Part shown: positions 1-64,000 of the stretch, one piece after another | How positions within the stretch are numbered: the stretch's first letter is position 1 | Layout of the letters: the number at the start of each line of letters is the position of its first letter | NCBI GenBank assembly: GCA_039028435.1 | Contig: JBCCIC010000001.1 | Coordinates: forward strand, 396,240-460,239 | Direction of reading: 5' to 3' | DNA length: 64,000 nucleotides | Source: Actinomycetota bacterium | GTDB lineage: Bacteria > Actinomycetota > Acidimicrobiia > Acidimicrobiales > UBA10347 | Made by a program: the position numbers and the translations under genes | The notes under the pieces: generated by a model | What the model saw: only the letters and a program-made list of their open reading frames with translations | What the model was told of the DNA's origin: nothing | Database searches by the model: none

Positions 1-1723
1 CCTGATCACCGAGCTGCTCAAACTCGCCATGCGATACCGCGGTCGCCTGCTGGCAACCTTCCTGTTCGGCGTGCTGCGGGTCGTGGCCTTCATCGGCGTC
101 GGCGTGTTCAGTGCGTTGATCGTGCAGGCGCTCCGCAACGGGGACCCGTATGGCACCTGGCTCGTCGCGCTGTTCATCGTCGCGCCGCTGAGCGGACTCC
201 TGCACTGGATGGAGTCCTGGATCGCGCACGACATGGCCTTCCGCCTGCTCGCCGAAATGCGCATCGCCACCTTCCGCAAACTCGACGCCCTGTCGCCGGC
301 CTACCTGGTGCGACGTCGCACGGGAGACCTGATGGCGCTCGCCACCAATGACATTGAGCTCGTCGAGTACTTCTTCGCCCACACGATCGCGCCGGCCTTC
401 GTCGCGGTCCTCGTGCCGACCATCGTGATGATCGTTCTCGGCGTGCAGAGCGCCTGGGTTTCACTGGCACTCCTGCCGTTCCTACTCGCGGCTGCGCTGA
501 GTCCCGTCTTCCTGCGGGGTCGCGTTGACCGCTTGGGATCTCGGGCTCGCGAAGCGGCGGGGGAGCTCGGCGCGTACGCCGTCGACTCGGTGCAGGGGCT
601 TGGTGAGGTCGTCGCATTTCAACACGAAGCGCGACGCGGCGACGGCCTCGACGATTTGTCACAGCGCCACATCTCGCTGCGGCTGCCCTTCTTCGGTCAG
701 CTCACCTTCCAACAAGCGCTCCTCGAGGTGTTCACCGGCTTGGGCGGCCTAGCGGTCGTCGTGACCGGTGGCCTGATCGTCCAGCGGGGCTCGATCGACG
801 ACGGCGTTGTACCCCTCCTCACGCTCCTCGCGATGGCGGCATTTCTCCCCGTCTCCGAGATCGCACAGGTCGGCAGACAACTCGCCGACACCCTGGGCGC
901 GACGCGGCGGATCTACGCCCTCGACAACGAGCCGGTCGTCATTGCAGACGGCAACGGTGTCGACACTCCGCACGACGACGAGGCACCACCGGTGTCCGTC
1001 GAAGCGGTCGACTTCGCCTATCCCGGTCATCGTCGTCGGGCCCTCGACGATGTCACGATCGACATCCCCGCCGGCAAGGTCGTGGCCCTCGTAGGCACCA
1101 GCGGCGCCGGCAAGACCACCGCAGCGCTGCTCGCCATGCGGTTCTGGGACCCCGACGACGGCGCGGTGACGATGGACACCGCCGACCTCCGCGACCATCG
1201 ACTCGACGATTTGCGCGAGCGGATTGCGCTCGTGGCTCAGGACACCTACCTGTTCAACGACACGCTTCGAGCGAACATCTTGATCGGCCGTCCCGACGCC
1301 GGTGAGGACGAACTGCTCGCCGCCGTCGAACTCGCGGCGCTCGGAGATCTGATCGCCACCCTCCCCGACGGCATCGACACGCCGGTCGGTGAGCGCGGCA
1401 CGAGCCTGTCCGGAGGTCAGCGCCAGCGGGTGGCCATCGCTCGGGCGTTCCTGAAGGACGCTCCGGTGCTGATTCTCGACGAGGCGACCTCGCACCTCGA
1501 CGCCGTCAACGAGAATTTGCTGCGGCGCTCACTCGCCGAGCTGCAAACCGACCGTACGACGATCGTCATCGCGCACCGCCTGTCGACGATCCGTGATGCC
1601 GATCTCATCGTGGTGCTCGATGACGGACGCGTGGTTGAGCAAGGGACGCACGACGACCTCGTCGACGCCGATGGGCTCTATGCAAATCTGGTGAGCCGAC
1701 AGTTGGCGAGCGCCGCCGGCTGA
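1..1723 (+). CDS. ABC transporter, fused permease/ATPase subunit (exporter fold, CydC/CydD-like); probably 5'-truncated by the window edge
   Basis: ORF 29..1723 stays open in frame back to nt 2. The N-terminal ~300 aa is hydrophobic. The NBD has Walker A GTSGAGKTT, signature LSGGQRQR, Walker B LILDEATSHLD and H-loop IAHRLST. Confidence 0.85.
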   Translation, partial: LITELLKLAMRYRGRLLATFLFGVLRVVAFIGVGVFSALIVQALRNGDPYGTWLVALFIVAPLSGLLHWMESWIAHDMAFRLLAEMRIATFRKLDALSPAYLVRRRTGDLMALATNDIELVEYFFAHTIAPAFVAVLVPTIVMIVLGVQSAWVSLALLPFLLAAALSPVFLRGRVDRLGSRAREAAGELGAYAVDSVQGLGEVVAFQHEARRGDGLDDLSQRHISLRLPFFGQLTFQQALLEVFTGLGGLAVVVTGGLIVQRGSIDDGVVPLLTLLAMAAFLPVSEIAQVGRQLADTLGATRRIYALDNEPVVIADGNGVDTPHDDEAPPVSVEAVDFAYPGHRRRALDDVTIDIPAGKVVALVGTSGAGKTTAALLAMRFWDPDDGAVTMDTADLRDHRLDDLRERIALVAQDTYLFNDTLRANILIGRPDAGEDELLAAVELAALGDLIATLPDGIDTPVGERGTSLSGGQRQRVAIARAFLKDAPVLILDEATSHLDAVNENLLRRSLAELQTDRTTIVIAHRLSTIRDADLIVVLDDGRVVEQGTHDDLVDADGLYANLVSRQLASAAG

Positions 1724-1739
1724 TCCACAATTCGCTGGG

Positions 1740-2312
1740 ATGCTCACGGACATCGCGCTCGCGTACGGGGTGGTGCTCGTTGCCGAACTCGGCGACAAGA
1801 CCCAACTCGTTGCGCTCACCGCCACGGGTCGTCACGGGGCCTGGCGGACCCTGGGCGCGCTGACCGCTGCTCTGGTCGTACTGCAGACGATGTCGGTCGT
1901 GATCGGGGCGAGCGTGGCGAGCTTCGTCCCCGATCGAACGGCAGGGCTGATCGCGGGCCTGCTGTTCATCGTCTTCGGTGTGTGGACGCTGCTCCAGCTT
2001 GACAAGGGCGGTGCTCAAGACGCACGACACGCTGCCGGAAGAGTCGACGCCGGTCTTCTGCGGGTCGCCGCGGTCTTCTTCCTTGCCGAACTCGGCGACA
2101 AGACCATGTTGGCGACCGCGAGCCTTGCGACGGACCGGTCTCCGGTCGGCGTGTGGGTCGGTTCGTTCGCGGCAATGGTCACGGCGACGGCGCTGGCGGT
2201 GTTTGCCGGCGCCGCACTGGCCCATCGACTGTCGACCCGGACGGTCGAGTTGTTCGGTGGGATCATCTTCCTGATCGTGGGCATCGCGACCACGATCGCC
2301 GCACTGCTCTAG
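1740..2312 (+). CDS. UPF0016/GDT1 (TMEM165) family cation (Mn2+/Ca2+) transporter
   Basis: 190-aa membrane protein with the two family-defining E-x-G-D-K-T motifs (AELGDKTQL and AELGDKTML) in duplicated halves. Confidence 0.85.
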   Translation: MLTDIALAYGVVLVAELGDKTQLVALTATGRHGAWRTLGALTAALVVLQTMSVVIGASVASFVPDRTAGLIAGLLFIVFGVWTLLQLDKGGAQDARHAAGRVDAGLLRVAAVFFLAELGDKTMLATASLATDRSPVGVWVGSFAAMVTATALAVFAGAALAHRLSTRTVELFGGIIFLIVGIATTIAALL

Positions 2313-2327
2313 CGGCACTGCGCGACG

Positions 2328-2369
2328 ACGGCGACCGCCCAGCCGAGTCATCCGCCGGACGGTCGCCGT
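2328..2369. terminator. Candidate hairpin between convergent genes
   Basis: ACGGCGACCG (2328-2337) is perfectly complementary to CGGTCGCCGT (2360-2369). The loop is 22 nt and there is no T-tract. Confidence 0.3.
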
Positions 2370-2414
2370 GATCAGCCGCCCCGATCGTTGACGCAGGATG
2401 GCGCCGAGGCAGGC

Positions 2415-3851
2415 CTATGCCGTGGCCGCCCCCAGAATCGCCTTGGTCTCGAGGAACTCTTCCAGACCATGTGCGCCCCACTCGCGCCCGTTACCCGACT
2501 GCTTGTAGCCGCCGAACGGCGCGTTGAAGTCGGGCCCAGCGCCGTTGACGTGCACGTTGCCCGTGCGGATGCGCCGGGCAACACCGAGCGCACGCTCCTG
2601 GCTACCCGACACGTAGCCGGCGAGTCCGTAGACGGTCTCGTTGGCGATGCGCACGGCATCGTCGTCGTCTTCGTAGCCGATCAGGACGAGGACCGGCCCG
2701 AAGATCTCCTCTTGGGCGATCCGCATGTCGTTGGTGACGTTGGCAAAGAGGGTGGGCCGCACGAAGTAGCCCGACTCGAGTCCCTCGGGTCGGCCGACAC
2801 CACCGGTGACCAGCTCGGCGCCTTCGTCGATGCCCGCCTGGATCAGGTCCTGGATCTTGTTCCATTGCACCTCGGAAACGACCGGACCCATCACGACGCC
2901 ATCGCTGGTGGGATCACCGACCGCGACGGCATCCATGGCCGATTTGGCCACCGTCTTGGCCTCTTCCATCGCGGAATTGGGGATCAACATTCGCGTGCCG
3001 GCGTTGCAAGACTGGCCCGAGTTGGTGCACATGCCGAACGCATCCCGGCGGACAGCCTCGGCGACATCGGCGTCGTCGAGAATGATGTTGGCCGACTTGC
3101 CGCCAAGCTCCTGCGCGACACGCTTGACCGTCGGGGCGGCGTTGCGAGCGACCTCGACGCCGGCACGGGTCGAACCGGTGAAGGACATCATGTCCACGCC
3201 CGGATGTGCCGAGAGGTGTGCTCCGACGGTCGGACCGTCGCCGTTGACGAGGTTGAAGACCCCGGCCGGGACACCCGCTTCGTCGAGGATCTCGGCGAAG
3301 AGCAGTGCGTTGAGTGGCGCGACCTCCGACGGTTTGAGGACCATCGTGCAGCCGGCAGCGAGCGCAGGCGCGACCTTGCAGGCGATCTGGTTGAGCGGCC
3401 AGTTCCAGGGCGTGATCATGCCGACGACACCCACAGGCTCGCGGACCAGCAGGGTCTTGCCCTGGGCGGTTTCGAACTCGAAGTTGGGCAGGATCGCCGC
3501 CATCGTGCCGAAGTGCGCCATCCCTGTCGGGGCTTGTGCCGCCTTGGCAAGGCCGCCCGGAGCCCCCATTTCGGCACTGATGATCTCGGCGAGGTCATTG
3601 CTACGAGCGCCGAGCAGCTCGGTGATCTTGCCGAGGAGGGCAGTGCGTTCGTCGACGGATGACCTGGACCAACTCTCGAACGCCGACTGGGCGGCGGCAA
3701 CGGCGTCATCGACGTCGGCGGTCCCGCCCATGGCGATCGAGGCGATCGGTTGTTCGGTGGCCGGATTGATGACGGCGAGTGTCTCGTCGGTTGACGGATC
3801 GACCCATTGTCCGTTGATGTAGAAGCGTCTGGTGTTCGCGGAAATCTCCAC
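2415..3851 (-). CDS. NAD(P)-dependent aldehyde dehydrogenase
   Basis: ALDH hallmarks are present: ELGGKSANIILDDAD, FTGSTRAG, SGQSCNAGTRMLI (catalytic Cys) and EEIFGPV. The track ORF runs to 3944; I prefer GTG 3851 (VEISANTRRFYINGQWV), which gives about 478 aa. Confidence 0.9.
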   Translation of the reverse strand: MEISANTRRFYINGQWVDPSTDETLAVINPATEQPIASIAMGGTADVDDAVAAAQSAFESWSRSSVDERTALLGKITELLGARSNDLAEIISAEMGAPGGLAKAAQAPTGMAHFGTMAAILPNFEFETAQGKTLLVREPVGVVGMITPWNWPLNQIACKVAPALAAGCTMVLKPSEVAPLNALLFAEILDEAGVPAGVFNLVNGDGPTVGAHLSAHPGVDMMSFTGSTRAGVEVARNAAPTVKRVAQELGGKSANIILDDADVAEAVRRDAFGMCTNSGQSCNAGTRMLIPNSAMEEAKTVAKSAMDAVAVGDPTSDGVVMGPVVSEVQWNKIQDLIQAGIDEGAELVTGGVGRPEGLESGYFVRPTLFANVTNDMRIAQEEIFGPVLVLIGYEDDDDAVRIANETVYGLAGYVSGSQERALGVARRIRTGNVHVNGAGPDFNAPFGGYKQSGNGREWGAHGLEEFLETKAILGAATA

Positions 3852-3872
3852 GGTTGCCCCTCTCGGTCGGGT

Positions 3873-3905
3873 TGGTAGGCACTTGATGTAAGGCATACCA
3901 TACAA
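3873..3905 (+). promoter_or_regulatory. Two overlapping TAGG/TAAGG-type boxes (weak DtxR/IdeR-like) upstream of the binding-protein operon
   Basis: TGGTAGGCACTTGATGTAA (3873-3891) and TGTAAGGCATACCATACAA (3887-3905). The second is a 14/18 self-complementary palindrome. They lie in the divergent ALDH/PBP intergenic region. Confidence 0.35.
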
Positions 3906-3966
3906 ACTGACTCGCGACTTCCTAACAAGCGCGACACACAGCAACTCGCGGGAGAAGATTCACGAA

Positions 3967-5196
3967 ATGCCTCGTCGTCGTTTTCGTACGCTGATGACAC
4001 TCATCGGTGCCCTGGCACTGCTGGCTGCGGCTTGCAGTAGCGAACGGCCTGGCGGCGAAGCGGCCGCGGAATCGGCAAGCGAAGCCTCGGCGAGCGAGCC
4101 GTCCGAGAGCGCCAGCGCCGACGAAGCCAGCGGCGGCGAGGACAGCGCCGATGACGCTGACGACGCGGCATCCGAGCCCGAGCCCGACGTTGATCAGGAA
4201 GAGGACGGCGCTGACGAGGCAGCAGCCGACGAGGACGCCGCGGCAGAGCCGGAACCGACCGAGGAGCCAACACCGGAACCTGCACCCACCGAAGAGCCCT
4301 CGATCTACCCGATCACAATCAGTGATTCGTACGGCAACGAGTTCACCTTCGACGAGCGGCCCCGCATCGGGTGTGCGTGGTACGGCTGCATCGAAGCCGG
4401 CGCCGAGCTCGGTGTCACCTTTGAGGCGGCCATCATCACCGAGGAGGAAGCCGACTCGACGTTCTTCGGTGCGCTGCAGCCCGATGTCCTGATCGTCGAC
4501 TTCCTCAACCCCGAGGAGTGGGCCGCTGCCGACGTCGACCTCGTCGTCCTGAGTCCGGCGAGCAACACGCCCGAGCTGGATCCGATTCGCCAGGTGAACC
4601 CGCTCTTCTACCTCCACTACGACAACTTCCTCGCGCCGCAGTGGGAGGGCGTGATCGGTGGCTACGAGGGCTACCTCGAGAACCTGCGTCTCCTCGGCCA
4701 GCTGATGGATCGCACCGCCGAGGCCGAGGAAGCGATCGCCCGATTCGACCGGCTCGTCGAGAGCCTTGCCACCTACGCCACCCCGGAGATGGCCGACCAG
4801 ACGATCGCCATCATCGGTCTGCTCGGCTACGCCGCCCTCGGCCCCGGCAACGCCTTCTGCCAAATCCTCAACGAAGCCGGACACGGCACCTGCATCGGCG
4901 AGGGCGTCGCCCAGATTCTCAATGCCGAGGCCTTTCTGGCCCTCGATCCCGACGTGATCCTCGACCAGGATCCGGCGGCGCGAGACGGCGATCCGATCTG
5001 GCCGAACCTGTCGGCGGTCCAGGACGGCACCGTCTACGACATCGTGAGCAACCGGCACTACTGCTGCTCGACCAGCGGGCTGGTCCACGTGACCCAGGAG
5101 TACTTGAGCCTGCGCTTCCCGGACGCCGGCGTCGAGGATCCCGGTCCGGTCGAGGACTTCGACAGCCGACTTAGCCCTCTCGTCACCGAGGGGTGA
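3967..5196 (+). CDS. Lipoprotein, iron-siderophore (class III, FhuD/FepB-like) ABC substrate-binding protein
   Basis: Signal peptide plus lipobox (LLAAAC), then a ~90-aa Asp/Glu/Ala/Pro-rich linker, then a PBP-like body. It is the first gene of a FecCD/ATPase operon. Confidence 0.85.
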   Translation: MPRRRFRTLMTLIGALALLAAACSSERPGGEAAAESASEASASEPSESASADEASGGEDSADDADDAASEPEPDVDQEEDGADEAAADEDAAAEPEPTEEPTPEPAPTEEPSIYPITISDSYGNEFTFDERPRIGCAWYGCIEAGAELGVTFEAAIITEEEADSTFFGALQPDVLIVDFLNPEEWAAADVDLVVLSPASNTPELDPIRQVNPLFYLHYDNFLAPQWEGVIGGYEGYLENLRLLGQLMDRTAEAEEAIARFDRLVESLATYATPEMADQTIAIIGLLGYAALGPGNAFCQILNEAGHGTCIGEGVAQILNAEAFLALDPDVILDQDPAARDGDPIWPNLSAVQDGTVYDIVSNRHYCCSTSGLVHVTQEYLSLRFPDAGVEDPGPVEDFDSRLSPLVTEG

Positions 5197-6281
5197 CCGC
5201 GGTCGACGAGGCGGCGACCATCGGACCCGCCGACGGCAAGCCGTCGGTCGACGGGTCGACGGTTGCCGCTGGCCGCGCAACCCGACTCCTGGCCGCTGTC
5301 GGGCTCCTCACGATCGCCGTCGCCGCGCTCGTCCTCTACAACCTCACCCAGGGCGAGCCCGATCACTCGTTGTCGACCGCGCTCGACAATCTCCTTCGGA
5401 CGGGCCCGATCGCCGGCGACATCGACAGCATCCTGATCCGCGAGGTTCGCCTACCGCGCGTGCTGATGGCCCTCCTCGCCGGAAGCGCTCTGGGCCTGGC
5501 CGGGGTGTTGTTGCAGGACGCGCTCCGCAACCCGCTCGCCGATCCGACGCTGCTCGGCGTCGCCCAGGGTGCCGGTTTCGTGATCGCCCTCGCCTCGATC
5601 TACCCGGAACTGGTTCCGCCGCTGCCGACCTCGGTGCTGTGCTTCATCGGCGGAACCCTGGCCGGATCCGTGGTGCTCGTCTTGAGCCGTCGCTCGCGCA
5701 ACCCGGTGCGTGTGGTGCTGGCGGGCGCCATGGTGTCGATCCTCTTCGCAACCTTGTCGAGTGTGGTCATCCTCATCACGCCTCGAACACGGGGTCTCGG
5801 CATCATCGAGTACTTCCGGTTCGTGATCGGGTCGTTCATCGATGTCACCTGGGACAGCATCGGTGCTGTCCTGCCGTGGTTCCTCCTTGCCGTTCCGCTG
5901 GGGCTCGCCAGCGCCCGGATCGTGAACCTGCTCTCGCTGGGCGACGAAGCTGCGTCGTCGCTCGGACTCAACCCCGGCCGGGCCCGCATCGGTCTGATGA
6001 TCCTGTCGATGGCATTGGTGACCCCATACGTTGCCCAGATCGGCCCGATCGGTTTCGTGGCCCTGTTCGCACCACACGTCTCCCGAAGCCTCATCGCCAG
6101 CTCCGATGCGCTCCGAGTGATGATCACCTCGGCCTTCGCCGGCGCGCTCATGTTGCTGACCGCCGACACCGCGGCGCGGCTGCTGTTCTTCCCCTTCGAG
6201 GTCCCAGCGGGCGTGTTCACCTTCCTGATCGTCGGACCACTCGCGCTGGTCATCGTCGGTCGCCTCGGACGTAGTCGATGA
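5193..6281 (+). CDS. FecCD-family iron-siderophore ABC permease
   Basis: The GTG start overlaps the upstream stop (GTGA). Polytopic membrane protein with typical FecCD motifs (REVRLPRVLMALLAGSALGLAGVLLQ..RNPLADP). Confidence 0.9.
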   Translation: MTAVDEAATIGPADGKPSVDGSTVAAGRATRLLAAVGLLTIAVAALVLYNLTQGEPDHSLSTALDNLLRTGPIAGDIDSILIREVRLPRVLMALLAGSALGLAGVLLQDALRNPLADPTLLGVAQGAGFVIALASIYPELVPPLPTSVLCFIGGTLAGSVVLVLSRRSRNPVRVVLAGAMVSILFATLSSVVILITPRTRGLGIIEYFRFVIGSFIDVTWDSIGAVLPWFLLAVPLGLASARIVNLLSLGDEAASSLGLNPGRARIGLMILSMALVTPYVAQIGPIGFVALFAPHVSRSLIASSDALRVMITSAFAGALMLLTADTAARLLFFPFEVPAGVFTFLIVGPLALVIVGRLGRSR

Positions 6282-7360
6282 GTCTCACGGCCGACCGCGC
6301 GCCACGCGAGGCTGCGGCGGATCCACGCTGGAAGACGTCGCGTCTGATGACCGCATCCCTGGCGATCGCCATTCTCACGACCGGTCTCATCTCGCTGTGG
6401 TGGGGCACCGGCAGCGTGCGTATGTCACCGACGCGTGTGTGGACCGCTCTGACCGACGAAGACGCGGTCTTCCGCATTGAGGCCGTCGCCGCGGAGGCCC
6501 GCCTCGTGCGCGTGGTCATGGGCATTCTCGTCGGTGCATCGCTGGCGTCCGCCGGGGCCATGCTGCAGTCGCTCTATCGAAACCCGTTGGCCAGCCCCCA
6601 GATCACCGGCGTCACCCAAGGCTCCGTCGTGGCCGTCGTGATGTGGCTGCTCTACGGGCCGAACTCGGAATCGACGTGGGTGCTGCCGCTGGTCGGCGCC
6701 CTCGGCGGCGTGGGCACCGGGCTCCTGACCTATGGGATCTCCAAACTCGGCGGACGAGTCGATCCGCTGCGACTGATCTTGGTGGGCGTGTTGCTCGGCG
6801 GCTTGCTGTCGTCCATGACCGCGTTGGTACTGATCAGTGCTGATGGGGCGGGTTTGGACCTCATCTCGTGGACCGTGGGTTCGCTCCAGTCGGCGTCATG
6901 GTCACGCATCCGCTTGCTGGCGATCGCACTCCTGCTATGCATTCCGCTCATCCTGCTCGCCATCCCCTACGGCAATGCGCTCAACCTGGGTGAGGAGATC
7001 GCCCACGGTGCAGGGGTCTCGGTCAACCGAGGACGTGGCATCGTGCTGCTCGCTGCCGCCTCGATCACCGCGGCATCGGTCTCGCTCGTCGGCGGCATCG
7101 GGTTCATCGGCCTGGTCGCGCCCCACATCGTCCGGCGGTGGACCGGGGCAGATCTGCGTCGCCTCGTTCCCAACTCGGCCTTGTCCGGTGCCCTCCTCGT
7201 GCTCCTCGCCGACTTCGCTTCGCGGAACCTGCGACCGCGGGACGTTGCGTCGGCGCTCGGGGTCGCCGAGGAGGTTGCGCCGACCGCCCTTCCGACCGGA
7301 ATCTTCCTTGCGCTGATCGGCGCACCCTTCTTCATCCACTTGCTCAGGAGGACCCCGTGA
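6278..7360 (+). CDS. FecCD-family iron-siderophore ABC permease (second subunit)
   Basis: ATGA overlap with the upstream gene. FecCD motifs present (RLVRVVMGILVGASLASAGAMLQS..RNPLASP). Confidence 0.9.
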   Translation: MSLTADRAPREAAADPRWKTSRLMTASLAIAILTTGLISLWWGTGSVRMSPTRVWTALTDEDAVFRIEAVAAEARLVRVVMGILVGASLASAGAMLQSLYRNPLASPQITGVTQGSVVAVVMWLLYGPNSESTWVLPLVGALGGVGTGLLTYGISKLGGRVDPLRLILVGVLLGGLLSSMTALVLISADGAGLDLISWTVGSLQSASWSRIRLLAIALLLCIPLILLAIPYGNALNLGEEIAHGAGVSVNRGRGIVLLAAASITAASVSLVGGIGFIGLVAPHIVRRWTGADLRRLVPNSALSGALLVLLADFASRNLRPRDVASALGVAEEVAPTALPTGIFLALIGAPFFIHLLRRTP

Positions 7361-8175
7361 GCGCCGACGCACCTCCGTTGCTGAATGGTCTTGAGGCATC
7401 GGGCATCGCCGCCGGATACACGACCGACGTGCTGCACGACGTCGACCTTGCCGCGACCGAGGGCAGGGTCACCGCCCTCGTGGGCCCCAACGGTTCCGGC
7501 AAGTCGACCCTGCTCAAGGCCTGCGCCAATCTCCTCGAACGATCGACCGGAAGCGTGACGATCCAAGGCCAGGACATCGCCGAGCTGTCGACGCGGCAAG
7601 TGGCGACCAAGCTTGCACTGCTCCCCCAGGGTCCGAGCACGCCCCCGTACCTGACGGTTCGCGACCTGGTCGAACAGGGGCGGTTCGCACATGTCGGACC
7701 CCTCGGCATGCTGCGACGCCAGGACCATGCGGCCGTCACCGAAGCGATCTCGCTCGTCGGGCTCGAGAGCTTCGCCAATCGCGACGTCGATGCCCTCTCC
7801 GGCGGTGAGCGCCAGCGAGCGTGGCTCGCACTCGCCCTGGCTCAGGAAACGCCCGTTCTGGCCCTCGACGAGCCGACTACGTTTCTCGACATCGGTCACC
7901 AGTGGGAAGTCCTCGAACTGGTCAGGTCGCTCAACGAGGAACGCAACCTCACCGTGCTCATGGTGCTCCACGACCTCAACCACGCCGCATCCTTCTCGGA
8001 CCAATTGGTCGTGCTCGAACAGGGTCGGGTCGTCGCCGCCGGCGATCCGTGGGACACGCTCACCACCGAACTTCTCCGCGAAGTGTTCGGCGTCGAGGCC
8101 TCGATCATCGCCGACCCCAAGACCGATCGCCCACTGATCGTGCCCCACGCCGCCGCACCCCGCGGGACCAGATGA
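7357..8175 (+). CDS. Iron-siderophore ABC importer ATPase (FepC/FhuC-like)
   Basis: GTG 7357 overlaps the upstream TGA (GTGA). Walker A GPNGSGKST, signature LSGGERQR, Walker B LALDEPTTFLD. The track ORF start at 7138 lies inside the permease gene and was rejected. Confidence 0.9.
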   Translation: MSADAPPLLNGLEASGIAAGYTTDVLHDVDLAATEGRVTALVGPNGSGKSTLLKACANLLERSTGSVTIQGQDIAELSTRQVATKLALLPQGPSTPPYLTVRDLVEQGRFAHVGPLGMLRRQDHAAVTEAISLVGLESFANRDVDALSGGERQRAWLALALAQETPVLALDEPTTFLDIGHQWEVLELVRSLNEERNLTVLMVLHDLNHAASFSDQLVVLEQGRVVAAGDPWDTLTTELLREVFGVEASIIADPKTDRPLIVPHAAAPRGTR

Positions 8176-9935
8176 CCGCCATGATGGGTGGCGCAAGTGC
8201 GCCTCCCAGTCCCGGCTACGAGGCGACCGGTGGGGCCATCATCCGTTGGGCCCTCAAACGACAGTGGCGCTGGATCGCGCTCGGCGCGACCACCGGAATG
8301 ATCTGGATGGCCGGCTTCGCCGCTGCGCCGGTGCTGGTCGGCTACGCCATCGACGACGCGATCGATGGGCGCAGCGGCGCGAGGATGGCGATGTGGGCGG
8401 TCGCCTTCCTGGGCGTCGTGACCGCCAGCGCAATCGCGGGGGCGGTCCGACACCGCTGCGCCATCACACTGTGGGCCACCATCGGTCTTCTCGCCGAGGG
8501 CCACCTGACGCGACGAGTGCTGGACCGGCGAGGTGGCATCGATCGTCCGCCGGCCGAACTCGTCTCACTGGGCGTCGGCGACGCCAACAAGATCGGCAGA
8601 ATCGGTGATCTGACCAATCGTGGCGGTGGTGCGGTCGTGATGTTGGTGGTCGTCGCCGTGTGGCTGCTGGCGACCTCGGTTTCGCTCGGCCTCCTGGTTC
8701 TGATCGCGGTACCGATGTCGGCCGCCGCCATCCTCCCGTTCCTGTCTCGCTACGACGAACGCTCAACGGTGGAGCGGCGCGAGCTGGCATCTGCATCGGC
8801 GGCCGCGGCGGACGGCATCCAAGGCCTCCGAACCGCACACGGACTCGGAGGTGGTCGCCAGATACGGAGCTGGTTCCGCGAGCGCTCCGGGCTCATGCAC
8901 CGTTCGGCCCTGTCGCTCGTGCGAATCGAAGCCACACTCTTCGCCACCGTTGGCGCCATCCCGCTGCTGACCCTCGTGCCGGTCCTGTGGTACGGCGGCG
9001 TGCAAGTCCTTGATGGCACGATCTCCCCTGGAACCTTTGTCACCGTCGTCGGTCTCGCCCAGTTCTTGGCGATGCCCCTCCAGACCCTTGGCGAGGCGGC
9101 CGGAGTCGTCACAGCAGGACGTGCGTCAGCGCGCCGGATCGAGCAGATCGTGACGACCTCCGCATCGATCGACGCCGAAGCGGCGACCTCGACCGGGTCA
9201 GCGAGCGACAGCACCCTCCGAGGCGATCGATCGAACGCGTTCGCACTGCGCCTCGAAGCTGTGACGGTTGGGGAGCTCGGCCCAGTCGATCTCCAGGTGG
9301 CACGCGATGCGACGGTCGGGGTGGCCGCAGATCACCAGGCGATCGCCGCGCTGGCAGGGATCCTTGCGCGTCATCGGCCCAGTGGCGGTGGCACGATCCG
9401 CGTCGGCGCCGAGCGCCTCGACGAGATTCCGCTCGACGACGTGCACCACCGCCTCGTCGTCATCGACAGCGAACGCCCTTGGTTGCTCTCGGCCAGCCTG
9501 CTCGACAACCTGCGACTGGCCCGTTCCAGCGCAACGCGCGCCGATGCCGAAGCGGCGCTGCGCAACGCAGCATGCGACGAGATCCTCGCCCGAAGTGACG
9601 CGCTCGATCGGCTCATCGGCGAGCGAGGCTTGCAGCTGAGCGGTGGACAGCGCCAGCGGATCGCAACCGCACAGGCCTTGCTTGCGCCCGCCCAGATCGT
9701 CGCGTTGATCGAGCCGACCAGTGCGCTCGATGCTGCGACCGAATCGCTCTACGTCGAGCGGTTCATGGCCTCCGCCCGTCCGACCACCCTGCTACTCACC
9801 ACATCGCCTCGACTGCTCTCCGCCTGTGACGAGGTTGCGTTCATCCACAACGGCGTGGTCGCCAGGACGGCCAGCCATCACGAGCTCCTCGAGACCGAAC
9901 CGGCATACGGCCGTCTCGTACTGGGTGTCGAATGA
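8172..9935 (+). CDS. Exporter-fold ABC half-transporter with a fully degenerate nucleotide-binding site (IrtA/YbtP-like partner)
   Basis: ATG 8172 overlaps the upstream stop (ATGA). N-terminal TMD plus NBD. Walker A is absent (TVGVAADHQAIAAL), the Walker B Asp is lost (VALIEPTSALD) and the H-loop His is lost (LLLTTSPRL). The signature LSGGQRQR is intact. Confidence 0.85.
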   Translation: MTAMMGGASAPPSPGYEATGGAIIRWALKRQWRWIALGATTGMIWMAGFAAAPVLVGYAIDDAIDGRSGARMAMWAVAFLGVVTASAIAGAVRHRCAITLWATIGLLAEGHLTRRVLDRRGGIDRPPAELVSLGVGDANKIGRIGDLTNRGGGAVVMLVVVAVWLLATSVSLGLLVLIAVPMSAAAILPFLSRYDERSTVERRELASASAAAADGIQGLRTAHGLGGGRQIRSWFRERSGLMHRSALSLVRIEATLFATVGAIPLLTLVPVLWYGGVQVLDGTISPGTFVTVVGLAQFLAMPLQTLGEAAGVVTAGRASARRIEQIVTTSASIDAEAATSTGSASDSTLRGDRSNAFALRLEAVTVGELGPVDLQVARDATVGVAADHQAIAALAGILARHRPSGGGTIRVGAERLDEIPLDDVHHRLVVIDSERPWLLSASLLDNLRLARSSATRADAEAALRNAACDEILARSDALDRLIGERGLQLSGGQRQRIATAQALLAPAQIVALIEPTSALDAATESLYVERFMASARPTTLLLTTSPRLLSACDEVAFIHNGVVARTASHHELLETEPAYGRLVLGVE

Positions 9936-11821
9936 GCGGGGCCCCGGGCGAGTCGCGAGCGTCGGAGGAGTCGGAACGTCGCGTGAGCGCCGCCGACGAG
10001 CTTCCCTTGGCATCGCCGTCGGTCGTCCGCGGCTGGGTACGCGACTTCGTCGGGCGGCGACGGCGCAAAGCCGTCGGTGTGCTCGTCCTGCTGGTGATCA
10101 CCACGGCGGCCTTCGCCTCGATTCCCGGCATCATCGGCGTGGCCGTCTCCACCGTCACCGACGGAGGCGACCGCGGTGACCTCGCACTGCTCGCCGCGGT
10201 CATGGTTGCGGTGACCGTCGTGATGATGATCGGCACCTACTTCGGACGCAACGCCGCGGCCGAGTTCGGCGAGTCGATCCTGGACGAGCTGCGGTTGCGG
10301 GTCTACGACGCCACGGTTGCGCTCCCCGGATCGGTCGTCGAGTCCGTCGGCACCGGCGAGCTCGTCGCACGCACGACCGGCGATGTCGAAACGCTCGCTG
10401 GCGCGACACGGAACGCGATCCCGGTGGTCTTGTTCACGACACTCGGTGCCGCCGGGAACGTCATCGCCATGGCCATCGTCGACGTGCGTCTGGCTGCGGT
10501 GGCGGTCATCACCGGAACGGCGGTATCTGCGCTTGGTGTCCGCTGGTACCTGCGCACTGCGGCGGCTCGCTACGAGCGCGAGCGCCAAACGGAATCGAGC
10601 CGCTCGGGTGCATTGCTCGAGCGCTACTCGGGCCGCGCGACGCTCTGGGCGTTCGGGGCCACCGGCACGAGCTATCAGGCGCTCGCCGCCTGCGGCGACG
10701 AACGAGTCGCCTCACAGCTCGCGACCGCACACGCCCGCAACCGGCTTCGGGTCTCACTGCGCGTCGGCCAGGGCGTAGCACTCGGTGTCGTCGTGATGCT
10801 CGGCGCGTACTTCCTGCGCACCGGTTCACTCTCGGCCGGTGCCATGACCGCTGCGACGCTCTACACGCTGCGGCTGATGGACCCGGTCACCGCACTGCTC
10901 GAGCAACTCGACTCGCTCCAACAGGCGCAGGCATCGCTCCGACGGATCGCCGGCGTGGTCGAGCTGAGCGAGGCCAACGACCGCATCGCGCCCTGGCCCG
11001 AGATCGATGCGCCGGCCCGCCGCGGCGGGCTCGAGGTACGCGTGGAGAACGTGACATTCGGCTACGAGGCGAACCTGCCGGCACTCGAGCAGATCGACCT
11101 CACCATTCCTGCCGGCCAGCGCGTGATGGTCGTCGGACCGAGCGGCGCGGGCAAGAGCACGCTCGCCGGCCTGATCTGCGGAACTCAGCTCCCGTGGACC
11201 GGCTCGGTCTGTGTCGACGACGTTGACGTGGGACCAATTCGTCGGGATGAACTCCGGGCGCGAGTGGCTCTGGTCGCCCAGGAGACCCACACCTTCGAAC
11301 GTTCGATTCGAGACAACGTGTCGATCGGTCGGCCGGCCGCCGACGATGACGAGATCACCGAGTGCCTCCAGAAGACCGGAGCGTGGTCCTGGATCGCCGA
11401 CCTGCCCGACGGCCTGGACACCATCGTTTCGAACACCCATCCGGCGATGACCGCGGCGCGAGCCCAGCAGCTCAACCTCGCACGGGTCATCTGTCTCGAC
11501 CCCCAAGTGGTCGTCCTCGACGAAGCCACCGCCGACCTCGACTTGCTGAGTGCCGGCCAGGCAGAACGACAACTCGGCGCGATCCTCCACGACCGCACCG
11601 TCGTGTGGATCGCGCACCGCCTGGACAACGCACCGCGACTCGACCGCGTGATCATGATCGCGGACGGGAGGATCGTCGACGACGGCCCCCACGATCAGCT
11701 GATCGCGCGAGACGGCCCCTATGGCCGGCTGTGGGACGCATGGCGCGCCGCCCATGGCGGGACCTCATCCCGTGCCTCCGACCGCACCCCCACGCACTCC
11801 CCCGACGACCAACCCGCTTGA
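9932..11821 (+). CDS. Exporter-fold ABC half-transporter with a canonical ATPase site but a degenerate signature motif (IrtB/YbtQ-like partner)
   Basis: ATGA overlap with the upstream gene. Walker A GPSGAGKST, Q-loop VAQETHTF, Walker B VVLDEATADLD and H-loop IAHRL are canonical. The LSGGQ position reads MTAARAQQ. Confidence 0.85.
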   Translation: MSGAPGESRASEESERRVSAADELPLASPSVVRGWVRDFVGRRRRKAVGVLVLLVITTAAFASIPGIIGVAVSTVTDGGDRGDLALLAAVMVAVTVVMMIGTYFGRNAAAEFGESILDELRLRVYDATVALPGSVVESVGTGELVARTTGDVETLAGATRNAIPVVLFTTLGAAGNVIAMAIVDVRLAAVAVITGTAVSALGVRWYLRTAAARYERERQTESSRSGALLERYSGRATLWAFGATGTSYQALAACGDERVASQLATAHARNRLRVSLRVGQGVALGVVVMLGAYFLRTGSLSAGAMTAATLYTLRLMDPVTALLEQLDSLQQAQASLRRIAGVVELSEANDRIAPWPEIDAPARRGGLEVRVENVTFGYEANLPALEQIDLTIPAGQRVMVVGPSGAGKSTLAGLICGTQLPWTGSVCVDDVDVGPIRRDELRARVALVAQETHTFERSIRDNVSIGRPAADDDEITECLQKTGAWSWIADLPDGLDTIVSNTHPAMTAARAQQLNLARVICLDPQVVVLDEATADLDLLSAGQAERQLGAILHDRTVVWIAHRLDNAPRLDRVIMIADGRIVDDGPHDQLIARDGPYGRLWDAWRAAHGGTSSRASDRTPTHSPDDQPA

Positions 11822-11831
11822 GGAGCAATCC

Positions 11832-12914
11832 ATGACCGACACCTTCGATGCGGAGACGATCGATCAGATCGAGCTCATCCTCGACGTGATCAACAGCCAA
11901 TACGCCGACACCTTCGCCTTCGTGAGTCGGTGGGCCGAGGCCGACGACGCCATCACTTCGGCGAACCTGCTGACCATCGACCCACGCGGCGCGGATGCCG
12001 AGGTCACGACCGAGGCTGGAACGCGTGCGGTGCGACTCGACTTCGGTGAGACCATCCTCGGCCTCGAACAACTCGAGCACGCCATGTTCGGATTGCTGGA
12101 GCAGGCACGAGCAGCCCGGCCGACCGATCCCTTGACATCGATCGAGCTCCAGTTCGAACGCACGGAGCACCAGCCGACCCATCGCTGCACGATCCTCGCC
12201 GTCGAAGAGCTGAACGAGCGGCTGCGGGCCTTCACGGTCGGTCCGGTTCCTGGTTGGGTGGACCTCGGTGGCGATCAGTCCATGACCCTATTTCTCGACC
12301 TGCCCGGTCGGCCGATCCCCGACGACATCCGGCTCTCGACATTCCGGGAGATGCACGACGATGTTCGACCCAAAGGTGCGACCTATTCGATCCGACGCCA
12401 CGATCCCGATCGGTCGACGGTCGAGGTCTGGGTCGTTCTGCATGGCGACGATCCCCACACCATCGGTGGGTGGGCGGCCGACGCAACGGTCGGCGATGCC
12501 ATCACCCTGTGGGGTCCGAGGCGAGCCGGTTCGACAAGCGATCGCGCCCAGCGATTCCTCGGCGTCTGCGACGAGACCGGGTTGGCCGCGACGCTGGCGA
12601 TCGTCGACGAATTGGACCCGGGGGTGCCCGTCGACCTGGTCGTCGAGGTCACCGACGCGGAGGCCGAGTTCCAGCTGACGCAACGAGATGGTGTGACGGT
12701 CCACTGGTGTCACCGCGGCACTGACGAGCCCGGCACCGGGACGCGGCTCCTCGACCGCGTACGTGAACTCGTGACCGAGCGGGACGACGCGATGGCCGCG
12801 TTCGGCGCATCCGAGTCTCGAGCCATCACGGCCGTTCGCAAGTACCTCCGGCGCGAGCTGGACATGCCGGCGTCGGCCGTGTCGCTCACCGGGTACTGGC
12901 GTCGAGCGAAGTGA
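11832..12914 (+). CDS. Siderophore-interacting protein (SIP/ViuB-type ferric-siderophore flavoreductase) with an N-terminal extension
   Basis: ATG 11832 is preceded by GAGGAG. The C-terminus ends in the SIP-typical ..AVRKYLRRELDMPASAVSLTGYWRR. The FNR-like FAD/NAD halves follow a ~110-aa N-terminal domain. Confidence 0.8.
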   Translation: MTDTFDAETIDQIELILDVINSQYADTFAFVSRWAEADDAITSANLLTIDPRGADAEVTTEAGTRAVRLDFGETILGLEQLEHAMFGLLEQARAARPTDPLTSIELQFERTEHQPTHRCTILAVEELNERLRAFTVGPVPGWVDLGGDQSMTLFLDLPGRPIPDDIRLSTFREMHDDVRPKGATYSIRRHDPDRSTVEVWVVLHGDDPHTIGGWAADATVGDAITLWGPRRAGSTSDRAQRFLGVCDETGLAATLAIVDELDPGVPVDLVVEVTDAEAEFQLTQRDGVTVHWCHRGTDEPGTGTRLLDRVRELVTERDDAMAAFGASESRAITAVRKYLRRELDMPASAVSLTGYWRRAK

Positions 12915-12932
12915 CGCTCGACGGCGAGCGTC
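12913..12932. terminator. Bidirectional terminator-like hairpin between convergent genes
   Basis: GACGCTCG-acgg-CGAGCGTC is a perfect 8-bp GC-rich stem with a 4-nt loop. It sits exactly between the SIP stop (12914) and the methyltransferase stop (12935). Confidence 0.5.
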
Positions 12933-12934
12933 GG

Positions 12935-13699
12935 TCAGCCGGCAGCGCGCCGTCCGACGGCCGCGACGTAGCCGTCGTCGAGCACCAGTGTGTCGCCGCG
13001 GGCTTCGCAGCGCTCCGCCAGCTCGCCGCGAAGACGCGACCGAGCCACCTCCCAGACACCGCGCGCCTCGGCCTCGTCGCGGAGTAGTCGTAGACCGCCC
13101 GCAGCCGTGGTCAGCGTCTGGACGGCGTCGTCGAGATCCGTGAAGTTCCAGGTGAGCGTGGATCGGACAGCGTCGGTGTCGACGAAGCCTGCGTTGGCCA
13201 GAAGGCCGACCGCACGGTCGCCCTCCCCCAGCGTCGTAGCGAAGGGTTTGGCGGGATTGTCGAGCGCCTCGGCCAGAATTGCGCGACATGCGCCAGGCCA
13301 CCCACCGGGTAGCCACGTGGTGAAGGCGAACCGGCCGTCGTCAAGCAACACCCGATAGGCCTCCCGCGCGGTCGCTGCCGGATCGGGAGCGAAGATCACG
13401 CCGAAGTTGGAGATCGCCGCACCGAAAGTCTGCGCAGCGAACGGCAGCTCCTGAGCGTCGCCGATCGCTGAGCGATGCCCGGCGCGACACGCGGCGGCGA
13501 CCTGAGAGGCAGCCAGGTCCACCCCGACTGCGCTCCAGCCACGATCACGTGCCGCATCGAGACCGGTGCCGATACCGGCACCGACGTCGAGAACCCGGTC
13601 CGCGGTCGGTCCGACGAGATCCAGGAGCACCTCGTTGGCCGGCGCAACGTGGCGCGCCATGACCCCGTAGCGCGACCATCTCGCTTCGTCGACCGTCAT
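12935..13699 (-). CDS. Class I SAM-dependent methyltransferase
   Basis: Motif I VLDVGAGIGTG. ATG 13699 overlaps the stop of the upstream flavoprotein (ATGA). The upstream part of the 507-aa track ORF is Arg/Pro-rich shadow sequence. Confidence 0.8.
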   Translation of the reverse strand: MTVDEARWSRYGVMARHVAPANEVLLDLVGPTADRVLDVGAGIGTGLDAARDRGWSAVGVDLAASQVAAACRAGHRSAIGDAQELPFAAQTFGAAISNFGVIFAPDPAATAREAYRVLLDDGRFAFTTWLPGGWPGACRAILAEALDNPAKPFATTLGEGDRAVGLLANAGFVDTDAVRSTLTWNFTDLDDAVQTLTTAAGGLRLLRDEAEARGVWEVARSRLRGELAERCEARGDTLVLDDGYVAAVGRRAAG

Positions 13700-15096
13700 G
13701 TCCAACCCGCCTCGGCAAGGGCGCTCAGGTTGGCGACCGCAGGCTCGACGCTCTCGAGCATCAGCGTCAGCGATTCCATCACCGCGGGGTCGTCGAAGTG
13801 TTCGGCCATCGACCGGGTGGGGTTGAGTCGAGCCTGCTGTGACCAGGCCGCGATGTCCGGATGGTCGCGCCGAGCACCCTCGGCTTCGAGGCCGGCGGCG
13901 AGGATACGCAGCTGGTCGGCGATCAAACCCGTGCGGGGCACCGGAGGACAGAGCCGGTTGCGCTCGTCGTCGTCGATGTCCAGGGTCTCGACGAAGCCGA
14001 GAATCGCCGCGCTCCAGGGAGCGACGCCCAGGGTCGTGAACTGCACATCGATCCGACCCTCGGCGTAGATCGGTGACGTTGGTGCCGTCGCCAGGCCTTG
14101 CGCCGTGCAGTTGACATGCACCGTCCTGGCCGAGGTCGGGACGTCGGCTTCGTCGAGCTGGATCGAGTGCGGCCCAATGCTGCGAACGCGACCATGCCGC
14201 ACCACCTGCTCCACCATGCGCAGGATGGCGAGTTCTTCCCGGGCGATGACCGCGCCGCGGTACGTCAGCGCCTCGAACGCCGGGTCCACGCGGCACATCA
14301 TGCCGTGGTCTTCGAGCTGGCGGGCGAACGACTGACCCGACTGCGCGGTGCCACAGGCCTCGATCGTCCGCGCCTGATACGCAACCATCGACCCGACGAG
14401 GTCGAACGGCTGGGTGTGGGCCCGATCGACGAGCCAGGCGTCCCGCGGACGCACCCAACGGATCCGATCGGGTTCGACGCCCTGGCCGATCAACCAGACG
14501 ACGGTGTCCATCGCCGTCTTGCCGGCACCGATGATCACGAAGCCGTCGGCCGGCTCATCGAGATGAGTCAACTCGTTCGGTGCGACGACACACATGTCGT
14601 CGTCGTACGCGAACGGCGGCGCATGGCGCGAGGGCACCTCGCTGGCGACGATCGTGGCGTTGACGACACGCCGAGCGACCGCGACTTCGGTCGTGGTTCC
14701 ATCGAGTCGCGACACCAGCTGATGGCGCCCGGATGACTCGCCTCGGTAGTCGACCATCGGCATCCAACGAACTCGGCCCGATGCCATCAAGTCGTCGAGC
14801 ACTGAGCGGTAATACGAGGCGACCTCGTGTCCCGTAGCCCGCTCGTAGAAACCGTCGTTGATCCCACCGACATCGATGCGGTCGTTGCCGAGTGGGCGAG
14901 AGTTCACGCCGTAGTAGGCGCTCGGTTGATGCAGGCGCACGAATGGGTACGCGTCGACCCAGTGGCCACCCGGCTCGTGACGCCGATCGGCCAGCGTGAC
15001 GGTGGCGTCGCTGTGGCGAACGATCTCGTCGGCGACGGCAAGCCCGGACGCTCCGGCCCCGACGATCAGGTAGTCCGTGGTTTCAACTTTTGTCAT
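13696..15096 (-). CDS. FAD/NAD(P)-binding oxidoreductase (flavin monooxygenase-like, two dinucleotide-binding folds)
   Basis: N-terminal DYLIVGAGASGLA...GGHW and a second GxGxxA motif (VIIGAGKTAMD). No finer family assignment is possible by eye. Confidence 0.75.
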   Translation of the reverse strand: MTKVETTDYLIVGAGASGLAVADEIVRHSDATVTLADRRHEPGGHWVDAYPFVRLHQPSAYYGVNSRPLGNDRIDVGGINDGFYERATGHEVASYYRSVLDDLMASGRVRWMPMVDYRGESSGRHQLVSRLDGTTTEVAVARRVVNATIVASEVPSRHAPPFAYDDDMCVVAPNELTHLDEPADGFVIIGAGKTAMDTVVWLIGQGVEPDRIRWVRPRDAWLVDRAHTQPFDLVGSMVAYQARTIEACGTAQSGQSFARQLEDHGMMCRVDPAFEALTYRGAVIAREELAILRMVEQVVRHGRVRSIGPHSIQLDEADVPTSARTVHVNCTAQGLATAPTSPIYAEGRIDVQFTTLGVAPWSAAILGFVETLDIDDDERNRLCPPVPRTGLIADQLRILAAGLEAEGARRDHPDIAAWSQQARLNPTRSMAEHFDDPAVMESLTLMLESVEPAVANLSALAEAGWT

Positions 15097-15107
15097 CTCG
15101 GGCGCTC

Positions 15108-16277
15108 CTACTCGGTCGGTTCCAGGTCGAAAATCGCGCCCAGATCATCGAGGATGGCGTGGGCCCCGAAGAAGCCGACCCCCGACATCCAGCGATCGTC
15201 GGACACCGCGTACACGTTGCCGGAGCTCACGGCGCCAAGGGTGTCCCAGAGCGGGCTGCCCAGCAGTTGTTCGACCCCGGCCTCGACGTCTTCATTGGGG
15301 AAGGTCGCATAGACGAGCACGTCGCCATCGGCGAGGTCCAGTTCCTCTTCACTGATGACCCGGATGAACTCGTCGGGGTCCTGTTGACTCGGCGGACGAG
15401 CGAGACCTGCGTCGCCGAGTACCACACCACTGAAGCTGTTCGGTTGGTAGAGCCGAATCACGTCGACGAACCGCACCACCGAGATCGTCGGCGAGTCGTA
15501 CTGCTCGTTGATCGCTGCGCCGACTGCGGCGGCGCGAGCCTCGTAGGCGACCAGGACCTCCTCTGCCAAGTCTTCTCGTCCGCTTGCGGCCGCGCCAAGA
15601 CGGATCGAGTCCTTCCAGCCGGCGCCCGCCGACTCGCTCATCACCGTGGGTGCGATCTGCGCGAGCTCGCCGGCGATGTTCTCGTGGCGGACCACGCTGG
15701 TCAAGATGAGATCCGGCTGTGCCGCGGCGATGAGCTCGAGATTCGGTGCGAACAGGTCGCCCATCCAGACGGCATCAGCCCCGAAGGTTTCCGCGGCCTC
15801 GCCGTAGAGCTCAGGCAGCGGCCCGTTCGGGTCCGAGAAGGTCGTGTACCCGACGACCTGGAGTTCGAGGGTAAAGGCGACGTCGAGCATGGACTGGTCG
15901 AGCACCACGACCCGCTGCGGCGCCACTGGGATCTCGACCGGTCCGAGCGCGGTTTCGACGGTTCGAGGAAAGACCGGCGGAACGGTTGGTTCCGGCGATG
16001 GCTCCGCGGTCGGCTCGGGGGCAGCGTCGATGTCGGGATCGGTGTCGGCTGCGGGATCGGTGTCGGCTGCGGGATCGGCGTCGCTAGCAGCCTCAGGTGC
16101 CGACGTCGGTGCCGGTGTCTCCGTCGGCGCCGGTTGCGAGTCACTGGCCGCTGAGGCCGTTTCGGCGCCGTCACCGGCATTGGCATCGGACCCGGCACAA
16201 CCGGTGGCGAACAGGAGCAGGAGCGAGAGCACCACTGCCCGGAATGCCCGGAATGCCGCGATGCGAGAGGAGGCCAT
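15108..16277 (-). CDS. Lipoprotein, iron-siderophore class III ABC substrate-binding protein
   Basis: Signal peptide plus lipobox (LFATGC), an acidic Pro/Ala/Asp linker containing a tandem repeat, and a PBP body (..GPVEIPVAPQRVVVLD..). Confidence 0.85.
   Translation of the reverse strand: MASSRIAAFRAFRAVVLSLLLLFATGCAGSDANAGDGAETASAASDSQPAPTETPAPTSAPEAASDADPAADTDPAADTDPDIDAAPEPTAEPSPEPTVPPVFPRTVETALGPVEIPVAPQRVVVLDQSMLDVAFTLELQVVGYTTFSDPNGPLPELYGEAAETFGADAVWMGDLFAPNLELIAAAQPDLILTSVVRHENIAGELAQIAPTVMSESAGAGWKDSIRLGAAASGREDLAEEVLVAYEARAAAVGAAINEQYDSPTISVVRFVDVIRLYQPNSFSGVVLGDAGLARPPSQQDPDEFIRVISEEELDLADGDVLVYATFPNEDVEAGVEQLLGSPLWDTLGAVSSGNVYAVSDDRWMSGVGFFGAHAILDDLGAIFDLEPTE
16035..16088. repeat. 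3 x 18-bp in-frame tandem repeat inside the binding-protein linker
   Basis: gggatcggtgtcggctgc occurs twice exactly, then a diverged third copy. It encodes DPAADT-DPAADT-DP on the minus strand. Confidence 0.9.
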
Positions 16278-16301
16278 CGATCGATTCTATCAACCTGATT
16301 A

Positions 16302-16320
16302 TAAGGTTTCCCTAACATAA
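16302..16320. promoter_or_regulatory. DtxR/IdeR-type iron box candidate in a divergent promoter region
   Basis: TAAGGTTTCCCTAACATAA matches TTAGGTTAGCCTAACCTAA at 15/19 positions (hand count). It is an AT-rich island between the binding-protein gene (-) and the ABC operon (+). Confidence 0.55.
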
Positions 16321-16369
16321 ATCGTTCGGACCCATTGCCCAGCGATCGGCGAGCTGGCACAATCCGAGG

Positions 16370-18142
16370 ATGGCCACCACCGACGAGTCCGACGTCGACT
16401 CGAAACCGGAACCCGACCAGATCGGCCTCGGAGAACTCCTCGCTCCGGTCCGAAACCAACTCATCCTCGCCTGCGTCTTCCAGGCGATCGGCGCACTGGC
16501 CGGCATCGTGCCGTTCATCGCCGTGGCCGAGATCGGGCGGGAACTACTCGGCGATCGCGACTCCGACCGACTCTGGACCATCGTCATCATCGCTGCCGTC
16601 GCCCTGGCGATCCGTGTGGGTTGCTTCTTCGCCGCTGCGGGCATCACCCACTTCGCCGACAACGACTTCCAGCTCGCCATCCGGCGCCGCATCGCGGAGC
16701 ACCTCGGTCGACTGCCACTCGGCTGGTTCGACGACAACGATGCCGGCACCGTCAACAAGCTCATCGCCGACGACGTCTCAGCCATGCACCCGATCGTCGG
16801 CCACACCTTCATCGACATCACGAACACCGTCGTCACCGCCATCGCGTCGATCATCTACCTCTTCGTCATCGATTGGCGGATGGCACTGGTGGTGCTCATC
16901 CCCTTCGTCGCCGGCATCTTCCTCTACGCCAAGCAGATGTCGGGCTACGGCGAGAAGATGGAGCAGTACAACCAGTCGATGGCCGACGTGAACACGGCCA
17001 GCATCGAGTTCGTGCAGGGCATCGCCGTCGTCAAGACGTTCGGCCAGACCGGCCGGGCGCACAAGCGCTACAAGACGAGCACCGATTCGTTCATCCAGTC
17101 CTTCTGGGACTGGGTCAAGGGTCTGCTGAACATTGCCTCCCTGAGCGACATCGTGCTTTCCCCGCTGACCACGCTCACCCTCGTGCTCGGCGCGTCGGCG
17201 TGGTTCATCGATCGCGGCACCCTCGAGGTCGCCGACATCCTGGTGTTCCTCAGCCTCGGTCTTGCGCTCACCATGCCGATCCTGACCCTGGGGTTCGCGG
17301 GCAACGAGGTCCAACTGGCCAGTGCGGCGGCAGGCCGAATCGGTCGGGCGCTCGCCGAGAAGCCACTGCCCCAGCCCACCGACCCGCAGATTCCGCTCGA
17401 AGACGACCTGCGCCTCGAAGGCGTGACGTTCTCCTACGGTCCCGATGAGCCGGTCGTGCTCGACGATGTCAGCCTGGCGTTCGAGCCCGACACGGTCACG
17501 GCCATCGTCGGCGCGTCGGGTTCGGGCAAGACGACCCTGGGCCGACTGCTGTGTCGGTTCTGGGATCCGACGGGCGGATCGATTCGTCTCGGCGGTGTCG
17601 ACCTCCGCGACATCGAATCCGAGGAGCTCTACGCGCGGGTGGGATTCGTCTTCCAGAACGTGCAGCTCATTCGTGGCACGATCGCCGACAACATCCGGCT
17701 TGCCGATCCCGAGGCTCCGCAGTCGCAGGTCGAAGCCGCCGCCCAGGCCGCCCAGATTCACGACCGGGTCATGGAACTGCCCGACGGTTACGAATCGGTG
17801 ATCGGGGAGAACGTCTCGCTTTCGGGGGGCGAGCGGCAGCGCTTGTCGATCGCCCGGGCGCTCATCGCCAATCCGCCGATTCTCGTGCTCGACGAGGCGA
17901 CCGCATTCGCCGACCCGGAGTCGGAGGCCGCGGTCCAGGACGCACTGTCGACCCTCGTCGCCGGACGAACCCTGATCGTGATCGCTCATCGGCTCTCCAC
18001 GATCACGCAGGCCGACCAGATCGTCGTCCTCGACGAAGGCAGGGTGGTCGAGACCGGCACCCACGCCGACCTCCTCGATGCCGGCGGTACGTATCAGAAA
18101 CAGTGGGCCGCAGACGCCCGAGTCACCGCTGAGGTCGGATGA
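16370..18142 (+). CDS. Exporter-fold ABC half-transporter (IrtA/YbtP-like), canonical NBD
   Basis: TMD plus NBD with [28 protein letters not shown] and IAHRLST. Confidence 0.9.
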
Positions 18143-19875
18143 TGCTTCGCTCACTCGCCAAACTCGTCGCCGACCCCACGGCGTTCCGCTCCTCCGTCGC
18201 TGGCATGGTCGCAACCGCGATCCTCCAGGGCATCGGCTTCGTGCTCCTCGTGCCCGTGCTTCGTGCCCTCATCGAGGGTGACAACGGTCGCGCCGCCTGG
18301 TGGCTGCTCGCCATGGTTCTGGCGCTCGTGGTGTTCGGCGTCCTCCGCCACGTGAGCCAGATTCAGGCGTATCACACGGCGATCGACGGGGGCCGAGCCC
18401 TCTTCGGCCGGCTCGGCGACAAGGTCTCCACCCTGCCACTCGGATGGTTCGACAGCGACCGCGTCGGCTCACTCAGCCGGATCACCGGCCAGGGAGTCAT
18501 CGATGTCATGGGCGTGCCGGCCCACCTGCTTCGAGCCGTGGTCACCGCCGTCACGACCCCGGTCGTCGTGGCTGTGATCATGTTCGCCTTCGACTGGCGT
18601 CTCGCGCTCGCGATGGTGCTCGCCCTTCCCGTCGCGTGGGTGGTGCTGCGCTGGGCAAGCAACCGCACCCAACGCTCGGAGCATCGGACGCACCACGCGT
18701 CGGCCGAAGCGACCAGTCGCGTGGTGGAATTCGCGCAGACCCAGGCGGTGCTCCGCAGTTGCGGTCGGACGGTCGACGGCTTTGCGATGCTCGACGACGC
18801 ACTCGTGGAGCGACGCAATGCCGGACGCAAGCTGATGGTCAACGCCGTTCCCGGATTGATCGGCTTCAGTGCCGTCGTGCAAGCCGCATTCGTCGCCCTC
18901 CTGGTCGTCGGAACGACGATTGCGGTGGGCGGATCGGTCGACGTACCCGAGCTCGTCGCCGTGCTGATCCTCGCCGTTCGGTTCATCGAGCCGCTCATCT
19001 TGGCGTCGGACATCTCCGGCGCGATCAAGATCGCCGAGAACGCCATCGACCGGGCGGAGACCCTGCTGGAGACACCCGTCCTGCCCGAACCGGCCTCGTC
19101 GACTCGGCCGACCGACGCCTCGGTCACGTTCGACGACGTGAGCTTTGGGTACGGCGATGACATCGTGATCGACGAGGCGTCGTTCACGATCGCCGCCGGT
19201 TCGATGGTGGCCCTCGTGGGACCCTCGGGTTCGGGCAAGACGACGATCGCCCGCCTCATCGCGCGGTTCTGGGACACCGACGAAGGGACGGTCGCCATCG
19301 GCGGGGTCGACGTGCGTGACATGTCCACGACTGACCTGATGGAGCAGGTGTCGATCGTCTTTCAGGACAACTACCTGTTCGCGGGCACGATTGAGGAGAA
19401 CGTCCTGCTCGCGAGACCCGAGGCGTTGCGAGCGGACCTCGAGCGGGTGGCCGCGCTCACCCGGCTCGACGAAGTGATCGAACGACTTCCCGCCGGATGG
19501 GAGAGCCCGGTCGGCGACGGCGGAACCCGCCTTTCCGGCGGTGAACGCCAGCGGGTGACCTTGGCTCGCGCCCTACTCAAGGACGCCCCGGTCATCCTCC
19601 TCGACGAAGCCACCGCAGCGATCGATCCGGCGAACGAGCAGGTGATCCAGGCCGCCATCGACAGCCTCCGCGGCAAGCACACGCTGATCGTGATCGCCCA
19701 CCGGTTGTCGACGATCGCATCGGCCGACGAGATCCTGGTGCTCGACGACGGTCGGATCGCCGAACGCGGTGGGCACGAGGATCTCCTCGCAGCCGGTGGC
19801 CGGTACGCGTCGTTCTGGCATCAGCGCGATCGAGCCTCCGGCTGGCGACTCGAGCGCAGCGGCGCAATGCCGTGA
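18139..19875 (+). CDS. Exporter-fold ABC half-transporter (IrtB/YbtQ-like), canonical NBD
   Basis: ATGA overlap with the upstream gene. [28 protein letters not shown] and IAHRLST. Confidence 0.9.
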   Translation: MMLRSLAKLVADPTAFRSSVAGMVATAILQGIGFVLLVPVLRALIEGDNGRAAWWLLAMVLALVVFGVLRHVSQIQAYHTAIDGGRALFGRLGDKVSTLPLGWFDSDRVGSLSRITGQGVIDVMGVPAHLLRAVVTAVTTPVVVAVIMFAFDWRLALAMVLALPVAWVVLRWASNRTQRSEHRTHHASAEATSRVVEFAQTQAVLRSCGRTVDGFAMLDDALVERRNAGRKLMVNAVPGLIGFSAVVQAAFVALLVVGTTIAVGGSVDVPELVAVLILAVRFIEPLILASDISGAIKIAENAIDRAETLLETPVLPEPASSTRPTDASVTFDDVSFGYGDDIVIDEASFTIAAGSMVALVGPSGSGKTTIARLIARFWDTDEGTVAIGGVDVRDMSTTDLMEQVSIVFQDNYLFAGTIEENVLLARPEALRADLERVAALTRLDEVIERLPAGWESPVGDGGTRLSGGERQRVTLARALLKDAPVILLDEATAAIDPANEQVIQAAIDSLRGKHTLIVIAHRLSTIASADEILVLDDGRIAERGGHEDLLAAGGRYASFWHQRDRASGWRLERSGAMP

Positions 19876-20594
19876 GCGTCGCTCGAACGGTTCGCCAGTT
19901 CACGATCAAGAACCGGGCGACGGTGACCTCCGCCGAGCCGGTCGGCGATGGCCTGCTTCACGTCCGGGCGACGATGGCCCAGCCGAACGTTGCCTGGAAG
20001 CCGGGCCAAGCCGTCGCGCTCGTCGTCGATCCCGAGGGCAAGTCGATGAAGGACCGCTGGCGTCACTACACGGTCCGAGCCTGCGACCGCGAGGCCGGCA
20101 CGATCGACTTTCTGATGGCCCGCCACGACGCCTCGACACCCGGCGGTCGTTTCATCGACAACCTCGCAGCCGGACGCGAGTTCACCTTCATGGGTCCCGG
20201 GGGCTCTCCCGTCGTCGAGCACGGCGCCCGGGGCTACCTGTTCGCCGGTGATCGCACGAGTGTGGCGTCAATCTCCGCGATGCTCGATTCGCTCAGTGAG
20301 CGCACTCCTAACGTGCGGGCAACGGTGATCATGGCGACGCCGAACCCACGCGCGGCCGCGCTCCCCACCTCGGTTGAGCACGACGTCACCTGGGTGGCTG
20401 CGACCACGGCCGAGGAGATCGCGGCGAACGTGGTCGATGCGCTGCCGCCGACCATCCCGAGCGCGAGCCGCGCCTACGTCACCGGCGAGATGACCATGAT
20501 GCGGGACGTGCGGAGGGCACTCGGCGAACGTGGTCTCGGGCGCCGCCACATCGGCTGCCATGCCCACTGGACGCCTGGTCGACGGGGGATGTGA
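19872..20594 (+). CDS. Siderophore-interacting protein (SIP, short form)
   Basis: GTGA overlap with the upstream ABC gene. FNR-family FAD motif RHYTVR; C-terminus ..MTMMRDVRRALGERGLGRRHIGCHAHWTPG. Confidence 0.85.
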   Translation: MSVARTVRQFTIKNRATVTSAEPVGDGLLHVRATMAQPNVAWKPGQAVALVVDPEGKSMKDRWRHYTVRACDREAGTIDFLMARHDASTPGGRFIDNLAAGREFTFMGPGGSPVVEHGARGYLFAGDRTSVASISAMLDSLSERTPNVRATVIMATPNPRAAALPTSVEHDVTWVAATTAEEIAANVVDALPPTIPSASRAYVTGEMTMMRDVRRALGERGLGRRHIGCHAHWTPGRRGM

Positions 20595-20602
20595 GCCGGG
20601 CC

Positions 20603-21985
20603 TCAGCCTGGGCTGGGCTCGTGCCTATGACCGTGTTCGTGCCCGTGCTCGTGACCATGGCGATGCACCCGCAGCGGAATCCGGTGCTCTGCGTGGACGT
20701 GACCGTGTGAACCCCAGTGAACGTGGAGATGACTGTGCTGGTGCGCGACCCGCTCGCGGTCGATGTCGGTTGCATCGATTGCCAGCCGTTGGAACAGCAT
20801 CACGAGCGTCCACAGGACTGCACCCACGATCGCGCCGAGCGTGAGCGTCGGACCGAGCGCAAGATCGGCGAGGCCGATCCCGATCATGACGGCGCCGAAT
20901 GCGAGCCGACCACCGAGGCTGGCCAGCGACAGGAAGCTCGCCCGCGCCTGGCGATCGATGTGACGGCCGACGATTGCGGGTGCAATGACCGACGCCGACG
21001 CCCGCGGTAGCACGCGGAGCGGAAGCAGCGCGAGGATCCACGGTGAGATGGTGAGCGCCATCACCACGAGCACGGCGACGGGAACGACCGCCGCGACGAC
21101 GAGCGTCGTCACCGAACCGAAGCGATCCGCCATCGCCGGTACCCGCGACACGATGAACGCACCCATGAGTGCGGCCGCCGCAGCCGACACGCCCGTGATC
21201 AGCGCCGCGTCGCGCAACGACGAAGCACCGATCGACTCGGCCAGGTACGGGCCTGACAGGTCGGCGACCAGATGGATCACCACCACCTGGAACACGAGGT
21301 AGACCGCAACCCACAACAGCGCAGGGTGCCGCAGTCCGCGAGCGATCCCGAACCGTCCAGATTCGGCCGTCTCGCTCGGCGATCCGCTCAGCGCCGTGTC
21401 ATCAGCGGGCTCGCCGGGCACAGCCGGTTCGACGAGGCGGGATGCAACGATCCCCTGCGCACAGGCAGCCAGCGCAGACAACGCAAACGGCACCCGCAGA
21501 TCGATCAGGCCCACCGCGCCACCGAGCAGCGCCGATCCGGCGGTGACGAGCAGGAGTCGTTGTCGGGACCTCGCTTCACGCTCGACGAACTCATCGCTGC
21601 GACCGAGCGCTTCGAGCGTGTCGAAGTGGAAGGTCACGTCGGTGCCGGACAGAAACGCGTAGCCGGCGGCCAGTAGGACCTGGGCGGCCAGCAATCCAGC
21701 CACGTTCGGCGCGAACACAAAGGTGAGATGACTCGCGATCCAGGTGCCGGTCACGAGCCGAAGCGCGAGCACGCGTCCCAGGCGATCGCTGAGCCAGCCG
21801 GTTGGCAACTCGAGGACCACAACAGCGATGTAGTACACGGCCTGCACGGACAAGGCGCGGGCGAAGCCGAGCTCCTCGACGAGGAAGAGGACGATCGTCG
21901 GCATCCAGAAGAGCGCGCCCGCGAACATCTGATGGAGCGGGTAGAGCCGCAGGTTGTTCTCGAGTCGCGCGCTCACGCCACCCAC
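20603..21985 (-). CDS. MFS transporter with a histidine-rich C-terminal tail
   Basis: About 12 hydrophobic segments and an MFS-type loop (GWLSDRLGR). The last 48 residues contain 17 His (..HQHSHLHVHWGSHGHVHAEH..HRHGHEHGHEHGHRHE..). Confidence 0.8.
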   Translation of the reverse strand: MGGVSARLENNLRLYPLHQMFAGALFWMPTIVLFLVEELGFARALSVQAVYYIAVVVLELPTGWLSDRLGRVLALRLVTGTWIASHLTFVFAPNVAGLLAAQVLLAAGYAFLSGTDVTFHFDTLEALGRSDEFVEREARSRQRLLLVTAGSALLGGAVGLIDLRVPFALSALAACAQGIVASRLVEPAVPGEPADDTALSGSPSETAESGRFGIARGLRHPALLWVAVYLVFQVVVIHLVADLSGPYLAESIGASSLRDAALITGVSAAAAALMGAFIVSRVPAMADRFGSVTTLVVAAVVPVAVLVVMALTISPWILALLPLRVLPRASASVIAPAIVGRHIDRQARASFLSLASLGGRLAFGAVMIGIGLADLALGPTLTLGAIVGAVLWTLVMLFQRLAIDATDIDRERVAHQHSHLHVHWGSHGHVHAEHRIPLRVHRHGHEHGHEHGHRHEPSPG

Positions 21986-22018
21986 ACTACGGCTCGGCCC
22001 CGTTGAGGTCAGGCCAGA

Positions 22019-22792
22019 TCAGGTCGCCGAAGGAGCTGGCCCGGCCAGGCGCCGCACGGCAAGCGCACCGAACCCGATGATCAGCACCGCGGCCCACAGG
22101 ATCGCCCAGAGCACCGGTCGCCCGAGATCGCCGCCGCGACCCAACCGGTCGAGTACCCGCACGAACGCGGCCACCGGCGAGGCGCGCACGATCGGCTGCG
22201 CCCAGTCCGGGTACGCCTCGATCGGCACCATCGCTGCGGACATGAACATGAGCACCAGATAGAGGGCCCCTAGCGGGGCACTCAGCGCTTCGGTGGTCTT
22301 GGTCATCGTGGCGAACGCCAGTCCCGGCATCGTCATGGCGATGCCGATGAGGACGGCCACGGGAAAGATCAGCAGTGTCCGCAGTGCACCGCCCTCGAAG
22401 CGAAAGCCGAGCGCGTACCCGACGCTGCCGAGCACCAGCAGTGCCGCAGCGGCGCGCACGACCTCGGCGGCGACGACACCGACGATCGTCGTCGAGGGTC
22501 GAACCGGCATGGTGCGGATTCGGGCCATGAAGCCGGTCTGGATGTCCTTCTGCAATCCGACGGCGGCACCGACGGATCCGAACATCAAGCCGGAGACGAC
22601 CAGCCCAGGAACGAGGCGTTGGGCGTAGTTGTCGCCCTCGAACGCCTCGACCGACGTTGCGAAGGCGGCAAAGATGGCGAACAACAGCAGCAGCGGGAAG
22701 ATGACCGTGTTCACGATCGCCTCGGGCGACCGGACGAATCGCCGCACGGCGCGACCACTGAACGTCGCAGCCGAGATGTGCCAGGGCGTCAT
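22019..22792 (-). CDS. ABC-2 type exporter permease
   Basis: ATG 22792 overlaps the upstream stop (ATGA). About 6 TM segments; N-terminus RRFVRSPEAIVNTVIFPLLLL is typical of ABC-2/DrrB-like permeases. Confidence 0.8.
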   Translation of the reverse strand: MTPWHISAATFSGRAVRRFVRSPEAIVNTVIFPLLLLFAIFAAFATSVEAFEGDNYAQRLVPGLVVSGLMFGSVGAAVGLQKDIQTGFMARIRTMPVRPSTTIVGVVAAEVVRAAAALLVLGSVGYALGFRFEGGALRTLLIFPVAVLIGIAMTMPGLAFATMTKTTEALSAPLGALYLVLMFMSAAMVPIEAYPDWAQPIVRASPVAAFVRVLDRLGRGGDLGRPVLWAILWAAVLIIGFGALAVRRLAGPAPSAT

Positions 22793-23553
22793 CGCGACAC
22801 CGCCCGATCGGTGAGCCTCACGCTCATCGCGGTGAAGACCAAGACCAGCACGACAGACCACATGACCGTGCGAGTCACCGTGGTCGAAATGTCGCCATCG
22901 CCGGCGAGTGCCCGCAGCGCGTCAATTGCCGAGGTCACCGGTTGCCACTCGACGAATGGTTGCAACCAACCGGGAAAGTCGTCGACCGGGGCGAACCCGC
23001 TCGACAACATGATCAGTGGGAGATACGGGATCGATGCCAACGAAGCGGCCGAGTCCCTCGTCGGGGCGACCAGGCCGATGAGCCCCATGCCGAGCGACAT
23101 CGTGACGGCAAACGCAACCGCCACCAAGACATAGCCGGCCGCCGCGGCTGCGCCGGCCGTGAAACGCATGCCGGTGGCGACACCGACACCGACGACGACC
23201 GCGATCGACAAAAGCGACCGGGCCGCGTCGGCGAAGGTACGCGCCAGGAGGGGCGACGCTCGATGAATCGGAAGGGACCGCAGGCGACTGAGCATCCCGG
23301 TCGTGCGGTCGTCGGCGACGTAGTAGGCCGCCGACATACCTGCGAACATCATCGCCTGAATCACGACGGTCGACGGCAGCAGCTGGGCGTAGTCGAACCC
23401 CTGTGCCGCCATCACCCGGCGCATCACGAGGTTGAACAACCCGAGGAACAGCAACGGGAATAGCACCGCGCTCATGATCGAGGCCGGGTTCCGTGCCGAT
23501 CGGACGATCGCCCGCCGGGCCAGGATCGATGTGTCGGCGACGAGTGCGCTCAC
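22789..23553 (-). CDS. ABC-2 type exporter permease
   Basis: Paralogous to the downstream permease (RSARNPASIMSAVLFPLLFL). Overlaps the ATPase gene stop. Confidence 0.8.
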   Translation of the reverse strand: MSALVADTSILARRAIVRSARNPASIMSAVLFPLLFLGLFNLVMRRVMAAQGFDYAQLLPSTVVIQAMMFAGMSAAYYVADDRTTGMLSRLRSLPIHRASPLLARTFADAARSLLSIAVVVGVGVATGMRFTAGAAAAAGYVLVAVAFAVTMSLGMGLIGLVAPTRDSAASLASIPYLPLIMLSSGFAPVDDFPGWLQPFVEWQPVTSAIDALRALAGDGDISTTVTRTVMWSVVLVLVFTAMSVRLTDRAVSR

Positions 23554-24548
23554 GATGCGCCCACCGACTCGGTGTCCGTCGCTTCGATGGGCGACGAGTC
23601 CTCGGTGAGGGCGAAGAACACGTCGTCGAGCGTCGGTTGGCGCAGGGAGACGTCGGCGACGGCAACACCAGCCTCGCCGAGCGCGGTCACGATCGACACC
23701 AACTCATCGGCGCCGGCATTGGCGACGGTGACTGAGCCCGTTTCGGCATCGACCGTGGTCTCGCCGAACGCCTGGAGCCGCTCGGCGACCGACGGGAGCT
23801 GGGCGGCGTCGACGAGGGTCACGGCACACGAGGTTGCACCCAGCTGACCCTTGAGTTCAGCCGGCGTGCCGGAGGCCACGATCCGACCATGGTTCAACAC
23901 GACGATGTCGTCGGCGAGTTGGTCGGCCTCTTCGAGGTATTGCGTCGTGAGGATCACGGTCAAGCCGCCATCACGCAGCTCGCGCACCGCCTCCCACACC
24001 TCGGCCCGGCTGCGGGGGTCGAGGCCGGTCGTCGGCTCATCGAGGAAGAGCACCGCCGGGGGAACCACGAGACTCGCCGCGATGTCGAGCCGCCGTCGCA
24101 TGCCGCCCGAGTACGTTCCCGAACGGCGCTCGCCGGCTTCGGCCAGCGAGAACTGGTCGAGCAGCAGGTCGGCGCGAGCCGCTGCTTCGCCCCGACCGAG
24201 ACCCCGCAGCCGGGCGAACATCTCGAGGTTCTCACGACCGGTGAGCACCTCGTCTACGGCAGCGAACTGGCCGGTCAGGGCGATCCGCTCGCGCACGGCA
24301 TCGGGCTCATCGACCACGCTGTGACCGGCGATCGTGGCCGTTCCGGAATCCGGCTGAACGAGCGTTGCCAGGATCTCCACCGTTGTCGTCTTGCCGGCAC
24401 CATTCGGCCCGAGCAGACCGAGCACGGTTCCCGGTCGTGCCTCGAACGTGACACCCGCGAGCGCGTGCACCTCGCCGAACGACTTGGTGAGGGCCTCGAC
24501 CCGCACCCCGCCGCCGGCCGAGTTCTGGGCAACATCTGGCTCGTTCAT
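23550..24548 (-). CDS. ABC exporter ATPase (DrrA/daunorubicin-resistance-like)
   Basis: GLLGPNGAGKTTT, YSGGMRRRLDIA and LFLDEPTTGLD, with the ~100-aa C-terminal domain typical of DrrA-type ATPases. Confidence 0.9.
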   Translation of the reverse strand: MNEPDVAQNSAGGGVRVEALTKSFGEVHALAGVTFEARPGTVLGLLGPNGAGKTTTVEILATLVQPDSGTATIAGHSVVDEPDAVRERIALTGQFAAVDEVLTGRENLEMFARLRGLGRGEAAARADLLLDQFSLAEAGERRSGTYSGGMRRRLDIAASLVVPPAVLFLDEPTTGLDPRSRAEVWEAVRELRDGGLTVILTTQYLEEADQLADDIVVLNHGRIVASGTPAELKGQLGATSCAVTLVDAAQLPSVAERLQAFGETTVDAETGSVTVANAGADELVSIVTALGEAGVAVADVSLRQPTLDDVFFALTEDSSPIEATDTESVGAS

Positions 24549-24600
24549 GCCTCCCCAATCAGCTTGTAGACAGGATTCTTACAGTACCCCTTGTGTTTGG

Positions 24601-24621
24601 TGATAGGCACGCCTAACTTCG
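24601..24621 (+). promoter_or_regulatory. TGATAGGCACGCCTAAC box (DtxR/IdeR-like) in a divergent promoter region
   Basis: 24603-24621 matches the DtxR consensus at 12/19, including GCCTAAC. It shares the 12-mer TGATAGGYAYGC with 28404 and 57902 (reverse complement). Confidence 0.45.
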
Positions 24622-24653
24622 CGCACTGATCCGTCGTCCCGAGGGGGCCCGCT

Positions 24654-27203
24654 GTGTTCCATATCCATCCCTGGCTGGCGTCATTGCTCGCCGTCCTGCT
24701 CTCCATCGCACTCCTCGCCACCGCATGTGGCGGGAGCGACGACACCGGCTCCAGGAGTGACTCGACCTCCGCGAGCGAGACGTCCACATCCTCCAGCGAA
24801 TCGTCGGATGCGTCCAGCGCTTCCGGCTCCGGCAGCGCGTCCGCGAGCGATGAGTCCGAAGAACCCGATGCTGATGAAAGCGCTGGCGACCGGGCGTCGT
24901 CATCCGGAACCGGCGAGACGGTCGTCGTGGCCGACGTGCTCGGCGACGTCGAGGTGACCGTCACGTCCGACGGCGTGTACGCCCTCGACGAGTTTGCCGG
25001 CATCGCCTTGCTCACGCTCGGCGTCACCCCGATCGCCGTCGACGCACTGTTCGAGGACGACGAACTCCGGCCCGTGCCGGAGTCGCTCGACATCCCGATC
25101 AACCCGACGAACAACCTCGAGGCGCTCGCCGCCGCCATGCCCGAGCTGATCCTCGGCATCGGCCATCCGAACTTCCTAGAGGTCCGCGAGCAGCACAACG
25201 CCATCGCATCGACCGTCACACCCGATTTCACCGACACCTGGCAGAACCAGACGCTGGTCTTCGCGACCGCCACCGGAACCGAGGAACGTGCGGAGACCGT
25301 CATCACCACGGTCGAGGCCCGCACCGCCGAGCTGCGCAGTCGGATCGACGGCGCCGGGCTCAGCGGTGCACGGATCTCGATCATCCAAACCTTCGGCCCG
25401 GAGTTCTGGGCGTATGGGCCGTCGACCCTCGTCGGCACCTTGGTGGAGGATCTCGGATTCACGCGCTCCGAACTCCAGTCCGGCGGTGGAGACTTCGGCT
25501 TCATTCCCGTCGCCGAGGAGTTCCTCACCGAGGAGACGACCGCCGAGATCGTGATCGGGATGACAGGAGATGTCGGCGACTCGCTGACCGTCTTCGACAG
25601 CCCGGTCGTCGACCCCGGCGATGCATTCGCCGCCGAAGTCGTCCGCACCTGGTCGGCCAACAATGCGCTGGCCGCATGGATCATCCTGGACGACCTCGAG
25701 TCGATCCTCTTCGGTGACGGCACCACGACCGACCGAGAGGAGATCCTCGACGCCTGGGACGACCTGCTTGGGGCCATCGACGCCGTCGAGTCGGGTGACG
25801 TCGTCATCGAAGAGGACACGCGCTTCCCGCGCACGATCGAACACTCGCTCGGCGAAACCACGCTGGACGAGGAGCCGAGGACGATCGTTCCGCTCTTCGG
25901 CGAGATTCTCGGAGAACAGCTGATCGCACTCGGCATCACGCCGGCCGGCGCACTCCCCTACCAGAGCCCGTTGCCGGCCACCGGGGAGACCTACGGACTC
26001 GAAGCCCTCTACGACGTCACGCCAATCGGCACCGGCTTCGAGCCGAGCCTCGAGCTGATCGCCGCACTCGAGCCGGACCTGATCATCAGCGATGACCAGT
26101 TCTTCGCCGCCGTGTACGAGCCGCTGAGCGGCATCGCCCCGACCTATGCGCTCGACATCTTCTCCGACGACTGGCAGGCGAACTTCCGACTCGTCGCCGA
26201 GGTCGTCGGGCGGGAAGACCGAGCCGAGGAGGTCATCGCCGAATACGAAGCGCGGGTGGATTCGCTGCGCCCTGACGTCGAAGCGTTCTTCGACGGCAAG
26301 TCGGTCGCGGTGATGCAGGAGACCTTGGCCAACGAGCAGTCCGCCGGCGGTGAGGCTGGTGCCCGGATCTACGGTGCAGATACGAACCCCGGACGCTTCC
26401 TGGCCGATCTCGGCGTGGACGTGTGGGAGCCCGCCGATCCCGGTGGTTCGGAGATCGCCCCGTCGACGTACGAGATCAGTACCGAGGCGATCACGACCGT
26501 CGACGCCGACGCCGTCCTGTACCTGATCGAGCCGGAGCGGTTCGTCGACCCCGAAGCCGTCGAGGCGAGCGCCATCTGGCAGGCCACGCCCGCCGTCGGT
26601 TCCGGCCAGTTGTACTTCCTCGACTTCGGCACCCAGGTGCGACTCGGCGGACCCCTCCACAAGTTCATCGCCATGGACGCGGTCGAGGCCCTGATCACCG
26701 GCGGTGAGACCGGCGGAGTCGGCGACGTACCCGATCCGGTGCTGCCCGAGCCGACGATCACGACGGTCGTCGACGTCGCCGGCGAGGAAGGCTCCACGCT
26801 GATTCCGCAGTTCTCGGCCTTCTCGCCGGACTTCGCGGCAGCGGTCGGTGGTGAGGGTCCGGTGACCGCATTCCTTCCGAGCGACGACGGCCTCTTCGCC
26901 GTGCAGGGAAGCAACGCAGAATTTGCGGCTGCCCTCCAAGAGGACTTCGAGCTACTCGACGAGGTGTTGCGCTACCACGCGATCGCAGGCGTCGCCCTCA
27001 CGGCCGAAGAGGTCATCGCCGCCGGCGAGCTCGAAACCTTGTTGGGCGAGTCGATCACCGTCGAGGTCGTCGGAGACGAGGTCGTGCTGAACGGCGGCCA
27101 AGCCCGGGTCTCCGCCGCCGACCTGGTCGCCGACAACGGCATCGCCCACGTGATCGACAGCGTGCTCATTCCGCCATCGCGAGCTGCCGAATTCGGCGGC
27201 TGA
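24654..27203 (+). CDS. Lipoprotein with two tandem class III siderophore-binding domains and a C-terminal fasciclin (FAS1) domain
   Basis: GTG start after GAGGGGG. Lipobox LLATAC, then a Ser/Asp-rich linker. Two PBP-like units at about 24910-25740 and about 25821-26700. FAS1 motifs at about 26761-27180: TAFLPSDDGLFA, LRYHAIAG, ADNGIAHVIDSVLIP. Confidence 0.8.
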   Translation: MFHIHPWLASLLAVLLSIALLATACGGSDDTGSRSDSTSASETSTSSSESSDASSASGSGSASASDESEEPDADESAGDRASSSGTGETVVVADVLGDVEVTVTSDGVYALDEFAGIALLTLGVTPIAVDALFEDDELRPVPESLDIPINPTNNLEALAAAMPELILGIGHPNFLEVREQHNAIASTVTPDFTDTWQNQTLVFATATGTEERAETVITTVEARTAELRSRIDGAGLSGARISIIQTFGPEFWAYGPSTLVGTLVEDLGFTRSELQSGGGDFGFIPVAEEFLTEETTAEIVIGMTGDVGDSLTVFDSPVVDPGDAFAAEVVRTWSANNALAAWIILDDLESILFGDGTTTDREEILDAWDDLLGAIDAVESGDVVIEEDTRFPRTIEHSLGETTLDEEPRTIVPLFGEILGEQLIALGITPAGALPYQSPLPATGETYGLEALYDVTPIGTGFEPSLELIAALEPDLIISDDQFFAAVYEPLSGIAPTYALDIFSDDWQANFRLVAEVVGREDRAEEVIAEYEARVDSLRPDVEAFFDGKSVAVMQETLANEQSAGGEAGARIYGADTNPGRFLADLGVDVWEPADPGGSEIAPSTYEISTEAITTVDADAVLYLIEPERFVDPEAVEASAIWQATPAVGSGQLYFLDFGTQVRLGGPLHKFIAMDAVEALITGGETGGVGDVPDPVLPEPTITTVVDVAGEEGSTLIPQFSAFSPDFAAAVGGEGPVTAFLPSDDGLFAVQGSNAEFAAALQEDFELLDEVLRYHAIAGVALTAEEVIAAGELETLLGESITVEVVGDEVVLNGGQARVSAADLVADNGIAHVIDSVLIPPSRAAEFGG

Positions 27204-27242
27204 GATCGCTGGCCGATCCGCAGAGTTCTAGGGTCCCGACTC

Positions 27243-28406
27243 GTGACTGCAGGTGACACCCAACCGACGCAATCCCTCCCGGTGCGCTTCGGTTGGGTGT
27301 CGCTGTTCCAGGACCTCGGCTCGAAGATGGTGGTGCCGATGGTCCCGCTCTTCCTGGCGACCACCTTGAGTGCATCACCGCTCGTCATCGGGCTCGTAGA
27401 TGGGATCGCCGCCGCCACCGTCGCCGCATCGGCACCGTTCGCAGGTCGGCTCACGAGCCGCTTCGGACCGCTGCCGCTCACCCGCGCCGGGTACGGCCTG
27501 TCGTCGATCGCCAAACCTGCGCTCGCGCTGGCAACCGGGTGGGGTGTCGTCCTGGCCGTGCGTGTGGTCGACCGGCTGGGCAAGGGTGTCCGCGACGCGC
27601 CCCGGGACATGCTGCTCTCAGCGGCCGGCAAGGATGACGAACGCGGCCGACGGTTCGGCGTACAACAGGCCATGGACAAGTTCGGGGGCTTCCTCGGACC
27701 ACTCGCCGGGCTCGGCCTCTATCACCTGTTCGACGGGTCCTTCCGCTGGGTCTTCGTCGCGGCGTTCGTGCCCTGTGTGATCAGCGTGATCGTGCTCTGG
27801 CAGATCCGCGCTGACGATGGCGCATCCCATCCGGTCGACGCGCCGGGCGAGCCTCTCAGCACGACCACTGCGCAGCGACGGCTGCTGTTCGTACTCGCCG
27901 GCAGCACCCTCTTCACCGTGCCGACCGGACTGTTGCTGCTCCGCGGTCTCGAACTCGACGCCGGCATCAGCGCACTGCTCGGCGCATTCGCCGTCCATCG
28001 CTTGGCGACCGCGGTCTGCGCCGTGCCCGCCGGCCACCTGACCGATCGACATGGACCAGCCGTCGCGGTCAGGCTCGGGCTGACGTGCCTGGTCGCCGCG
28101 TTGGCGATCGCCACGACCGACGCCGGCTGGGGAATATGGCTCGCGCTCGGTCTGGTCGGTGTCGCCGATGCCCTCTTGCGAACCGGCGCCAAGACGTGGC
28201 TCGCTGCCCTCGGCCCGGTCGCGGCCCGGGTCGGCGCGTTCGGGTCCCTTGCGTCGGTCAACGCAGCCGCAGCGCTCGGCGCCGGCGTGATGTTCGGCAC
28301 CCTGTGGGCGGACAGCGGACGCACGTCCCTGTTCGTCGGCTGCATCGGTGTGGCCATCGCCGGTTTTGCGTCGCTCGGAATCTCGGCTCACGAGCGAGCG
28401 GACTGA
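27243..28406 (+). CDS. MFS transporter
   Basis: 387-aa polytopic protein with an MFS-type loop (VVDRLGKGVRDAPRD). Confidence 0.8.
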   Translation: MTAGDTQPTQSLPVRFGWVSLFQDLGSKMVVPMVPLFLATTLSASPLVIGLVDGIAAATVAASAPFAGRLTSRFGPLPLTRAGYGLSSIAKPALALATGWGVVLAVRVVDRLGKGVRDAPRDMLLSAAGKDDERGRRFGVQQAMDKFGGFLGPLAGLGLYHLFDGSFRWVFVAAFVPCVISVIVLWQIRADDGASHPVDAPGEPLSTTTAQRRLLFVLAGSTLFTVPTGLLLLRGLELDAGISALLGAFAVHRLATAVCAVPAGHLTDRHGPAVAVRLGLTCLVAALAIATTDAGWGIWLALGLVGVADALLRTGAKTWLAALGPVAARVGAFGSLASVNAAAALGAGVMFGTLWADSGRTSLFVGCIGVAIAGFASLGISAHERAD

Positions 28407-28445
28407 TAGGTATGCCACCTATCGTGCATAAGGCATGGCTATACC
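28404..28445 (+). promoter_or_regulatory. Two TAGG/TAAGG boxes directly upstream of and overlapping the binding-protein start
   Basis: TGATAGGTATGCCACCTATC contains the perfect inverted repeat GATAGG-N7-CCTATC. CATAAGGCATGGCTATACC overlaps ATG 28435. Confidence 0.4.
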
Positions 28446-29631
28446 TGTCCGCCGAATCGCCTCTCTACTGGCTGCCCTTGCGCTGACCGTCAGCGCATGT
28501 GGCAGCGACGAACCACTGGGCCAAACGCCCAGCGAAGCACCCGCGGCTGCATCGAGTTCGGCGATGTCCGACCTTGGCCAGGACGAAGCGGAGGAAGACA
28601 CCGATCGGGACAACCCCTCGACCGGCGACGAGTCGAGCTCCGCATCGCCATCGACGGCGTCTGCCACGACGACCGCAACACCGGAACCACCTGCCGAGGA
28701 TGCGCCGGAAGAAGACGAAGGAGACGCAGACTCGACCGATGCCGACACTGCTGAACCCGAGTCCTCGACTCGAGTCGTTGAGCACGCACTCGGCACGAGC
28801 GAGATTCCGACACGACCCGAACGCATCGTCGTGATGGACCCCGGCACGATCCTGCCGACGTTGCTCACGTTCGACTTGCCGATCGTCGCCGCACCCTTGC
28901 CGGCCGAGCCGTTCCCGACCGTGCTGGTCGACGAAGACGACCTGGCCATGATCGCATCGGTCGGTTTGTCCGACGTCTCACTCGAACTCGTCGCCGCGGC
29001 ACAACCCGACCTGATCGTCGGGTTCGACGCCGGCTTGACCGACACGTACGACCAGCTGACCCAGATCGCCCCGACCGTCGCCGTCGGTCTCGACCTCAAC
29101 GACTGGCGGGCAACCGCCGAGGAGATCGGTCGGGTCGTCGGCATCGACGAGGAGATGGCCGAAGCCCTGGCGGAGTACGACGCTCGAGTCGCACAGTTGC
29201 GGGCCGATTTGGGTCCGGCGATCGACACCGAGGTCTCGGTGGTGCGTGCGCTCGGTCAGCTCATCCGCCTGCACACCCGATTCCACTTCGCCGGGCAAGT
29301 ACTCGACGACGTCGGCCTCGCCCGTCCGGCCACGCAGCAAACAGACGACCCCGAAACCCGCCTCATCCAGATCTCACTCGAAGATCTCGGGCAGGCCGAC
29401 GGTGACATCCTGTTCGTGTTCGGCGCCGGCTCACTCGGCAGCCTCGGTGGCGACGAGGTTGACCTCACGATCCAGGCCATCACCGAGCACCCGCTGTTCC
29501 CGACACTGCGCGTGGCCCAGAACGACGCCGTGGTGGTCGTCGACCCGCTTGGTTGGCAACAGGGCGGTCTCCCCGCCGCGAATCTGATCCTCGACGACCT
29601 CGAACGTGCGCTCGTCGGCTCCAGCTCCTGA
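28435..29631 (+). CDS. Lipoprotein, iron-siderophore class III ABC substrate-binding protein
   Basis: Lipobox TVSAC, a ~100-aa acidic Ser/Asp/Glu linker, and a PBP body (VVEHALGTSEIPTRPERIVVMD). Confidence 0.85.
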   Translation: MAIPVRRIASLLAALALTVSACGSDEPLGQTPSEAPAAASSSAMSDLGQDEAEEDTDRDNPSTGDESSSASPSTASATTTATPEPPAEDAPEEDEGDADSTDADTAEPESSTRVVEHALGTSEIPTRPERIVVMDPGTILPTLLTFDLPIVAAPLPAEPFPTVLVDEDDLAMIASVGLSDVSLELVAAAQPDLIVGFDAGLTDTYDQLTQIAPTVAVGLDLNDWRATAEEIGRVVGIDEEMAEALAEYDARVAQLRADLGPAIDTEVSVVRALGQLIRLHTRFHFAGQVLDDVGLARPATQQTDDPETRLIQISLEDLGQADGDILFVFGAGSLGSLGGDEVDLTIQAITEHPLFPTLRVAQNDAVVVVDPLGWQQGGLPAANLILDDLERALVGSSS

Positions 29632-29673
29632 CCCTCAGCTTCGCCGCGACAGCCGCTGGGTCGTAGCCGGTGC

Positions 29674-30531
29674 GTGCGCGACCATGGCCAAATGAACGCC
29701 CCGACCTTCGAGCACGTCCTGTATGACGTCGACGAACGCATCTGCACGATCACGCTGAACCGCCCGGACAAGCTCAACGCGATGAGCGCGTCGTTGCTGC
29801 GAGAGCTCGAAGACGCATTCAACACGGCGAAGGCCGATGCCGATGTCTCGGTCGTACTCCTGAAAGGCGCGGGCCGATCGTTCTGCGCCGGCTACGACCT
29901 CGCCCCCGACGACTGGATCCTGTCCCAGTACGGCGCCGACTTCGAGGGGCCGGTCGACGCGGTCGTCGACCGCGATGACGTCAGCGAGATCCTCGAGCGT
30001 TGGCTCCGCCTCTGGAAGTTCCCCAAGCCGATCATCGCGAAGGTGCAGGGCGTGTGTCTCTCCGGCGCCGGCGAGCTCTTGGGCGTCGCCGACCTGGTCG
30101 TTGCCGGCGAGGGTGCGCGTTTCGGCCACCCAGCCGGACGCGACCTCGGTATCCCGGTCACGCTCTCGTTCTGGCCGATGCTCATCGGCATGCGCAAGAC
30201 GAAGGAGTTGCTGTTCACCAGCAAACTCATCGATGCGACCGAGGCGGAACGACTCGGCTTGATCAACCAGGTCGTTCCGGACGACGAACTCGACAACGCC
30301 GCGCTCGCGATGGCGAAGGATGTCGCTCGCACCGCGGACATCGGACTCCGCATGTCGAAGCTTGCGACGAACCGCTGGTTCGAGAACATGGGCCTGCTGG
30401 CATCGTGCTACTCGACCGCCGATCTCGACACCTTCTTCCATCAGAGTCCCAGCTATGTGGACTTCTTCCGGGCGGTGCGCGAACGAGGGATGGACGCAGC
30501 GCTCCAAGAGCGGGCGGAACGCTACGGCTGA
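29674..30531 (+). CDS. Enoyl-CoA hydratase/isomerase (crotonase) family protein
   Basis: ITLNRPDKLNAMS...LKGAGRSFCAGYDL oxyanion-hole region. The start could instead be ATG 29692. Confidence 0.85.
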   Translation: MRDHGQMNAPTFEHVLYDVDERICTITLNRPDKLNAMSASLLRELEDAFNTAKADADVSVVLLKGAGRSFCAGYDLAPDDWILSQYGADFEGPVDAVVDRDDVSEILERWLRLWKFPKPIIAKVQGVCLSGAGELLGVADLVVAGEGARFGHPAGRDLGIPVTLSFWPMLIGMRKTKELLFTSKLIDATEAERLGLINQVVPDDELDNAALAMAKDVARTADIGLRMSKLATNRWFENMGLLASCYSTADLDTFFHQSPSYVDFFRAVRERGMDAALQERAERYG

Positions 30532-30575
30532 ACGAACTGGAACCCAGTGGAGCTCCGGCATTCAGCCGCAAAGTC

Positions 30576-31154
30576 TCATCCGGCGGGCTTGGGCTTCACA
30601 CCAGGCCGAAACGCGGCGACGTGTTCGGGGTCGGTCTCGAGGTACGGGCCGTCGATCAGGTCGACGCAATACGGAACGGCGGCGAAGACGGCATCGAGGC
30701 ATTCGGCGATCGCCTTGGGTTGGCCGGGCAGATTGATCACGAGCGCACCCCCGCAGATTCCCGCGGTCTGTCGGGAGAGAATCGCGGTCGGTACGTACTG
30801 CAGCGATTCGGTTCGCATCGCTTCGCCGAAGCCGGGCAACATCTTGGCGCACACTGCTTCGGTTGCCTCAGGGGTCACATCCCGAGCCGCAGGACCGGTG
30901 CCGCCTGTGGTCAGGACGAGGCAGCATCCACGCTCGGCGAGCTCCACGATCGCCCGCTCGACCTCAGCCTGCTCATCGGGAACGACCATCGAATCCGGCT
31001 CCCAGGCCGAGGTCAGTACTCGTTCGAGGTAGGCGAGGATTCCCGGACCTCCCCGATCCTGGTACTCGCCGCGACTGGCGCGATCGGAGACGGTCAGGAT
31101 GCCGATTCGGGCAGGCGTGGAAGGGGGCGGCGCATCGGTTGGTTCAGACGTCAC
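30576..31154 (-). CDS. mog: Molybdopterin adenylyltransferase Mog
   Basis: Collinear with E. coli Mog from memory: RIG.L.VSDRAS.G.YQD.G, LVLTTGGTGPA.RDVTP.AT, MPGFGE.MR..SL..VPTAILSRQ, LPGQPK.I.E, VPYC..L..GPY.ET.PE.VAAFRP. Confidence 0.9.
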   Translation of the reverse strand: MTSEPTDAPPPSTPARIGILTVSDRASRGEYQDRGGPGILAYLERVLTSAWEPDSMVVPDEQAEVERAIVELAERGCCLVLTTGGTGPAARDVTPEATEAVCAKMLPGFGEAMRTESLQYVPTAILSRQTAGICGGALVINLPGQPKAIAECLDAVFAAVPYCVDLIDGPYLETDPEHVAAFRPGVKPKPAG

Positions 31155-31174
31155 GGGGTCACTCTAGATCACGA

Positions 31175-31196
31175 ACAAAATGAGACTCATTCTTGT
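31175..31196. promoter_or_regulatory. Fur-family-like palindromic box (AATGAG-A-CTCATT core)
   Basis: ACAAAATGAGACTCATTCTTGT has a perfect 6-1-6 core with extended arms. It lies in the AT-rich divergent region between mog (-) and the flavoprotein gene (+). A 15/17-identical copy is at 35225-35241. Confidence 0.45.
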
Positions 31197-31226
31197 TTTT
31201 GACCCAGGCTTTGTTACGGTCGACCC

Positions 31227-32444
31227 GTGACCTCAGCCGCCACCGAAACCGATGTCTGCGTGCTGGGCGCCGGCCCGCACGGGCTGGCGATGGCGACACA
31301 TCTCGCGGTGGCAGATCCGACGCTCGATGTCACGGTTCTCGACCACGCCGATCGCTGGCTCGCGACCTGGAACACGCAATTCGAGCGGGCCGAAATCACG
31401 ACGCTGCGGTCGCCGATCGTGCATCACCCTGCACCCGACCCGTTTGCGCTGGATCGATTCGTATCCGAGTTCGGTCTCGCCCGATCCGGCCTTCCGTATG
31501 ACCTGCCGACGATCGACGCGTTCGCCCAGTTCTGCGCGGCGATGATCGAACACCTCGACCTTGCGCCGCCTCGGGCCACGCCGGCCTATCAGATCCGCAG
31601 CGACGGTCGGTCGGTTCGCCTCGAAACTGGCGACGGCACGCTCACCGCTCGGCATCTGATCATTGCGGCGAATCCCCATCAGCGACCGATCCCCGACTGG
31701 GTCTGGCCGATCCTCGGGCGCGAGCCGGGACTCGTGACACACGGGTACGACGTTGACCTTCGCGCCCAAGACGACCTCACGGGGCGGACGGTCGTCGTCA
31801 TCGGCGGCGGCTTGACCGCGGCCCACCTTGCCCACGGCGCAGCGACCCGCGGTGCCCACGTACAGCTGATCAGCCGCCGCAATCTGAGCGTGCGCAGCTT
31901 CGATACGGCACCCGGATGGCTGGGCCCCAAGTACCTGACCGCGTTCGATGCAGAGGCAGTCCCCGCCCGCCGGTTATCGATCGCCGGTCGGGCCCGGTCG
32001 GGTGGAAGCATCCCAGAGTGGATGCACACCCGACTGGGCACCTTCGACGGTCCCGGATCGGTCGATCTCTGCGAGGCCACCGTCGTACGCGAGGCGGAGA
32101 TCCTCGCCGACGGCGGGTGCGTGCTCGACCTCAGCAATGGCGCTCAGACCCGCGCCGACCATGTCTGGTTGGCCATCGGGACCCAGCCCGATGCCTACGG
32201 CCTCAAAGCCCTGCATTCGCTGCTCGCCGACGTCGCGTGCATCAACGGCTATCCGATCATCGACCGCAACCTGCAACTCGGCCCGCACCCAGCCTTCGTC
32301 ATGGGCCGACTGGCGACGATCGCGCTCGGGCCGGCCGCTGGAAACCTCTGGGGCGCACAACGAGCTGCCCATCGGATCACGCAGGCGATCACCGGCGTCG
32401 ACCTCGCGTCGGAGCCCACGAGCCTCAACCGCGCTTCCCGCTGA
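31227..32444 (+). CDS. FAD/NAD(P)-binding oxidoreductase (two Rossmann motifs; N-hydroxylase/FMO-like)
   Basis: VCVLGAGPHGLA at the N-terminus and a second motif VVVIGGGLTAAHLA. The exact family could not be resolved by eye. Confidence 0.7.
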   Translation: MTSAATETDVCVLGAGPHGLAMATHLAVADPTLDVTVLDHADRWLATWNTQFERAEITTLRSPIVHHPAPDPFALDRFVSEFGLARSGLPYDLPTIDAFAQFCAAMIEHLDLAPPRATPAYQIRSDGRSVRLETGDGTLTARHLIIAANPHQRPIPDWVWPILGREPGLVTHGYDVDLRAQDDLTGRTVVVIGGGLTAAHLAHGAATRGAHVQLISRRNLSVRSFDTAPGWLGPKYLTAFDAEAVPARRLSIAGRARSGGSIPEWMHTRLGTFDGPGSVDLCEATVVREAEILADGGCVLDLSNGAQTRADHVWLAIGTQPDAYGLKALHSLLADVACINGYPIIDRNLQLGPHPAFVMGRLATIALGPAAGNLWGAQRAAHRITQAITGVDLASEPTSLNRASR

Positions 32445-32493
32445 TCGAGCCAGCCGCGAACCGACCCGCGGACCGACAGCGGGCCGACGCCGC

Positions 32494-33780
32494 TCAGCGC
32501 GGGTGGCGGCCTCGATCGCCTGCGAAGCTCTTCTCGTTGCCGGCAACCGCGGCGACGATGTCATCGGGCGTGGCGATCGTGGTCTCGGCCTCGGTCGGTG
32601 CGGCCGACGCTGCCAACAGAGCGAGCGTCGATCGGCACAGCTTCTCGTCGTCGAGCACGCCCACGCGCCGGCCGAGCTCCATTGCGGCCATGGCCGGCTT
32701 GGCGAGATGCGGCAGGTGTTTGTGCCAGGTGTTCGGCACGCCAAGCTCATCGGCGACCTGCTCGCCGGCCCAGTAGCGGGTGAACCCGTAGAGCAGCTTG
32801 CGCAGCCGCAGCGGCGGAAACATCGCCGTCACGACCTTCGGGAAGACATCGAGGTTCGGGGCGTCCTCGCCTTCTTGGGTCGCCAGCTCGATGAGTTGGC
32901 GAACGAGGTTCCGACACTCGTCGTCAGCACCCGGATCGAGACCGAGATAGATGTCGGCGAGCTGGCGTCCGTGCGCAACATCGCGATGCAGCAGGTGCTC
33001 GGGGACCCCCATCACCCAGCCGATATACCGCCAGAGCGCGTAGATGTCCTCGAGCTCCTGATCCGAGAAGCGAACCCCGACGGCGATCAACGGATCGACC
33101 ATCGCCTGGGTGAAGTCGTAGGAGATCGCGTAGAGCCCGTCGGTGTGGGCCATCGGCATGCCCCAGTCGTCCCAATCCCAGTGGGGGCTACGGGCACATT
33201 GCTTGCGGACCATCGCGTGAAGAAGACGGACTTGGGCCGAGAGCTTGAAGCCTTCGCTGAACCGCTCCATCCCGCCCGGCGAGACCGCTTCGACGAGCCA
33301 GCGAGTCGTCTCCTTGGCCCGCACGTAAGCATTGTCGGCAAGGCGCCCGGTGAAGACCACCGGACGGGAGATTCCATAGGCCTGCTCACTGCCGGCGATG
33401 ACCGAACACGTCAGAGCGAACGAGACCATGGGCCCGGCGCGGAAATAGGCGATGGAGCCGCGGCGAAGCTGTTCGTCGTCGACCCAGTCCGGCCGATTGT
33501 CGAGCAGTTCGAAGAGCCGCACCAGCGAATCCGGAGGGTCCTCGACGGTCTCGATGCCATGATCGAGGGCCTGACGGAACATGCGTCGTCCGGACGCACC
33601 CGGCAGGGCGGCGAAATCATCGAGCACCTCGAGTGCCAGATCGTCGGCCGTCATGTAGCCATCGATCACCGGCTGGACGGCGGCCTCGCCGTGTCGGGCC
33701 ATGACCTCGGCGACGTTGGCACAACGGCCGAGCTCGTGTGGAGCCACCGTCACCCGGTTCTCGAACACCGTTGCAGCCAT
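32494..33780 (-). CDS. MpaB/DUF2236-family oxygenase-like protein
   Basis: 428 aa containing VRLLHAMVR and overall resemblance to the ER-bound oxygenase MpaB / rubber-oxygenase catalytic domain family (assignment from memory). Confidence 0.65.
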   Translation of the reverse strand: MAATVFENRVTVAPHELGRCANVAEVMARHGEAAVQPVIDGYMTADDLALEVLDDFAALPGASGRRMFRQALDHGIETVEDPPDSLVRLFELLDNRPDWVDDEQLRRGSIAYFRAGPMVSFALTCSVIAGSEQAYGISRPVVFTGRLADNAYVRAKETTRWLVEAVSPGGMERFSEGFKLSAQVRLLHAMVRKQCARSPHWDWDDWGMPMAHTDGLYAISYDFTQAMVDPLIAVGVRFSDQELEDIYALWRYIGWVMGVPEHLLHRDVAHGRQLADIYLGLDPGADDECRNLVRQLIELATQEGEDAPNLDVFPKVVTAMFPPLRLRKLLYGFTRYWAGEQVADELGVPNTWHKHLPHLAKPAMAAMELGRRVGVLDDEKLCRSTLALLAASAAPTEAETTIATPDDIVAAVAGNEKSFAGDRGRHPR

Positions 33781-33849
33781 ACGTCCCCCTCGGTCGACAC
33801 CACCATAGATCGGTGCCGTCGGGTGAGCGAGTGGCGACCCGGTGCGGGC

Positions 33850-34485
33850 TTAGCTGCCGGCTGCAGGCAGGTGATGGCCGAGCTTGCTGGCCTTCACCCC
33901 GAGGTAACGCTCGTTGTGCTCGTTCGGCGGGATCACGACCGGCACGCGCTCGACGACGTCGACGCCGAGTGCACGTAGCTCATCCACCTTGCGAGGGTTG
34001 TTGGTCAGCAGGCGAATGGGCCCGACATCGAGGTCATCGAGGATCTCCGCGGCATCGCGATAGGTGCGCTGATCCGCCGCATAGCCGAGCGCCTCGTTCG
34101 CCTCGACCGTGTCCAGGCCATCGTCCTGCAGCCGATACGCACGCATCTTGGCGGTGAGGCCGATCCCGCGACCTTCCTGATCGAGGTAGACGACGAGCCC
34201 GACACCCTCGGCGACGATCATCTCGAGCGATGCGTGCAGCTGTGCGCCACAGTCGCACCGAAGCGAGCCGAAGATGTCGCCGGTGACGCAGGACGAGTGC
34301 ACACGGACCAGCAGCGGCTCCGTTGCCGATGCGAGGTCGCCGGCGATGATCGCCGCGTGGTGCGCACCACCCGTGCCGTCGTAGGCGTAACACGTGAACG
34401 TGCCGAATGCCGTCGGCAGCTTCGCCGGACCACCGCGACCCCGCTCAGGCGCAGCTCGCCCATCGGGCAGTGGGTTGACACTCAC
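33850..34485 (-). CDS. ribA: GTP cyclohydrolase II (monofunctional RibA)
   Basis: VRVHSSCVTGDIFGSLRCDCGAQL (Zn-ligand Cys triad), YLDQEGRGIGL and LLTNNPRK. GTG 34485 lies 2 nt after the upstream stop. The track start at 34584 overlaps the ATPase gene. Confidence 0.9.
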   Translation of the reverse strand: MSVNPLPDGRAAPERGRGGPAKLPTAFGTFTCYAYDGTGGAHHAAIIAGDLASATEPLLVRVHSSCVTGDIFGSLRCDCGAQLHASLEMIVAEGVGLVVYLDQEGRGIGLTAKMRAYRLQDDGLDTVEANEALGYAADQRTYRDAAEILDDLDVGPIRLLTNNPRKVDELRALGVDVVERVPVVIPPNEHNERYLGVKASKLGHHLPAAGS

Positions 34486-34487
34486 GG

Positions 34488-35201
34488 TCAGCGCCGGTCG
34501 GGTCGCGGGCCGATCCCGAGAAACTCCGTCACCTGAGGATTGGCGAGTGCCTCGGGGGTCGGAGCACAGCAGATGCACGCGCAACAGAGGGCCACGGTGA
34601 GCTCGGCTTCGGCGGCCTCTCGGACGCTGTGCGTCGCGTAGACGACGGTGACGCCTTCGTCGGCAACCTCGCGAATGACCGAACGAAGACGTTCCCGTGT
34701 TGGCACGTCGACACCCGTGGTCGGTTCGTCGAGCAGCAGGATGGGGGCCTTCTGGGCGAGACCCTGAGCAAGCAGTGCCCGCTGACGCTGGCCGCCGGAC
34801 AACGCGTGAATCGGCGTGCGGCGATGATCGATCAGGTCCACGCGTTCGAGGGATTCCTCGACGATCCGGCGATCCGATTTGGTCATTGGACGCAACAAAC
34901 CGCGCGCCCGATACCGGCCCTGTCGCACGACATCTTCGACCGTCAACGGCACCTGCGGGTCGATGTCGGTCGTTTGGAGCACCTCGGCGGCCTCGCCCTC
35001 GACCTCGACCCGCCCGCGCGATGGTCGAAGCCGACCGCTGATCAGCCCCAACAATGTCGACTTCCCGCCACCGTTCGGCCCGACCACCGACGTGACCGTG
35101 CCGGCAGGGATCTCGAAGGTGACGTCCTCAAGCGCGAGGCGCTTTCTGCGGTGGGCGTCGACTCGCTCAAGCCGGATCGCCGACTCGGTTCTCGGCACCA
35201 C
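34488..35201 (-). CDS. Metal-type (ZnuC/MntB/AztA-like) ABC ATPase, orphan, with an internal CCACICC cysteine cluster
   Basis: GTG start. GPNGGGKSTL, LSGGQRQR, LLLDEPTTGVD and YATHS. Codons 34566-34586 encode C-C-A-C-I-C-C. No cognate permease or binding-protein gene is adjacent. Confidence 0.85.
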   Translation of the reverse strand: MVPRTESAIRLERVDAHRRKRLALEDVTFEIPAGTVTSVVGPNGGGKSTLLGLISGRLRPSRGRVEVEGEAAEVLQTTDIDPQVPLTVEDVVRQGRYRARGLLRPMTKSDRRIVEESLERVDLIDHRRTPIHALSGGQRQRALLAQGLAQKAPILLLDEPTTGVDVPTRERLRSVIREVADEGVTVVYATHSVREAAEAELTVALCCACICCAPTPEALANPQVTEFLGIGPRPDRR

Positions 35202-35224
35202 ACCACCCTAGGGCGCTTCATCCG

Positions 35225-35241
35225 AATGAGACTCACTCTCG
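35225..35241. promoter_or_regulatory. Second copy of the AATGAGACTCAYTCTYG box
   Basis: AATGAGACTCACTCTCG lies 24-40 nt upstream of the ATPase GTG (35201). It is 15/17 identical to 31179-31195. Confidence 0.4.
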
Positions 35242-35265
35242 CTACAAGCCGTGAATTCCGCCCAT

Positions 35266-35301
35266 ACATAGCGACATTGCAATATTGCACCGTTACTATG
35301 T
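35266..35301. promoter_or_regulatory. ArsR/SmtB-type operator candidate (imperfect 18/18 inverted repeat with a perfect 12-bp core)
   Basis: ACATAGCGACATTGCAAT|ATTGCACCGTTACTATGT. The core TGCAATATTGCA (35278-35289) is a perfect palindrome and the outer ACATAG/CTATGT arms are perfect. It sits immediately upstream of the regulator start. Confidence 0.5.
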
Positions 35302-35305
35302 TTCC

Positions 35306-35647
35306 GTGCCCCGTCGACCTTCGACCCACCACACCGACCAAGCGTTCATCGAGAGCGCCGAACTCCTCAAGGCGATGGCGCATCCACTGCGGCTCTCACT
35401 GCTCTCGTCGCTTGTCGACGAGCCCAAGTGCGTGCACGAGCTCGTCGAGTCGAGCGGAGCGACCCAACCGCTGGTGTCGCAACACCTGCGAGTCCTGCGC
35501 GCCGCGAGCCTCGTTCGCAGCGATCGCCGCGGCCGTGAGGTCGTCTACGCGATCGCCGACACCCACATCCACCACATCGTGATCGACGCCGTCGACCACG
35601 TCCGAACCGAAGGAGATCACCATGGCCCCCACGTGCACGATGCATAA
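35306..35647 (+). CDS. ArsR/SmtB-family metal-responsive transcriptional repressor
   Basis: HTH region LKAMAHPLRLSLLSSLVDEPKCVHELVESSGATQPLVSQHLRVLR. An alpha5-like ligand string (ADTHIHHIVIDAVDHVRTE) and a His-rich tail (EGDHHGPHVHDA). The alternative TTG start at 35285 lies inside the palindrome. Confidence 0.85.
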   Translation: MPRRPSTHHTDQAFIESAELLKAMAHPLRLSLLSSLVDEPKCVHELVESSGATQPLVSQHLRVLRAASLVRSDRRGREVVYAIADTHIHHIVIDAVDHVRTEGDHHGPHVHDA

Positions 35648-35918
35648 GGACCATCCCCACACCCACGGACCCGGCTGCGGGCACGAAGCGATTCCCCACG
35701 GCGACCACATCGACTACATCCACGACGGCCACGCTCACCGAGAACACGATGGCCACTGGGACGAGTGTGTTCCCGCGGAGCACATCGTCCACGAAGACCA
35801 CCCGCACATGCACGGACCCGGCTGCGGCCACGAAGCCGTCCCGCACGGCGACCACGTCGACTACATCCACGACGGTCACCGTCACGCATGGCACGACGAC
35901 CACTGGGACGAGCACTGA
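35622..35918 (+). CDS. Small His/Cys/Asp-rich protein made of two 42-aa repeats (putative metal-binding protein, family not recognised)
   Basis: 26 His and 4 Cys in 98 aa. The repeats HxDHPHxHGPGCGHEAxPHGDHxDYIHDGHxHxxHDxHWDE are 33/42 identical. The start (ATG 35622 or 35640) overlaps the 3' end of the ArsR gene. Confidence 0.7.
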   Translation: MAPTCTMHKDHPHTHGPGCGHEAIPHGDHIDYIHDGHAHREHDGHWDECVPAEHIVHEDHPHMHGPGCGHEAVPHGDHVDYIHDGHRHAWHDDHWDEH

Positions 35919-35947
35919 TCGCACCAGCCTCCACGAAGTGATGCGGT

Positions 35948-35964
35948 TTGGTGCCTGGCACCAA
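35948..35964. repeat. Perfect 17-nt palindrome TTGGTGCC-T-GGCACCAA (hairpin or operator)
   Basis: Lies 30 nt after the His-rich gene stop and 64 nt before the BVMO start. No T-tract. Confidence 0.35.
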
Positions 35965-36027
35965 TCGTTACACGCGGGCGGCATCTGTCTCGGAGCGAAC
36001 CACGACTAGCACCTATCGTGGATTGGC

Positions 36028-37641
36028 GTGATGCACTATGACGCCATCATCGTCGGCGCAGGGTTCGGCGGCCTCTACGCCCTGCACCGTCTTCGCGACG
36101 AGCTAGGCCTGTCGGTGCGCGCGTTCGACAGTGCCGGCGGCGTCGGCGGCACCTGGTGGTACAACCGCTATCCCGGCGCGCGAGTCGACGCGCCGAGCAG
36201 CCCGTTCTACGCGTACACCTTCTCCCAGGAGCTCATCGACGAGTGGGACTGGAAGGAGACCCAAACCGCTGGATCGGATGTGCTCGCCTACCTCGAACAC
36301 TTCGCCGAGCGGTTCGACCTCCACAAGGACATCCAGTTCGACACCTGGGTCACCGACGCCACCTACGACGAGATCGAGCAACGTTGGGCGATCGAGACCG
36401 ACGGCGGGGAACATGCGACCGCTCGATTCTTGGTCTGCGCCACCGGTGCCCTGTTCGTCGCCAACAAGCCCGACTACCCCGGCATCGACGACTTCGCCGG
36501 CGAGTGCCATCACACCGGCCGCTGGCCCCACGACCCGGTGTCGTTCGAGGGCAAGCGGGTCGGCGTGATCGGCACGGGGTCCTCAGGGGTCCAATCGATC
36601 CCCGAGATTGCCAAGGAAGCCGCCCACGTCACCGTCTTTCAGCGCACGCCGCAGTACGCCTTACCCGCTCGGAATCGGCCACTCGATGACGACGAGCGCG
36701 AGCGCTACCGCCGCGACTGGGCCACCCTGCGCGACTCGATGTACCGACGCGGCGGGTGGCCGTTCCCCCTCCAGACCGAGCGCGCAGACGACTTCACACC
36801 CGAACAGCGACGCGAGCGCTACGAGGAGTTGTGGACCGAGGGCGGCATGCACCTCTCGATCAACAGCTACCGCGGCGTGCTGACCGATGAAGAGCTGAAC
36901 GACGAGGTCTCCGACTTCGTGCGAGACAAGATCCGAGCAGCCGTCGATGACCCGGCAACGGCGCGCAAGCTCCTCCCCGACTACCACTTCGGCACCAAGC
37001 GGCTCATCCTCGACAACGGCTACTTCGAGACGTACAACCGAGACAACGTCACCCTCGTCGACCTTCGCGAAGATCCGATCCAGTCGTTCTCGGCCGATGC
37101 GGTGCTCACCGAGCACGGTGAGCACCCGATCGACATGTTGGTGCTCGCCACCGGCTTCGATGCCGTCAGCGGGTCGATGCTCAAGATCAACCCAAAGGGC
37201 CGTGGCGGAACGCCGCTCGCCGACAAGTGGAACGCTCGCTTCGACACGTACCTCGGGATGGCCATCGCCGGTTACCCCAACCTCTTCATGATCCATGGAC
37301 CCGGTTCGCCCGGCGTGCTCTACACCATGCCCCTCGGCGGCGAACGCCAGACCGCATGGATCGAGCGATGCATCCGCCACCTCGACGAGGCCGGTCTCGG
37401 TTCCATGGAAGCCACCGAGGATGCCGAGGCGGCATGGGACTACGAGATCTCGTCGGCGGCAGAACGCACCCTCTACCCGCGCACCAAGTCGTGGTACACC
37501 GGCGCCAACATCCCCGGTAAACCGCGACAATTCCTCGCCCATCTCCGGGGCTCGCAGTACTTCGACCGGCTCGACGAGATCGCAGACAACGGCTTCGAGG
37601 GATTCGAGTTCGAGCCTGCGGTCGCACCGGCCACGCACTGA
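36028..37641 (+). CDS. Baeyer-Villiger / flavin-containing monooxygenase (cyclohexanone monooxygenase family)
   Basis: IIVGAGFGGL...GGTWWYNRYPG, the BVMO fingerprint FAGECHHTGRWP, and a second GxGxxG (GVIGTGSSG). Confidence 0.9.
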   Translation: MMHYDAIIVGAGFGGLYALHRLRDELGLSVRAFDSAGGVGGTWWYNRYPGARVDAPSSPFYAYTFSQELIDEWDWKETQTAGSDVLAYLEHFAERFDLHKDIQFDTWVTDATYDEIEQRWAIETDGGEHATARFLVCATGALFVANKPDYPGIDDFAGECHHTGRWPHDPVSFEGKRVGVIGTGSSGVQSIPEIAKEAAHVTVFQRTPQYALPARNRPLDDDERERYRRDWATLRDSMYRRGGWPFPLQTERADDFTPEQRRERYEELWTEGGMHLSINSYRGVLTDEELNDEVSDFVRDKIRAAVDDPATARKLLPDYHFGTKRLILDNGYFETYNRDNVTLVDLREDPIQSFSADAVLTEHGEHPIDMLVLATGFDAVSGSMLKINPKGRGGTPLADKWNARFDTYLGMAIAGYPNLFMIHGPGSPGVLYTMPLGGERQTAWIERCIRHLDEAGLGSMEATEDAEAAWDYEISSAAERTLYPRTKSWYTGANIPGKPRQFLAHLRGSQYFDRLDEIADNGFEGFEFEPAVAPATH

Positions 37642-37724
37642 TCCACCGAGAAGCCCACGTTGCGGCAGTGATCGGTCCGTGATAAACCGAACCCGAACTT
37701 GGTTTCAAAACTGGGAGTGTTCCC

Positions 37725-38783
37725 TTGAAGTACACGCGACTCGGCAACACCGGCCTCAAGGTCTCGCCAATCTGCTTCGGTTGTATGTCCATCGGCGAGC
37801 CGGGCCCCGGCTTCGCGTGGGCGGTCGGTGAGGATGCGGCCCGCGGACTGATCCGGACCGCCCTCGAGAACGGCATCAACTTCTTCGACACTGCGAACAT
37901 GTACGCCTACGGCACATCCGAGTCCCAGCTCGGTCAGGCCATCGCCGACTTCGCCCACCGCGACGAGATCGTGTTGGCGACCAAGTGCTACTTCAACTGG
38001 GAACGAGGGCCGAACACGAACCGGCTCTCGCGCAAGTCGATCTTCAATCAGGTCGAAGGCAGCCTGCGCCGACTTCGGACCGACTACATCGATCTGTATC
38101 AGATCCACCGGCTCGACGAGGACACGCCGATCGAGGAGACAATGGAGGCGCTCCACGACCTGGTGAAGCAGGGAAAGGTCCGCTATGTCGGCGCATCGTC
38201 CATGCACGCATGGGAGTTCCAGCACGCCCAGCACGTGGCCGAGGCCAACGGATGGACGAAGTTCGTCGCCATGCAGAACCAGGTCAGCCTGCTCTATCGG
38301 GAGGAAGAGCGAGAGATGCTCCCCTACTGCGACGCCACCGGAGTCGGTGTCATCCCGTGGAGCCCGCTGGCTCGTGGCCGCCTGACGCGAGACCTCGGCC
38401 AAACGACCGCACGTTCCGAAGGCGACTTCAGCGAGCCGGGCTACTACAGCGAGTACCACGAGGCACAGGGCGATGCCGCTCGAGCCGGCGACGACAAGGT
38501 CATCGCGGAGGTCCACACCCTTGCCGAAGAACGCGCGGTGCCTCGGGCACAGATCGGCCTGGCTTGGCTGCTGCAGAAGTCGGCCGTGACCGCACCGATC
38601 GTGGGTGTGGCCAAGGACAACCACATCACCGACGCCGTCGCCGCCACGGAACTCGAACTGAGCGACGAGGAGATCGAGCGCTTGGAACGCCACTACATCA
38701 CCCGACCACCCTTCATCAGCGGCTCCGATGCCATGTCCCGCTGGGACTTCAAGGTGACCGTCAAGGACACCGACAATGGCTGA
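37725..38783 (+). CDS. Aldo/keto reductase
   Basis: TTG start. MKYTRLGNTGLKVSPICFGCMSIG, DTANMYAYG and YIDLYQIHRLD. Confidence 0.9.
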   Translation: MKYTRLGNTGLKVSPICFGCMSIGEPGPGFAWAVGEDAARGLIRTALENGINFFDTANMYAYGTSESQLGQAIADFAHRDEIVLATKCYFNWERGPNTNRLSRKSIFNQVEGSLRRLRTDYIDLYQIHRLDEDTPIEETMEALHDLVKQGKVRYVGASSMHAWEFQHAQHVAEANGWTKFVAMQNQVSLLYREEEREMLPYCDATGVGVIPWSPLARGRLTRDLGQTTARSEGDFSEPGYYSEYHEAQGDAARAGDDKVIAEVHTLAEERAVPRAQIGLAWLLQKSAVTAPIVGVAKDNHITDAVAATELELSDEEIERLERHYITRPPFISGSDAMSRWDFKVTVKDTDNG

Positions 38784-39522
38784 GCGCGTCGCCGTCGTCA
38801 CCGGTGCCGGTTCGGGCATCGGCCAAGCCTGCGCGCAGCGACTTGCCGAGGACGGGTGCCAGGTCGCGGCCCTCGACCTCGACGAAGCCGGCCTCGCGGA
38901 GACCACAGCTCGGATCGAGGAGGCCGGACACCGCTGCATGGCTGTGACCGTCGACCTGCTCGATCGGCTGGCACTCGAAACGGCCTTCGCCACCGTTCGA
39001 GACCAGCTCGGCTTGATCTCGATCCTGCACAGCAACGCGGGAGGAACCGGTGGCGTCGCCTCTCGGACGTTCGCCAAGTCCTCCTACGAGCAATGGGATC
39101 GCTACATCGCGCTCAACCTCACCCAGAACATCGACTGCGCGCGTCAGGTCGTTCCGGCGATGATCGAGCAAGGCTGGGGGCGCTTGATCGTCACGTCGTC
39201 AGAGATGGCGTTTCGCGCCAACTGGGCGATGTCGGACTACGCAGCCGCCAAGGCCGGTCTGCTCGGCTGGGTTCGCAACGTCGCCCACGAGCTCGGCAAG
39301 TACGGGGTGACGGTCAATGCGGTGTGTCCTGGCGCAACCCGCACCCCGCTCGTCGAGAGCATGCCGGAGGAGCACCGGGCGAAGACCCTCACCGAGATTC
39401 CGTTGGGCCGCCTCGGCGAGCCGGACGAGATCGCCCATACGGTGTCGTTTCTGGCAAGCGAGGGTGCTTCGTATGTGACCGGCGAGTCGATCCTCGTCGC
39501 CGGCGGACGCACACTTCACTGA
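38776..39522 (+). CDS. SDR-family oxidoreductase (FabG-like)
   Basis: VVTGAGSGIGQA, the catalytic Y-x3-K (YAAAKAG), and NAVCPGATRTPL. Confidence 0.9.
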   Translation: MAERVAVVTGAGSGIGQACAQRLAEDGCQVAALDLDEAGLAETTARIEEAGHRCMAVTVDLLDRLALETAFATVRDQLGLISILHSNAGGTGGVASRTFAKSSYEQWDRYIALNLTQNIDCARQVVPAMIEQGWGRLIVTSSEMAFRANWAMSDYAAAKAGLLGWVRNVAHELGKYGVTVNAVCPGATRTPLVESMPEEHRAKTLTEIPLGRLGEPDEIAHTVSFLASEGASYVTGESILVAGGRTLH

Positions 39523-39523
39523 G

Positions 39524-39544
39524 CGCGGCCGGTCTTCGGCCGCG
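39524..39544. terminator. Terminator-like hairpin between convergent SDR genes
   Basis: CGCGGCCG-gtctt-CGGCCGCG is a perfect 8-bp stem. It starts 2 nt after the stop at 39522. Confidence 0.5.
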
Positions 39545-39566
39545 GACGATCGCCGTGGCCAGTTGA

Positions 39567-40328
39567 CTACTTCGGGGCGAAGCGAGTTCCGGCGTCAAGG
39601 CGGATCGTGTCGCCGTTGAGCATCGGGTTCTCGATGATCGCGATCGCCAGACGACCGAACTCGTCGGGCTGACCGAGCCGCTTCGGGAACGCGGCGTCCT
39701 TGGTGAGCTGCTCGCCGCGCTCGTCGCTGACACCGGCCGTCAGTCCGGTGGCAAACAGACTTGGAGCGATCGTCACGCACCGGATGCCGAGGGAACCCAG
39801 ATCGCGGGCGATCGTGAGCGTCATGCCGGCGATGCCGGCCTTGGCGGCCGTGTACGACACCTGCCCGATCTGGCCCTCGAATGCCGCGATCGATGCGGTG
39901 TTGATCATCACCCCACGTTCGCCGTCGTCGTTGGCCTCGTTCTTGCTCATGTGCCAAGCGCACAGCCGGTTGGTGTTGAACGTGGCGATCAGGTTGAGGT
40001 CGATCACCGCGCGGAAGTCGTCGAGTGAGTACGGCGCATCGCGTCCGATCGTCCGGCCGGCCTTGCCGCCACCTGCGGTGTTCAACGCCATGTCGAGACC
40101 GCCCATGGCCTCGACGGCCTCCTGGATGATGATCTCGATCCCTTCGTAGTCGAGCACGTTGCAGGGATGCCACGACCCGCCGAGCTCGGCGGCGACCTCC
40201 GCCCCGGCCGATTGTTCTCGATCGAGGATCGCGACCGTGCCACCGCCGTTGGCGATTCGAGTAGCCGTCGCCCGAGCGAATCCCGATGCGCCACCGATGA
40301 TGATGGCTCGCAGTCCGTTGATGTCCAT
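39567..40328 (-). CDS. SDR-family oxidoreductase (3-hydroxyacyl-CoA dehydrogenase-like)
   Basis: ATG 40328 (MDINGLRAIIIGGASGFARA), YTAAKAGIAG and CVTIAPSLFATG. The upstream part of the track ORF (to 40661) is shadow sequence. Confidence 0.85.
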   Translation of the reverse strand: MDINGLRAIIIGGASGFARATATRIANGGGTVAILDREQSAGAEVAAELGGSWHPCNVLDYEGIEIIIQEAVEAMGGLDMALNTAGGGKAGRTIGRDAPYSLDDFRAVIDLNLIATFNTNRLCAWHMSKNEANDDGERGVMINTASIAAFEGQIGQVSYTAAKAGIAGMTLTIARDLGSLGIRCVTIAPSLFATGLTAGVSDERGEQLTKDAAFPKRLGQPDEFGRLAIAIIENPMLNGDTIRLDAGTRFAPK

Positions 40329-40452
40329 GGGTGCCCCTTGTGGTCGGGTTGCGCCGATTGGTGTCGGTCGCCCGTCACGGTTGTAGTCGTCGGCGGTGAC
40401 CCTCTGGTAGAGCGCCGGCTGTGACTCGAGGTCTGGACATGGGGCACGCCGG

Positions 40453-41118
40453 GTGCCGAGGGCGTGGAACAATGACGAGGTGACAAACGCTCGATGGGAC
40501 CGCACCGCGCACCAGGCGCGGAGCGTGGTCACACAAGACCTGATGCTCGATGCCGCCGAGGAGCTCTTCGGCGAGCGCGGAATCAGCGCGACATCGGTCC
40601 AAGAGGTCGCCGAGCGAGCGGATCGATCGATCGGCTCGCTGTACCACCACTTCAGCACCAAAGAAGTCCTGGTGCATGCGGTCGTCGACCGGCTCCTCGA
40701 AGGGCTTCAGACCCAAACCGATCTGTTCTTCGCCCCCGACCGTTGGGCGGGGCGGCCGGCCATCCACGTCATCCGCGGCTACCTGCGCGGCGTGCTGAAC
40801 CTTCGCGATGGCCGGCCCGGCTACGCCCGGATCGGGCGCGAGCTCTCCCTGATGGATGACGAAACGCTCGCGCGTTACCGAGCGGTGCGAGAACGCACGA
40901 ACACCGGGCTCCGCGAGCTGCTTCTTGCCCGGCGTGACGAATACGGTCACCCGGACCCAGACACCTCGGTACGCGTCGTCGTCGACATGTGCATCGCGAT
41001 GGCCTCGGCCCGCATCAACGACGTCACCACGCCGACCTCCCTGCAGGATCTCCACGACGAAGCGTTCGTGACCGAGGTGACGGCGGCCTGCTCGACGATC
41101 CTCCAGGTCGAGGAGTAG
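40453..41118 (+). CDS. TetR/AcrR-family transcriptional regulator
   Basis: HTH region LMLDAAEELFGERGISATSVQEVAERADRSIGSLYHHFSTKE. The start is uncertain; GTG 40480 is possible. Confidence 0.8.
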   Translation: MPRAWNNDEVTNARWDRTAHQARSVVTQDLMLDAAEELFGERGISATSVQEVAERADRSIGSLYHHFSTKEVLVHAVVDRLLEGLQTQTDLFFAPDRWAGRPAIHVIRGYLRGVLNLRDGRPGYARIGRELSLMDDETLARYRAVRERTNTGLRELLLARRDEYGHPDPDTSVRVVVDMCIAMASARINDVTTPTSLQDLHDEAFVTEVTAACSTILQVEE

Positions 41119-41131
41119 CTCCTCGACCTGG
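41103..41131. terminator. Perfect 13-bp inverted repeat whose 3-nt spacer is the TetR stop codon
   Basis: CCAGGTCGAGGAG-TAG-CTCCTCGACCTGG, between convergent genes. Confidence 0.55.
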
Positions 41132-41193
41132 CGTTCGAGCTCGACGCACGATCGCGCTCGAACCTGATGCTCGACGATTCGCCGGGCGCTGGG

Positions 41194-41811
41194 TCAGCCG
41201 GCGGTCACGTAGAGGTTCAGCGACGCCAGCGCCCGATCCCTGGTGGGGATGATCGGCGCATAGTCGGGGTCGTTCAAGAACGCCTGAACAGCATCGGCCG
41301 ACGGGAACCTGGCGATCGCCACGAAGGCGGCCGGCGTCTGTCCGACCGGATGGCCGGCGATCGGCAGGTTTGCGATCGGCTGCGCACCATGCTTGGCCGA
41401 GATCGGTCCGACGACCTGCTGATACGCCGCGAGGTCTTCCATGGCCTGCGGGTTCGGCGCCGCGACAGTGACCAGGTAGACGCCGTCGGGTTCGGCGAGT
41501 TCCGTGACCTCGGTGTCGTCGACGATGTAGGCGTTCACGCACTCGATGCTCTTGTCACGGGCAGGCACCAGATCCTGGTAAGACGGCGAGTCGAACATCG
41601 TCGTGATCGCCTCCACGCTCGGGAAGGTGGCGAGACCGAAGACGACCGCCGGGGCGTCGCCATGGATGTGCTCGACGGCAAAGCGGGACGAAACCTCGGC
41701 ACCGGCCGCAATGGCCAGCTCGGTCGAGCCGGCGACATAGCCGTGGAACACCTCGACCTCCTCGGAGTTCGGCTTGGCCAGGGTGATGAGCAGGGTGGAG
41801 TTGGTGGTCAT
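41194..41811 (-). CDS. Tandem DUF1330-like (dimeric alpha/beta-barrel) protein
   Basis: Two ~95-aa halves with similar patterns (..FPSVEAITTMFDSPSYQDLVPARDKS.. and ..FPSADAVQAFLNDPDYAPIIPTRDRA..). Confidence 0.7.
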   Translation of the reverse strand: MTTNSTLLITLAKPNSEEVEVFHGYVAGSTELAIAAGAEVSSRFAVEHIHGDAPAVVFGLATFPSVEAITTMFDSPSYQDLVPARDKSIECVNAYIVDDTEVTELAEPDGVYLVTVAAPNPQAMEDLAAYQQVVGPISAKHGAQPIANLPIAGHPVGQTPAAFVAIARFPSADAVQAFLNDPDYAPIIPTRDRALASLNLYVTAG

Positions 41812-41901
41812 GATGATGGTTCCTTGTGTGATTGGGGTTGCGGGTTCGGTTTGGCTTGGGGTGTGGGTTCAGTGGGTCTGGGCTCGGCCAGTTGGACCGA
41901 G

Positions 41902-42831
41902 TCAGGCGGCGTAGGCGCGGATGATCGCCTCGGCGGCGGCCCGCGGTTCGTCCTCCTGCCAGAAGTGGCCGGCGTCGGGGAGGTCGAGCTTCGTCGCGTC
42001 CGGCCAAAGCTCGTCCCACTTCCGCAGATACGCCTTGGTCGTCAACGGCACATCCTTGAGGCCCATGATGCGGAGCATCGGGAGCCCCGAGAGGGTGGCT
42101 TTGACGCGCTGCTCGAGTGCATCGAGCCACTCCGCCTCGCCGACGATCGCCTTGGGGAAGACTGCGTGGCCGCGGCGGCTGTCGGGCGTTGGCGCCACGT
42201 CGAGGTAGTGCCGCATGACCTCGTCGCTCGGACGACGCTGCAGAAGGGCGGGCATGATCCGCTTGACGAAGGTGTGGCGCCTCATCAGCGACCGCTGGAT
42301 GAAGCCGAAGCCCATCAACCGCGAGAACGTTCGCTGCATGAAGAAGGGTGTCGCCGCCCACATCATCGTGTTGCCGGCGACCAGACCACTGAATCGCTCG
42401 GGCATCAGCGACGCGACCTCGAAGCCGATCGGCCCACCCCAGTCTTGGCCAACGAGGACGGCGTCGTGCAGATCGAGGTGCTCGACCAACTCTGCGACCA
42501 CCCGGGCGTGCTCGCTCGGCAGGTAGCCGTAGTCGGCCGGATGCACCGAGAGCCCGAAGCCGGGGTAGTCCATGGCGACGCAGCGGAAGTGTGGGGCGAG
42601 CAGCGGGATCATCTCGCGATAGAGAAAGCTCCAGTCCGGGTTTCCGTGCATCAGGAGCAATGGCCGGCCGGCACCTTCGTCGATGTAGTGCACTCGTCCG
42701 ACTGAGCTCTCGAACCAGCGCGATTCGAAGGGGTACAGCTCGGGGTTCGGCGTGAACTCGACGTGGTACGGCGCCGCGTCGGTGTCGATCAGCACATCTG
42801 GCTCGGTGGGCACGGATTCCATGGTGTTCAT
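41902..42831 (-). CDS. Haloalkane dehalogenase-like alpha/beta hydrolase
   Basis: YPFESRWFE..GRVHYIDEG.G.PLLLMHGNPDWSFLYR and the nucleophile elbow GQDWGGPIG. Confidence 0.85.
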   Translation of the reverse strand: MNTMESVPTEPDVLIDTDAAPYHVEFTPNPELYPFESRWFESSVGRVHYIDEGAGRPLLLMHGNPDWSFLYREMIPLLAPHFRCVAMDYPGFGLSVHPADYGYLPSEHARVVAELVEHLDLHDAVLVGQDWGGPIGFEVASLMPERFSGLVAGNTMMWAATPFFMQRTFSRLMGFGFIQRSLMRRHTFVKRIMPALLQRRPSDEVMRHYLDVAPTPDSRRGHAVFPKAIVGEAEWLDALEQRVKATLSGLPMLRIMGLKDVPLTTKAYLRKWDELWPDATKLDLPDAGHFWQEDEPRAAAEAIIRAYAA

Positions 42832-42858
42832 AGCTGCTCCTTCGGTTCGTCATTTTTT

Positions 42859-42874
42859 TGCACTGGTCAGTGCA
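42859..42874. promoter_or_regulatory. TetR operator candidate, perfect 7-2-7 palindrome
   Basis: TGCACTG-GT-CAGTGCA in the AT-rich 68-nt divergent region between the dehalogenase and TetR genes. Confidence 0.5.
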
Positions 42875-42899
42875 GTAGTCGTCGGTTAATATACACGGC

Positions 42900-43535
42900 A
42901 TGGTGCAAAAGGCAAGCGCGACATCGAATTCCGCCTCGAAGGGCCGGGGGCGGCCTCGCCAGTTCGACGCTGATCAGGTCATCAATGCCGCCATCTGGGC
43001 CTTCTTCGCCAAGGGTTTCGAAGCCACCACCCTCGGCGATCTTGAGGACGCCACCGGCGTCGACCGGTCGACGCTCTACAACAGCTTCGGCGGCAAGCGC
43101 GGGCTGTACGAGTCCGCGACCAGCACCTATCTCGACCTCGCACGGACGGGCCTCTTTGCGCCGCTCCTCGGCGGAGGCCCGGACGAGAATGACGGCTATG
43201 GCGACATCCTCGAGTTTCTCGATCGCCTGCGGAGCGGCCTCACGAGCGCAACCGCCATCCCGGGCTGCCTGATCGTGAACGACATGGCCGCCGGCGCCGA
43301 TCCTCGAGCCGCCCAGCGCTATCGAGAAATGCTGGAGGAAGGTCTCACCGCAGCGCTGGCACGAGCCGGCGAGAACGACCCCCAACGTCGAAGCGACCGA
43401 GCGGGCATGCTCGCCACCTCGGTGCTCGGCGTGAACCTCGTCTCGAAGACCACCGACGGAGACGCCCGTGAGATCGGGCGACTTGTCGATGCGATGATCG
43501 ATGAGGTCGGGCGGTGGCGCGCCGCAGCGACCTAG
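42900..43535 (+). CDS. TetR/AcrR-family transcriptional regulator
   Basis: HTH region VINAAIWAFFAKGFEATTLGDLEDATGVDRSTLYNSFGGKRGLY. Confidence 0.85.
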   Translation: MVQKASATSNSASKGRGRPRQFDADQVINAAIWAFFAKGFEATTLGDLEDATGVDRSTLYNSFGGKRGLYESATSTYLDLARTGLFAPLLGGGPDENDGYGDILEFLDRLRSGLTSATAIPGCLIVNDMAAGADPRAAQRYREMLEEGLTAALARAGENDPQRRSDRAGMLATSVLGVNLVSKTTDGDAREIGRLVDAMIDEVGRWRAAAT

Positions 43536-43571
43536 ACGCGCAACGCGGCCTCGCGGACCCGCAGTCTGGGC

Positions 43572-45452
43572 TCAGGTGCTCGCCGACACCGGGTGCGCCG
43601 CGCGCCGGCGCTCCTCGTCAGCCACCAGGACCGAGAGATCGTCCAGCGGCATCGGCATGCTGAGGTGCCATCCCTGGCCACATTCAACCCCTGCCTCGAG
43701 TGCCATCCGTTCTTCCGTCTCGGACTCGATGCCCTCGGCGATCGAGTGCACTCCGAGGTCGCGAGCCATCGCCGCGAGCGAACGAAGGATCTTGTGCGCG
43801 GCAGGGTTGCTCGCCATGACGCCGACCAATGAACGGTCGAACTTGCAAGCTCCCAGCGGGAGTCGGGTGAAATAGCCGAGCGCGTTGTGGCCGGTCCCGA
43901 AGTCATCGAGTGCGATCGGCACGCCCAACGCGTGCAAGGAACGAAGCGTCTGTTCGGCGAGGTCGGCAGCGCGGATTGCTTCGGACTCGACCACCTCGAT
44001 GATCAGGTCGCCGGCGACCAGACCGTTGCGGTCCATTGCCCCGACGAAGCGGTCCACGAATGTCGGCACGGCAAGCTGACTGGGCGTGAAGTTGACGCTG
44101 AACCCCCGATCGGCGAAGCCGGGCACACGACCGCGGAGCCGATGAAGATCGCGAGCAGCCGTCGCCAGCGACCATCTCGTGAATCGCTCGAGACGTCCGG
44201 TTGCCTCGACGCGTCCGATGATCAGCGGAGCCGGCAGCCAGCCATGTTGGGGATGACGCCACCGCAACAGGGCCTCGGCGCTGGTGATCGCACCGGTCGC
44301 CAGACTCCGGATCGGCTGGTAGTGGAAACAGAGCGAGCCATCCAGCATCGCCCGATCAAGATCGCGGTCGATCGACGCGATCTGGACTGCCCTGCGGTGG
44401 ATCGAATCGTCCGCGACGACGACGCCACCCCCTTGCTTGGCTTCGTACATCGCCTGGTCGGCATCGCTCATCAGCTCGATGGCACTCCGCGACGCGAGGT
44501 TGCCATGAGCAATCCCGAAGCTCATGTGCGGCTCGATCCGGACCGAGTCGACTTGGAGCGGCTCGGTCATCGCCGCCTGGAGGCGGTAGGCAACTCGGAT
44601 CCCGCGCTCGCCGGACGGGTCATCCTGAACGATGACGAGAAACTCGTCACCACCGAGTCGAACAAGATGGTCTTCCGGACCCAGCAGCACGAGGATCCGG
44701 CCGGCGATCGAGCGCAGGACTTCGTCACCCGCACGGTGACCGTGGGTGTCGTTGACCGACTTGAAGTTGTCGAGATCTGCATAGACGATCGAAGGCGTTT
44801 GACCATCTTCTCGGCCGCACGCTTGCTCCAGGACGGCAAGCCCAGCCCGGCGGGTCAGCGCACCCGTCAGCTCGTCGTACGTCGCCCGGTGTTCGGCATC
44901 GTCGAGGAGCTCGAAGACATTGAGATACGAGCCGGCCAATCGAGCGATCGCGCCCAGCAAGAGGCACTGCTCATAGGTGTAGTGGGCCACCTTCGGATTG
45001 CCCAGGTTGATCGTGCCGAGGCAGCGGCCACCACTCACCATCGGCCCGATCAGCGCGGACCGGATCCCGGCGGCGAGCAGCAGCTCACTCTCCTCGTAGT
45101 CGGTCTCGGCCAGATCATCGACCTTGATCACATCTCCGGAGGTGTAGGCACTACCGGTGAGGGAACCGTCGAACGAGAAGACCGAGCCCGACGGGATGAT
45201 CGAGCCGTGCCCCTCGCCGAGTTTCATGATCTTGAGACGGCCCTCGCCGATCGGCAACGCCAAACTCGACAGACCCGCCTGGATCGTCCGCGGCACCCAC
45301 TCCGCCGTCGCCGCCAGCACGCCCTCTCGGTCGACGGCAGAGGACAAGGCTGCGATGTATCCGGCCGGCAACGTGACGTCGAACGACTCGAGCACTCCGT
45401 ATTCACCCATCATGTGCGCGATCCGTGTCGCTCGTTCTCGTTGATCCGCCAA
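43572..45452 (-). CDS. GAF-GGDEF-EAL signalling protein (diguanylate cyclase/phosphodiesterase)
   Basis: GGDEFLVIV with the upstream DELTGALTRR; EAL domain (EALLRW, DDFGTGHNALGY, KFDRSLV). The track start is TTG 45452; ATG 45413 is an alternative. Confidence 0.9.
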   Translation of the reverse strand: MADQRERATRIAHMMGEYGVLESFDVTLPAGYIAALSSAVDREGVLAATAEWVPRTIQAGLSSLALPIGEGRLKIMKLGEGHGSIIPSGSVFSFDGSLTGSAYTSGDVIKVDDLAETDYEESELLLAAGIRSALIGPMVSGGRCLGTINLGNPKVAHYTYEQCLLLGAIARLAGSYLNVFELLDDAEHRATYDELTGALTRRAGLAVLEQACGREDGQTPSIVYADLDNFKSVNDTHGHRAGDEVLRSIAGRILVLLGPEDHLVRLGGDEFLVIVQDDPSGERGIRVAYRLQAAMTEPLQVDSVRIEPHMSFGIAHGNLASRSAIELMSDADQAMYEAKQGGGVVVADDSIHRRAVQIASIDRDLDRAMLDGSLCFHYQPIRSLATGAITSAEALLRWRHPQHGWLPAPLIIGRVEATGRLERFTRWSLATAARDLHRLRGRVPGFADRGFSVNFTPSQLAVPTFVDRFVGAMDRNGLVAGDLIIEVVESEAIRAADLAEQTLRSLHALGVPIALDDFGTGHNALGYFTRLPLGACKFDRSLVGVMASNPAAHKILRSLAAMARDLGVHSIAEGIESETEERMALEAGVECGQGWHLSMPMPLDDLSVLVADEERRRAAHPVSAST

Positions 45453-45518
45453 GCTCGCCTTACTACACCCATGGCAGCATTTCCCCTTACGCTGCGGATC
45501 GCCACATTAGATGACCGC

Positions 45519-45614
45519 GGCGACCAGCGTCCCCGATCTGCGAGCAATTTCCCACGATTGGGGGCCCGTCAGACAATGAGACGCCACATCTCACGACGGC
45601 GAGTGCTGGTCGCC
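45519..45614. promoter_or_regulatory. Candidate structured leader / nested inverted repeats in a long divergent intergenic region
   Basis: GGCGACCAGC (45519-28) pairs with GCTGGTCGCC (45605-14). This encloses CCGTC/GACGG (45566-70/45595-99), which encloses TGAGA/TCTCA (45577-81/45589-93). CCGATCTGC follows each outer arm. Confidence 0.25.
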
Positions 45615-45642
45615 GGAACCGATCTGCATACACTTCCCGGCG

Positions 45643-46761
45643 ATGACCGAGCGGCCCTTTCGGTTCTACGACAACCGGCAGAAGTACCTCACCTTCGTCA
45701 CGACGTGTGACGAGAAGTGGAAGGTCGCCGAGCGCGCTGCCCGGGAGATCCCGAACCTGCAGCCTGAGGCGCCAGCACTACGCCTCTTCGATGCCGGCGT
45801 CGGCGATGGCACGGTACTCGCGCATCTGCTGAGCGCCATGCACGCAACCCACCCGACCATCCCGTTCTATGTCGTCGGCAAAGAGATCAGCCTCGAGGAC
45901 ATCCGGCTGACGCTCGAGAAACTCCCCGACCGGTTCGTCGAACATCCGGACATGGTCGTGGTACTCACCAACCTGCACTATTCCGAATCACCGTGGCTCT
46001 TACCGAACACCGAGGAGAAGCGGGACCGGATGGTCTTCGAGACCGTCGCCCTCGAGGGAACCTCCTCATACGGCTTCGGCGAACAGCTTCGGGCCCTCGA
46101 TGACTTCCTGGCCGAGCACTGGGAGGTTCGCCCGAGCGAGAAGACGGGCAACCCGCTGTATGTGACCCCAACGGCGCTGGTACTGCACCGCTCGGATCGC
46201 TCGTTCGTGCTCCACGATGTCCTGCCCAAGCCGGACCAGCCCCGCGCCGACTATGACCTCGTGCTCGCGTCTCAACCGTGGCGCTCGCGCCAGCCGGCGG
46301 AGTTCAAGGTCAAGCGCATCCTGTGCCCGCTTACCCGCGCGCTCCGCAGCCGCGGCGTGCTTCTTGGCATCCAGTCGAGCGGCGAAGATCCAGGTCTGGA
46401 GATCGTTCGGCGCATCTGGCCTGACGAGGATCCGTTCCCGGTCAGCCGGCACGAGCTGATCGACGCGCTCCGGGTCGAGCTCGGCGCCGCCGCGCACACC
46501 TATGACCTCATGGCGCTGAGCGACGCCGACGCACTACTGCGCTACAGCATGCACACGCTTCCGACCGAGATCGGGAACCACATCGGCACGTCCACCCTGT
46601 TCGCAGCGTGGAACGCCGCCATCTATGTCGCCCAGATCGAGGACTCGCGCATCGAAGAGGCGACCCTCGAAGGCAAGTACCTCGATGCCACCGCCCAGGT
46701 GCTTCAAGACCACGGCGGATTGTGGTTCAACGACGAGGCGTTCGCCGTACGCAAGCACTGA
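45643..46761 (+). CDS. Conserved-looking hypothetical protein with a SAM-methyltransferase-like motif I
   Basis: The 372-aa ORF has non-shadow composition. LRLFDAGVGDGT resembles methyltransferase motif I. No family was recognised. Confidence 0.6.
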   Translation: MTERPFRFYDNRQKYLTFVTTCDEKWKVAERAAREIPNLQPEAPALRLFDAGVGDGTVLAHLLSAMHATHPTIPFYVVGKEISLEDIRLTLEKLPDRFVEHPDMVVVLTNLHYSESPWLLPNTEEKRDRMVFETVALEGTSSYGFGEQLRALDDFLAEHWEVRPSEKTGNPLYVTPTALVLHRSDRSFVLHDVLPKPDQPRADYDLVLASQPWRSRQPAEFKVKRILCPLTRALRSRGVLLGIQSSGEDPGLEIVRRIWPDEDPFPVSRHELIDALRVELGAAAHTYDLMALSDADALLRYSMHTLPTEIGNHIGTSTLFAAWNAAIYVAQIEDSRIEEATLEGKYLDATAQVLQDHGGLWFNDEAFAVRKH

Positions 46762-48379
46762 CGACATCGGCCAACGGCGTCGGCTCGTCCGAGCGCCACG
46801 CGATGTGTTGGTCGGGGCGAACCAAGAGCGCGCCCGAGTCGCCAAGACCGACCGCCACATGCCAGTCCGCGTTCGCCATCATGTCGGGGCCAAGCGCGAC
46901 GTGGCCGAGCTGGTCGACCAGCGTGGCCTCGACCGCCCAGGCATCGTGCGCGCCGACGCTGATCAGGGTCATGCCGGCGAAGGGAATGAGATCCAGGGTC
47001 GATCGTCCGTCCTCCAGCCATGCATGTGGCAACCGCTCGCCCACGGTCCCTCGGGGATCGAAGTGCCGCGGATCCACTTCGCCGATCGGTTCCCCAGGGC
47101 TCGCCAATGCACCTTCGGCGTAGCGATATCCGAGCTGCAAGCCGATCATGTCGAAGTGCGTCTGCTGCTCGGCGACGGCCGCGTCGATGGCGTCGCGGCG
47201 CGCCGGATCGGTGAGCGCGCGAAGAACATCGTCGCCGGTCGATGACTCGGTGAGACCGAGGGCTTCGCCGATCAGCACGATCTTGACGGCGTTCATCAGG
47301 CTCTGCTGATTGTTGGCCTCCGCGATCGGTCGACGCTCGACCTCGTAGGTATCGAGCACGGATTCGGCCGCCCAGCCGTCGGCGATCGCGCCGAGCTTCC
47401 AGGCCAGATTGTGGGCATCGCCCACACCGGAGTTGAGGCCGAGGCCGCCGGTCGGCGGAAACCGGTGGGCGGCGTCACCGAGGAGGAACGTCCGCCGATC
47501 GCGCATCCGCTCAGCCACCTGCGCGCTCATGTTCCAGGCACCGGCTCCGACCACCTCGACTTCGATCGAAAGGTCGCCGACGGCGGCGCGGATCATGTCT
47601 CGACAGCGGGATTCGTCGAAGTCGGACTCCGACTCACGGGTTGCGTCGTAGCCGGTCATGTACACCCACTCGCTCGCGACGTCGTGGGCGATGAGCACGC
47701 CGCGGACCTCGGGGTCCATCACGAAATGGAGCACCCCTGGACGCGCGTGCACGGCCTCGCGCAGGTCGGCGCGGAAGTGGATCGCCATGTAGGTCTCGAG
47801 GCTCGCCGGGCCGATCATGTCGATGCCGAGCGACTTGCGGATCCGGCTTCCGGCCCCGTCGGCCGCCAACAACCAGTCGCTTCGCACCTCGAAGGTTTCG
47901 CCGGTGGCAACCTGGGTCAGCACTGAGGTGACACCGTGCTCGTCTTGGCGACTGGACTCCCACTGCACCCCGTATCGCAGGTCGACACCGGCCGAGACAA
48001 CACCAGCGGCAAGGATCGGCTCGAGACGATGCTGTGAGATGTTGCGCAGCGGCGTAGGGGTGACCTCGAACACCTCCGGTCCCTGACGCTCGAACGGCAG
48101 ACGCCCGATCAGCTCACCCTGCAAACGTGTGACGAAGTTGACGTGCCCGGCATCGGCCGGGTCGGCGGCGATCTCGACGATGGCATCGCCGTCGAAGCCG
48201 GCCTGGCGGAAGATCTCGAGCGATCGCGCATTCACGACGTGGGCCGAAGGGTGCGTCTGGGCACCCGCTCGCCGCTCGACGATCAGCGCCGTTCGCCCGA
48301 GTGCCGCCAGCAGTCGCGCCAACGTCAGGCCGGTCGGGCCGGCGCCCACGATGAGAAACGGAACCTCTTCGACCCTCAT
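46727..48379 (-). CDS. FAD-dependent aromatic-ring monooxygenase (PheA/TfdB-like)
   Basis: ATG 48379 (MRVEEVPFLIVGAGPTGLTLARLL), DGAGSRIR and LLGDAAHRFPPTGGLGLNSG. The C-terminal thioredoxin-like extension is typical of the family. Confidence 0.85.
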   Translation of the reverse strand: MRVEEVPFLIVGAGPTGLTLARLLAALGRTALIVERRAGAQTHPSAHVVNARSLEIFRQAGFDGDAIVEIAADPADAGHVNFVTRLQGELIGRLPFERQGPEVFEVTPTPLRNISQHRLEPILAAGVVSAGVDLRYGVQWESSRQDEHGVTSVLTQVATGETFEVRSDWLLAADGAGSRIRKSLGIDMIGPASLETYMAIHFRADLREAVHARPGVLHFVMDPEVRGVLIAHDVASEWVYMTGYDATRESESDFDESRCRDMIRAAVGDLSIEVEVVGAGAWNMSAQVAERMRDRRTFLLGDAAHRFPPTGGLGLNSGVGDAHNLAWKLGAIADGWAAESVLDTYEVERRPIAEANNQQSLMNAVKIVLIGEALGLTESSTGDDVLRALTDPARRDAIDAAVAEQQTHFDMIGLQLGYRYAEGALASPGEPIGEVDPRHFDPRGTVGERLPHAWLEDGRSTLDLIPFAGMTLISVGAHDAWAVEATLVDQLGHVALGPDMMANADWHVAVGLGDSGALLVRPDQHIAWRSDEPTPLADVVSACVRRTPRR

Positions 48380-48407
48380 CGCTGCACCAACGTCGCCGGA
48401 CCCACGC

Positions 48408-49193
48408 TCAGACGAGACCGGGGTAGCTGCCGCCGTCGAGCTGAAGATTCTGTCCCGAGATGTAACCGGCCTGGGCGCTACACAGGAAGGCACACGTATC
48501 GCCGAACTCTGACGGATCGCCGAGTCGCCGGGCGGCGATCGTCTTGGCCATGTGTTCGTAGGCCTCCTCGACGCTGATGCCGGCCCGCTCAGCGTGCAGA
48601 TTGGCCATCTGCTGCTGGCGCGCGGTGTCGAACCGCTCGGGCAGGAGATTGTTGATCGTGACGTTGTGGCGTGCGACCTGCTGGGACATCGCCTTCGCCA
48701 CGGACGTCAGGCCAGCCCGTGCACCCGTCGACAGGCCCATCGGCGCCCGGGGCGACTTGACCATGGCCGAGGTGATGTTGACGATGCGCCCGAATCGACG
48801 TTCGACCATGCCGTCGAGCACCAGGCGGATCATCGCCAGTGGCGTGAGCATGTTGGCGTCGAGCGCACCGACCCAGTCATCTCGTTCCCAGTCGGCGAAG
48901 CGGCCCGGCCGCGGTCCACTGTTGTTGTTGACCAGGATGTCCGGCTCCGGACACGCGTTGAGCAAAGCGTCGCGAATCGCCGGGTCACCGATGTCGCCGG
49001 GAACGGCCGTCACCGAGGCTCCGAGCGCGGAGAGCTCGGCATGGGCCGCGTCGAGAGCCACCTTGTCTCGGCCGTTGATGGTGACGTCGACACCTTCGCG
49101 GGCCAGCGACTCGGCGCACGCGAACCCCAGGCCGCGACTCGACGCGCAGATGATCGCCTTGCGGCCCGACAACCCGAGTTCCATCGACCGCAA
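48408..49193 (-). CDS. SDR-family oxidoreductase
   Basis: GRKAIICASSRGLGFA and NNLLPERFDT. The start could be 49193 or 49184. Confidence 0.85.
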   Translation of the reverse strand: MRSMELGLSGRKAIICASSRGLGFACAESLAREGVDVTINGRDKVALDAAHAELSALGASVTAVPGDIGDPAIRDALLNACPEPDILVNNNSGPRPGRFADWERDDWVGALDANMLTPLAMIRLVLDGMVERRFGRIVNITSAMVKSPRAPMGLSTGARAGLTSVAKAMSQQVARHNVTINNLLPERFDTARQQQMANLHAERAGISVEEAYEHMAKTIAARRLGDPSEFGDTCAFLCSAQAGYISGQNLQLDGGSYPGLV

Positions 49194-49207
49194 CGTAGTA
49201 TCTCGCC

Positions 49208-50263
49208 ATGGACGTCGGCCTGCTCACGCTCGGCGACTGGGTCACCGACCCGGTGACCGGCGTCCGCCGGACCGAGGCGGAACGCCATCGTTCAATCGTC
49301 GATCAGGCCGTTGCGATCGAGGCAGCGGGCTTCTCGTCGATCCATCTCGGCGAGCATCACTTCAGCGAGTACATCCTCTCCTCGCCCGCGCTGGTGCTCG
49401 CCGCCATCGCCGAGCGCACGACCGATCTCCGACTCTCGAACGGTGTTGCGCTCGCGGCGAACGCCGACCCCGTTCGACTTGCCGAGGAGTACGCGACCCT
49501 CGACCTGCTGTCCGGAGGCCGGATCGAGCCGTGCTGGGGGCGAGGCTCGATCTTCCCCGACGTGTACACGTTCTTCGGTCAGGACGCCGCGGAGGGCCAA
49601 GCACGCATGGGCGAGACAGTGCGTCTGGTCGACACGCTGTGGCGATCGGAAGGGCCGGTCGACTGGGAGGGCGAGTTCCGAGCGCCGCTCCGGGCGGTCG
49701 AAGTGCATCCCAAGCCGATGCAGCGCCCGCGCCCCAACGTGTGGATCGGTGGCGGATGGTCACCGGACACCGTCGACCTCGCCGTCGAACTGGGCTACTG
49801 GCTCATGCTGCCGACCGTCGTCGGGCGGTGGGAGCTGTTCGCACCGATCGTCGAGCGCTACATCGAGGGATGGGAGGCCGCCGGGCACGACCCGGCCGAT
49901 CGACGGATCGGATGTTGCAGCCACTTCCACGTGGCGCCGACGACCGAACAGGCTCGCGCTCGCTGGGCACCCCGGTACGAGGCCTACATGCACGCGGTTG
50001 CCGACTGGATCGAGCAGTCCGGCGATCGGGCGGGAATCCCAACCCGACTCCCGGCGACCGTGGACTTCGAGGAGCTGTCGGCGACGGTCGCCATCTGCGG
50101 CTCGCCGGAGGAAGTCCTCGATCGCATGGGCACCGCACGCGAGATGCTCCAGCTCGATACGCAACTCTTGATGCTCGACTTGGGTGGCCTTCCCGATGGC
50201 GAGCTCTACGAGAACATCGAGATGATCGGCGAAACCATCATCCCCGCCGTCACCGACTGGTAG
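49208..50263 (+). CDS. LLM-class (luciferase-like) flavin-dependent oxidoreductase
   Basis: AIEAAGFSSIHLGEHHFSEY..SSPALVLAAIAERT and LSGGRIEPCWGRG. Confidence 0.85.
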   Translation: MDVGLLTLGDWVTDPVTGVRRTEAERHRSIVDQAVAIEAAGFSSIHLGEHHFSEYILSSPALVLAAIAERTTDLRLSNGVALAANADPVRLAEEYATLDLLSGGRIEPCWGRGSIFPDVYTFFGQDAAEGQARMGETVRLVDTLWRSEGPVDWEGEFRAPLRAVEVHPKPMQRPRPNVWIGGGWSPDTVDLAVELGYWLMLPTVVGRWELFAPIVERYIEGWEAAGHDPADRRIGCCSHFHVAPTTEQARARWAPRYEAYMHAVADWIEQSGDRAGIPTRLPATVDFEELSATVAICGSPEEVLDRMGTAREMLQLDTQLLMLDLGGLPDGELYENIEMIGETIIPAVTDW

Positions 50264-50290
50264 CGAGCTACCCGCAGCTGGCCAGCCGCA

Positions 50291-51289
50291 CTACGAGGCC
50301 CAGACCAGTTCGAAGCCCAGATCGTGGCCCGCCAGCTCGGAGTACTCGCGGATCGACTTGCGAGCGAGCTTCAGTGTGATCTCGGGCGGCAGCAGACCGC
50401 TGACCCGACCGACGATCGTGCGGGCCTCGCCGATCGGCTTGGCGCTTCCTTCGGGGAAGGCAACCTCGACGCGCGCCTGGCGCTGGCCGGCTCGATCCAG
50501 CAGGTTCGACAGGGTCTCGAACATCTGCATCAGCGGATCGGCGCGATGTGTGCCCCAGTTCGCTGCCGGCATGAAGTCGACGAAGTGCATCAGGTGGAAG
50601 TTGAGGTTCACCCACAGCTCCTCCGCGGTCAACGACAACGGCTCGTTGTCGATCACACGGTGGAATCGGATGGACTTCAGACTGTCGAGTCGGTGCAGGT
50701 TCTCCTCGAGGCTTGGCACCAGCTCCGCGTCATACAACAGGCGAAGCAGGCTCGGGAACGCACTCACATGCCGGGCCTCGGCCTCGGTCAACAAGGTCTC
50801 GAGCGCATCGATCTTGGTTGCCTCCATGGCGAAGGTATTGGTCGCGGTACCGAGGATCGAGTGCAGGAGCGCGATGTTCGGCGAGTGCTCCGGGTAGTAC
50901 CGCGCGGCGTAGTCGTGGCAGAAGACCAGGTGCTCGAGAAAGGTGCCGTCGGCATGCTCCATCGAGAAGTCGCACTCGTCGACCATGAAGTCGATCAGCC
51001 GCTGATCGATCGTCGGCACCGGGTTGGCGTCGGCGACGGTCGCATAGTCGGCCTCGATGGCCGTGATCGCGGGATCACCCCAGAAGACGTCCTTGCCCAG
51101 CTTGTCCTCCATGAAGGCGCGCGGAACCGCTCCTTCGAGGCCGCCGAAAATCGTACGACCCATGTCGAAGTCCGTCATCCGCGCAACCCGTACCCGGCCG
51201 GCATGGTCCACCGCACCCGCTGCGACGATGGCCGCCTTGCGTTGCAGATTGAGTCCGACGTCAAGACGCCGTTCGCTCGCGATGCTCAT
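50291..51289 (-). CDS. Hypothetical protein (family not recognised)
   Basis: The 332-aa ORF has balanced, non-shadow composition. It contains MEHADGTFLEHLVFCHDYAARYYPEH (an H..H..HD pattern). Confidence 0.6.
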   Translation of the reverse strand: MSIASERRLDVGLNLQRKAAIVAAGAVDHAGRVRVARMTDFDMGRTIFGGLEGAVPRAFMEDKLGKDVFWGDPAITAIEADYATVADANPVPTIDQRLIDFMVDECDFSMEHADGTFLEHLVFCHDYAARYYPEHSPNIALLHSILGTATNTFAMEATKIDALETLLTEAEARHVSAFPSLLRLLYDAELVPSLEENLHRLDSLKSIRFHRVIDNEPLSLTAEELWVNLNFHLMHFVDFMPAANWGTHRADPLMQMFETLSNLLDRAGQRQARVEVAFPEGSAKPIGEARTIVGRVSGLLPPEITLKLARKSIREYSELAGHDLGFELVWAS

Positions 51290-51356
51290 CTATCCGCTCC
51301 CTCGTCAAGGCTCCACGCTACGTCGGCGATGTCCTGACGCCGTGCCGGCGTCCGAT

Positions 51357-52358
51357 TCACGCAGCGTCGGCAACCACGTGTTCGCCGAACAGGTCGAGCG
51401 AACGCAGTGCCTCGTCGTGAGTCAGATCCCCGAAGGCAAAGCACCCGATCAGGTACTCGACCAGCGGCGAGGAGGCCAGCTCGTTGACGTGGTCACGCAC
51501 GGTTGCCGGCGAGCCGACGACGATCGCATGGACCTGTTTGGCTCGCTCGTAGTCGCCGCCGATGGTCGGGTCATTCGGGATCGCGATTCCATGGGCCCGA
51601 AAGAGCAGACCGAGATTGTGGGTGTAGCGGACCCACGCGCGCCGCCCGAGCTCGTCGGCCTCGCGATCGGTCGGCGCGACGATGAACTTTCGCACCACAC
51701 CGACCGTCGGCTTGTGACCAGCGCCGATCCCCTCCTGTCGAGCCACGTGGTACCGCTCGATGGCCTGGTGCGCGAATGCGGTGGGTCCGCCCACAACCGT
51801 GCTCACCCCGAGCTTCGCCGCCGTATCGAGAGTCCCCGGTCGCCAAAGCGGTGGGTACGGACGCTGCTTCGGCTTCACCTCGAGCGGCACGTCGTCAAAG
51901 CTGAAGAACTCGCCCTCGAACGAGAACGAGCCGTCGCTCTGCATCGCGGCGAGCAGGATCGCGAGCACTTCGTCGGTTCGGGCTGCGGCCTCGTCGGGGT
52001 CGAGGCCCCACATCGAGTGCTCGGGTGGGCTGATGCCCTTGCCGAAGCCGACCTCCAGCCGACCGCCGCTCAGGTGGTCGAGCATGCAGACCTCTTCGAG
52101 CAATCGAAGCGGGTGGTAGAAGGGCAGGATGTGGACCAGCGAGCACAAGCGCATGGTCGACGTCCGCTGTGCGAGTGCCGCGAGGAACAGGCCAATGCTC
52201 GGCCCGTGATCGAGCGGCGTCAGATGATGCTCGGACTTGTGATAGCCCCAGAAACCGGCCTGCTCGGCGCGCTCCGCAAGACGAAGCCGACTCTCGAGTA
52301 GCTCACCGGGTTCGACCCCGCCCGGCTGCTCGGTCTGGTCGAACATCCCGAACCGCAT
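51357..52358 (-). CDS. LLM-class flavin-dependent oxidoreductase
   Basis: AERAEQAGFWGYHKSEHHLT and LSGGRLEVGFGKG. Confidence 0.85.
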   Translation of the reverse strand: MRFGMFDQTEQPGGVEPGELLESRLRLAERAEQAGFWGYHKSEHHLTPLDHGPSIGLFLAALAQRTSTMRLCSLVHILPFYHPLRLLEEVCMLDHLSGGRLEVGFGKGISPPEHSMWGLDPDEAAARTDEVLAILLAAMQSDGSFSFEGEFFSFDDVPLEVKPKQRPYPPLWRPGTLDTAAKLGVSTVVGGPTAFAHQAIERYHVARQEGIGAGHKPTVGVVRKFIVAPTDREADELGRRAWVRYTHNLGLLFRAHGIAIPNDPTIGGDYERAKQVHAIVVGSPATVRDHVNELASSPLVEYLIGCFAFGDLTHDEALRSLDLFGEHVVADAA

Positions 52359-52413
52359 GGCCGCAACCTACTCGCCCTTCCCTCGCCGCTTTCAGGGCCG
52401 AGTCGCGCACCTG

Positions 52414-53940
52414 TCACGGCAGGACGTCGCCGTACACCCAGTCGTTGTACCGAACACCCTCGGGGAGCACTCGACCAGCGGCCTGATCGGCCGGCGAGGC
52501 ACGCCACTCCGGAGCCGTCGACCCGGCGTACAGCGATCGCAGAAACGCACGACGAGCCTGGCTCTCGACGATTTGCTGCGTGAGGTCGTCGACGTTCCAG
52601 CGGCGATGGACCAACGCGTGCAGTTCGTTCTCGGCGTCGGCGTGTTCTGCACTGCCGGCGAGGTTGATCAACTCCAGCGGATCGGCAGCCAAGTCAAAGA
52701 GCTGGGCCGGGTCACAGCCGCTCCAGACATACTTCATCGAGCCCCGCTTGGCCATCAAGATCGGAGCCGTTGCGCCCTCCGAGAGATTCTCCCCGAAGAC
52801 GATGTCGGCGCCGAAGCCGGCATCGAGAGCTGTCGCATCGCCATCGCACAGCGGGACGAGCGATGCGCCGGCTGGCGTATCGACCGGTTCGGTGCGGCCA
52901 CCGGCTAGGTCGATGAGCGTGGGCAGGAGATCGACAAGGGACACGTTTGCGCCGACGCGGCTCGGCCGGAACCGCTCAGGCCAGGACACGAAGAACGGAA
53001 TTCTCGATCCGCCCTCGAAGAAGGTGCGCTTGTACCAAAGGCCACGCTCTCCCATCATGTCGCCGTGATCGGTCGAGAAGATCACCACGGTGTTCGACTC
53101 GAAGCCGGTCTCCCTCAACGTGGCCAGCAGCGCACCAACCAGATCGTCGACGTAGCTGACGGATCCGTAATACCCGTGCCGGGCAGTCCGTACCTGCTCG
53201 TCGGTGATCTCGATGCCTTCCAGTCCGTACTCGTGCCGGAGTCGCCGACTGTAGGGATCCGGGTCGTCGACCATGCCGACCACCGGCATGTCGATCTCAT
53301 CGTGGTCGTAGCGGTTCCAGTGCTCGTGGCTGCACTGATACGGGTCGTGCGGATGCGTGAACGAGACGGTCATGTGCCAGGGCTGGCCGTCGTCGATCCC
53401 CGAGCCGAGCGCCAGGTCGTAGAGCTTGCGGCGAGCCCGATGGAGGACCTCGTCGTCGTAGTCGAGCTGCGGGTTCCAGGTCACCGGGCCGGCGAGGGTG
53501 AACGAGCGGGCGTCGTTGCTGTGCTTCTGGGCGCCCGCTTCGTTCCAGTCGCCGGTCCACTGGAAGCTCGCCGGATAAATGTCGATCGTGAGCCGCTCAT
53601 CGAATCCGTGGAGCTGGTCGGCGCCGACGAAGTGCATCTTGCCGCTCAGCGCGGTGTGATAGCCCGAGGCCTTCAGGTAGTGGGCATAGGTCGGAATGGC
53701 ACTGGGGAACTCGGCACCGTTGTCGAACGCGCCGATCTCGGACGGCAGTCGGCCCGACATCATCGAGAACCGCGAAGGCGCACACAGCGCAAAGTTCGTG
53801 TACGCCGCGTCGAACACGACCGATCGCTCCGCCAGCGCATCGAGGTGCGGGGTCTTGGCGACCGTGTTGCCGTAGGCGGGCAGGAACGATGCCGTCAGCT
53901 GATCGACTTGGATGAACAGGAGGTTCGGCTGGTCGGTCAC
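52414..53940 (-). CDS. Sulfatase (choline-sulfatase BetC-like)
   Basis: GTG 53940 (VTDQPNLLFIQVDQL). The formylglycine motif CAPSR occurs in ..NFALCAPSRFSMMSGRLPSEIGAFDNGAEF.. . Also STDHGDMMGERG. Confidence 0.85.
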   Translation of the reverse strand: MTDQPNLLFIQVDQLTASFLPAYGNTVAKTPHLDALAERSVVFDAAYTNFALCAPSRFSMMSGRLPSEIGAFDNGAEFPSAIPTYAHYLKASGYHTALSGKMHFVGADQLHGFDERLTIDIYPASFQWTGDWNEAGAQKHSNDARSFTLAGPVTWNPQLDYDDEVLHRARRKLYDLALGSGIDDGQPWHMTVSFTHPHDPYQCSHEHWNRYDHDEIDMPVVGMVDDPDPYSRRLRHEYGLEGIEITDEQVRTARHGYYGSVSYVDDLVGALLATLRETGFESNTVVIFSTDHGDMMGERGLWYKRTFFEGGSRIPFFVSWPERFRPSRVGANVSLVDLLPTLIDLAGGRTEPVDTPAGASLVPLCDGDATALDAGFGADIVFGENLSEGATAPILMAKRGSMKYVWSGCDPAQLFDLAADPLELINLAGSAEHADAENELHALVHRRWNVDDLTQQIVESQARRAFLRSLYAGSTAPEWRASPADQAAGRVLPEGVRYNDWVYGDVLP

Positions 53941-53950
53941 CGGGCCGAGG

Positions 53951-55108
53951 CTACGCCGTGGTGACCTCGTGGGCGATGGCGTCGTTGACCGACTGGTGGA
54001 AGTGGCCGAGCGCCGGCTCGATCTTGCCGTAGACGAGCCGATCCATCGCACCCGACGCGAGGTTCCGCTGGATCTGCTCGACCAACGGGAAGTCCTCGGT
54101 CCCGGTGACTTCGAGCAGCAGATCGAGGTTCTTCAGGAAGTAGTCACGCTGCCGATCGGACTCGGGCTCGCTCGGTGCATAGACCGAGGTCGTGAGCCGC
54201 GTGCGATCGACGCTCAACGGCTCGATGTTCCAGACCTCGACGTGGTCGAGTTGGTGCACGATCAAGCCGGAGGGCACGAGGAAGTACTGGATCGTGCCGT
54301 AGGGGAGGATCGTGCGGTCAGCGCGGGGTTTGGCGAACTCGTCGTCGACGTCGGTGCGCACGCCGATCAGCAGCAGGTTGCGCTCGAACGGCTCGAAGAT
54401 CGACTCGGGATGAAAGCGGTTCCCCAGCGTGGATCGGTGGAGCGTGCGGATGTGGTACGTCTCGGTGAACGTGTCGAACAGGAACTTCCAATTGAACTCA
54501 CGCACCGACGTTCGGCTGCCCACGAGGGTGTAGTCGGCGAGCCCAAATGCGCCGAGATCGTCCTCGGCTCCTCCGAGCGCGGCGTCCACGTCGATCGGCT
54601 CGGTGCCGCCCGGCCGCACGAAGATCAACCCGTGCTTCTCGGCGACGGCGCGGGTCACGAGATTGCAGTCCATCGTGACGTCGTCGAACGCGTCGGCGGC
54701 ACCCGGTCGCGCCCGAAGCTTGCCGTCGAGTTCGTAGGTCCAGGCGTGATACGGGCAGCTGAAGGCCCGTAGACCGTCGCCGCTTGCCTGGGGATCGACG
54801 AGCGGGGAGCCGCGGTGGCGGCAGATGTTGACGAGCGCCCGCAGCGACCCATCGGCCTGGCGCACCACGACGATCGGAATGCCGTCGAATCGCATCGACC
54901 GCCACGAGCCGGGTTCGCGCAGGTCCGCGCTCATGGCGAAGAACACCGGGCCTTCGCGGAACAGCACGCTCTGCTCGATGGCAAAGCGATCCGGATCGAC
55001 GTAGGCCGCGGCTTCGGCGATCGTCGACGTTTCACCGAAGAGGCCGCGTCGACGTTCGCCCGCCGACTCGATGCGATCGAGCAACTCGAGCTCACGTTCC
55101 TTGCGCAT
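53951..55108 (-). CDS. Rieske [2Fe-2S] non-haem-iron oxygenase, alpha subunit
   Basis: Rieske motif CRHRGSPL...CPYHAWTY, followed by a catalytic domain. Confidence 0.85.
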   Translation of the reverse strand: MRKERELELLDRIESAGERRRGLFGETSTIAEAAAYVDPDRFAIEQSVLFREGPVFFAMSADLREPGSWRSMRFDGIPIVVVRQADGSLRALVNICRHRGSPLVDPQASGDGLRAFSCPYHAWTYELDGKLRARPGAADAFDDVTMDCNLVTRAVAEKHGLIFVRPGGTEPIDVDAALGGAEDDLGAFGLADYTLVGSRTSVREFNWKFLFDTFTETYHIRTLHRSTLGNRFHPESIFEPFERNLLLIGVRTDVDDEFAKPRADRTILPYGTIQYFLVPSGLIVHQLDHVEVWNIEPLSVDRTRLTTSVYAPSEPESDRQRDYFLKNLDLLLEVTGTEDFPLVEQIQRNLASGAMDRLVYGKIEPALGHFHQSVNDAIAHEVTTA

Positions 55109-55160
55109 GGTCGCCCCTCCATCGGCCGGAGCAACCAGTCTTGCAGGCCGACCTTCGGAC

Positions 55161-56639
55161 TCAGGCGTCGGCCGGTCCGTCGCCCAGCACTTGGAACTGG
55201 CCCATCATGCCGCGCTCCTCGTGAGGCATGACGTGGCAGTGGAACATGTAGGGCACGTCAGGATTCGTGTACGAATTGAAGCGCGCGACGACCTCGACCG
55301 TCCTGGCCTCGGACACGAAGACGGTGTCCTCCCACCCGGTCTCCTCCTCAGGCGGAGGCTCGCCGTTGATTGCGACGATCTGAAACTGGGTCTGATGCAC
55401 ATGGAACGCGTGGACACCCTCGCTCGATGAGATGATCCAGCGCTCGACATCGTCGAACCGCACCGACTGGTCGATCCGCTGCATATTCATCTGTGCGTCG
55501 TTGATCACCCAGTCGCCATCGACCCGATCCATGTGGAAGATGCGTTCGCGGTCGACGTCGTCGGGGTCGAACGCGACGATCTCGTTGAGTTGCTCCGGCA
55601 TCTCCTGGACCGCGGGCAATGACTCGTCGGGACGCAGCTCGAGGAGCTTGCCGTAGTCGTCGTCGACCAGATTCACGATGCCATCGCGTGTGTCGAGGAT
55701 GACCTCGACCCGATCGCCCGGTGTGACGGTCAGGTCGCGGACCCGCACCGGGCGGTTCAGGTAGCCACCGTCGCTCGCGATGACCAACAGGCCGTCGCGG
55801 TCCGAGCTGATTTCGTAGATCGTCTTCTGGCTCGCATTGAGGATGCGCAGGCGCACGAGCCCTTCCGGCACGTCGACGAACGGATCGAACGTGCCATTGA
55901 CGGTGGTTTCGTCGCCGTCATCCTCGTCGTCGATCTGGATCACACCGTCTTCGTCGAGGTCGGGGTTCTGCAGGATCACCGGGATGTCATCGATGCCGTA
56001 GGTCGAAGGCAGGTTCTGGGTGTGTGGGTTCTGATCCTCCACGATCACCAAACCGACCGCGCCGAGCGCAACGCTCGATCCGGTCGTGCCCATCAGGTGC
56101 GGGTGGTACCAAAGCGTGGCCGCGGGTTGGATCACCGGGAAGTCGGCCGTCCAGGTCGTGTCCGGCTGGATGCCAGAGTGAGGGCCGCCATCGTCATCGG
56201 CCGGCACATCGGCGCCATGCCAATGCGTGGTCGTGACGTCCGGGGTCGTGTTGGACACATCGATCTCGACGTAGGCGCCGGCGCGCCACACCATCGTGGG
56301 CCCGAACATCGAGGCGCCGTTGTAGCTAAGTGATGGGGTCACTCGGCCGTCGCCGTAGTCGTGGGTCGCTTCGCCGATCGAGAGTTCGTACTTCTCCGTA
56401 CCGTCGACTCGGGTCGGCTCGAGCAGCGGGGGGATGTTCAACGGTGTCGTCGCCTCGGCGGCAATCTCGGGACCGGAGTCACCGCGAAGAAGTGCGACGA
56501 GGACACCGAGGCCCAGCAGGACCAGGGCGACGCCCAGGAGGGGCAGGGCGATTCGCCGGCTGATCCACACCGGACGGACCTCGATGTCCTCGTCGTCGAT
56601 TGTTGCTCCGTGCGCGGCACCCGCTGCCGGATCGTTCAT
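55161..56639 (-). CDS. Multicopper oxidase (CueO/ferroxidase-like)
   Basis: Cu-ligand motifs HWHG, WYHPH, HVHQTQF and HCHVMPHEERGMM. The N-terminus has an SRR (Tat-like) motif followed by a ~20-residue hydrophobic segment. Confidence 0.9.
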   Translation of the reverse strand: MNDPAAGAAHGATIDDEDIEVRPVWISRRIALPLLGVALVLLGLGVLVALLRGDSGPEIAAEATTPLNIPPLLEPTRVDGTEKYELSIGEATHDYGDGRVTPSLSYNGASMFGPTMVWRAGAYVEIDVSNTTPDVTTTHWHGADVPADDDGGPHSGIQPDTTWTADFPVIQPAATLWYHPHLMGTTGSSVALGAVGLVIVEDQNPHTQNLPSTYGIDDIPVILQNPDLDEDGVIQIDDEDDGDETTVNGTFDPFVDVPEGLVRLRILNASQKTIYEISSDRDGLLVIASDGGYLNRPVRVRDLTVTPGDRVEVILDTRDGIVNLVDDDYGKLLELRPDESLPAVQEMPEQLNEIVAFDPDDVDRERIFHMDRVDGDWVINDAQMNMQRIDQSVRFDDVERWIISSSEGVHAFHVHQTQFQIVAINGEPPPEEETGWEDTVFVSEARTVEVVARFNSYTNPDVPYMFHCHVMPHEERGMMGQFQVLGDGPADA

Positions 56640-56648
56640 GTCCGCTGA

Positions 56649-57800
56649 CTAGGCACGCCAGTACCCGGTCATGTGAACGTCGGTGGCGGCGAACCCGAGT
56701 TCGTTTCGGAGCAGGCGCCGCACCGCAGAGATCTCTCGCGACTCGGCGGCGCCGAACGCCGACGTCGCGCCGGGAACGAGCCCGAGGCTCCGGACGGCTG
56801 CGACCAGGTCGTGACCTTGATCGTCGGGCCCGTACCAATGCTCGGTGAGCGCAGGGTGCTCGGGCATCGGCGGCCGACGGTTGGGACCCGCCACCTTCGC
56901 GACGAGCACGACTTCCGCCGACTGGTACTGGTCGATCAGCGCGGCCGCGGCGGCCAGGCCCGTCTCGTCGCAGACGAGCACGTGGCGCTGGGTGTTCTCG
57001 GGCGGGTGATAGCCACGGCGCGGGCCCCAGAGCGCAAGCTGGTCGCCGGGAGCAGCGGTCGCCGCCCACTGGGCAACGGTCGGCGACCCTGCGGAGGCCT
57101 CCTCGCCCATCGGTGCTCCGGCAGCCTCCGGGTCATCGACATCCTCCGCACCCTCCAAGCCGTCGACACCGTGCAGGTAGACCCACAGGTCGAGCTCTCC
57201 ATGCTCGGGTCGGCGCCGGCGGGTGGTGTAGTAGGCGCCGTGGGGCTGGCGGTGTTCGGGTAGCTCCTGCAGCGCGGAGAACGGAACCCCGGCGGGAAGC
57301 GGTTCGTCATCGCCCGGCCGTGGGATCAGCACGTAGCTGAACTCGTCGCCTCCGACTTCGGGCATTCCATCGAGGCCGCCGATCGTCACCTCGAGCAGGT
57401 TCTTCGCGACCGTACGGGTGGCGCGCACTTCGCCGACCCAGGTCACCAGGGACTGTGTGGTCTGGAGTTCTTCCTCGATGCTCGTGATCGGATGTTCGGG
57501 CTGGGCCTGACGCGCCGCCCCCAAGGTGCCGATCAAATGGCCCCGAACGCCCATCGTGGTGGTGGTTTCCTCGGGGAAGCGCAGCTCGGCGGCCGTCGCA
57601 GGCCCTTGCGGCTCGCGCACGTCGAGCCCGATGGCCCGGGGCGAGATCGATGCGATTCGAGCATCGGCCAGCGGAGCGCCATAGACATGCGAGGCGATGA
57701 AGACGATGGTGTCGCCGTGGCCACCCTCCAGGTGTTCGACGACCGATTCGAGCTCGCTCGTGGTCGACGCATCGAAGCCGTCGATCTTCACGCTGGCCAT
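56649..57800 (-). CDS. Siderophore-interacting protein (SIP) with an N-terminal extension
   Basis: The C-terminus ..ISAVRRLLRNELGFAATDVHMTGYWRA is typical of SIPs. The N-terminal ~110 aa contains VVEHLEGGHGDTIVFIASH (DUF2470-like pattern). Confidence 0.8.
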   Translation of the reverse strand: MASVKIDGFDASTTSELESVVEHLEGGHGDTIVFIASHVYGAPLADARIASISPRAIGLDVREPQGPATAAELRFPEETTTTMGVRGHLIGTLGAARQAQPEHPITSIEEELQTTQSLVTWVGEVRATRTVAKNLLEVTIGGLDGMPEVGGDEFSYVLIPRPGDDEPLPAGVPFSALQELPEHRQPHGAYYTTRRRRPEHGELDLWVYLHGVDGLEGAEDVDDPEAAGAPMGEEASAGSPTVAQWAATAAPGDQLALWGPRRGYHPPENTQRHVLVCDETGLAAAAALIDQYQSAEVVLVAKVAGPNRRPPMPEHPALTEHWYGPDDQGHDLVAAVRSLGLVPGATSAFGAAESREISAVRRLLRNELGFAATDVHMTGYWRA

Positions 57801-57882
57801 ACCGGATCCTCGCCCCGCCGCTCGACGGTTGTCGGTGGCCGAGGACCTCTCGGCACCCGAGAGTCTCCCACGAGCGTTAGGA

Positions 57883-57902
57883 CTTGTAAAGCATGCCTAT
57901 CA
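57883..57902 (-). promoter_or_regulatory. TGATAGGCATGC box upstream of the SIP/multicopper-oxidase pair
   Basis: The minus-strand sequence reads TGATAGGCATGCTTTACAAG. The plus-strand 18-mer TGTAAAGCATGCCTATCA fits the ideal palindrome TGATAGGCA|TGCCTATCA at 15/18. Confidence 0.4.
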
Positions 57903-57940
57903 TGACTCGGGATGCGCCCTTGTGCAGCGAGTCAAGCGCC

Positions 57941-58342
57941 TCAGGTCGGATCCTCGACCGAATCGATCGTCGGCTGGGGCGTGACCGTCATGATCTTCGC
58001 ACCGTCCGGCGTGTCGAAGCGATGCCACGTGCCCTCGGGCACGACGACCATCTGCTGCGCACCGAGCCTGACCGGAACCTGCTCGCCGTCGATCAGCAGC
58101 GTCATGGTGGTTGCGCCTTCAAGGCACATGACGATCTCGTCGCCATGGTCGTGTCGTTCCCACTGGCTCTCGCCGGCGTAGTGGACGATGAAGATTCCGC
58201 CGTTGCGATAGTCCGCGATGGTCGCGTACCAGGCAGGTTGGCCCTCAGGGATGCCTGCATTGCCCTGCGGCTTGCGGTCGGGAAGGAACTCGAGTCCCGC
58301 GAAGGCCTCGGGGAGCGAGATGACGGTGGGCGATTCGGTCAT
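57941..58342 (-). CDS. Cupin-domain protein
   Basis: 133 aa with a cupin-like motif pair (..WERHDHGDEIVMCLEG.. and ..VVVPEGTWHRF..). Confidence 0.75.
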   Translation of the reverse strand: MTESPTVISLPEAFAGLEFLPDRKPQGNAGIPEGQPAWYATIADYRNGGIFIVHYAGESQWERHDHGDEIVMCLEGATTMTLLIDGEQVPVRLGAQQMVVVPEGTWHRFDTPDGAKIMTVTPQPTIDSVEDPT

Positions 58343-58412
58343 CCTCGAACCGTAACCGCACCGTGTGACAGGCGCAGGCAGAACCGTCAGCGGCCACCGT
58401 CAGCCGCCACCG

Positions 58413-59255
58413 TCAGTCCCGCAGGCTGAGCGTGACCGGGTTGCGGTTCTCCATGATGCTGGCGTGCTTGTCGGCGAGCATCGCCACCATCATCTCGTCG
58501 GTGAAGATCCAGAAGGTCCGCTCGACGATCGCGTCGTGAACCATCTCGGCGACCTGTTCCGGCTCCATGCCGGAGTCGATCGACTCGCGGACGAACGCCA
58601 TCGCCTCCTCCTGCTCCGCCGTCGGCTCCACGAGCGCATTGGGGGCCGCCCACTCCGGCCGATTCCGGTCGCTGTCGATGATCGCGGTCCGCACCCAGCC
58701 AGGGCACAGGCACGACACCCCCACTCCCGGCGCCGTGGTTGCCAGCTCGTTGTGCAGGCCCATCGTGATCCCGACCACGCCCCACTTGCTGGCGGTGTAC
58801 GCCGAGTGTCCCGGGAAGTGCCCCGCCATCGAGGCCGTGTTGATGATGTGGCCTTCGTCCTGCTCGATCATCTTCGGCAGGAACACTCGGTGACCGTGCA
58901 CCACGCCGAAGAGGTTGACATCGATCACCCACTTCCACGCGGCGGCGTCGACGAGATCACCGCCGAGCGAGCCGGCAACACCGGCGTTGTTGCACACCAC
59001 GTGCACCGTGTCGAACGTATCGAAGGCCAGCGCCGCGAGTTCGTCCATCGCATCGCCGTCGCTCACATCGGTGATCGAGCTGATGACCTGGGTGCCATGG
59101 GCTGAGACGGCCGCAGCCGCGTCCTGCAGCGGCGGCACCTCGATGTCGGACATGACGACGTTCATGCCTGCCTGGGCAAACCGATGGGCGAAGGCCAGGC
59201 CCATGCCACTCGCGGCTCCGGTGACGACAGCGGTCTTGTTCTCGAGCGAATCCAT
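58413..59255 (-). CDS. SDR-family oxidoreductase
   Basis: AVVTGAASGMGLA, NNAGV and YTASKWGV. Confidence 0.9.
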   Translation of the reverse strand: MDSLENKTAVVTGAASGMGLAFAHRFAQAGMNVVMSDIEVPPLQDAAAAVSAHGTQVISSITDVSDGDAMDELAALAFDTFDTVHVVCNNAGVAGSLGGDLVDAAAWKWVIDVNLFGVVHGHRVFLPKMIEQDEGHIINTASMAGHFPGHSAYTASKWGVVGITMGLHNELATTAPGVGVSCLCPGWVRTAIIDSDRNRPEWAAPNALVEPTAEQEEAMAFVRESIDSGMEPEQVAEMVHDAIVERTFWIFTDEMMVAMLADKHASIMENRNPVTLSLRD

Positions 59256-59264
59256 GCCGGGACT

Positions 59265-60206
59265 CTACGCGGCGCCCGCCGCAGCGACTGCCGCCATGTG
59301 CGCGGGACCGATCCCACAACAGCCACCGATGATCGTCGCGCCGGCCCTAGCCCACACCGACTCGTAGGCGGCGTAGGACGCGGGGCTGATGACGTCTTCG
59401 AAGATGATTTCGTCTCCATGCTGCTGGGCCGCGTGGGCATACGCACCGATCGGGCCATCCCAGCCCGCTCGAAGCACCTCGACGCCACGCTCGGTGAGTC
59501 GGACATCGGAATGCATGATGCAGAGCACGTCGACGCAGTCGTAGCCGATGGCCATGTCGACGGCGTCGGACAGCAGGCCTCCTTCGCGAAGCGGAACGGG
59601 GTTGGGGAGGAGGTCGGCCGCATGGCCCTGCTCGGGGCCGATCGAATAGCCGACCCAGACCGGCAGGCCGATCGTTGCGACCGCATCGAGGGTCGCCCGG
59701 AGCCGCGGCAGATCCACCATCATCTCCAGGCTCAGGAGGTCAGCGCCCGCATCGCGCATGATGGTCGCCTGCTCGACGGTGCTCTCCCGAAGTCGATCGA
59801 GCGACGGCCGATCGCCGGAGAAGCTCCAATTGCTGATCCCACCTGCCACCACCACGTGCTCGGCCTTGGCACCTGCTCGGGCACGCGCCTCGACCGCCAA
59901 CTCGACCGCCCGGCGGTTGTAGGCCTCGAAGTCGTCGCCCACCCCGGCATCCTCGAGAACGTTGCGACCCGTGGCGAAGGTGTTCGAGGCGATCAACTCG
60001 GCGCCGAGTGCGAGATAGTCGGCATGCACGTCGAGCACAATGCCGGGGTCGCTGAGCGCCGCTCCCCCACTCCAGCCGTTCGGCAGTGCCGGCGCACCTC
60101 GACGGATGCACTCGGACCCGGTCGCACCGTCGATCACGATGCGCTCCCCCGCCCGCGCTCGCTGGATCAGCCGTTCATAACGCTGCATGGTCCCTCCCTC
60201 TGACAA
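59265..60206 (-). CDS. Homocysteine S-methyltransferase family protein
   Basis: IVIDGATGSE, LIASNTFAT, and the C-terminal Zn-ligand region GGCCGIGPAH. The start may be ATG 60188. Confidence 0.85.
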   Translation of the reverse strand: MSEGGTMQRYERLIQRARAGERIVIDGATGSECIRRGAPALPNGWSGGAALSDPGIVLDVHADYLALGAELIASNTFATGRNVLEDAGVGDDFEAYNRRAVELAVEARARAGAKAEHVVVAGGISNWSFSGDRPSLDRLRESTVEQATIMRDAGADLLSLEMMVDLPRLRATLDAVATIGLPVWVGYSIGPEQGHAADLLPNPVPLREGGLLSDAVDMAIGYDCVDVLCIMHSDVRLTERGVEVLRAGWDGPIGAYAHAAQQHGDEIIFEDVISPASYAAYESVWARAGATIIGGCCGIGPAHMAAVAAAGAA

Positions 60207-60218
60207 ACCGCCTCGACG

Positions 60219-60800
60219 CTAACCAGCAAGATCGGAGACGAACGCATCGATCCTCTGCCGCACGGCCGGGAGCGTTTCGGCCTCGAACCACGGGTTCTTC
60301 GTCAGCCAATGACGGTTGCGCGGCGATGGGTGTGGGAGCACGACTTGCGATGGCAGATACTCGGCGAAGTTGGCCACGGTCTCGGTCAACGTCTTCTTGC
60401 GCTCGATCACGTAGCGCTTTTGCGCATAGGTGCCAATGATGATCGAGAGCCGGTCGCCGGGGAGTCGATCGAGGACCTGTTCGTGCCAGAGCGGAGCGCA
60501 CTCCGGCCGGGGCGGCTTGTCACCCGATGCCGCCGAGCCGGGATAGCAGAAGCCCATCGGCAGGAGCGCGACGAGCGCCGGGTCGTAGAACTGCTCCTCG
60601 GTGAGCCCGAGCCACGAACGAAGCGTCACGCCGCTCGGATCGTCCCAGGGAACACCCGATTCATGCACCCGACGACCGGGCGCCTGGCCGATGATCACCA
60701 CGCGGCTCGTCACCGATGCCTGCACGATCGGCCGGGGCCCGGCATCGAGTTGGTCTTCGCACACCCGACACGAGCGGATCTCGGCGAGCAGGCGCTTCAT
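60219..60800 (-). CDS. Uracil-DNA glycosylase superfamily protein
   Basis: CRVC...VVIIGQAPG and ..LPHPSPRN motifs. ATGA overlap with the upstream gene. Confidence 0.8.
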   Translation of the reverse strand: MKRLLAEIRSCRVCEDQLDAGPRPIVQASVTSRVVIIGQAPGRRVHESGVPWDDPSGVTLRSWLGLTEEQFYDPALVALLPMGFCYPGSAASGDKPPRPECAPLWHEQVLDRLPGDRLSIIIGTYAQKRYVIERKKTLTETVANFAEYLPSQVVLPHPSPRNRHWLTKNPWFEAETLPAVRQRIDAFVSDLAG

Positions 60801-62347
60801 CGATCCGTCCGGTCCGGCTCCTCGTCGCGGGCGAAGAAATCGGGCGCGCTGGCGTCATCGAGGTAGCAATAGGCCCACGTCGCGCCCCGCTCGAGCGAAC
60901 CAATCATCGCGTGGCCCGTCTCCTCGAAATGGGCTCGGGCGTGGGTTCCCGGAGTGTCATCGCAGCATCCCACGTGCCCGCAGATGAGACACCAGCGCAG
61001 CTGCACCGGATCCGTTCCGTTGGCCACACAGCCATCACAGACCGCATCCGCAGGGGCCGGCCGTGGGGCGGGGTCGGTGGCCAGAAGATGATCGCAGGCC
61101 CCCGCCGAAGCGTCGATGACGTCTCGCACGAGTTCGCGAATCCGGTACTCGGACTTGTGCGCTGCGACCACTTCGACCGCAATCTGGGCGACGACGATCG
61201 CGGCGATGATCGCAATCGTCGCCAAGGCGGGTGGCGACGTTGCCGCGGCGACGACTCCGACGACGCCGAGTGCGATCGCTGCGACCACTCGGGGCCCGAC
61301 GCGTTCCGGCGCCTCGATCGCGTAGTGCGGCGACGCGGTCACCAGGTCGAGCACCGCCACGCACAACAGGACCACCCCGACGGCGCCGATGAGCAGCCAC
61401 AGGTACGAGTCCTTGAACGCGTCGGAGAACGATTCAACGCCGACGATCTTCTTGGCCGCAACACCGAATGCGGTGATGCCACCGGCGAGAGGAAGGTGCG
61501 TGTAAACCCAGACCAGGCGGGTCGACTCGGGCGTGCGCGTCAGCGCGGACGACGATCGGATGTGGGCGTCGGCGACGTCGTCGAAGTACGTCCACCAGAT
61601 CGCGATCAGGATCAGGAACGCGAGGCCACCCATCACCTGCGTCTCGAGACTGATGCCGATGTCGGCGATCTTGCTCAGCGCCTTCACGAAGGTCTCACCG
61701 AGGACGATGATCGTGAACAGGGCGTAGCGCTCCATGAAGTGGTGGTCGTGGAGTGGCGTGTTGATCTCCTCGGTGGCCGTCGTGCTGTCGCGACGTACGA
61801 GAAACGCCGGAATGGCGAACTCGATCGCAACGGCGACTGCCCAGACGACGAGCCGCGCATCGCCCGGCACCAGGAGCGACAACGCCCACAGGGCCAAGCC
61901 GCTCCCGAACCCCCGAATGAGCGTGGTGGTCGCCTCGCTCCTGGCGACTGAGTGCTGGGCTCTCAGGTACATGAGCAAGAGCGGGAGACGGGCGCCGATG
62001 TAGGCCAGCGCAATCCAGGTCCGCCAATTGTCGGGGACCGTCGCCGCGATCACCGCGAAGTTTCCGACCGCGAACATCTGGAAGAACGACAACAGGCGGT
62101 GGGTGATGTCATCGACGGCGAAGCGGTTCATGAACGCCGTCGTACCGGTCCAGGTCCACCACAGGAGGACGAACGCTCCGGCAAACGCCGCGATGCCGTT
62201 CCAGCTGACGTCGTCAGCGAGACGATCCCCGAGCTGGATCAGCGCCGCCACGTAGATGAGGTCGAAGAACAGCTCGAGCCAGGTGACGCGGCCGTCGTCG
62301 GCGACGTCGTGGCGAGGCGCGGGCGGTTGCCATTTGGTGAGGGGCAT
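60797..62347 (-). CDS. LtrA-like (low-temperature-requirement A) membrane protein fused to a C-terminal UBP-type zinc finger
   Basis: N-terminus VTWLELFFDLIYVAALIQLGD plus about 10 TM segments. The C-terminus (about 60830-61075) reads CDGCVANGTDPVQLRWCLICGHVGCCDDTPGTHARAHFEETGHA. Confidence 0.75.
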   Translation of the reverse strand: MPLTKWQPPAPRHDVADDGRVTWLELFFDLIYVAALIQLGDRLADDVSWNGIAAFAGAFVLLWWTWTGTTAFMNRFAVDDITHRLLSFFQMFAVGNFAVIAATVPDNWRTWIALAYIGARLPLLLMYLRAQHSVARSEATTTLIRGFGSGLALWALSLLVPGDARLVVWAVAVAIEFAIPAFLVRRDSTTATEEINTPLHDHHFMERYALFTIIVLGETFVKALSKIADIGISLETQVMGGLAFLILIAIWWTYFDDVADAHIRSSSALTRTPESTRLVWVYTHLPLAGGITAFGVAAKKIVGVESFSDAFKDSYLWLLIGAVGVVLLCVAVLDLVTASPHYAIEAPERVGPRVVAAIALGVVGVVAAATSPPALATIAIIAAIVVAQIAVEVVAAHKSEYRIRELVRDVIDASAGACDHLLATDPAPRPAPADAVCDGCVANGTDPVQLRWCLICGHVGCCDDTPGTHARAHFEETGHAMIGSLERGATWAYCYLDDASAPDFFARDEEPDRTDR

Positions 62348-62354
62348 GGGGTCT

Positions 62355-63734
62355 TCAGTCTGGCGGGTTCGTGCGGCGACCGGTACCCAAGGTCAGGGGA
62401 TCGGCGGCCGCTTGGAATCGCAGATGCAACCGCAGCGTGCCGAGCATGATTCCCGGCTGGTGCAGCCAATCGTTGTCGGAGCCGTACTCGATCGCTTTGA
62501 GACGGTCGAGTAGCACGCCCCAGCCGATCTGCTGCTCGAGCCGCGACAGGTTCGCTCCGGGACACACCCGAGGACCGGTCGAAAAGGTGACATGTCGGGT
62601 CGCGCCCTCGCGATTGAGGTCGAGCGTGAACGGCTGGTCGAACTCCTCGCCATCGACGTTCGCCGCGCCGAATCGGAGATGAAGCAGGGAACCGGCCGGT
62701 ACCTCGACCCCTTGGAAGACCTCGTCGTGGAGTGTCGTCCGGGTGGAGAGCCCGTGCGTCGGCGATCTCATCCGCATGGCCTCCTCGACGAAGTTGCGGA
62801 GCTTTGAGCGATCGGCACGGAGCTGCTCGAACATGCCGGGATGCTCACAGAGGAGCTGGGCCTGCTCTTCGAGGGCGTACTGGGTGGTCTCGAGCCCGCC
62901 GATGATCATGGCGTGGACGATGCCGGCGATCTCGATGTCGGTCAGTTTGCGGTCGAGCGCGTCGTACTGCACGTCGCAGAGGAAACTGACCATGTCGTCC
63001 TGCGGGTCGCGGCGCTTCGCGGTGACGTGCTCGTAGATGTAGTCCTGGAAGCCCTCGAGTCGTTCGAGCATGTCGGCGGTCTGTTCAGGTGTGAGCTCGT
63101 GGTGGAGACCCGTGCCATGCACGAAAGGGGTCACCACCGCGTCGCCCCAGGCAGCCAGTAACGGGATGTCGGACTGCGGGAAGCCGAGGATGCTGGCCAT
63201 CACGCGTTGCGGCAACGGCCGGGCGAAACGGCTGACGAACTCCACCTCGTCACCGCCGATCCACTCGTCGAGCAGCTCGTTGGCATGGCGCGTGATCATC
63301 TCGCGATGACGCAGAGCACCGGGTCCAACCCAGGGGTCGGTGAGCTCGCGGCGGTGTCGGATGTACAGATGTTGCGTGGGCCGCAGGGACACCATCGATG
63401 CCGTCATCAGGTTGCGGATCTGCTCATAGGTCGCTTCCGGCGACCGTCCCAATTCGGCCAGCTTCGCCACCCGTGACTGGGTCAGGCTGAGGAAGCGCTC
63501 CGGGTCCTTCACGACCCGCGCAACATCGGCATGCTTGGTCAGGACGAACGCATCGCTGCCCGGGGTCGGCCCGCCGCCCTCGATGCGGAGCACCGGAGAC
63601 TCTCGATGGAGGATCTCGTACGCGCAGTACCAATGTTCTTGCGCGCCGTCGGCGAAGAGGTCGACGTCATCGAGATCGATGGGGCACGACATCGGTCCGA
63701 GGTCGTGATTCACATGCTTGGGAAAGGGCCCCAT
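62355..63734 (-). CDS. Cytochrome P450
   Basis: Haem-ligand loop FSTGPRVCPGANL, EEAMRMRSP (ExxR) and AMIIGGLETT (I-helix). ATG 63734 is preferred over the track start at 63863. Confidence 0.9.
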   Translation of the reverse strand: MGPFPKHVNHDLGPMSCPIDLDDVDLFADGAQEHWYCAYEILHRESPVLRIEGGGPTPGSDAFVLTKHADVARVVKDPERFLSLTQSRVAKLAELGRSPEATYEQIRNLMTASMVSLRPTQHLYIRHRRELTDPWVGPGALRHREMITRHANELLDEWIGGDEVEFVSRFARPLPQRVMASILGFPQSDIPLLAAWGDAVVTPFVHGTGLHHELTPEQTADMLERLEGFQDYIYEHVTAKRRDPQDDMVSFLCDVQYDALDRKLTDIEIAGIVHAMIIGGLETTQYALEEQAQLLCEHPGMFEQLRADRSKLRNFVEEAMRMRSPTHGLSTRTTLHDEVFQGVEVPAGSLLHLRFGAANVDGEEFDQPFTLDLNREGATRHVTFSTGPRVCPGANLSRLEQQIGWGVLLDRLKAIEYGSDNDWLHQPGIMLGTLRLHLRFQAAADPLTLGTGRRTNPPD

Positions 63735-63793
63735 GTCGTCCTGGCTTATCAGATCTCGAGGAGCCGGACCTCGGCGACGGTGCGGTGGCCGGG

Positions 63794-64000
63794 CTAGAGC
63801 CAGGTGCCGATGTTCTGCGGTCCGCGGAGCTCCTCGAGCCGCTTTCCTTCGCGGTCCGCCCACTCGACCAGTGCATCGGGTGCATACCCGTCGACATCAC
63901 GGATGCGGTCGAACACCGATCCGTCGATGCTCTCGTTGATCGAGAAGGAGCGCCCGCCCTGACCGGTCTTGCGAGTCTTGACCGGGCGCGGTTCAGCACC
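63794..64000 (-). CDS. 3' end of an unidentified gene (the start lies beyond the window)
   Basis: An open frame with no start in the window, so it is absent from the track: ..KTRKTGQGGRSFSINESIDGSVFDRIRDVDGYAPDALVEWADREGKRLEELRGPQNIGTWL*. Composition is protein-like, unlike the Arg/Ser-rich track ORF 63667..63999. Confidence 0.5.
   Translation of the reverse strand, partial: GAEPRPVKTRKTGQGGRSFSINESIDGSVFDRIRDVDGYAPDALVEWADREGKRLEELRGPQNIGTWL

Follow-up and report, generated by a model that had tools for sequence, protein, structure and literature searches.

A probably iron-regulated actinobacterial operon joining a FecCD-type importer, an asymmetric exporter-fold ABC pair and a flavoreductase

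Layout and regulation of the operon

In the metagenome-assembled genome of an uncultured actinobacterium, seven genes on the + strand, at 3967-12914 of the 64-kb stretch analysed here (the window), encode in order a substrate-binding (SBP) lipoprotein (PBP1), two FecCD-type permeases, a FepC-like ATPase, the half-transporters A1 and B1 and a DRI-SIP flavoreductase, SIP1 (Table 1). Pfam domains bear out the gene order and coordinates of the original prediction, which had however counted eight genes. This was a miscount, as both flanking genes, one for an aldehyde dehydrogenase (end at about 3840) and one for a methyltransferase (from 12935), sit on the opposite strand. NCBI lists the seven genes under consecutive accessions (MEM7091720-726) with identical starts for six of them, the binding protein being started nine codons later than 3967, at 3994. 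Direct reading of the sequence confirmed the five 4-nt overlaps (GTGA/ATGA) at 5193, 6278, 7357, 8172 and 9932 and the 10-nt gap between B1 and SIP1, where GAGGAG overlaps the stop codon ahead of the ATG at 11832. Such overlaps are routine in this genome; a second transporter pair downstream and its SIP gene overlap too.

Table 1. Coordinates of the operon genes and of the candidate signals at its borders
Feature	Position in window	Strand	Support and remarks
Candidate IdeR/DtxR-like operator TGATGTAAGGCATACCATA	3884..3902		Within the 126 nt that separate the operon from the divergently oriented aldehyde dehydrogenase gene
PBP1, substrate-binding lipoprotein	3967..5196	+	Pfam Peripla_BP_2, E 8.5e-9
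FecCD-type permease 1	5193..6281	+	Pfam FecCD, E 5.8e-69; GTGA overlap with upstream gene
FecCD-type permease 2	6278..7360	+	Pfam FecCD, E 1.1e-76; ATGA overlap
FepC/FecE-like ATPase	7357..8175	+	ABC_tran, E 4.7e-31
Half-transporter A1 (TMD-NBD)	8172..9935	+	Pfam ABC_membrane and ABC_tran, the latter matching from profile position 28 only
Half-transporter B1 (TMD-NBD)	9932..11821	+	Pfam ABC_membrane and ABC_tran
SIP1, DRI(DUF2470)-FAD_binding_9-SIP flavoreductase	11832..12914	+	Pfam SIP 9.2e-27, FAD_binding_9 1.3e-12; GAGGAG ahead
Hairpin GACGCTCG-ACGG-CGAGCGTC	12913..12932		Perfect 8 bp; from SIP1 stop to the convergent gene's stop

No internal sigma-70-like promoter was found in the operon by a promoter scan, and a T-tract-dependent terminator scan gave a single + strand match, at 6171, which is not above chance expectation. 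Since such scans are ill suited to high-GC actinobacteria, a single transcript is only plausible. The hairpin behind SIP1 is likely to be a bidirectional terminator lacking a T tract, and was not called by the same T-tract-dependent scan. The candidate operator lies 65 nt 5' of the operon and shares 15 of 19 positions with TWAGGTWAGSCTWACCTWA, which we take to be the 19-bp palindromic IdeR/DtxR operator consensus and used for the scan. Shuffles predict 0.2 sites of at least 15 matches. Only one box in the window scores better (16/19 at 16302); it lies 5' of an IrtAB-like operon, so the top two boxes of the window precede these two operons. As a positive control, the same scan gave boxes of 17/19 and 16/19 in a Streptomyces FecCD/ABC-pair intergenic region; it found no box of at least 14/19 upstream in two related loci, L081 and L087. 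The operon is apparently iron-repressed. Of the original prediction, the combination of a complete type II importer, an exporter-fold heterodimer and a SIP protein in one tightly coupled unit is supported, and this unit is probably iron-regulated.

The importer module and the flavoreductase

The first four genes supply all the parts of a type II FecCD/BtuCD-like siderophore importer, that is, a class III SBP, two FecCD subunits and a dedicated ATPase. PBP1 has a signal peptide ending in LLAAAC, an acidic low-complexity tether of ~85 aa and the class III SBP domain, and belongs to a small family of only 14 proteins. Its sequence has no match in the PDB; searched with its AlphaFold model (pLDDT 93), the nearest structures were HtsA, Vibrio FecB, FepB, PiuA, ViuP and FeuA (TM about 0.7), and the modelled fold is that of SBPs for siderophores or ferric chelates. 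The motifs of the FepC-like ATPase are all intact (Walker A GPNGSGKS, signature LSGGE, Walker B VLALDEP). Its best NCBIfam match, FecE, falls under the cut-off, and no NCBIfam equivalog cut-off was reached by this module.

The three-domain architecture of SIP1 is common to about 45 homologues. In PDB searches its C-terminal part (residues 184-359) matched FscN of Thermobifida fusca (4yhb, 1e-15) and ViuB, placing it with the SIP/ViuB-family reductases, from which (FscN, ViuB and YqjH) it differs by the extra N-terminal DRI/DUF2470 domain. Residues 18-95 matched Dri1/Ssr1698 (3e-5), although on visual inspection SIP1 does not keep the first two of the Zn/heme histidines found in Dri1. A DRI-SIP fusion has been reported only for a small subfamily in Pseudomonadota (PMC11014987).

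The asymmetric pair and its relatives

In A1, Walker A is dead (GVAADHQA, 9318-9341, with no Gly-Lys-Ser/Thr by motif scan and NBD alignment), the Walker B Asp is gone (VALIEP, 9699-9716) and so is the H-loop His (TTSPRL, 9798-9815), while the LSGGQ signature (9636-9650) is intact. B1 shows the reverse: Walker A (11135-11158), Walker B (11507-11527) and the H-loop are all intact and the signature is degenerate (MTAARAQ, 11447-11467). Together the two subunits therefore form one consensus ATP site and one that is fully degenerate. The dead motifs of A1 recur in nearly all of its best 70 homologues and the degenerate signature is kept in all 11 B1-type partner proteins examined; judged from these alignments, the combination of a live with a dead ATP site is a conserved trait of the family, in close and distant homologues alike. 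The pair had no NCBIfam match other than to MsbA/CydC-type models, all sub-threshold.

The original prediction had called the pair IrtAB/YbtPQ-like. Like IrtAB and YbtPQ (Yersinia, E. coli), A1/B1 is a type IV TMD-NBD heterodimer encoded in a siderophore locus, here a probably iron-regulated one; both subunits align over their full length with type IV transporters of known structure, and as with IrtAB a SIP-type reductase is associated, which is fused to IrtA (PMC11779899) and is a neighbouring gene here. As a family assignment, however, the label fails on three grounds and was rejected. When the membrane domains were searched alone, the best PDB match of A1 was TmrAB-type (6raf_B/5mkk_B, 5e-13) and that of B1 was MsRv1273c/72c (1e-7); YbtQ appeared only at about 5e-4 and IrtAB was absent from the matches, so that the similarity to IrtAB/YbtPQ is no higher than to generic exporters. 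Coupled import needs an HHH (IrtA H393/H439/H444) or HHD zinc motif (PMC11779899); in MAFFT alignments the essential second His is replaced in A1 and its relatives by a gap or Ile, and the third by Asp, Thr or Val; B1 has none of the three His. Finally, one ATP site of A1/B1 is fully degenerate, whereas the catalytic Glu is present in both IrtA and IrtB, as used in the 2xEQ mutant (PMC11779899). Exporter-fold ABC transporters known to import are few, IrtAB and YbtPQ among them, and the mechanism of reversal is debated (PMC11779899, PMC10967856).

A true counterpart lies downstream. The locus at 15108-20594 comprises a pair (16370-19875, 3.5 kb from the operon), its own SIP (SIP2), a divergent SBP (PBP2) and the stronger IdeR box. 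As a control, the membrane domains of this pair alone matched IrtA (9e-43), YbtP (2.5e-26), IrtB (1.7e-25) and YbtQ (3.7e-23), and its subunit ABC_A2 keeps all three His of the HHH motif in the MAFFT alignment; by sequence, this pair is a real member of the IrtAB-like family. The premise that importers of the exporter fold need no binding protein is out of date, since IrtB co-immunoprecipitates with FecB, for which docking on IrtAB has been proposed (PMC10553834), and SBP genes adjoin both kinds of type IV pair in this lineage.

The nearest characterised relatives of A1/B1 are exporters with one degenerate site, namely TmrAB-type proteins, BmrCD, TM287/288 and MsRv1273c/72c, which gave the best PDB sequence matches. 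These share the arrangement in which one subunit combines degenerate Walker A, Walker B and H-loop with an intact signature and its partner the reverse. The similarity is nevertheless low (membrane-domain E 1e-13 to 1e-7), the context here is iron uptake rather than drug resistance, and the Walker A Lys, Walker B Asp, H-loop His and partner signature are all lost. In TM287/288-type proteins the degenerate site still binds ATP and retains the Walker A Lys, a feature typical of such sites that A1 (GVAADHQA) does not have. The isoniazid exporter MsRv1273c/72c is described as a pump in which one nucleotide-binding site is degenerate (PMC12038006).

By locus context, the operon resembles two siderophore clusters in which a FecCD importer and an exporter-fold ABC transporter share one iron-regulated locus: the coelichelin locus of S. 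coelicolor, with the importer CchCDEF and CchGI, for which export is presumed and not demonstrated (PMC12161575), and the exochelin locus of M. smegmatis, with FxuA-D and ExiT (PMC6684656). Those loci, however, are biosynthetic clusters with the transporters in separate transcription units, whereas here both systems and the reductase are translationally coupled, and no NRPS, NIS or N-monooxygenase gene was found among the scanned ORFs of the window. In Streptomyces and Rhodococcus, distant homologues of the pair (31-35% identity), in which the same site is dead, are neighbours of FecCD and NRPS/MbtH genes; distant homologues also adjoin N-monooxygenase genes, with IdeR boxes present. That the operon is a variant of the well-known actinobacterial siderophore transport loci is plausible but unproven.

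Gene neighbourhoods and the direction of transport

On sequence grounds the pair belongs to an actinobacterial family, of whose close subfamily we compared 10 loci, a small sample in which several contigs are short. Eight of the 10 are in an iron-uptake context; a Peripla_BP_2 (SBP) gene lies within 4.5 kb of the pair in eight, a SIP and/or FhuF-like reductase gene adjoins it in five and FecCD genes are near it in only four. FhuF-like proteins with C-C-x10-C-x2-C hold the position equivalent to SIP1 beside the pair in relatives, and four such genes share 4-14 nt with the A gene. In L095 the genes form one SIP-SBP-FhuF-like-A-B operon, overlapping throughout and lacking FecCD, and three more loci (L086, L088 and L094) combine SBPs and reductases with no FecCD gene in view. 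Orthologous FecCD modules adjoin the pair in three genomes, those of the window, L081 and L087; in L087 the two form convergent operons, in L085 genes for an MFS protein and a ferritin stand between the pair and a FecCD system, and in six other loci the pair has no adjoining FecCD module. The fused order of six genes recurs in only one other genome (L081), where two SBPs, one per clade, stand ahead of FecCD and the pair; the full order including SIP was not found outside the window, L081 having no SIP gene. The SBPs beside the pair in FecCD-less loci are of the PBP2 clade, and PBP1-type SBPs occur in FecCD operons only. Since the modules lie apart, in convergent operons or without FecCD in relatives, the operon is most simply read from its gene order as a fusion of two separable modules and not as an obligate composite machine.

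We propose that the first module, comprising the tethered SBP lipoprotein, two FecCD subunits and the FepC-like ATPase, would import a ferric siderophore or ferric chelate. The second, consisting of the asymmetric A1/B1 heterodimer and SIP1, would hydrolyse ATP at the single consensus site formed by Walker A/B of B1 and LSGGQ of A1, the other site being dead, and may move a ferric siderophore inwards and hand it over to the reductase, much as IrtAB does, except that the reductase would be a protein of its own. Two parallel import routes would then share one promoter and one reductase. Inward transport by the pair appears most likely because its family travels with SBPs and cytoplasmic ferric-siderophore reductases (SIP or FhuF-like 2Fe-2S). 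The A-B-SIP order, which runs parallel to the IrtA-like, IrtB-like, SIP2 order 4.5 kb downstream, points the same way, as do the common clade of PBP2 and the SBPs at FecCD-less loci, the SIP-type domain fused to IrtA and the proposed docking of FecB on IrtAB (PMC11779899, PMC10553834). We put the probability of the whole account, an iron-repressed operon fusing two siderophore-utilisation modules with the pair importing, at roughly 0.4; that the pair itself works as a reductase-coupled importer in the manner of IrtAB is likewise tentative. Like the single transcript and the iron regulation, the kind of substrate is inferred, and so, most of all, is the direction of transport.

Several observations speak against the pair as an importer. 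A further importer looks redundant beside the FecCD system of the operon, which is complete, and the IrtAB-like pair encoded 3.5 kb away; the nearest characterised relatives in sequence are degenerate-site exporters; the alignments reveal neither an HHH/HHD motif nor the IrtAB-style catalytic Glu in both NBDs; and SBP genes are plentiful in iron islands and may be orphans. Also, since the reductase step stands between import and export, the reductase linkage alone does not fix direction. It is nearly as likely that the FecCD module imports, SIP1 frees the iron and the pair expels the iron-free or newly made chelator, the role presumed for CchGI and ExiT. Expulsion would complement the importer of the same operon, whose orthologues adjoin the pair in L081 and L087 too, and agrees with the best PDB matches of the pair, with its want of IrtAB/YbtPQ hallmarks and with the separate IrtAB-like importer nearby in both the window and L088. 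The four loci with SBPs and reductases and no FecCD in view (L095, L086, L088 and L094) and the lack of biosynthesis genes among the scanned ORFs of the window argue the other way, and to our knowledge, where the direction of exporter-fold pairs from siderophore loci was put to the test (IrtAB and YbtPQ), they proved to be importers. The distant homologues beside NRPS, MbtH and N-monooxygenase genes, FecCD importers and IdeR boxes again favour expulsion, as such pairs are conventionally presumed to be exporters, with published models for CchCDEF with CchGI (PMC12161575) and FxuA-D with ExiT (PMC6684656); for CchGI, export is a presumption.

It is improbable that the pair is an efflux pump for a non-siderophore compound (drug, peptide, lipid or heme-related) that joined the iron operon by chance rearrangement. 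Neither L084, with TetR and MFS neighbours, nor a distant homologue in Parafrankia, in the setting of a type II PKS, has iron genes close by; among solved structures, the nearest to the B1 membrane domain is an isoniazid efflux pump; and the NCBIfam matches are only sub-threshold MsbA/CydC-type. Such a pump is nonetheless hard to reconcile with the iron-uptake contexts of the close family, with the four FhuF-like genes overlapping A, with the strong IdeR boxes of the Streptomyces homologue and with the position of the pair itself, joined to the importer ATPase gene by a 4-nt overlap and to SIP1 by a 10-nt gap with a ribosome-binding site. Least probable by far is the composite machine that the original prediction listed as one of several options, in which the importer and the pair would form one complex of fixed stoichiometry made from one transcript. 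Five consecutive overlaps and the identical six-gene order in L081 would suit it, but each module has its own ATPase domains, such overlaps are commonplace in this genome, and in the relatives the modules are convergent (L087), interrupted (L085) or, in six loci, not adjoining, with the one other fused order lacking SIP.

What sets the pair's family apart is that it has no zinc motif and one working ATP site, yet is genetically tied to binding proteins and ferric-siderophore reductases. If the pair imports, reversal of the exporter fold would have evolved more than once, and the IrtAB solution would not be required. The stronger reading, that Actinomycetota have a second, independent lineage of siderophore importers with the exporter fold, represented by this pair and having its own surface-SBP clade, a single live ATP site and soluble SIP/FhuF-like reductases, is less likely than not; if true, SBP-dependent type IV import would be a common pattern here, to which the neighbouring IrtAB-like pair would also conform. 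Should the pair expel spent chelator instead, uptake, reduction and siderophore recycling would be coupled in one compact cassette, the last of these steps being poorly assigned in most bacteria.

Operon layout and probable iron regulation

The window lies on a contig of 850 kb from a MAG that carries the label 'Actinomycetota bacterium'. The original prediction described an eight-gene operon, but only seven co-directional genes were counted, with the neighbours on both sides lying on the opposite strand. Its five GTGA/ATGA overlaps were confirmed, as were the 10-nt gap ahead of the last gene and the accompanying GAGGAG. The NCBI gene calls MEM7091720-726 are seven consecutive genes whose starts agree with these except that of the binding protein PBP1, placed 9 codons downstream at 3994. 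Longer versions of SIP1 (start 11721), the ATPase (7138) and A1 (7821) were dropped; the extensions are Arg/Pro-rich out-of-frame read-through, and the NCBI genes are likewise the shorter ones.

Features of the operon, its surroundings and related loci (window coordinates unless a locus is named)
Feature	Coordinates	Strand	Remark
Third exporter-fold half-transporter	29-1723
Same half-transporter, then GDT1/UPF0016 gene	29-2312
Aldehyde dehydrogenase	2415-3944 (ORF)	opposite to operon	upstream flank; real start near 3840
PBP1, Peripla_BP_2 binding protein	3967-5196	+	domain match
FecCD permease 1	5193-6281	+	domain match
FecCD permease 2	6278-7360	+	domain match
ABC ATPase of importer	7357-8175	+	domain match
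Half-transporter A1, ABC_membrane+ABC_tran	8172-9935	+	domain match
Half-transporter B1, ABC_membrane+ABC_tran	9932-11821	+	domain match
SIP1, FAD_binding_9 and SIP domains	11832-12914	+	domain match
Methyltransferase	from 12935	opposite to operon	downstream flank
NAD_binding_8 flavoprotein	13696-15096		466 aa
PBP2, SBP lipoprotein	15108-16277	minus
IrtA-like gene	16370-18142		HHH zinc motif retained
IrtB-like gene	18139-19875
Separate SIP	19872-20594		240 aa
MFS	20603-21985	minus
ABC-2 exporter set	22019-24548	minus
PBP-fasciclin lipoprotein	24654-27203		849 aa; Peripla_BP_2 region(s), C-terminal fasciclin domain
Second MFS gene	27243-28406
Fourth SBP lipoprotein	28435-29631
FhuF-like proteins	L083 9171-10004; L088 9157-10011; L094 1675-2517; L095 7229-8071		C-C-x10-C-x2-C
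GDT1/UPF0016 genes	L088 7701-8276; L094 231-803; L095 4798-5370		directly upstream of SIP
PNPOx-like gene, then ABC_tran + UPF0014 (FetAB/YbbLM-like)	L088 14264-16414; L094 6047-8197		directly downstream of pair
Aldehyde dehydrogenase and NAD_binding_8 flavoprotein flanking pair	L086 1769-5322

The 64-kb window was scanned with TWAGGTWAGSCTWACCTWA, which we take to be the IdeR/DtxR consensus. The best match (16/19) lies at 16302-16320, between PBP2, the SBP of the neighbouring locus, and the IrtA-like gene, and the second-best (15/19) at 3884, which is 65 nt ahead of the first ATG in the operon; 0.2 sites with at least 15 matches are expected in shuffled sequence. The same scan found no second box within the seven-gene operon, and a perfect 8-bp hairpin lies directly 3' of its last stop codon. 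Scans for sigma-70 promoters and T-tract terminators were weak and uninformative for a high-GC genome such as this MAG. The simplest reading is that the operon would be expressed as one iron-repressed transcript.

The two transport modules and the neighbouring IrtAB-like locus

PBP1 starts with a signal peptide whose last residues are LLAAAC, followed by an acidic tether of ~85 residues and then by an SBP domain of divergent sequence. A search of 5.8 billion clusters gave only 14 homologues at E<1e-5, every one of them from MAG Actinomycetota. Since no sequence match was found in the PDB, the fold was predicted instead, giving a model (pLDDT 93) with the standard class III siderophore SBP fold. 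Its nearest structures are HtsA-staphyloferrin A, Vibrio FecB-ferric citrate, FepB, PiuA, ViuP and FeuA, and siderophore or ferric-chelate binders superpose with a TM of ~0.7 at 14-17% identity. The importer ATPase has every consensus motif, and an NCBIfam search with ten proteins gave no match above the curated cut-off. The first four genes encode a complete type II importer, with an SBP that is predicted to have a siderophore-binder fold.

In A1 the Walker A motif (GVAADHQA), the Walker B aspartate (VALIEP) and the H-loop histidine (TTSPRL) have been lost while LSGGQ is kept, and in B1 Walker A, Walker B and the H-loop are kept and the signature reads MTAARAQ. These losses leave one consensus composite ATP site and the other degenerate on both sides, so that A1/B1 is a textbook asymmetric type IV pair with a single consensus site. 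The seventh gene product, SIP1, is a three-domain protein. FscN and ViuB align to its residues 184-359, and the DRI/DUF2470 protein Dri1 (Ssr1698; E 3e-5) to residues 18-95; by eye, the first two of Dri1's Zn/heme histidines are not conserved. This architecture (PF10615+PF08021+PF04954) has ~45 homologues, in MAG Actinomycetota and Euzebya; in the study that describes DRI proteins, such fusions to SIP were reported solely from a small subfamily of Pseudomonadota (PMC11014987).

The pair had been described as IrtAB/YbtPQ-like. PDB searches were run with the membrane domains alone of A1, B1 and the neighbouring pair. For A1 the top match was 6raf_B/5mkk_B (5e-13), presumably TmrAB. For B1 it was 8wcw_B/9kwi_B (1e-7), which represents MsRv1273c/72c, a degenerate-site transporter that pumps out isoniazid (PMC12038006). 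IrtAB was absent from the matches of both domains and YbtQ appeared only at 5e-4. The set that begins 3.5 kb downstream, with its IrtA-like, IrtB-like and SIP genes linked by ATGA/GTGA overlaps, gave IrtA (9e-43), YbtP (2.5e-26), IrtB (1.7e-25) and YbtQ (3.7e-23), and its pair has consensus motifs at both ATP sites. Zinc in IrtA is held by H393/H439/H444, and coupled import requires H439 (PMC11779899); all three histidines are retained in ABC_A2, the IrtA-like protein of the second set, whereas the second and third are missing from A1, B1 and their relatives. Because the membrane-domain matches and the histidines are found there, the family label belongs to the neighbouring locus and not to A1/B1, for which generic exporters are closest. 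As judged from these features, 15108-20594 is a genuine IrtAB/YbtPQ-family module, in effect a 'split IrtA' that has an SBP beside it. A1/B1 falls outside IrtAB/YbtPQ in a separate family, and its second ATP site is extremely degenerate.

Genomic contexts and transport direction of the A1/B1 pair

Close relatives of A1 number ~15 (48-61% identity), all from MAG Actinomycetota; beyond them identity is at most 35% (Streptomyces, Rhodococcus, Saccharothrix, Frankia and others). Nearly all A1 homologues combine a dead Walker A and an LSGGQ that is kept intact, and their partners share the degenerate signature. Ten loci including the window were compared, from poorly classified MAGs and with several on short contigs. 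A genome-contig scan with the full-length family alignment was dominated by the generic LSGGQRQR pattern and recovered mostly unrelated ABC transporters, leaving only L001, L002 and L026 usable, as distant contexts. In the metagenome contigs, membrane-domain-specific patterns gave only two weak loci; the close family is rare, and these scans did not yield a larger synteny sample.

Gene order around the pair (A, B) in the ten loci
Locus	Context
Window	SBP-FecCD-FecCD-ATPase-A-B-SIP
L081	first six genes of the window order, no SIP; preceded by an additional SBP from a different clade
L087	A-B convergent with ATPase-FecCD-FecCD-SBP
L085	TetR-A-B, convergent SBP, FecCD operon 3.5 kb beyond
L086	A-B, SBP two genes off, no FecCD on 15.5-kb contig
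L088, L094	GDT1-SIP-FhuF-like-A-B, then PNPOx, FetAB-like pair, SBP
L095	SIP-SBP-FhuF-like-A-B, all junctions overlapping, no FecCD
L083	only FhuF-like-A-B
L084	A-B beside TetR and MFS

An SBP lies within 4.5 kb of the pair in eight of the ten loci, a reductase is adjacent in five and FecCD genes lie within 6 kb in four. A synteny search had been proposed for the order PBP-FecCD-FecCD-FepC-ABC-ABC-SIP; the fused order occurs only in the window and, lacking the SIP, in L081 (2/10), and the other loci differ. The four FhuF-like proteins (277-284 aa) carry C-C-x10-C-x2-C as CCLAYE..HGYCASC, which we take to be the 2Fe-2S motif of FhuF. Their Pfam detection is marginal (weak FhuF_C or nothing), and each of their genes extends 4-14 nt into the start of the A gene. 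Orthologous FecCD modules are present in the window, L081 and L087, with identities of 43-69% for the SBP, 51-77% for the permeases and 66-81% for the ATPase; their SBPs form a clade seen only in FecCD operons. The SBPs adjoining the pair in FecCD-less loci cluster with PBP2, PBP4 and the PBP-fasciclin protein of the window. Between the window and L081, its closest relative, the importer genes are better conserved (69-81% identity) than the exporter-fold pair (58-60%), and L081 has a 28-nt gap between the ATPase and A genes where the window has an overlap.

Among distant homologues, that of S. flavochromogenes adjoins FecCD genes, MbtH and a 4782-aa NRPS, with IdeR boxes of 17/19 and 16/19 in the divergent promoter region. 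Those of R. opacus and Saccharothrix adjoin, respectively, a formyltransferase and NRPS, and an SBP and ornithine/lysine N-monooxygenase, and that of Parafrankia has type II PKS surroundings. Iron-regulated siderophore loci of actinobacteria that combine a FecCD importer with an adjacent exporter-fold ABC pair are a known kind. The window differs from such loci in that both transporters and the reductase are fused in one translationally coupled operon, no biosynthetic genes are in view and SIP1 has a DRI domain. A further difference is that the A1/B1 family is repeatedly found linked, through overlapping genes, to FhuF-like or SIP reductases and SBPs.

We consider it most probable, at roughly 0.4, that A1/B1 would import a ferric siderophore in linkage with the SBPs and reductases. 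The family is tightly tied to both, the SBPs that accompany it include those of the clade linked to type IV pairs, and its A-B-SIP order resembles the IrtAB-like set of the same genome. L095 is a fully coupled operon of this kind without any other permease, and docking on IrtAB has been proposed for FecB, a class III SBP (PMC10553834). Import was set slightly above export because the SBP linkage and the self-sufficient L095-type operon were weighed more; reductase linkage alone does not discriminate, since the reductase falls between import and export in the pathway. Streptomyces CdtA and CdtC, which are probably fused TMD-NBD proteins, were not used as evidence.

It is also quite possible that the pair sends the chelator out again in a loop of import, reduction and expulsion, since the operon already contains a complete importer and an IrtAB-like importer lies nearby in the window and L088. 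The nearest characterised relatives of the pair are exporters, as are, to our knowledge, all characterised degenerate-site heterodimers, and the IrtAB/YbtPQ motif is missing from the pair. Export is also presumed for equivalent pairs in siderophore clusters, such as CchGI beside CchCDEF (PMC12161575) and ExiT with FxuA-D (PMC6684656). Efflux of something unrelated by the pair is unlikely. The 'new composite machine' of the original prediction, a physical assembly of both transporters, is very improbable: across the ten loci the two transport modules appear separable in evolution, lying apart in relatives or occurring with FecCD absent, which argues against an obligate composite. The A1/B1 locus is clearly defined and can be tested as a candidate for one of two things, a second lineage of exporter-fold importers or a pump dedicated to recycling the chelator.

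A probable iron-uptake island around the operon

The first 30 kb of the window resemble an iron-uptake island, in which there are four SBPs but a single FecCD system and about three type IV pairs. An SBP-fasciclin gene like that of the window is also found at the end of L085, and the IdeR-like match at 24603 (13/19) is within chance expectation. GDT1/UPF0016 cation-transporter genes directly precede SIP in three relatives, and in the window such a gene follows the third half-transporter, which has 42% identity to the IrtB-like protein over its C-terminal half and whose partner would lie beyond the window start. PNPOx-like and FetAB/YbbLM-like genes follow the pair in L088 and L094. In the window and L086 alike, the pair is flanked by genes for an aldehyde dehydrogenase and an NAD_binding_8 flavoprotein, which suggests that the FecCD module was inserted into an older neighbourhood common to both.

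Follow-up and report, generated by a model that had tools for sequence, protein, structure and literature searches.

Asymmetric ABC exporters combine one consensus ATP site with one degenerate site. In two papers describing solved structures (including PMC12038006) and in the review PMC7756269, the degenerate sites keep their Walker A motif and bind ATP, as the first-pass annotation of the DNA described here had also stated for the usual case; the most extreme degenerate site listed in that review belongs to Pdr5, in which the Walker A Lys is replaced by Cys. Current models of such exporters (TM287/288, TmrAB, BmrCD, CFTR, TAP, Rv1273c/72c) assign a role to the ATP at the degenerate site, namely holding the nucleotide-binding domains (NBDs) in contact and allosterically priming the consensus site. 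A search of the accessible literature for complete loss of Walker A or for ABC exporters with a single site turned up only ABCB5-beta, with its truncated human N-terminal NBD.

The window, that is, the whole 64-kb stretch of DNA that we analysed, holds two adjacent half-transporter genes, Sub1 and Sub2, with complementary consensus and non-consensus sites (Table 1). Both proteins match PF00664 and PF00005, which in type IV half-transporters stand for a six-helix membrane domain at the N-terminus and an NBD behind it on one polypeptide. At the Walker A position of Sub1 the pattern GxxGxGK[ST] is absent, and one residue is missing relative to a canonical motif. The A-loop has lost its aromatic residue by deletion (LEAVTVG-ELG vs VTFGY), the Q-loop Gln is gone (VVIDSERPW), and Walker B reads IVALIEPT (9696-9719), with Ile in place of Asp, the catalytic Glu intact and a Pro after it; the X-loop (GERG) and the D-loop (SALD) are intact. 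Sub2 has a canonical A-loop (VTFGY), Walker A (GPSGAGKST), Q-loop (VAQET), Walker B (VVVLDEAT) and H-loop (IAHRL), together with an altered X-loop (VSNTH). The first-pass annotation had read Sub1 as devoid of Walker A, the Walker B Asp and the H-loop His beside a perfect LSGGQRQR, and Sub2 as perfect in Walker A, Walker B, Q-loop and H-loop beside the signature MTAARAQQ; both readings are borne out at the positions concerned. The motifs also support its view that, of the two sites in the dimer, one would match the consensus and the other would be degenerate on both faces, beyond what characterised asymmetric exporters display.

Table 1. Coordinates of the operon and of the ATP-site motifs within the window.
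Feature	Position	Strand	Basis or remark
IdeR/DtxR-like iron box TGATGTAAGGCATACCATA	3884-3902		ends some 65 bp short of the first operon gene
Siderophore-binding lipoprotein (Peripla_BP_2), signal peptide, lipobox LAAAC	3967-5196	+	Pfam PF01497; start and lipobox from translation
FecCD-type permease 1 of type II siderophore importer	5175-6281	+	PF01032, E 6e-69
FecCD-type permease 2	6278-7360	+	PF01032, E 1e-76
FecE/FhuC-type importer ATPase	7357-8175	+	ABC_tran, E 9e-31; GTG start after AGGAGG
Sub1, type IV ABC half-transporter with pseudo-ATPase NBD	8172-9935	+	587 aa; Pfam, AlphaFold2, motif reading
Sub1 Walker A remnant TVGVAADHQAIAAL, no P-loop	9312-9353	+	alignments, AlphaFold2 secondary structure
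Sub1 signature LSGGQRQR, perfect	9636-9659	+	predicted to act in trans on the Sub2 ATP site
Sub1 Walker B remnant and D-loop IVALIEPTSALD	9696-9731	+	Asp gone; Glu, family-specific Pro and D-loop conserved
TTSPRL in place of the Sub1 H-loop (family motif T[TS]SP), His absent	9798-9815	+	
Sub2, type IV ABC half-transporter, only complete cis ATP motif set of the pair	9932-11821	+	629 aa; Pfam, motifs
Sub2 degenerate signature MTAARAQQ on the side of the dead site; [TS]x[AP][QR]AQQ in the family	11447-11470	+	
Siderophore-interacting protein (SIP), ferric-siderophore reductase	11832-12914	+	PF04954 E 1e-26, PF08021 E 1e-12

Despite these losses the NBD fold of Sub1 is preserved. The AlphaFold2 model (pLDDT 89.9, pTM 0.83, NBD >90) has long transmembrane helices followed by an NBD, and superposes on TmrB, TM287 and Sav1866; the former P-loop is modelled as a strand (residues 381-385), a two-residue turn and a helix (388-398). 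A Foldseek search with this model returned TmrB, TM287 and BmrC as top matches (TM-score about 0.75-0.8), with MsRv1273c also among the closest structures. We take all four to be the degenerate-site subunits of their pairs. Sub1 is 20% identical to MsRv1273c chain A (8wcx_A, 8wcw_A, 9iqg_A), and the best half-transporter match of Sub2 in the PDB is the consensus subunit MsRv1272c (8wcw_B, E 1e-56).

Could Sub1 simply be a decaying pseudogene or an assembly artefact, leaving Sub2 to work alone as a homodimer? Its Pfam profile might suggest so: next to ABC_membrane, ABC_tran is matched weakly and with an N-terminal truncation (33 bits, profile positions 28-137), as compared to 83.7 bits across the full profile in Sub2, which also matches ABC_membrane. 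In addition, the GC3 of Sub1 is slightly below that of its neighbours (0.78 vs 0.80-0.86). However, the open reading frame is uninterrupted, 4-bp ATGA overlaps with the FecE gene and with Sub2 couple its translation to that of both neighbours, and a Sub2 homodimer would have two sites, neither of them with a functional signature. The same motif states recur in orthologues, in distant relatives and in completely sequenced type strains that are in culture; given that the orthologues are only 46-61% identical, sequencing error is excluded, and the error that the first-pass annotation had envisaged as restoring the motifs is contradicted. Between orthologues the dead domain is 46-50% identical, about as conserved as the transmembrane domain of the same protein (50-59%); the live domain is 52-58% identical. 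Nothing in Sub1 is better conserved than its signature, X-loop and D-loop. Judged from these alignments, the dead domain is under purifying selection. We therefore reject the pseudogene or artefact reading on conservation and regard it as hardly credible.

The family sample consisted of the best 150 representatives clustered at 50% identity, 97 of which are single half-transporters, and Walker A is missing in 95 of these 97. SGGQ is present and the H-loop His absent in 93/97, the signature SGG is conserved in 95/97, Walker B is followed by Pro in 93/97 and the D-loop ends in Asp in 95/97. Where the H-loop His is absent, the replacement has Ser in 91/97 and Pro in 88/97. On the side of the partner, [TS]x[AP][QR]AQQ replaces LSGGQ in 119 of the 120 best Sub2 homologues. 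Besides the window, 14 paired loci were examined (including Streptomyces, Rhodococcus, Saccharothrix, Amycolatopsis, Actinomyces, Nocardioides and Cellulomonas), and in all 14 a dead Sub1 precedes a Sub2 whose cis motifs are canonical and whose signature is altered, typically with a 4-bp gene overlap; the replacement motifs themselves are conserved in these loci. This complementary pattern is the defining state of a large actinobacterial family and not a peculiarity of this genome.

The Walker B region of Sub1-type subunits reads IEPT in the clade of the window (Glu intact, preceding Asp gone), HDPT in the Streptomyces/Rhodococcus clade and VEPT or DEPT in the Nocardioides clade. The D-loop of Sub1, which would act on the live site, is nearly invariant, whereas four lineages have a decayed Sub2 D-loop, on the side of the dead site, that reads ADAG or AEAG. 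Nocardia also has members of the family. As a contrast set, three Streptomyces loci are of the classical type, with an intact Walker A, LDDP and a partner signature ISAGQRQL. Scanning genome contigs with the back-translated LSGGQRQR retrieved mostly unrelated ABC transporters from all phyla, with family members only at loci L004-L008, L014 and L026; this query is too generic to give a census of the family.

The possibility that each protein homodimerises, raised in the first-pass annotation, is contradicted by the complementary subunits, their constant adjacency, their translational coupling and an occasional fusion. Fusions were also considered as proof of heterodimerisation in their own right, and set aside: most matches of about 1200 aa are fusions of the classical degenerate-site type, with LDDAT, an intact Walker A and LSAGQRQL in the partner. 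Two fusions, P0176 and P0122, are clearly of the dead type but are weak evidence because they are singletons on short Logan contigs, in which one indel at the ATGA overlap would fuse the genes. The only robust fusion is a Nocardia brasiliensis cluster (P0264), an intermediate form.

We consider it likely that Sub1 and Sub2 are the halves of an obligate heterodimer that has only one ATP site, descended from a classical degenerate-site exporter and engaged in siderophore-iron traffic. The live site would take its A-loop, Walker A, Q-loop, Walker B and H-loop from Sub2, while Sub1 would close it in trans with its signature, X-loop and D-loop. The other composite site appears vestigial on both faces, with the motif-stripped NBD of Sub1 on one and the replaced signature of Sub2 on the other. 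From these motif losses and the replaced signature, as well as from the model, we infer that the second site most likely binds no nucleotide and that, most likely, one ATP would be turned over per cycle. The dead domain would then serve as a structural and allosteric partner, giving the trans half of the live site and being itself coupled to its own transmembrane domain. Such a pair would be the conserved end-point of the erosion of a classical heterodimer of the TmrAB, TM287/288, BmrCD or Rv1273c/72c type.

Alternatively, the degenerate site might still bind ATP or another nucleotide in a non-canonical way, as a regulatory "glue" like that of TM287/288, BmrCD and Rv1273c/72c. Indeed, every characterised degenerate site binds ATP, and Sub1 retains the Walker B Glu and the helix after the former P-loop. 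Yet neither Sub1 nor nearly any other family representative has a P-loop, Sub1 has further lost the Mg2+ ligand (the Walker B Asp), the H-loop His, the Q-loop Gln and the aromatic residue of the A-loop, and the opposing signature is without the Gly-Gly that contacts the gamma-phosphate. Nucleotide glue at this site is therefore very unlikely in our view, even if the catalytic Glu and the D-loop kept by Sub1 may allow a residual or non-canonical ligand contact.

Another alternative is that the dead pocket has been re-used, either as a permanent latch between the NBDs or as a docking or ligand site, for instance for the co-encoded reductase, with the transporter hinging around one ATP. The replacement motifs are not random: T[TS]SP, hhhh[HVD][ED]PT[ST]A[VL]D and [TS]x[AP][QR]AQQ are 80-98% conserved over lineages that are about 30% identical overall. 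Moreover, the domains of MsRv1273c/72c stay dimerised at an empty degenerate site in one state (PMC12038006). The trans-acting Sub1 D-loop and constraints of the fold do, however, account for part of the conservation, and a SIP gene is missing from most family loci. We consider this re-use improbable for the pair, and return to the single-site heterodimer with a vestigial second pocket as the preferred reading.

The operon in which the pair lies offers a hint about its function. It encodes, in this order, the binding protein, two FecCD permeases, the FecE ATPase, Sub1, Sub2 and the SIP reductase. The SIP gene (FAD_binding_9 and SIP domains) starts with ATG 10 bp past the stop of Sub2 and is preceded by the ribosome-binding site GAGGAG. 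The iron box upstream has 4 mismatches to TWAGGTWAGSCTWACCTWA and is the second-best match in the entire window; only two sites in the 64 kb have at most 5 mismatches to TWAGGTWAGSCTWACCTWA, and they lie in the promoter regions of both siderophore operons (3884-3902 and 16302-16320). An orthologue of the binding lipoprotein (43% identity) adjoins the transporter pair in a second locus (L084). Relatives in the family have FecBCDE, SIP/FhuF or NRPS/MbtH/formyltransferase genes as neighbours, and siderophore NRPS clusters of Streptomyces and Rhodococcus contain family members. At the L086, Nocardioides luteus and Cellulomonas flavigena loci we found no iron genes. The link to iron is thus valid for this subclade and for the NRPS-linked clade, not for the entire family.

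Given that Sub1 and Sub2 are co-transcribed with a FhuD/FecCD/FecE-type importer and a SIP reductase under an IdeR-like box, we infer a role in siderophore-iron traffic. The pair could either expel the apo-siderophore after reduction in the cytoplasm or import the ferric siderophore in the manner of IrtAB. We slightly favour efflux or recycling. The operon already has a complete type II importer, which disfavours import, although export is not thereby proven. The arrangement of importer, pair and reductase suggests a module in which the siderophore is imported, reduced and recycled.

A second pair of half-transporters, at 16370-19875, had been offered in the first-pass annotation as a canonical paralogue providing an internal contrast. 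All its motifs are indeed canonical and the contrast stands; close kinship does not, since this pair is only 20-26% identical to Sub1/Sub2. It matches IrtA at E about 1e-128 and is an IrtA/IrtB orthologue, which rules out a recent paralogue of Sub1/Sub2. The window also holds, 4.5 kb downstream, an IrtAB orthologue with a separate SIP gene.

The family is apparently undescribed. It has no member in the PDB, and no curated NCBIfam model matches above its cut-off (best TIGR02204, with 153 bits for Sub1 and 273 bits for Sub2 vs 780). We found no description in the searchable literature, outside which much subscription content lies, so that this absence is no proof. ExiT of the exochelin cluster is a possible candidate for a characterised member; the papers searched for it describe no sequence motifs. 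In such pairs, roughly one in two proteins that carry the annotation "ABC transporter ATP-binding protein" probably does not bind ATP.

As the dead site is conserved across the family, it offers a natural case for asking whether the second ATP is needed. Indeed, a conserved family whose second pocket is predicted to be nucleotide-free is a natural test both of the role given to degenerate-site ATP and of a one-ATP cycle. We put forward as a tentative idea, more doubtful than not, that these pairs are a widespread single-nucleotide class of the exporter fold, in which the second pocket has been rebuilt with new motifs into a nucleotide-independent latch or docking surface. If true, occupancy of the second site would be dispensable for alternating access, and the "ATP glue" of degenerate sites would be an evolutionary intermediate rather than a requirement. 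With members in Streptomyces, Rhodococcus, Nocardia, Actinomyces, Nocardioides and Cellulomonas, tractable and cultured sources exist.

How, then, does the pair relate to known systems? Yeast Pdr5 and ABCG5/G8 resemble it in that every motif of one site is off consensus, on both faces (PMC7756269). They differ in retaining a P-loop (Lys to Cys or Lys to Arg) and in a site that is treated as nucleotide-binding (PMC7756269); moreover, they are eukaryotic proteins, either full-length or heterodimeric, of another fold class (type V / ABCG). IrtAB and YbtPQ share with Sub1/Sub2 the type IV heterodimer, the iron-regulated siderophore locus and the association with a SIP-type reductase, which is fused to IrtA and is encoded by the next gene after Sub1/Sub2. 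However, IrtAB and YbtPQ have two canonical ATP sites, whereas one is dead in Sub1/Sub2, and they are not among the 60 best PDB sequence matches of either subunit; it is the pair at 16370-19875 that is related to these siderophore importers by sequence, and Sub1/Sub2 are not specifically related to them.

The closest kin are the classical heterodimers TM287/288, TmrAB, BmrCD, LmrCD, EfrCD and PatAB. They have the same fold, adjacent half-transporter genes and one non-catalytic site, and the polarity is the same, with deviating cis motifs in one NBD and a deviating signature in the other. Typically, Glu is changed to Asp and His to Gln and the signature deviates mildly in these systems, their Walker A and A-loop are intact and ATP occupies the degenerate site; by contrast, the P-loop, the A-loop aromatic, the Q-loop Gln, the Walker B Asp, the H-loop His and the signature Gly-Gly are absent here, and neither the motifs nor the model of Sub1 point to a retained P-loop and A-loop with ATP binding. 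MsRv1273c/72c (PDB 8wcw and others; PMC12038006), likewise actinobacterial, includes the half-transporter that comes closest to Sub2 among solved structures. In Rv1273c, Walker A is retained and the degenerate site is occupied by ATP or AMPPNP (PMC12038006), and the pair is described as an isoniazid efflux pump and lies outside any siderophore operon, unlike the pair in the window. The two share their gene order: in both, the gene of the degenerate subunit precedes that of the consensus subunit, which is longer and extended at its N-terminus.

Translation, alignment of Sub1 and Sub2 (the two half-transporters of the first ABC heterodimer, hereafter pair 1) with the second pair of the window and with homologues, and mapping of the motifs onto the nucleotides bore out the reading frames and motif states described in the first-pass annotation. 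The window is GC-rich (65-68%), and Sub1 is joined by ATGA overlaps to both neighbours: its start to the end of the ATPase gene before it, and its stop to the Sub2 start. Given the established head-to-tail geometry of nucleotide-binding domain dimers (review PMC7756269), the cis motifs of Sub2 and the trans motifs of Sub1 form one complete ATP site, leaving a reciprocal site with defects on each of its two faces. The extreme reciprocal degeneracy already proposed for this pair is, if anything, greater than was first written.

ATP-site motifs of the two subunits of pair 1
Motif	Sub1	Sub2
A-loop	aromatic deleted (LEAVTVG-ELG)	VTFGY
Walker A	TVGVAADHQAIAAL, without GxxGxGK[ST], shorter by one residue	GPSGAGKST
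Q-loop	VVIDSERPW, without Gln	VAQET
X-loop	GERG, retained	VSNTH, altered
Signature	LSGGQRQR, perfect	MTAARAQQ
Walker B	IVALIEPT, Asp to Ile, Glu retained, then Pro	VVVLDEAT
D-loop	SALD, retained	ADLD
H-loop	TTSPRL, without His	IAHRL

Sequencing error or decay was rejected as the cause, since the same states recur in 14 orthologues (46-61% identity, all Actinomycetota MAGs) and likewise in some 40 homologues at greater distance (28-35% identity), which belong to Streptomyces, Rhodococcus, Frankia, Parafrankia, Kribbella, Catellatospora, Saccharothrix, Actinomadura, Amycolatopsis and Kitasatospora. Judging from inter-orthologue identity, the dead nucleotide-binding domain of Sub1 is under purifying selection, because its 46-50% compares with 50-59% for the Sub1 transmembrane domain and 52-58% for the live domain of Sub2. 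This second nucleotide-binding domain is folded but motif-less: an AlphaFold2 model of Sub1 with the family alignment as input reached pLDDT 89.9 and pTM 0.83, with nucleotide-binding domain blocks above 90. A canonical domain has a P-loop of 7-8 residues where the model has a strand (381-385), two residues and then a helix (388-398).

When 1.84 billion representatives were searched exhaustively with a profile, the 150 best matches all had E < 1e-157; 97 of them are single half-transporters. Walker A is absent in 95 of these 97, and SGGQ is retained with the H-loop His absent in 93. The replacements are themselves conserved: a short helix cap, xDPxxA, stands in place of the P-loop, the family motif around Walker B is hhhh[HVD][ED]PT[ST]A[VL]D (Pro in 93/97) and that at the H-loop position is T[TS]SP (Ser in 91/97, Pro in 88/97). 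Among the best Sub2 homologues the signature is altered in 119 of 120. No curated NCBIfam model matched Sub1 or Sub2 at cut-off, and no member of the family was found among PDB chains. The matches of about 1200 aa are mostly fused classical degenerate-site transporters. In a few (P0205, P0217, P0172 and P0264, the last a Nocardia brasiliensis cluster) the Walker A of the N-terminal half is partly eroded, with forms such as IVARTAAGSS, LTGAPGSGAA or VVGARPELAA; by sequence these fusions look like intermediates from the classical to the fully dead state, and therefore suggest a continuum between the two.

The two faces vary together. Both genes could be read at 14 other loci: two in R. opacus, three in MAGs, two in Streptomyces sp., and one each in S. 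flavochromogenes, S. antibioticus, Saccharothrix luteola, Amycolatopsis halotolerans, Actinomyces denticolens, Nocardioides luteus and Cellulomonas flavigena DSM 20109. At all 14 a dead Sub1 precedes, typically with a 4-bp overlap, a Sub2 whose Walker A, Q-loop, Walker B and H-loop are canonical and whose signature has the form [LMIV][TS]x[AP][QR]AQQ. In contrast, three classical-type Streptomyces loci show GATGSGKTT at Walker A, LDDP at Walker B and AHRP at the H-loop, with ISAGQRQL as the partner signature. The pairing is obligate and the trans elements are conserved. The Sub1 D-loop, which reaches into the live site, is nearly invariant (final Asp in 95/97). In four lineages the D-loop of Sub2, which points into the dead site, has degenerated to ADAG or AEAG. 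This pattern fits the logic of one live and one dead site.

The dead pocket would bind no nucleotide, and one ATP would be used per cycle. The Sub1 domain would act as a fixed partner, closing the live site and relaying movement to the transmembrane domain of Sub1. Since replacement motifs are conserved on both faces, what used to be the pocket may have become a contact that does not depend on nucleotide.

Features of the window around the two transporter pairs
Feature	Position	Strand	Remark
Type IV half-transporter	2-1723	+	cut by window start
IdeR-like box	3884-3902		upstream of pair 1 operon
Binding lipoprotein	3967-5196	+	
FecCD permease 1	5175-6281	+	
FecCD permease 2	6278-7360	+	
FecE ATPase	7357-8175	+	
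Sub1	8172-9935	+	587 aa
Sub2	9932-11821	+	629 aa
SIP reductase	11832-12914	+	
SAM-dependent methyltransferase	12935-13720	-	
Second siderophore-binding lipoprotein	15108-16277	-	divergent from IrtAB-like pair
IdeR-like box	16302-16320		window's best match
IrtAB-like operon	16370-20594	+	
Second SIP	19872-20594	+	240 aa
MFS transporter	20603-21985	-	adjoins IrtAB-like operon

An iron role of pair 1 is well supported at this locus. All genes from 3967 to 12914 lie on one strand, and neighbours overlap or are 10 bp apart. The two putative IdeR/DtxR boxes are the best matches of the whole window (zero chance matches expected at <=3 mismatches); the second lies in a promoter region that the IrtA-like gene shares with the divergently transcribed second binding protein. 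With E ~1e-128 to IrtA structures, the second pair is orthologous to IrtA/IrtB, and its siderophore-interacting protein (SIP) is a separate, overlapping downstream gene, not fused to IrtA. The SIP gene directly downstream of pair 1 parallels IrtAB and favours import by pair 1. The other candidate direction, efflux or recycling of the de-ferrated siderophore after SIP reduction, is favoured by the complete type II importer already present in the operon, and by the NRPS-linked relatives, which need an exporter.

Among the loci of relatives of pair 1, L003 adjoins MbtH/NRPS and FecCD-FecCD-FecE genes and L001 formyltransferase and NRPS genes; L084 adjoins binding protein-FecCD-FecCD-FecE genes and L085 SIP and FhuF-like genes. 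At L086, Nocardioides luteus and Cellulomonas flavigena no iron genes were seen. Because several relatives sit in iron contexts and these three loci do not, the iron role is well supported for the window locus but does not hold for the family as a whole.

A SAM-dependent methyltransferase recurs beside the dead-site pair in the subclade of the window: that of L085 (12473-13267), which overlaps the Sub2 end, shares 54% identity with that of the window, and that of L086 (8139-8891) is immediately upstream. The SIP after Sub2 (entry 11721-12914, +) is extended at its N-terminus by about 150 residues, absent from the second SIP, with a weak DUF2470 match below cut-off (E 0.0075). The second binding lipoprotein has a long repetitive Asp/Pro/Ala/Thr-rich linker after its lipobox (DADPAADTDPAADTDPDIDAAPEPTAEPSPEPT), which the acidic linker of the first resembles. 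The histidine-rich tail of the MFS transporter (HQHSHLHVHWGSHGHVHAEH...HRHGHEHGHEHGHRHE) suggests metal binding. In the half-transporter at the window start, a third one of type IV, all four of Walker A, signature, Walker B and H-loop are fully canonical; any partner would be encoded beyond the window.

The polarity and gene order of pair 1 are inherited from classical degenerate-site heterodimers, because the solved chains closest to Sub1 (TmrB, TM287, BmrC and MsRv1273c) are the degenerate-domain subunits of their pairs, and the half-transporter closest to Sub2, MsRv1272c, is a consensus subunit. That MsRv1272c carries the consensus domain of its pair is also stated in PMC12038006. The degenerate sites treated in the review PMC7756269 and in the MsRv1273c/72c paper (PMC12038006) keep Walker A and bind ATP, with Pdr5 (Lys to Cys) among the largest known deviations (review PMC7756269). 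Nothing on the dead-site family turned up when the searchable literature, whose coverage is limited, was queried for ABC exporters with a single site or with Walker A lost completely. MsRv1273c/72c and the reviewed degenerate sites retain Walker A, whereas Sub1 has none; its family is a real, widespread and apparently undescribed end-state of degenerate-site ABC heterodimers, one member of which the window holds within a siderophore operon.

What the first reader, a model, noticed from the sequence alone, without database searches (positions are those of the whole stretch)
24654..27203. 849-aa lipoprotein with two tandem siderophore-binding domains plus a fasciclin domain
After the lipobox and a Ser/Asp linker, two complete class-III PBP-like units follow each other (about 24910-25740 and 25821-26700). 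Each starts with the usual strand motif (..VLGDVEVTVTSDGVYALD.. and ..IEHSLGETTLDEEPRTIVPL..). The C-terminus is a clear FAS1 domain (TAFLPSDDGLFA, LRYHAIAGVAL, ADNGIAHVIDSVLIP). I do not recognise this PBP-PBP-FAS1 architecture. Tandem binding domains are known for amino-acid ABC systems, but I know of none among siderophore receptors. FAS1 is an adhesion or envelope-association module, as in the mycobacterial MPB70/83 type. The protein could be a wall-anchored dual-specificity or high-avidity siderophore trap that feeds the neighbouring transporters.
Basis: partly seen in the sequence, partly recalled or inferred. Interest (0 to 1): 0.65.

Follow-up and report, generated by a model that had tools for sequence, protein, structure and literature searches.

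The report
Fused double siderophore-binding lipoprotein with FAS1
This is a real surface lipoprotein in an Acidimicrobiales-like actinobacterium, made by fusing two different iron-siderophore-binding proteins that relatives encode as separate genes, with a fasciclin tail; it is an unusual build of an ordinary iron-uptake part.

Summary
ORF 24654-27203 (+) encodes an 849-aa lipoprotein: lipobox Cys25, an acidic disordered tether, two complete class III binding domains (Peripla_BP_2, 34 and 93 bits), and a C-terminal FAS1 domain (76 bits).

Ten close relatives (63-71% identity, Acidimicrobiales-type MAGs) are 517-567 aa with one PBP plus FAS1. The N unit instead matches standalone 363-378-aa lipoproteins (56-62% identity) that end exactly where it ends. 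Two MAGs carry both as separate genes on different contigs. The ORF is therefore a clean in-frame fusion that removed the second gene's signal peptide and tether. An independent assembly is 100% identical across both junctions, and both units keep their family-conserved residues.

Both parent genes recur in clusters with IrtA/IrtB-type ABC importers, SIP reductases, MFS and FecCD genes. The window is an iron-uptake island with no siderophore synthetase.

The claim that no tandem siderophore receptors exist fails at database level: 35 of the 150 nearest cluster representatives have two or three PBP units, and PBP-FAS1 and PBPx3-FAS1 also occur. None is characterised. The exact PBP-PBP-FAS1 order was found only here. 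The role of FAS1 is unknown.

Verdict: new variant of a known kind, moderate interest.

The parts
24654..24728 (+). Signal peptide and lipobox (aa 1-25, L-A-T-A-C25)
   Evidence: Helix at aa 6-24 in the full-length model. Cys25 is invariant in 11/11 aligned family members. The sequence fits the lipobox rule.
24729..24914 (+). Acidic Ser/Ala/Asp/Glu-rich disordered tether (aa 26-87)
   Evidence: pLDDT 25-35 with no secondary structure. Comparable low-complexity tethers occur in all PBP-FAS1 relatives and all standalone N-type PBPs.
24915..25778 (+). N unit: complete class III (Peripla_BP_2) binding domain, counterpart of a standalone lipoprotein family
   Evidence: Pfam 34.4 bits alone. AF2 with its own alignment gives pLDDT 75 and pTM 0.82, with two lobes and a backbone helix. 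Foldseek aligns it full-length to YfiY, FhuD2, HtsA and CeuE, TM up to 0.77. It is 56-62% identical to 363-378-aa standalone proteins that end at the same point. It keeps 88% of family-conserved residues.
25779..25814 (+). Fusion connector (aa 376-387, VESGDVVIEEDT), unique to this protein
   Evidence: pLDDT below 50 at aa 374-387. It is absent from both parent families: standalone N-type proteins stop just before it, and PBP-FAS1 relatives have their signal peptide and tether there. The DNA is 100% identical in the Logan assembly.
25815..26708 (+). C unit: complete class III binding domain of the PBP-FAS1 family
   Evidence: Pfam 93.1 bits. pLDDT 80-95. Foldseek TMt 0.79-0.80 to YfiY and HtsA. 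It is 66-78% identical to relatives. It keeps 92% of conserved residues.
26709..26753 (+). Flexible linker between C unit and FAS1 (aa 686-700)
   Evidence: pLDDT below 50 at aa 686-700. The stretch is variable in relatives.
26754..27203 (+). FAS1 (fasciclin) domain and stop codon
   Evidence: Pfam 76.2 bits. pLDDT 85-95. PDB sequence hits to TGFBIp, periostin, CupS, Fdp, AstaP and MPT70. The YH motif (R-Y-H-A) is seen directly in the sequence.
27243..28406 (+). MFS transporter, 40 nt downstream, probably co-transcribed
   Evidence: MFS_1 107 bits. 45-46% identical homologues sit in the same module in L005 and L008. No terminator-like site lies between the genes.
28435..29631 (+). Third PBP gene (398 aa), 29 nt after the MFS gene
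   Evidence: Peripla_BP_2 57 bits. A homologue with 56% identity lies next to the PBP-FAS1 gene in L008.
22019..24548 (-). Divergent DrrAB-like ABC-2 exporter operon (ATPase plus two permeases)
   Evidence: Pfam and NCBIfam drrA, 344 bits against a cut-off of 312. Homologues also neighbour the PBP-FAS1 gene (L001, L021) or the N-type PBP operon (L007).
16370..20594 (+). IrtA/IrtB-type heterodimeric ABC importer (590 + 578 aa) and separate SIP ferric-siderophore reductase (240 aa): candidate partner
   Evidence: ABC_membrane plus ABC_tran, and SIP domains. Best solved relative is IrtA at E 2.6e-128, with YbtP at 3.6e-101. Homologues of 74-75% identity are divergent from the N-type PBP in L008, and homologues of 58-60% precede it in an operon in L007.

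Best explanation
The ORF encodes a lipid-anchored cell-surface receptor for ferric siderophores. It was made by an in-frame fusion of two genes that relatives keep separate. Parent 1 is a ~370-aa N-type class III binding lipoprotein, which contributed the signal peptide, lipobox, tether and first binding domain. Parent 2 is a ~520-aa PBP-FAS1 lipoprotein typical of this Acidimicrobiales-like clade, which contributed the second binding domain and the FAS1 tail but lost its own signal peptide and tether. SHOWN: the architecture, the completeness of both folds, the separate-gene state in relatives, retention of conserved residues in both units, and the recurrent clustering of both parents with IrtAB-type ABC importers, SIP reductases, MFS and FecCD genes. 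INFERRED: each unit binds its own ferric siderophore, because the units are only ~35% identical and the C family has 5 invariant Arg/Lys in the domain against 1 in the N family. INFERRED: the long tether lets the chain reach out from the membrane, loaded domains dock on importers of the island (an IrtAB-type pair and/or a FecCD system elsewhere), and iron is released by the SIP reductases. INFERRED: the siderophores are probably made by other organisms, since the window has no synthetase. The FAS1 tail recurs on at least three different PBP types. It is most likely a protein- or envelope-interaction module, but its partner is unknown.
For: Architecture and folds. Fusion origin: ten relatives of 517-567 aa have one PBP plus FAS1, and the query alone has the ~290-aa insert. 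The N unit is 56-62% identical to standalone 363-378-aa proteins that end where it ends. GCA_039196935.1 and GCA_039201605.1 carry both parents as separate genes on different contigs. The 62% identity of the N unit to P0013 matches other presumed orthologues between these genomes: SIP 61%, DrrA 61%. Not an artefact: there is no internal signal-peptide remnant, and the Logan contig is 100% identical over 3,670 nt. Both units look functional: 88% and 92% of family-conserved residues are kept, inside the range of standalone members. Iron context: the window has 5 PBP units, 3 IrtAB-type pairs, 3 SIP genes and FecCD x2. ABC590's best solved relative is IrtA. L008 holds the ABC pair, SIP, MFS, N-type PBP, a PBP-FAS1 gene and a PBP398-type gene within 10 kb, and L007 has an ABC-ABC-N-PBP operon. 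All 50 listed structural neighbours of the C-unit model are iron-compound (almost all siderophore) binders. Precedent for a PBP serving IrtAB: mycobacterial FecB co-immunoprecipitates with IrtB (PMC10553834).
Against: No ligand, localisation or partner has been measured. The fused form was seen in a single MAG only, and the two assemblies may derive from the same reads. There is no FecCD permease in the gene's own operon, and the nearest FecCD pair (5193-7360) has its own PBP. IrtAB-type importers are generally regarded as not needing a binding protein. The neighbourhood of PBP-FAS1 genes varies, and several loci show no iron genes within the flanks. Mycobacterial FecB also has a non-transport role in envelope biogenesis (PMC13041763, listed). 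The N unit scores only 34 bits on Pfam, and its model has low-confidence loops. The full-length model gives no confident inter-domain geometry (pTM 0.43).
Confidence: 0.6

Rival explanations
1. Assembly or annotation artefact: two separate genes (N-type PBP and PBP-FAS1) were joined by a chimeric contig or a sequencing error in this MAG.
For: Every relative found encodes the two halves separately. The fused protein is a singleton cluster from one MAG. Low-complexity Ser/Ala-coding tethers could in principle mislead assemblers.
Against: The junction (AIDAVESGDVVIEEDTRFPRTIEHSLG) is in frame. It lies outside any low-complexity tether. It removes exactly the second gene's signal peptide, lipobox and tether, so a simple read-through of adjacent genes would leave these inside the protein. 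A second assembler (Logan, SRR22824298) gives 100% identical DNA over 3,670 nt covering both junctions. GC3 is uniform.
Confidence: 0.07
2. A PBP-fold scaffold without a transport role: one or both units and the FAS1 tail act in envelope organisation or as a docking platform, as recently reported for mycobacterial FecB with Rv3035, rather than delivering siderophores.
For: FecB, a class III PBP and a structural neighbour of the C unit, forms a complex that supports arabinofuranosyltransferase activity (PMC13041763 and PMC12802301, listed). FAS1 domains are interaction modules (PMC6032426). There is no FecCD permease in the operon. Several PBP-FAS1 loci lack iron genes nearby.
Against: SIP reductases, IrtAB-type pairs and other iron PBPs surround both parents in many loci. 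All 50 listed structural neighbours of the C-unit model are iron-compound (almost all siderophore) binders. Both units conserve many aromatic and basic residues typical of ligand clefts.
Confidence: 0.13
3. Same ligand, higher avidity: the two units bind the same siderophore, and the fusion simply doubles local receptor concentration for one transporter.
For: Tandem PBP-PBP proteins are common (32 of 150). In P0014 and P0015 both units match the N-type profile better than the C-type profile, which suggests duplications that may keep specificity. The best structural hit for both units is the same protein, YfiY.
Against: The N and C units belong to separately conserved families. They are 35% identical over only 136 aa. 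They differ in conserved basic residues (5 invariant Arg/Lys against 1). Their genomic partners also differ: N-type sits with the IrtAB-type pair, while C-type often sits with SIP plus FecCD.
Confidence: 0.12
4. The ligands are not siderophores but haem, cobalamin or another metal chelate.
For: Class III PBPs include haem and B12 binders. The haem-binding MhuP (7fhm) is rank 10 for the N unit, and the same protein deposited as Rv0265c (4pm4) is rank 9. No NCBIfam model reaches its cut-off.
Against: The top sequence and structure matches are siderophore binders, with no BtuF, IsdE, ShuT or TroA among the 50 listed C-unit hits. SIP (siderophore-interacting) reductases and an IrtA-like importer are the conserved neighbours.
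Confidence: 0.08

Closest known systems
Gram-positive lipoprotein siderophore receptors of the class III (cluster A-II) family: YfiY (3TNY), HtsA, SirA, FhuD2, FeuA, PiaA
   Same: Lipobox anchor. Two-lobed fold with a single backbone helix. Best sequence and structure matches for both units. Iron-uptake gene context.
   Different: Those proteins have one binding domain of ~300 aa and no extra module. This protein has two different binding domains in series plus FAS1, and a ~60-aa acidic tether. No solved structure spans more than one of its domains.
Uncharacterised database proteins with (Peripla_BP_2)n and optional FAS1: PBP-FAS1 of Acidimicrobiales MAGs (P0002-P0011), PBP-PBP (for example Thermobaculum terrenum WP_012875946.1), PBPx3-FAS1 (P0056)
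   Same: The same building blocks and the same lipoprotein format. The C unit and FAS1 are 63-71% identical to P0002-P0011.
   Different: The exact order N-type PBP, C-type PBP, FAS1 was found only in this protein. None of these proteins has been studied experimentally as far as the searchable literature shows.
Tandem substrate-binding domains of amino-acid ABC importers (GlnPQ type; from established knowledge, not tested here)
   Same: Two binding domains in one chain joined by a short linker (~12 aa here). This could give two specificities that compete for one translocator.
   Different: GlnPQ domains are class II (cluster F) and are fused to the permease. Here the domains are class III and are lipid-anchored as a separate protein.
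Mycobacterial FecB with IrtAB
   Same: An actinobacterial class III PBP lipoprotein without an adjacent FecCD permease, proposed to dock on an IrtAB-type importer (PMC10553834). FecB is a structural neighbour. ABC590's best solved relative is IrtA.
   Different: FecB is a single domain without FAS1. In IrtA the SIP-like reductase domain is fused to the transporter, whereas here SIP is a separate gene.
Bacterial FAS1 proteins MPT70/MPT83 (mycobacteria), CupS (cyanobacterial NDH-1 subunit), Fdp, AstaP
   Same: A single FAS1 domain. MPT83 is also a lipoprotein. Sequence matches are E 2.8e-5 to MPT70, 6.9e-10 to CupS and 1e-5 to AstaP.
   Different: In those proteins FAS1 is the whole protein or docks on a respiratory complex. 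Here it is the distal end of a binding-protein chain.

Membership tests
Class III / cluster A-II periplasmic binding proteins (Pfam Peripla_BP_2, PF01497) | Each unit scores above the Pfam gathering threshold on its own | tested here: met
   N unit 34.4 bits and C unit 93.1 bits against a cut-off of 27.5.
Class III / cluster A-II periplasmic binding proteins (Pfam Peripla_BP_2, PF01497) | Two alpha/beta lobes joined by one long rigid helix, superposable over the full length on solved members | tested here: met
   N unit: helix at model residues 130-153, pTM 0.82, TM 0.68/0.75 to 3TNY over 286 columns. C unit: helix at aa 521-546, pLDDT 80-95, TMt 0.79-0.80 to 3TNY and 3EIX.
Class III / cluster A-II periplasmic binding proteins (Pfam Peripla_BP_2, PF01497) | Binds a ferric siderophore (or other chelate) in the inter-lobe cleft | not testable with these tools
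   Only indirect evidence: siderophore binders as nearest structures and retention of conserved residues.
Class III / cluster A-II periplasmic binding proteins (Pfam Peripla_BP_2, PF01497) | Cognate FecCD-type (type II) permease and ATPase encoded alongside | tested here: inconclusive
   None in the gene's own operon. FecCD x2 at 5193-7360 has its own PBP. Relatives L012 and L019 have FecCD x2 plus an ATPase downstream of PBP-FAS1, but L007 and L008 link the N-type PBP to an IrtAB-type pair.
Fasciclin (FAS1, PF02469) | Pfam score above threshold and the conserved YH motif with flanking H1/H2 regions | tested here: met
   76.2 bits against a cut-off of 22. LRYHAI and NGIAHVIDSVLIP are in the sequence. 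PDB sequence hits to TGFBIp at E 1.6e-21. pLDDT 85-95.
Fasciclin (FAS1, PF02469) | Mediates adhesion or interaction at the cell surface | not testable with these tools
   No partner could be identified. The literature gives no role for FAS1 fused to binding proteins.
Bacterial lipoproteins | Signal peptide ending in a lipobox with an invariant Cys | tested here: met
   LLATAC25 follows a hydrophobic helix at aa 6-24. Cys25 is invariant in 11/11 sequences. One caveat: the n-region lacks Lys/Arg.
Tandem-SBD ABC importers of the GlnPQ type | Class II (cluster F) binding domains fused to the transmembrane domain | tested here: not met
   The domains are class III. The protein has no transmembrane domain beyond the signal peptide. 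It may work in a similar way but is not a member.
IrtAB/YbtPQ-type siderophore import module (as partner system) | Heterodimeric exporter-fold ABC half-transporters closest to IrtA/IrtB, with a SIP reductase | tested here: met
   ABC590's best PDB hit is IrtA at E 2.6e-128, with YbtP at 3.6e-101. A SIP gene lies directly downstream. Whether this importer uses the 849-aa protein is not testable here.

The most novel reading that the evidence does not exclude
The chain of two different binding domains plus FAS1 is a dedicated receptor for IrtAB-type (exporter-fold, type IV) ABC importers, which would show that this class can depend on binding proteins. In this reading FAS1 is the docking or retention element: it either binds the transporter or envelope, or holds the acyl tail of amphiphilic marine siderophores, by analogy with the carotenoid-binding FAS1 protein AstaP. 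The repeated, independent joining of PBPs into 2- and 3-unit chains (35 of the 150 nearest clusters) would then mark an unrecognised multi-receptor strategy for scavenging mixed foreign siderophores.
Probability: 0.2. Interest if true: 0.7.

Novelty: new variant of a known kind. Interest (0 to 1): 0.4.

Why it matters
Binding-protein classifications describe tandem binding domains only for amino-acid-type systems. This locus, and the many unstudied PBP-PBP(-PBP)(-FAS1) lipoproteins found around it, show that siderophore receptors are also built as multi-domain chains.

The fusion acts as a Rosetta-stone link between two receptor families and one iron-uptake module built around an IrtAB-type importer and a separate SIP reductase. 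That gives a concrete way to test whether exporter-fold siderophore importers use binding proteins, a question raised by mycobacterial FecB and IrtAB.

It also assigns a testable context to bacterial FAS1 domains, whose function outside mycobacterial antigens is largely unknown. Ecologically, five binding units, three importer pairs and three reductases with no synthetase in the window point to an aquatic actinobacterium that lives on siderophores made by other organisms.

Tried and rejected
1. Recent tandem duplication of one PBP. Rejected: the units share 35% identity over only 136 aa.
2. The 380-aa PBP next to the PBP-FAS1 gene in L001 as the source of the N unit. Rejected: 27% identity, and it is closer to the window's PBP398 (36%). 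The true counterparts are P0013 and P0163-P0168.
3. Simple stop-codon read-through of adjacent genes. Rejected: no internal signal peptide or tether remains.
4. L012 and L021 as further fusions, because their tblastn spans were long. Rejected: they hold separate ORFs.
5. A canonical IdeR/DtxR box upstream of the gene. None within 3 mismatches. The palindrome TAGGCACGCCTA occurs once exactly, plus one 1-mismatch site, and is not informative.
6. One combined alignment for AF2 with depth on both halves. MAFFT always placed N-type homologues on the C unit, even after trimming or reweighting, so I ran two separate jobs.
7. An AFDB search for the architecture in UniProt. The library was unavailable.
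8. Literature searches for Peripla_BP_2 plus fasciclin, tandem class III binding domains, and Acidimicrobiia siderophore uptake. Nothing relevant.
9. An indexed search with FAS1 alone. It returned only four proteins, three standalone FAS1 proteins of 199-242 aa and one 131-aa fragment, so it gave little on architecture breadth.
10. Ligand-type assignment from NCBIfam. All hits are far below their cut-offs.
Full report

Yes. The ORF at 24654..27203 on the + strand starts with GTG and encodes 849 aa. Its third-position GC is 0.86, as in the other genes of this 67% GC window. A GAGGGGG motif lies about 6 nt upstream of the start.

Pfam finds Peripla_BP_2 in two stretches plus Fasciclin. Scanned as separate pieces, the N unit scores 34.4 bits (E 2e-8), the C unit 93.1 bits and the tail 76.2 bits. 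All three exceed the curated cut-offs of 27.5, 27.5 and 22. The exact protein is already at NCBI as 'MAG: ABC transporter substrate-binding protein [Actinomycetota bacterium]', from an 850-kb contig.

**2. Anatomy**

| Residues | Feature | Evidence |
|---|---|---|
| 6-24, Cys25 | Signal-peptide helix, lipobox LATAC25 |; Cys25 invariant in relatives |
| 26-87 | Ser/Ala/Asp/Glu-rich disordered tether | pLDDT ~25-35 |
| ~88-375 | N unit | See below |
| 376-387 | Low-confidence connector | |
| 388-685 | C unit | pLDDT 80-95 |
| 686-700 | Flexible linker | |
| 701-849 | FAS1 | pLDDT 85-95 |

The N unit had no alignment depth in the full-length run, so I modelled it separately with its own homologues. 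That gave pLDDT 75 and pTM 0.82, with two alpha/beta lobes joined by one long helix. It superposes over 285-300 columns on YfiY, FhuD2, HtsA, CeuE and other siderophore-binding proteins, with TM up to 0.77. The C unit does the same, with TMt 0.79-0.80.

Both units are therefore complete class III folds. The full-length pTM of 0.43 means no fixed packing between domains is predicted, so they look like beads on a string. No solved structure covers more than one of the domains.

**3. Where it came from**

The ten closest relatives are 63-71% identical, all from Actinomycetota MAGs, one of them labelled Acidimicrobiales. They are 517-567 aa and align only to the lipobox and tether, then to the C unit and FAS1. 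The query alone carries a ~290-aa insert between the tether and the conserved FPRTIEHSLG start of the C unit.

The two units are only 35% identical over 136 aa, so this is not a recent duplication.

A full HMMER scan of 1.84 billion cluster representatives with the N unit found standalone lipoproteins of 363-378 aa at 56-62% identity. Their C-termini coincide with the end of the N unit.

Two MAGs, GCA_039196935.1 and GCA_039201605.1, contain both a standalone N-type PBP and a PBP-FAS1 gene on different contigs. The 62% identity of the N unit to P0013 is the same as for other presumed orthologues between these genomes: SIP 61% and DrrA 61%.

The query is therefore a fusion of a whole N-type gene, a 12-aa connector and the mature PBP-FAS1. 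The second gene's signal peptide, lipobox and tether were deleted.

**4. Real fusion or artefact?**

- The junction is in frame, lies outside low-complexity sequence and leaves no internal signal peptide.
- A Logan assembly of run SRR22824298 is 100% identical over 3,670 nt covering the whole gene. I cannot tell whether the reads are independent of those behind the MAG.
- The N unit keeps 88% of residues conserved among standalone N-type proteins, where family members range 69-97%.
- The C unit keeps 92% (family range 82-99%), and FAS1 keeps 92%.

I put the artefact reading at about 7%.

**5. Context**

The first 30 kb of the window is an iron-uptake island:

- A fused ABC half-transporter at 29-1723.
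- PBP, FecCD, FecCD at 3967-7360, followed by coding sequence with a Walker A motif.
- A fused ABC pair at ~7.8-11.8 kb, followed by a SIP gene.
- A PBP at 15108-16277 (-), divergent from an ABC pair at 16370-19875 that is followed by SIP at 19872-20594.
- An MFS gene, then a DrrAB-like ABC-2 operon at 22019-24548 (-).
- The 849-aa gene, then MFS (27243-28406) and another PBP (28435-29631) with gaps of 40 and 29 nt and no terminator-like site.

ABC590's best solved relatives are IrtA (E 2.6e-128) and then, after generic exporters, YbtP. No NRPS or NIS synthetase was found in the annotated window. A further SIP gene sits beside a multicopper oxidase at 55-58 kb.

In relatives:

- **L008** has an ABC590/578 pair (74-75%), SIP (61%), MFS (45%), N-type PBP (62%), a PBP398-type gene (56%) and a PBP-FAS1 gene, all within 10 kb.
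- **L007** has the N-type PBP as the third gene after the ABC pair.
- **L010, L012 and L019** have a SIP gene just upstream of PBP-FAS1. L012 and L019 also have FecCD x2 plus an ATPase downstream.

The fusion thus joins two receptors that belong to the same recurring iron module.

**6. How unusual is the architecture?**

Among the 150 cluster representatives nearest the N unit:

| Architecture | Count |
|---|---|
| Single PBP | 112 |
| PBP-PBP | 32 |
| PBPx3 | 2 |
| PBP-FAS1 | 2 |
| PBPx3-FAS1 | 1 |
| Fragment with no domain called | 1 |

Pfam spot checks agree, and most of these proteins have lipoboxes. One PBP-PBP protein is from cultured Thermobaculum terrenum.

FAS1 is attached to at least three PBP types: the C type, the N type (P0020, P0021) and a third type in L008 (30% identity to the C unit with a 66% identical FAS1). 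It also occurs as standalone ~200-240-aa proteins.

The exact order N-type PBP, C-type PBP, FAS1 was found only in the query. I found no paper describing any of these architectures.

**7. Mechanism**

*Shown:* a lipid-anchored chain of two different, intact siderophore-type binding domains and a FAS1 domain, encoded in an iron-uptake module.

*Inferred:* each unit binds its own ferric siderophore. The supporting points are:

- The two families are conserved separately.
- The C family has five invariant Arg/Lys in the domain (R393, R534, R571, R663, K670), while the N family has one (R271).
- The structural neighbours lean differently: HtsA and SirA for the C unit, PiaA and FhuD2 for the N unit. 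This is a weak hint of anionic versus neutral ligands.

The loaded domains would dock on membrane importers, and the SIP reductases would release the iron. The partner could be the IrtAB-type pair. Genomic linkage of the N-type PBP supports this, and FecB co-immunoprecipitating with IrtB is a precedent (PMC10553834). A FecCD system is also possible, given the linkage of the C type in L012 and L019.

The role of FAS1 is unknown. Docking to a membrane complex (as with CupS), envelope association, or binding of a hydrophobic ligand (as with AstaP) are all compatible with the matches.

**8. Verdict**

This is a new variant of a known kind: a fused, two-receptor version of a clade-specific PBP-FAS1 lipoprotein.

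Interest is moderate at 0.4. It is not a new principle. It does give a natural handle on two open questions: whether exporter-fold siderophore importers use binding proteins, and what bacterial FAS1 domains do. It also points to a sizeable, unstudied class of multi-domain siderophore receptors.

Noticed in passing
window 16302-16320: TAAGGTTTCCCTAACATAA matches the IdeR/DtxR consensus TTAGGTTAGGCTAACCTAA with 5 mismatches. It is the only site in the window with 6 or fewer mismatches. It lies in the 92-nt divergent promoter between the PBP gene 15108-16277 (-) and the IrtAB-type pair starting at 16370. It is a likely iron-repressor box for that operon. No comparable box lies upstream of the 849-aa gene.
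   Followed up: partly
window 24604-24615: Palindrome TAGGC-AC-GCCTA in the divergent region between the DrrAB-like operon and the 849-aa gene. It occurs once exactly, with one 1-mismatch site at 2406 (0.34 expected by chance). Its meaning is unknown.
   Followed up: partly
window 7361-7820 (and ORF 7821-9935): The apparent 461-nt gap after the second FecCD gene contains coding sequence with a Walker A motif (GPNGSGKST), which suggests a FecE-like ATPase. The mechanically called 704-aa ORF 7821-9935 has an unusually low GC3 (0.72) and an ABC_tran match starting at profile position 28. Gene boundaries or the reading frame here need re-examination, and a frameshift is possible.
   Followed up: no
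window 1-30000: Very dense iron-uptake island: five PBP units in four genes, three exporter-fold ABC pairs (one cut by the window edge), two SIP reductases here plus a third at 56.6 kb, FecCD x2 and two MFS genes. No NRPS or NIS siderophore synthetase appears among the genes annotated across the 64-kb window. This suggests reliance on foreign siderophores.
   Followed up: partly
window 55161-57800 (-): A multicopper oxidase (492 aa) lies directly downstream of a 383-aa SIP-type reductase. This may be a separate iron redox pair.
   Followed up: no
L008 2730-4301; P0020, P0021, P0056: FAS1 has been shuffled between PBP types. L008 has a FAS1 66% identical to the query's on a PBP only 30% identical to the C unit. 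P0020 and P0021 carry FAS1 on N-type PBPs. P0056 is PBPx3-FAS1.
   Followed up: partly
L001/L002 11675-12091: A DUF4149 (TMEM205-like) membrane protein gene sits between the PBP-FAS1 gene and another PBP gene in the closest relative. This small membrane protein could be a partner of these lipoproteins. I did not look for a counterpart in the window.
   Followed up: no
window 1740-2312; L005 11166-11744: A GDT1-family divalent cation/proton antiporter gene lies next to iron-uptake genes both in the window and beside the standalone N-type PBP in L005. This is a recurrent neighbour of unknown relevance.
   Followed up: no
L003 17242-18057: A bacteriorhodopsin-family gene lies 5.5 kb from the PBP-FAS1 gene in the Acidimicrobiales MAG. 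This fits an aquatic photoheterotrophic lifestyle for this clade.
   Followed up: no
window 24654-24680: The signal peptide's n-region (MFHIHPW) has no Lys or Arg, unlike relatives (for example MKSGRL, MTGRLL). No earlier in-frame start exists. Export competence is assumed, not shown.
   Followed up: no
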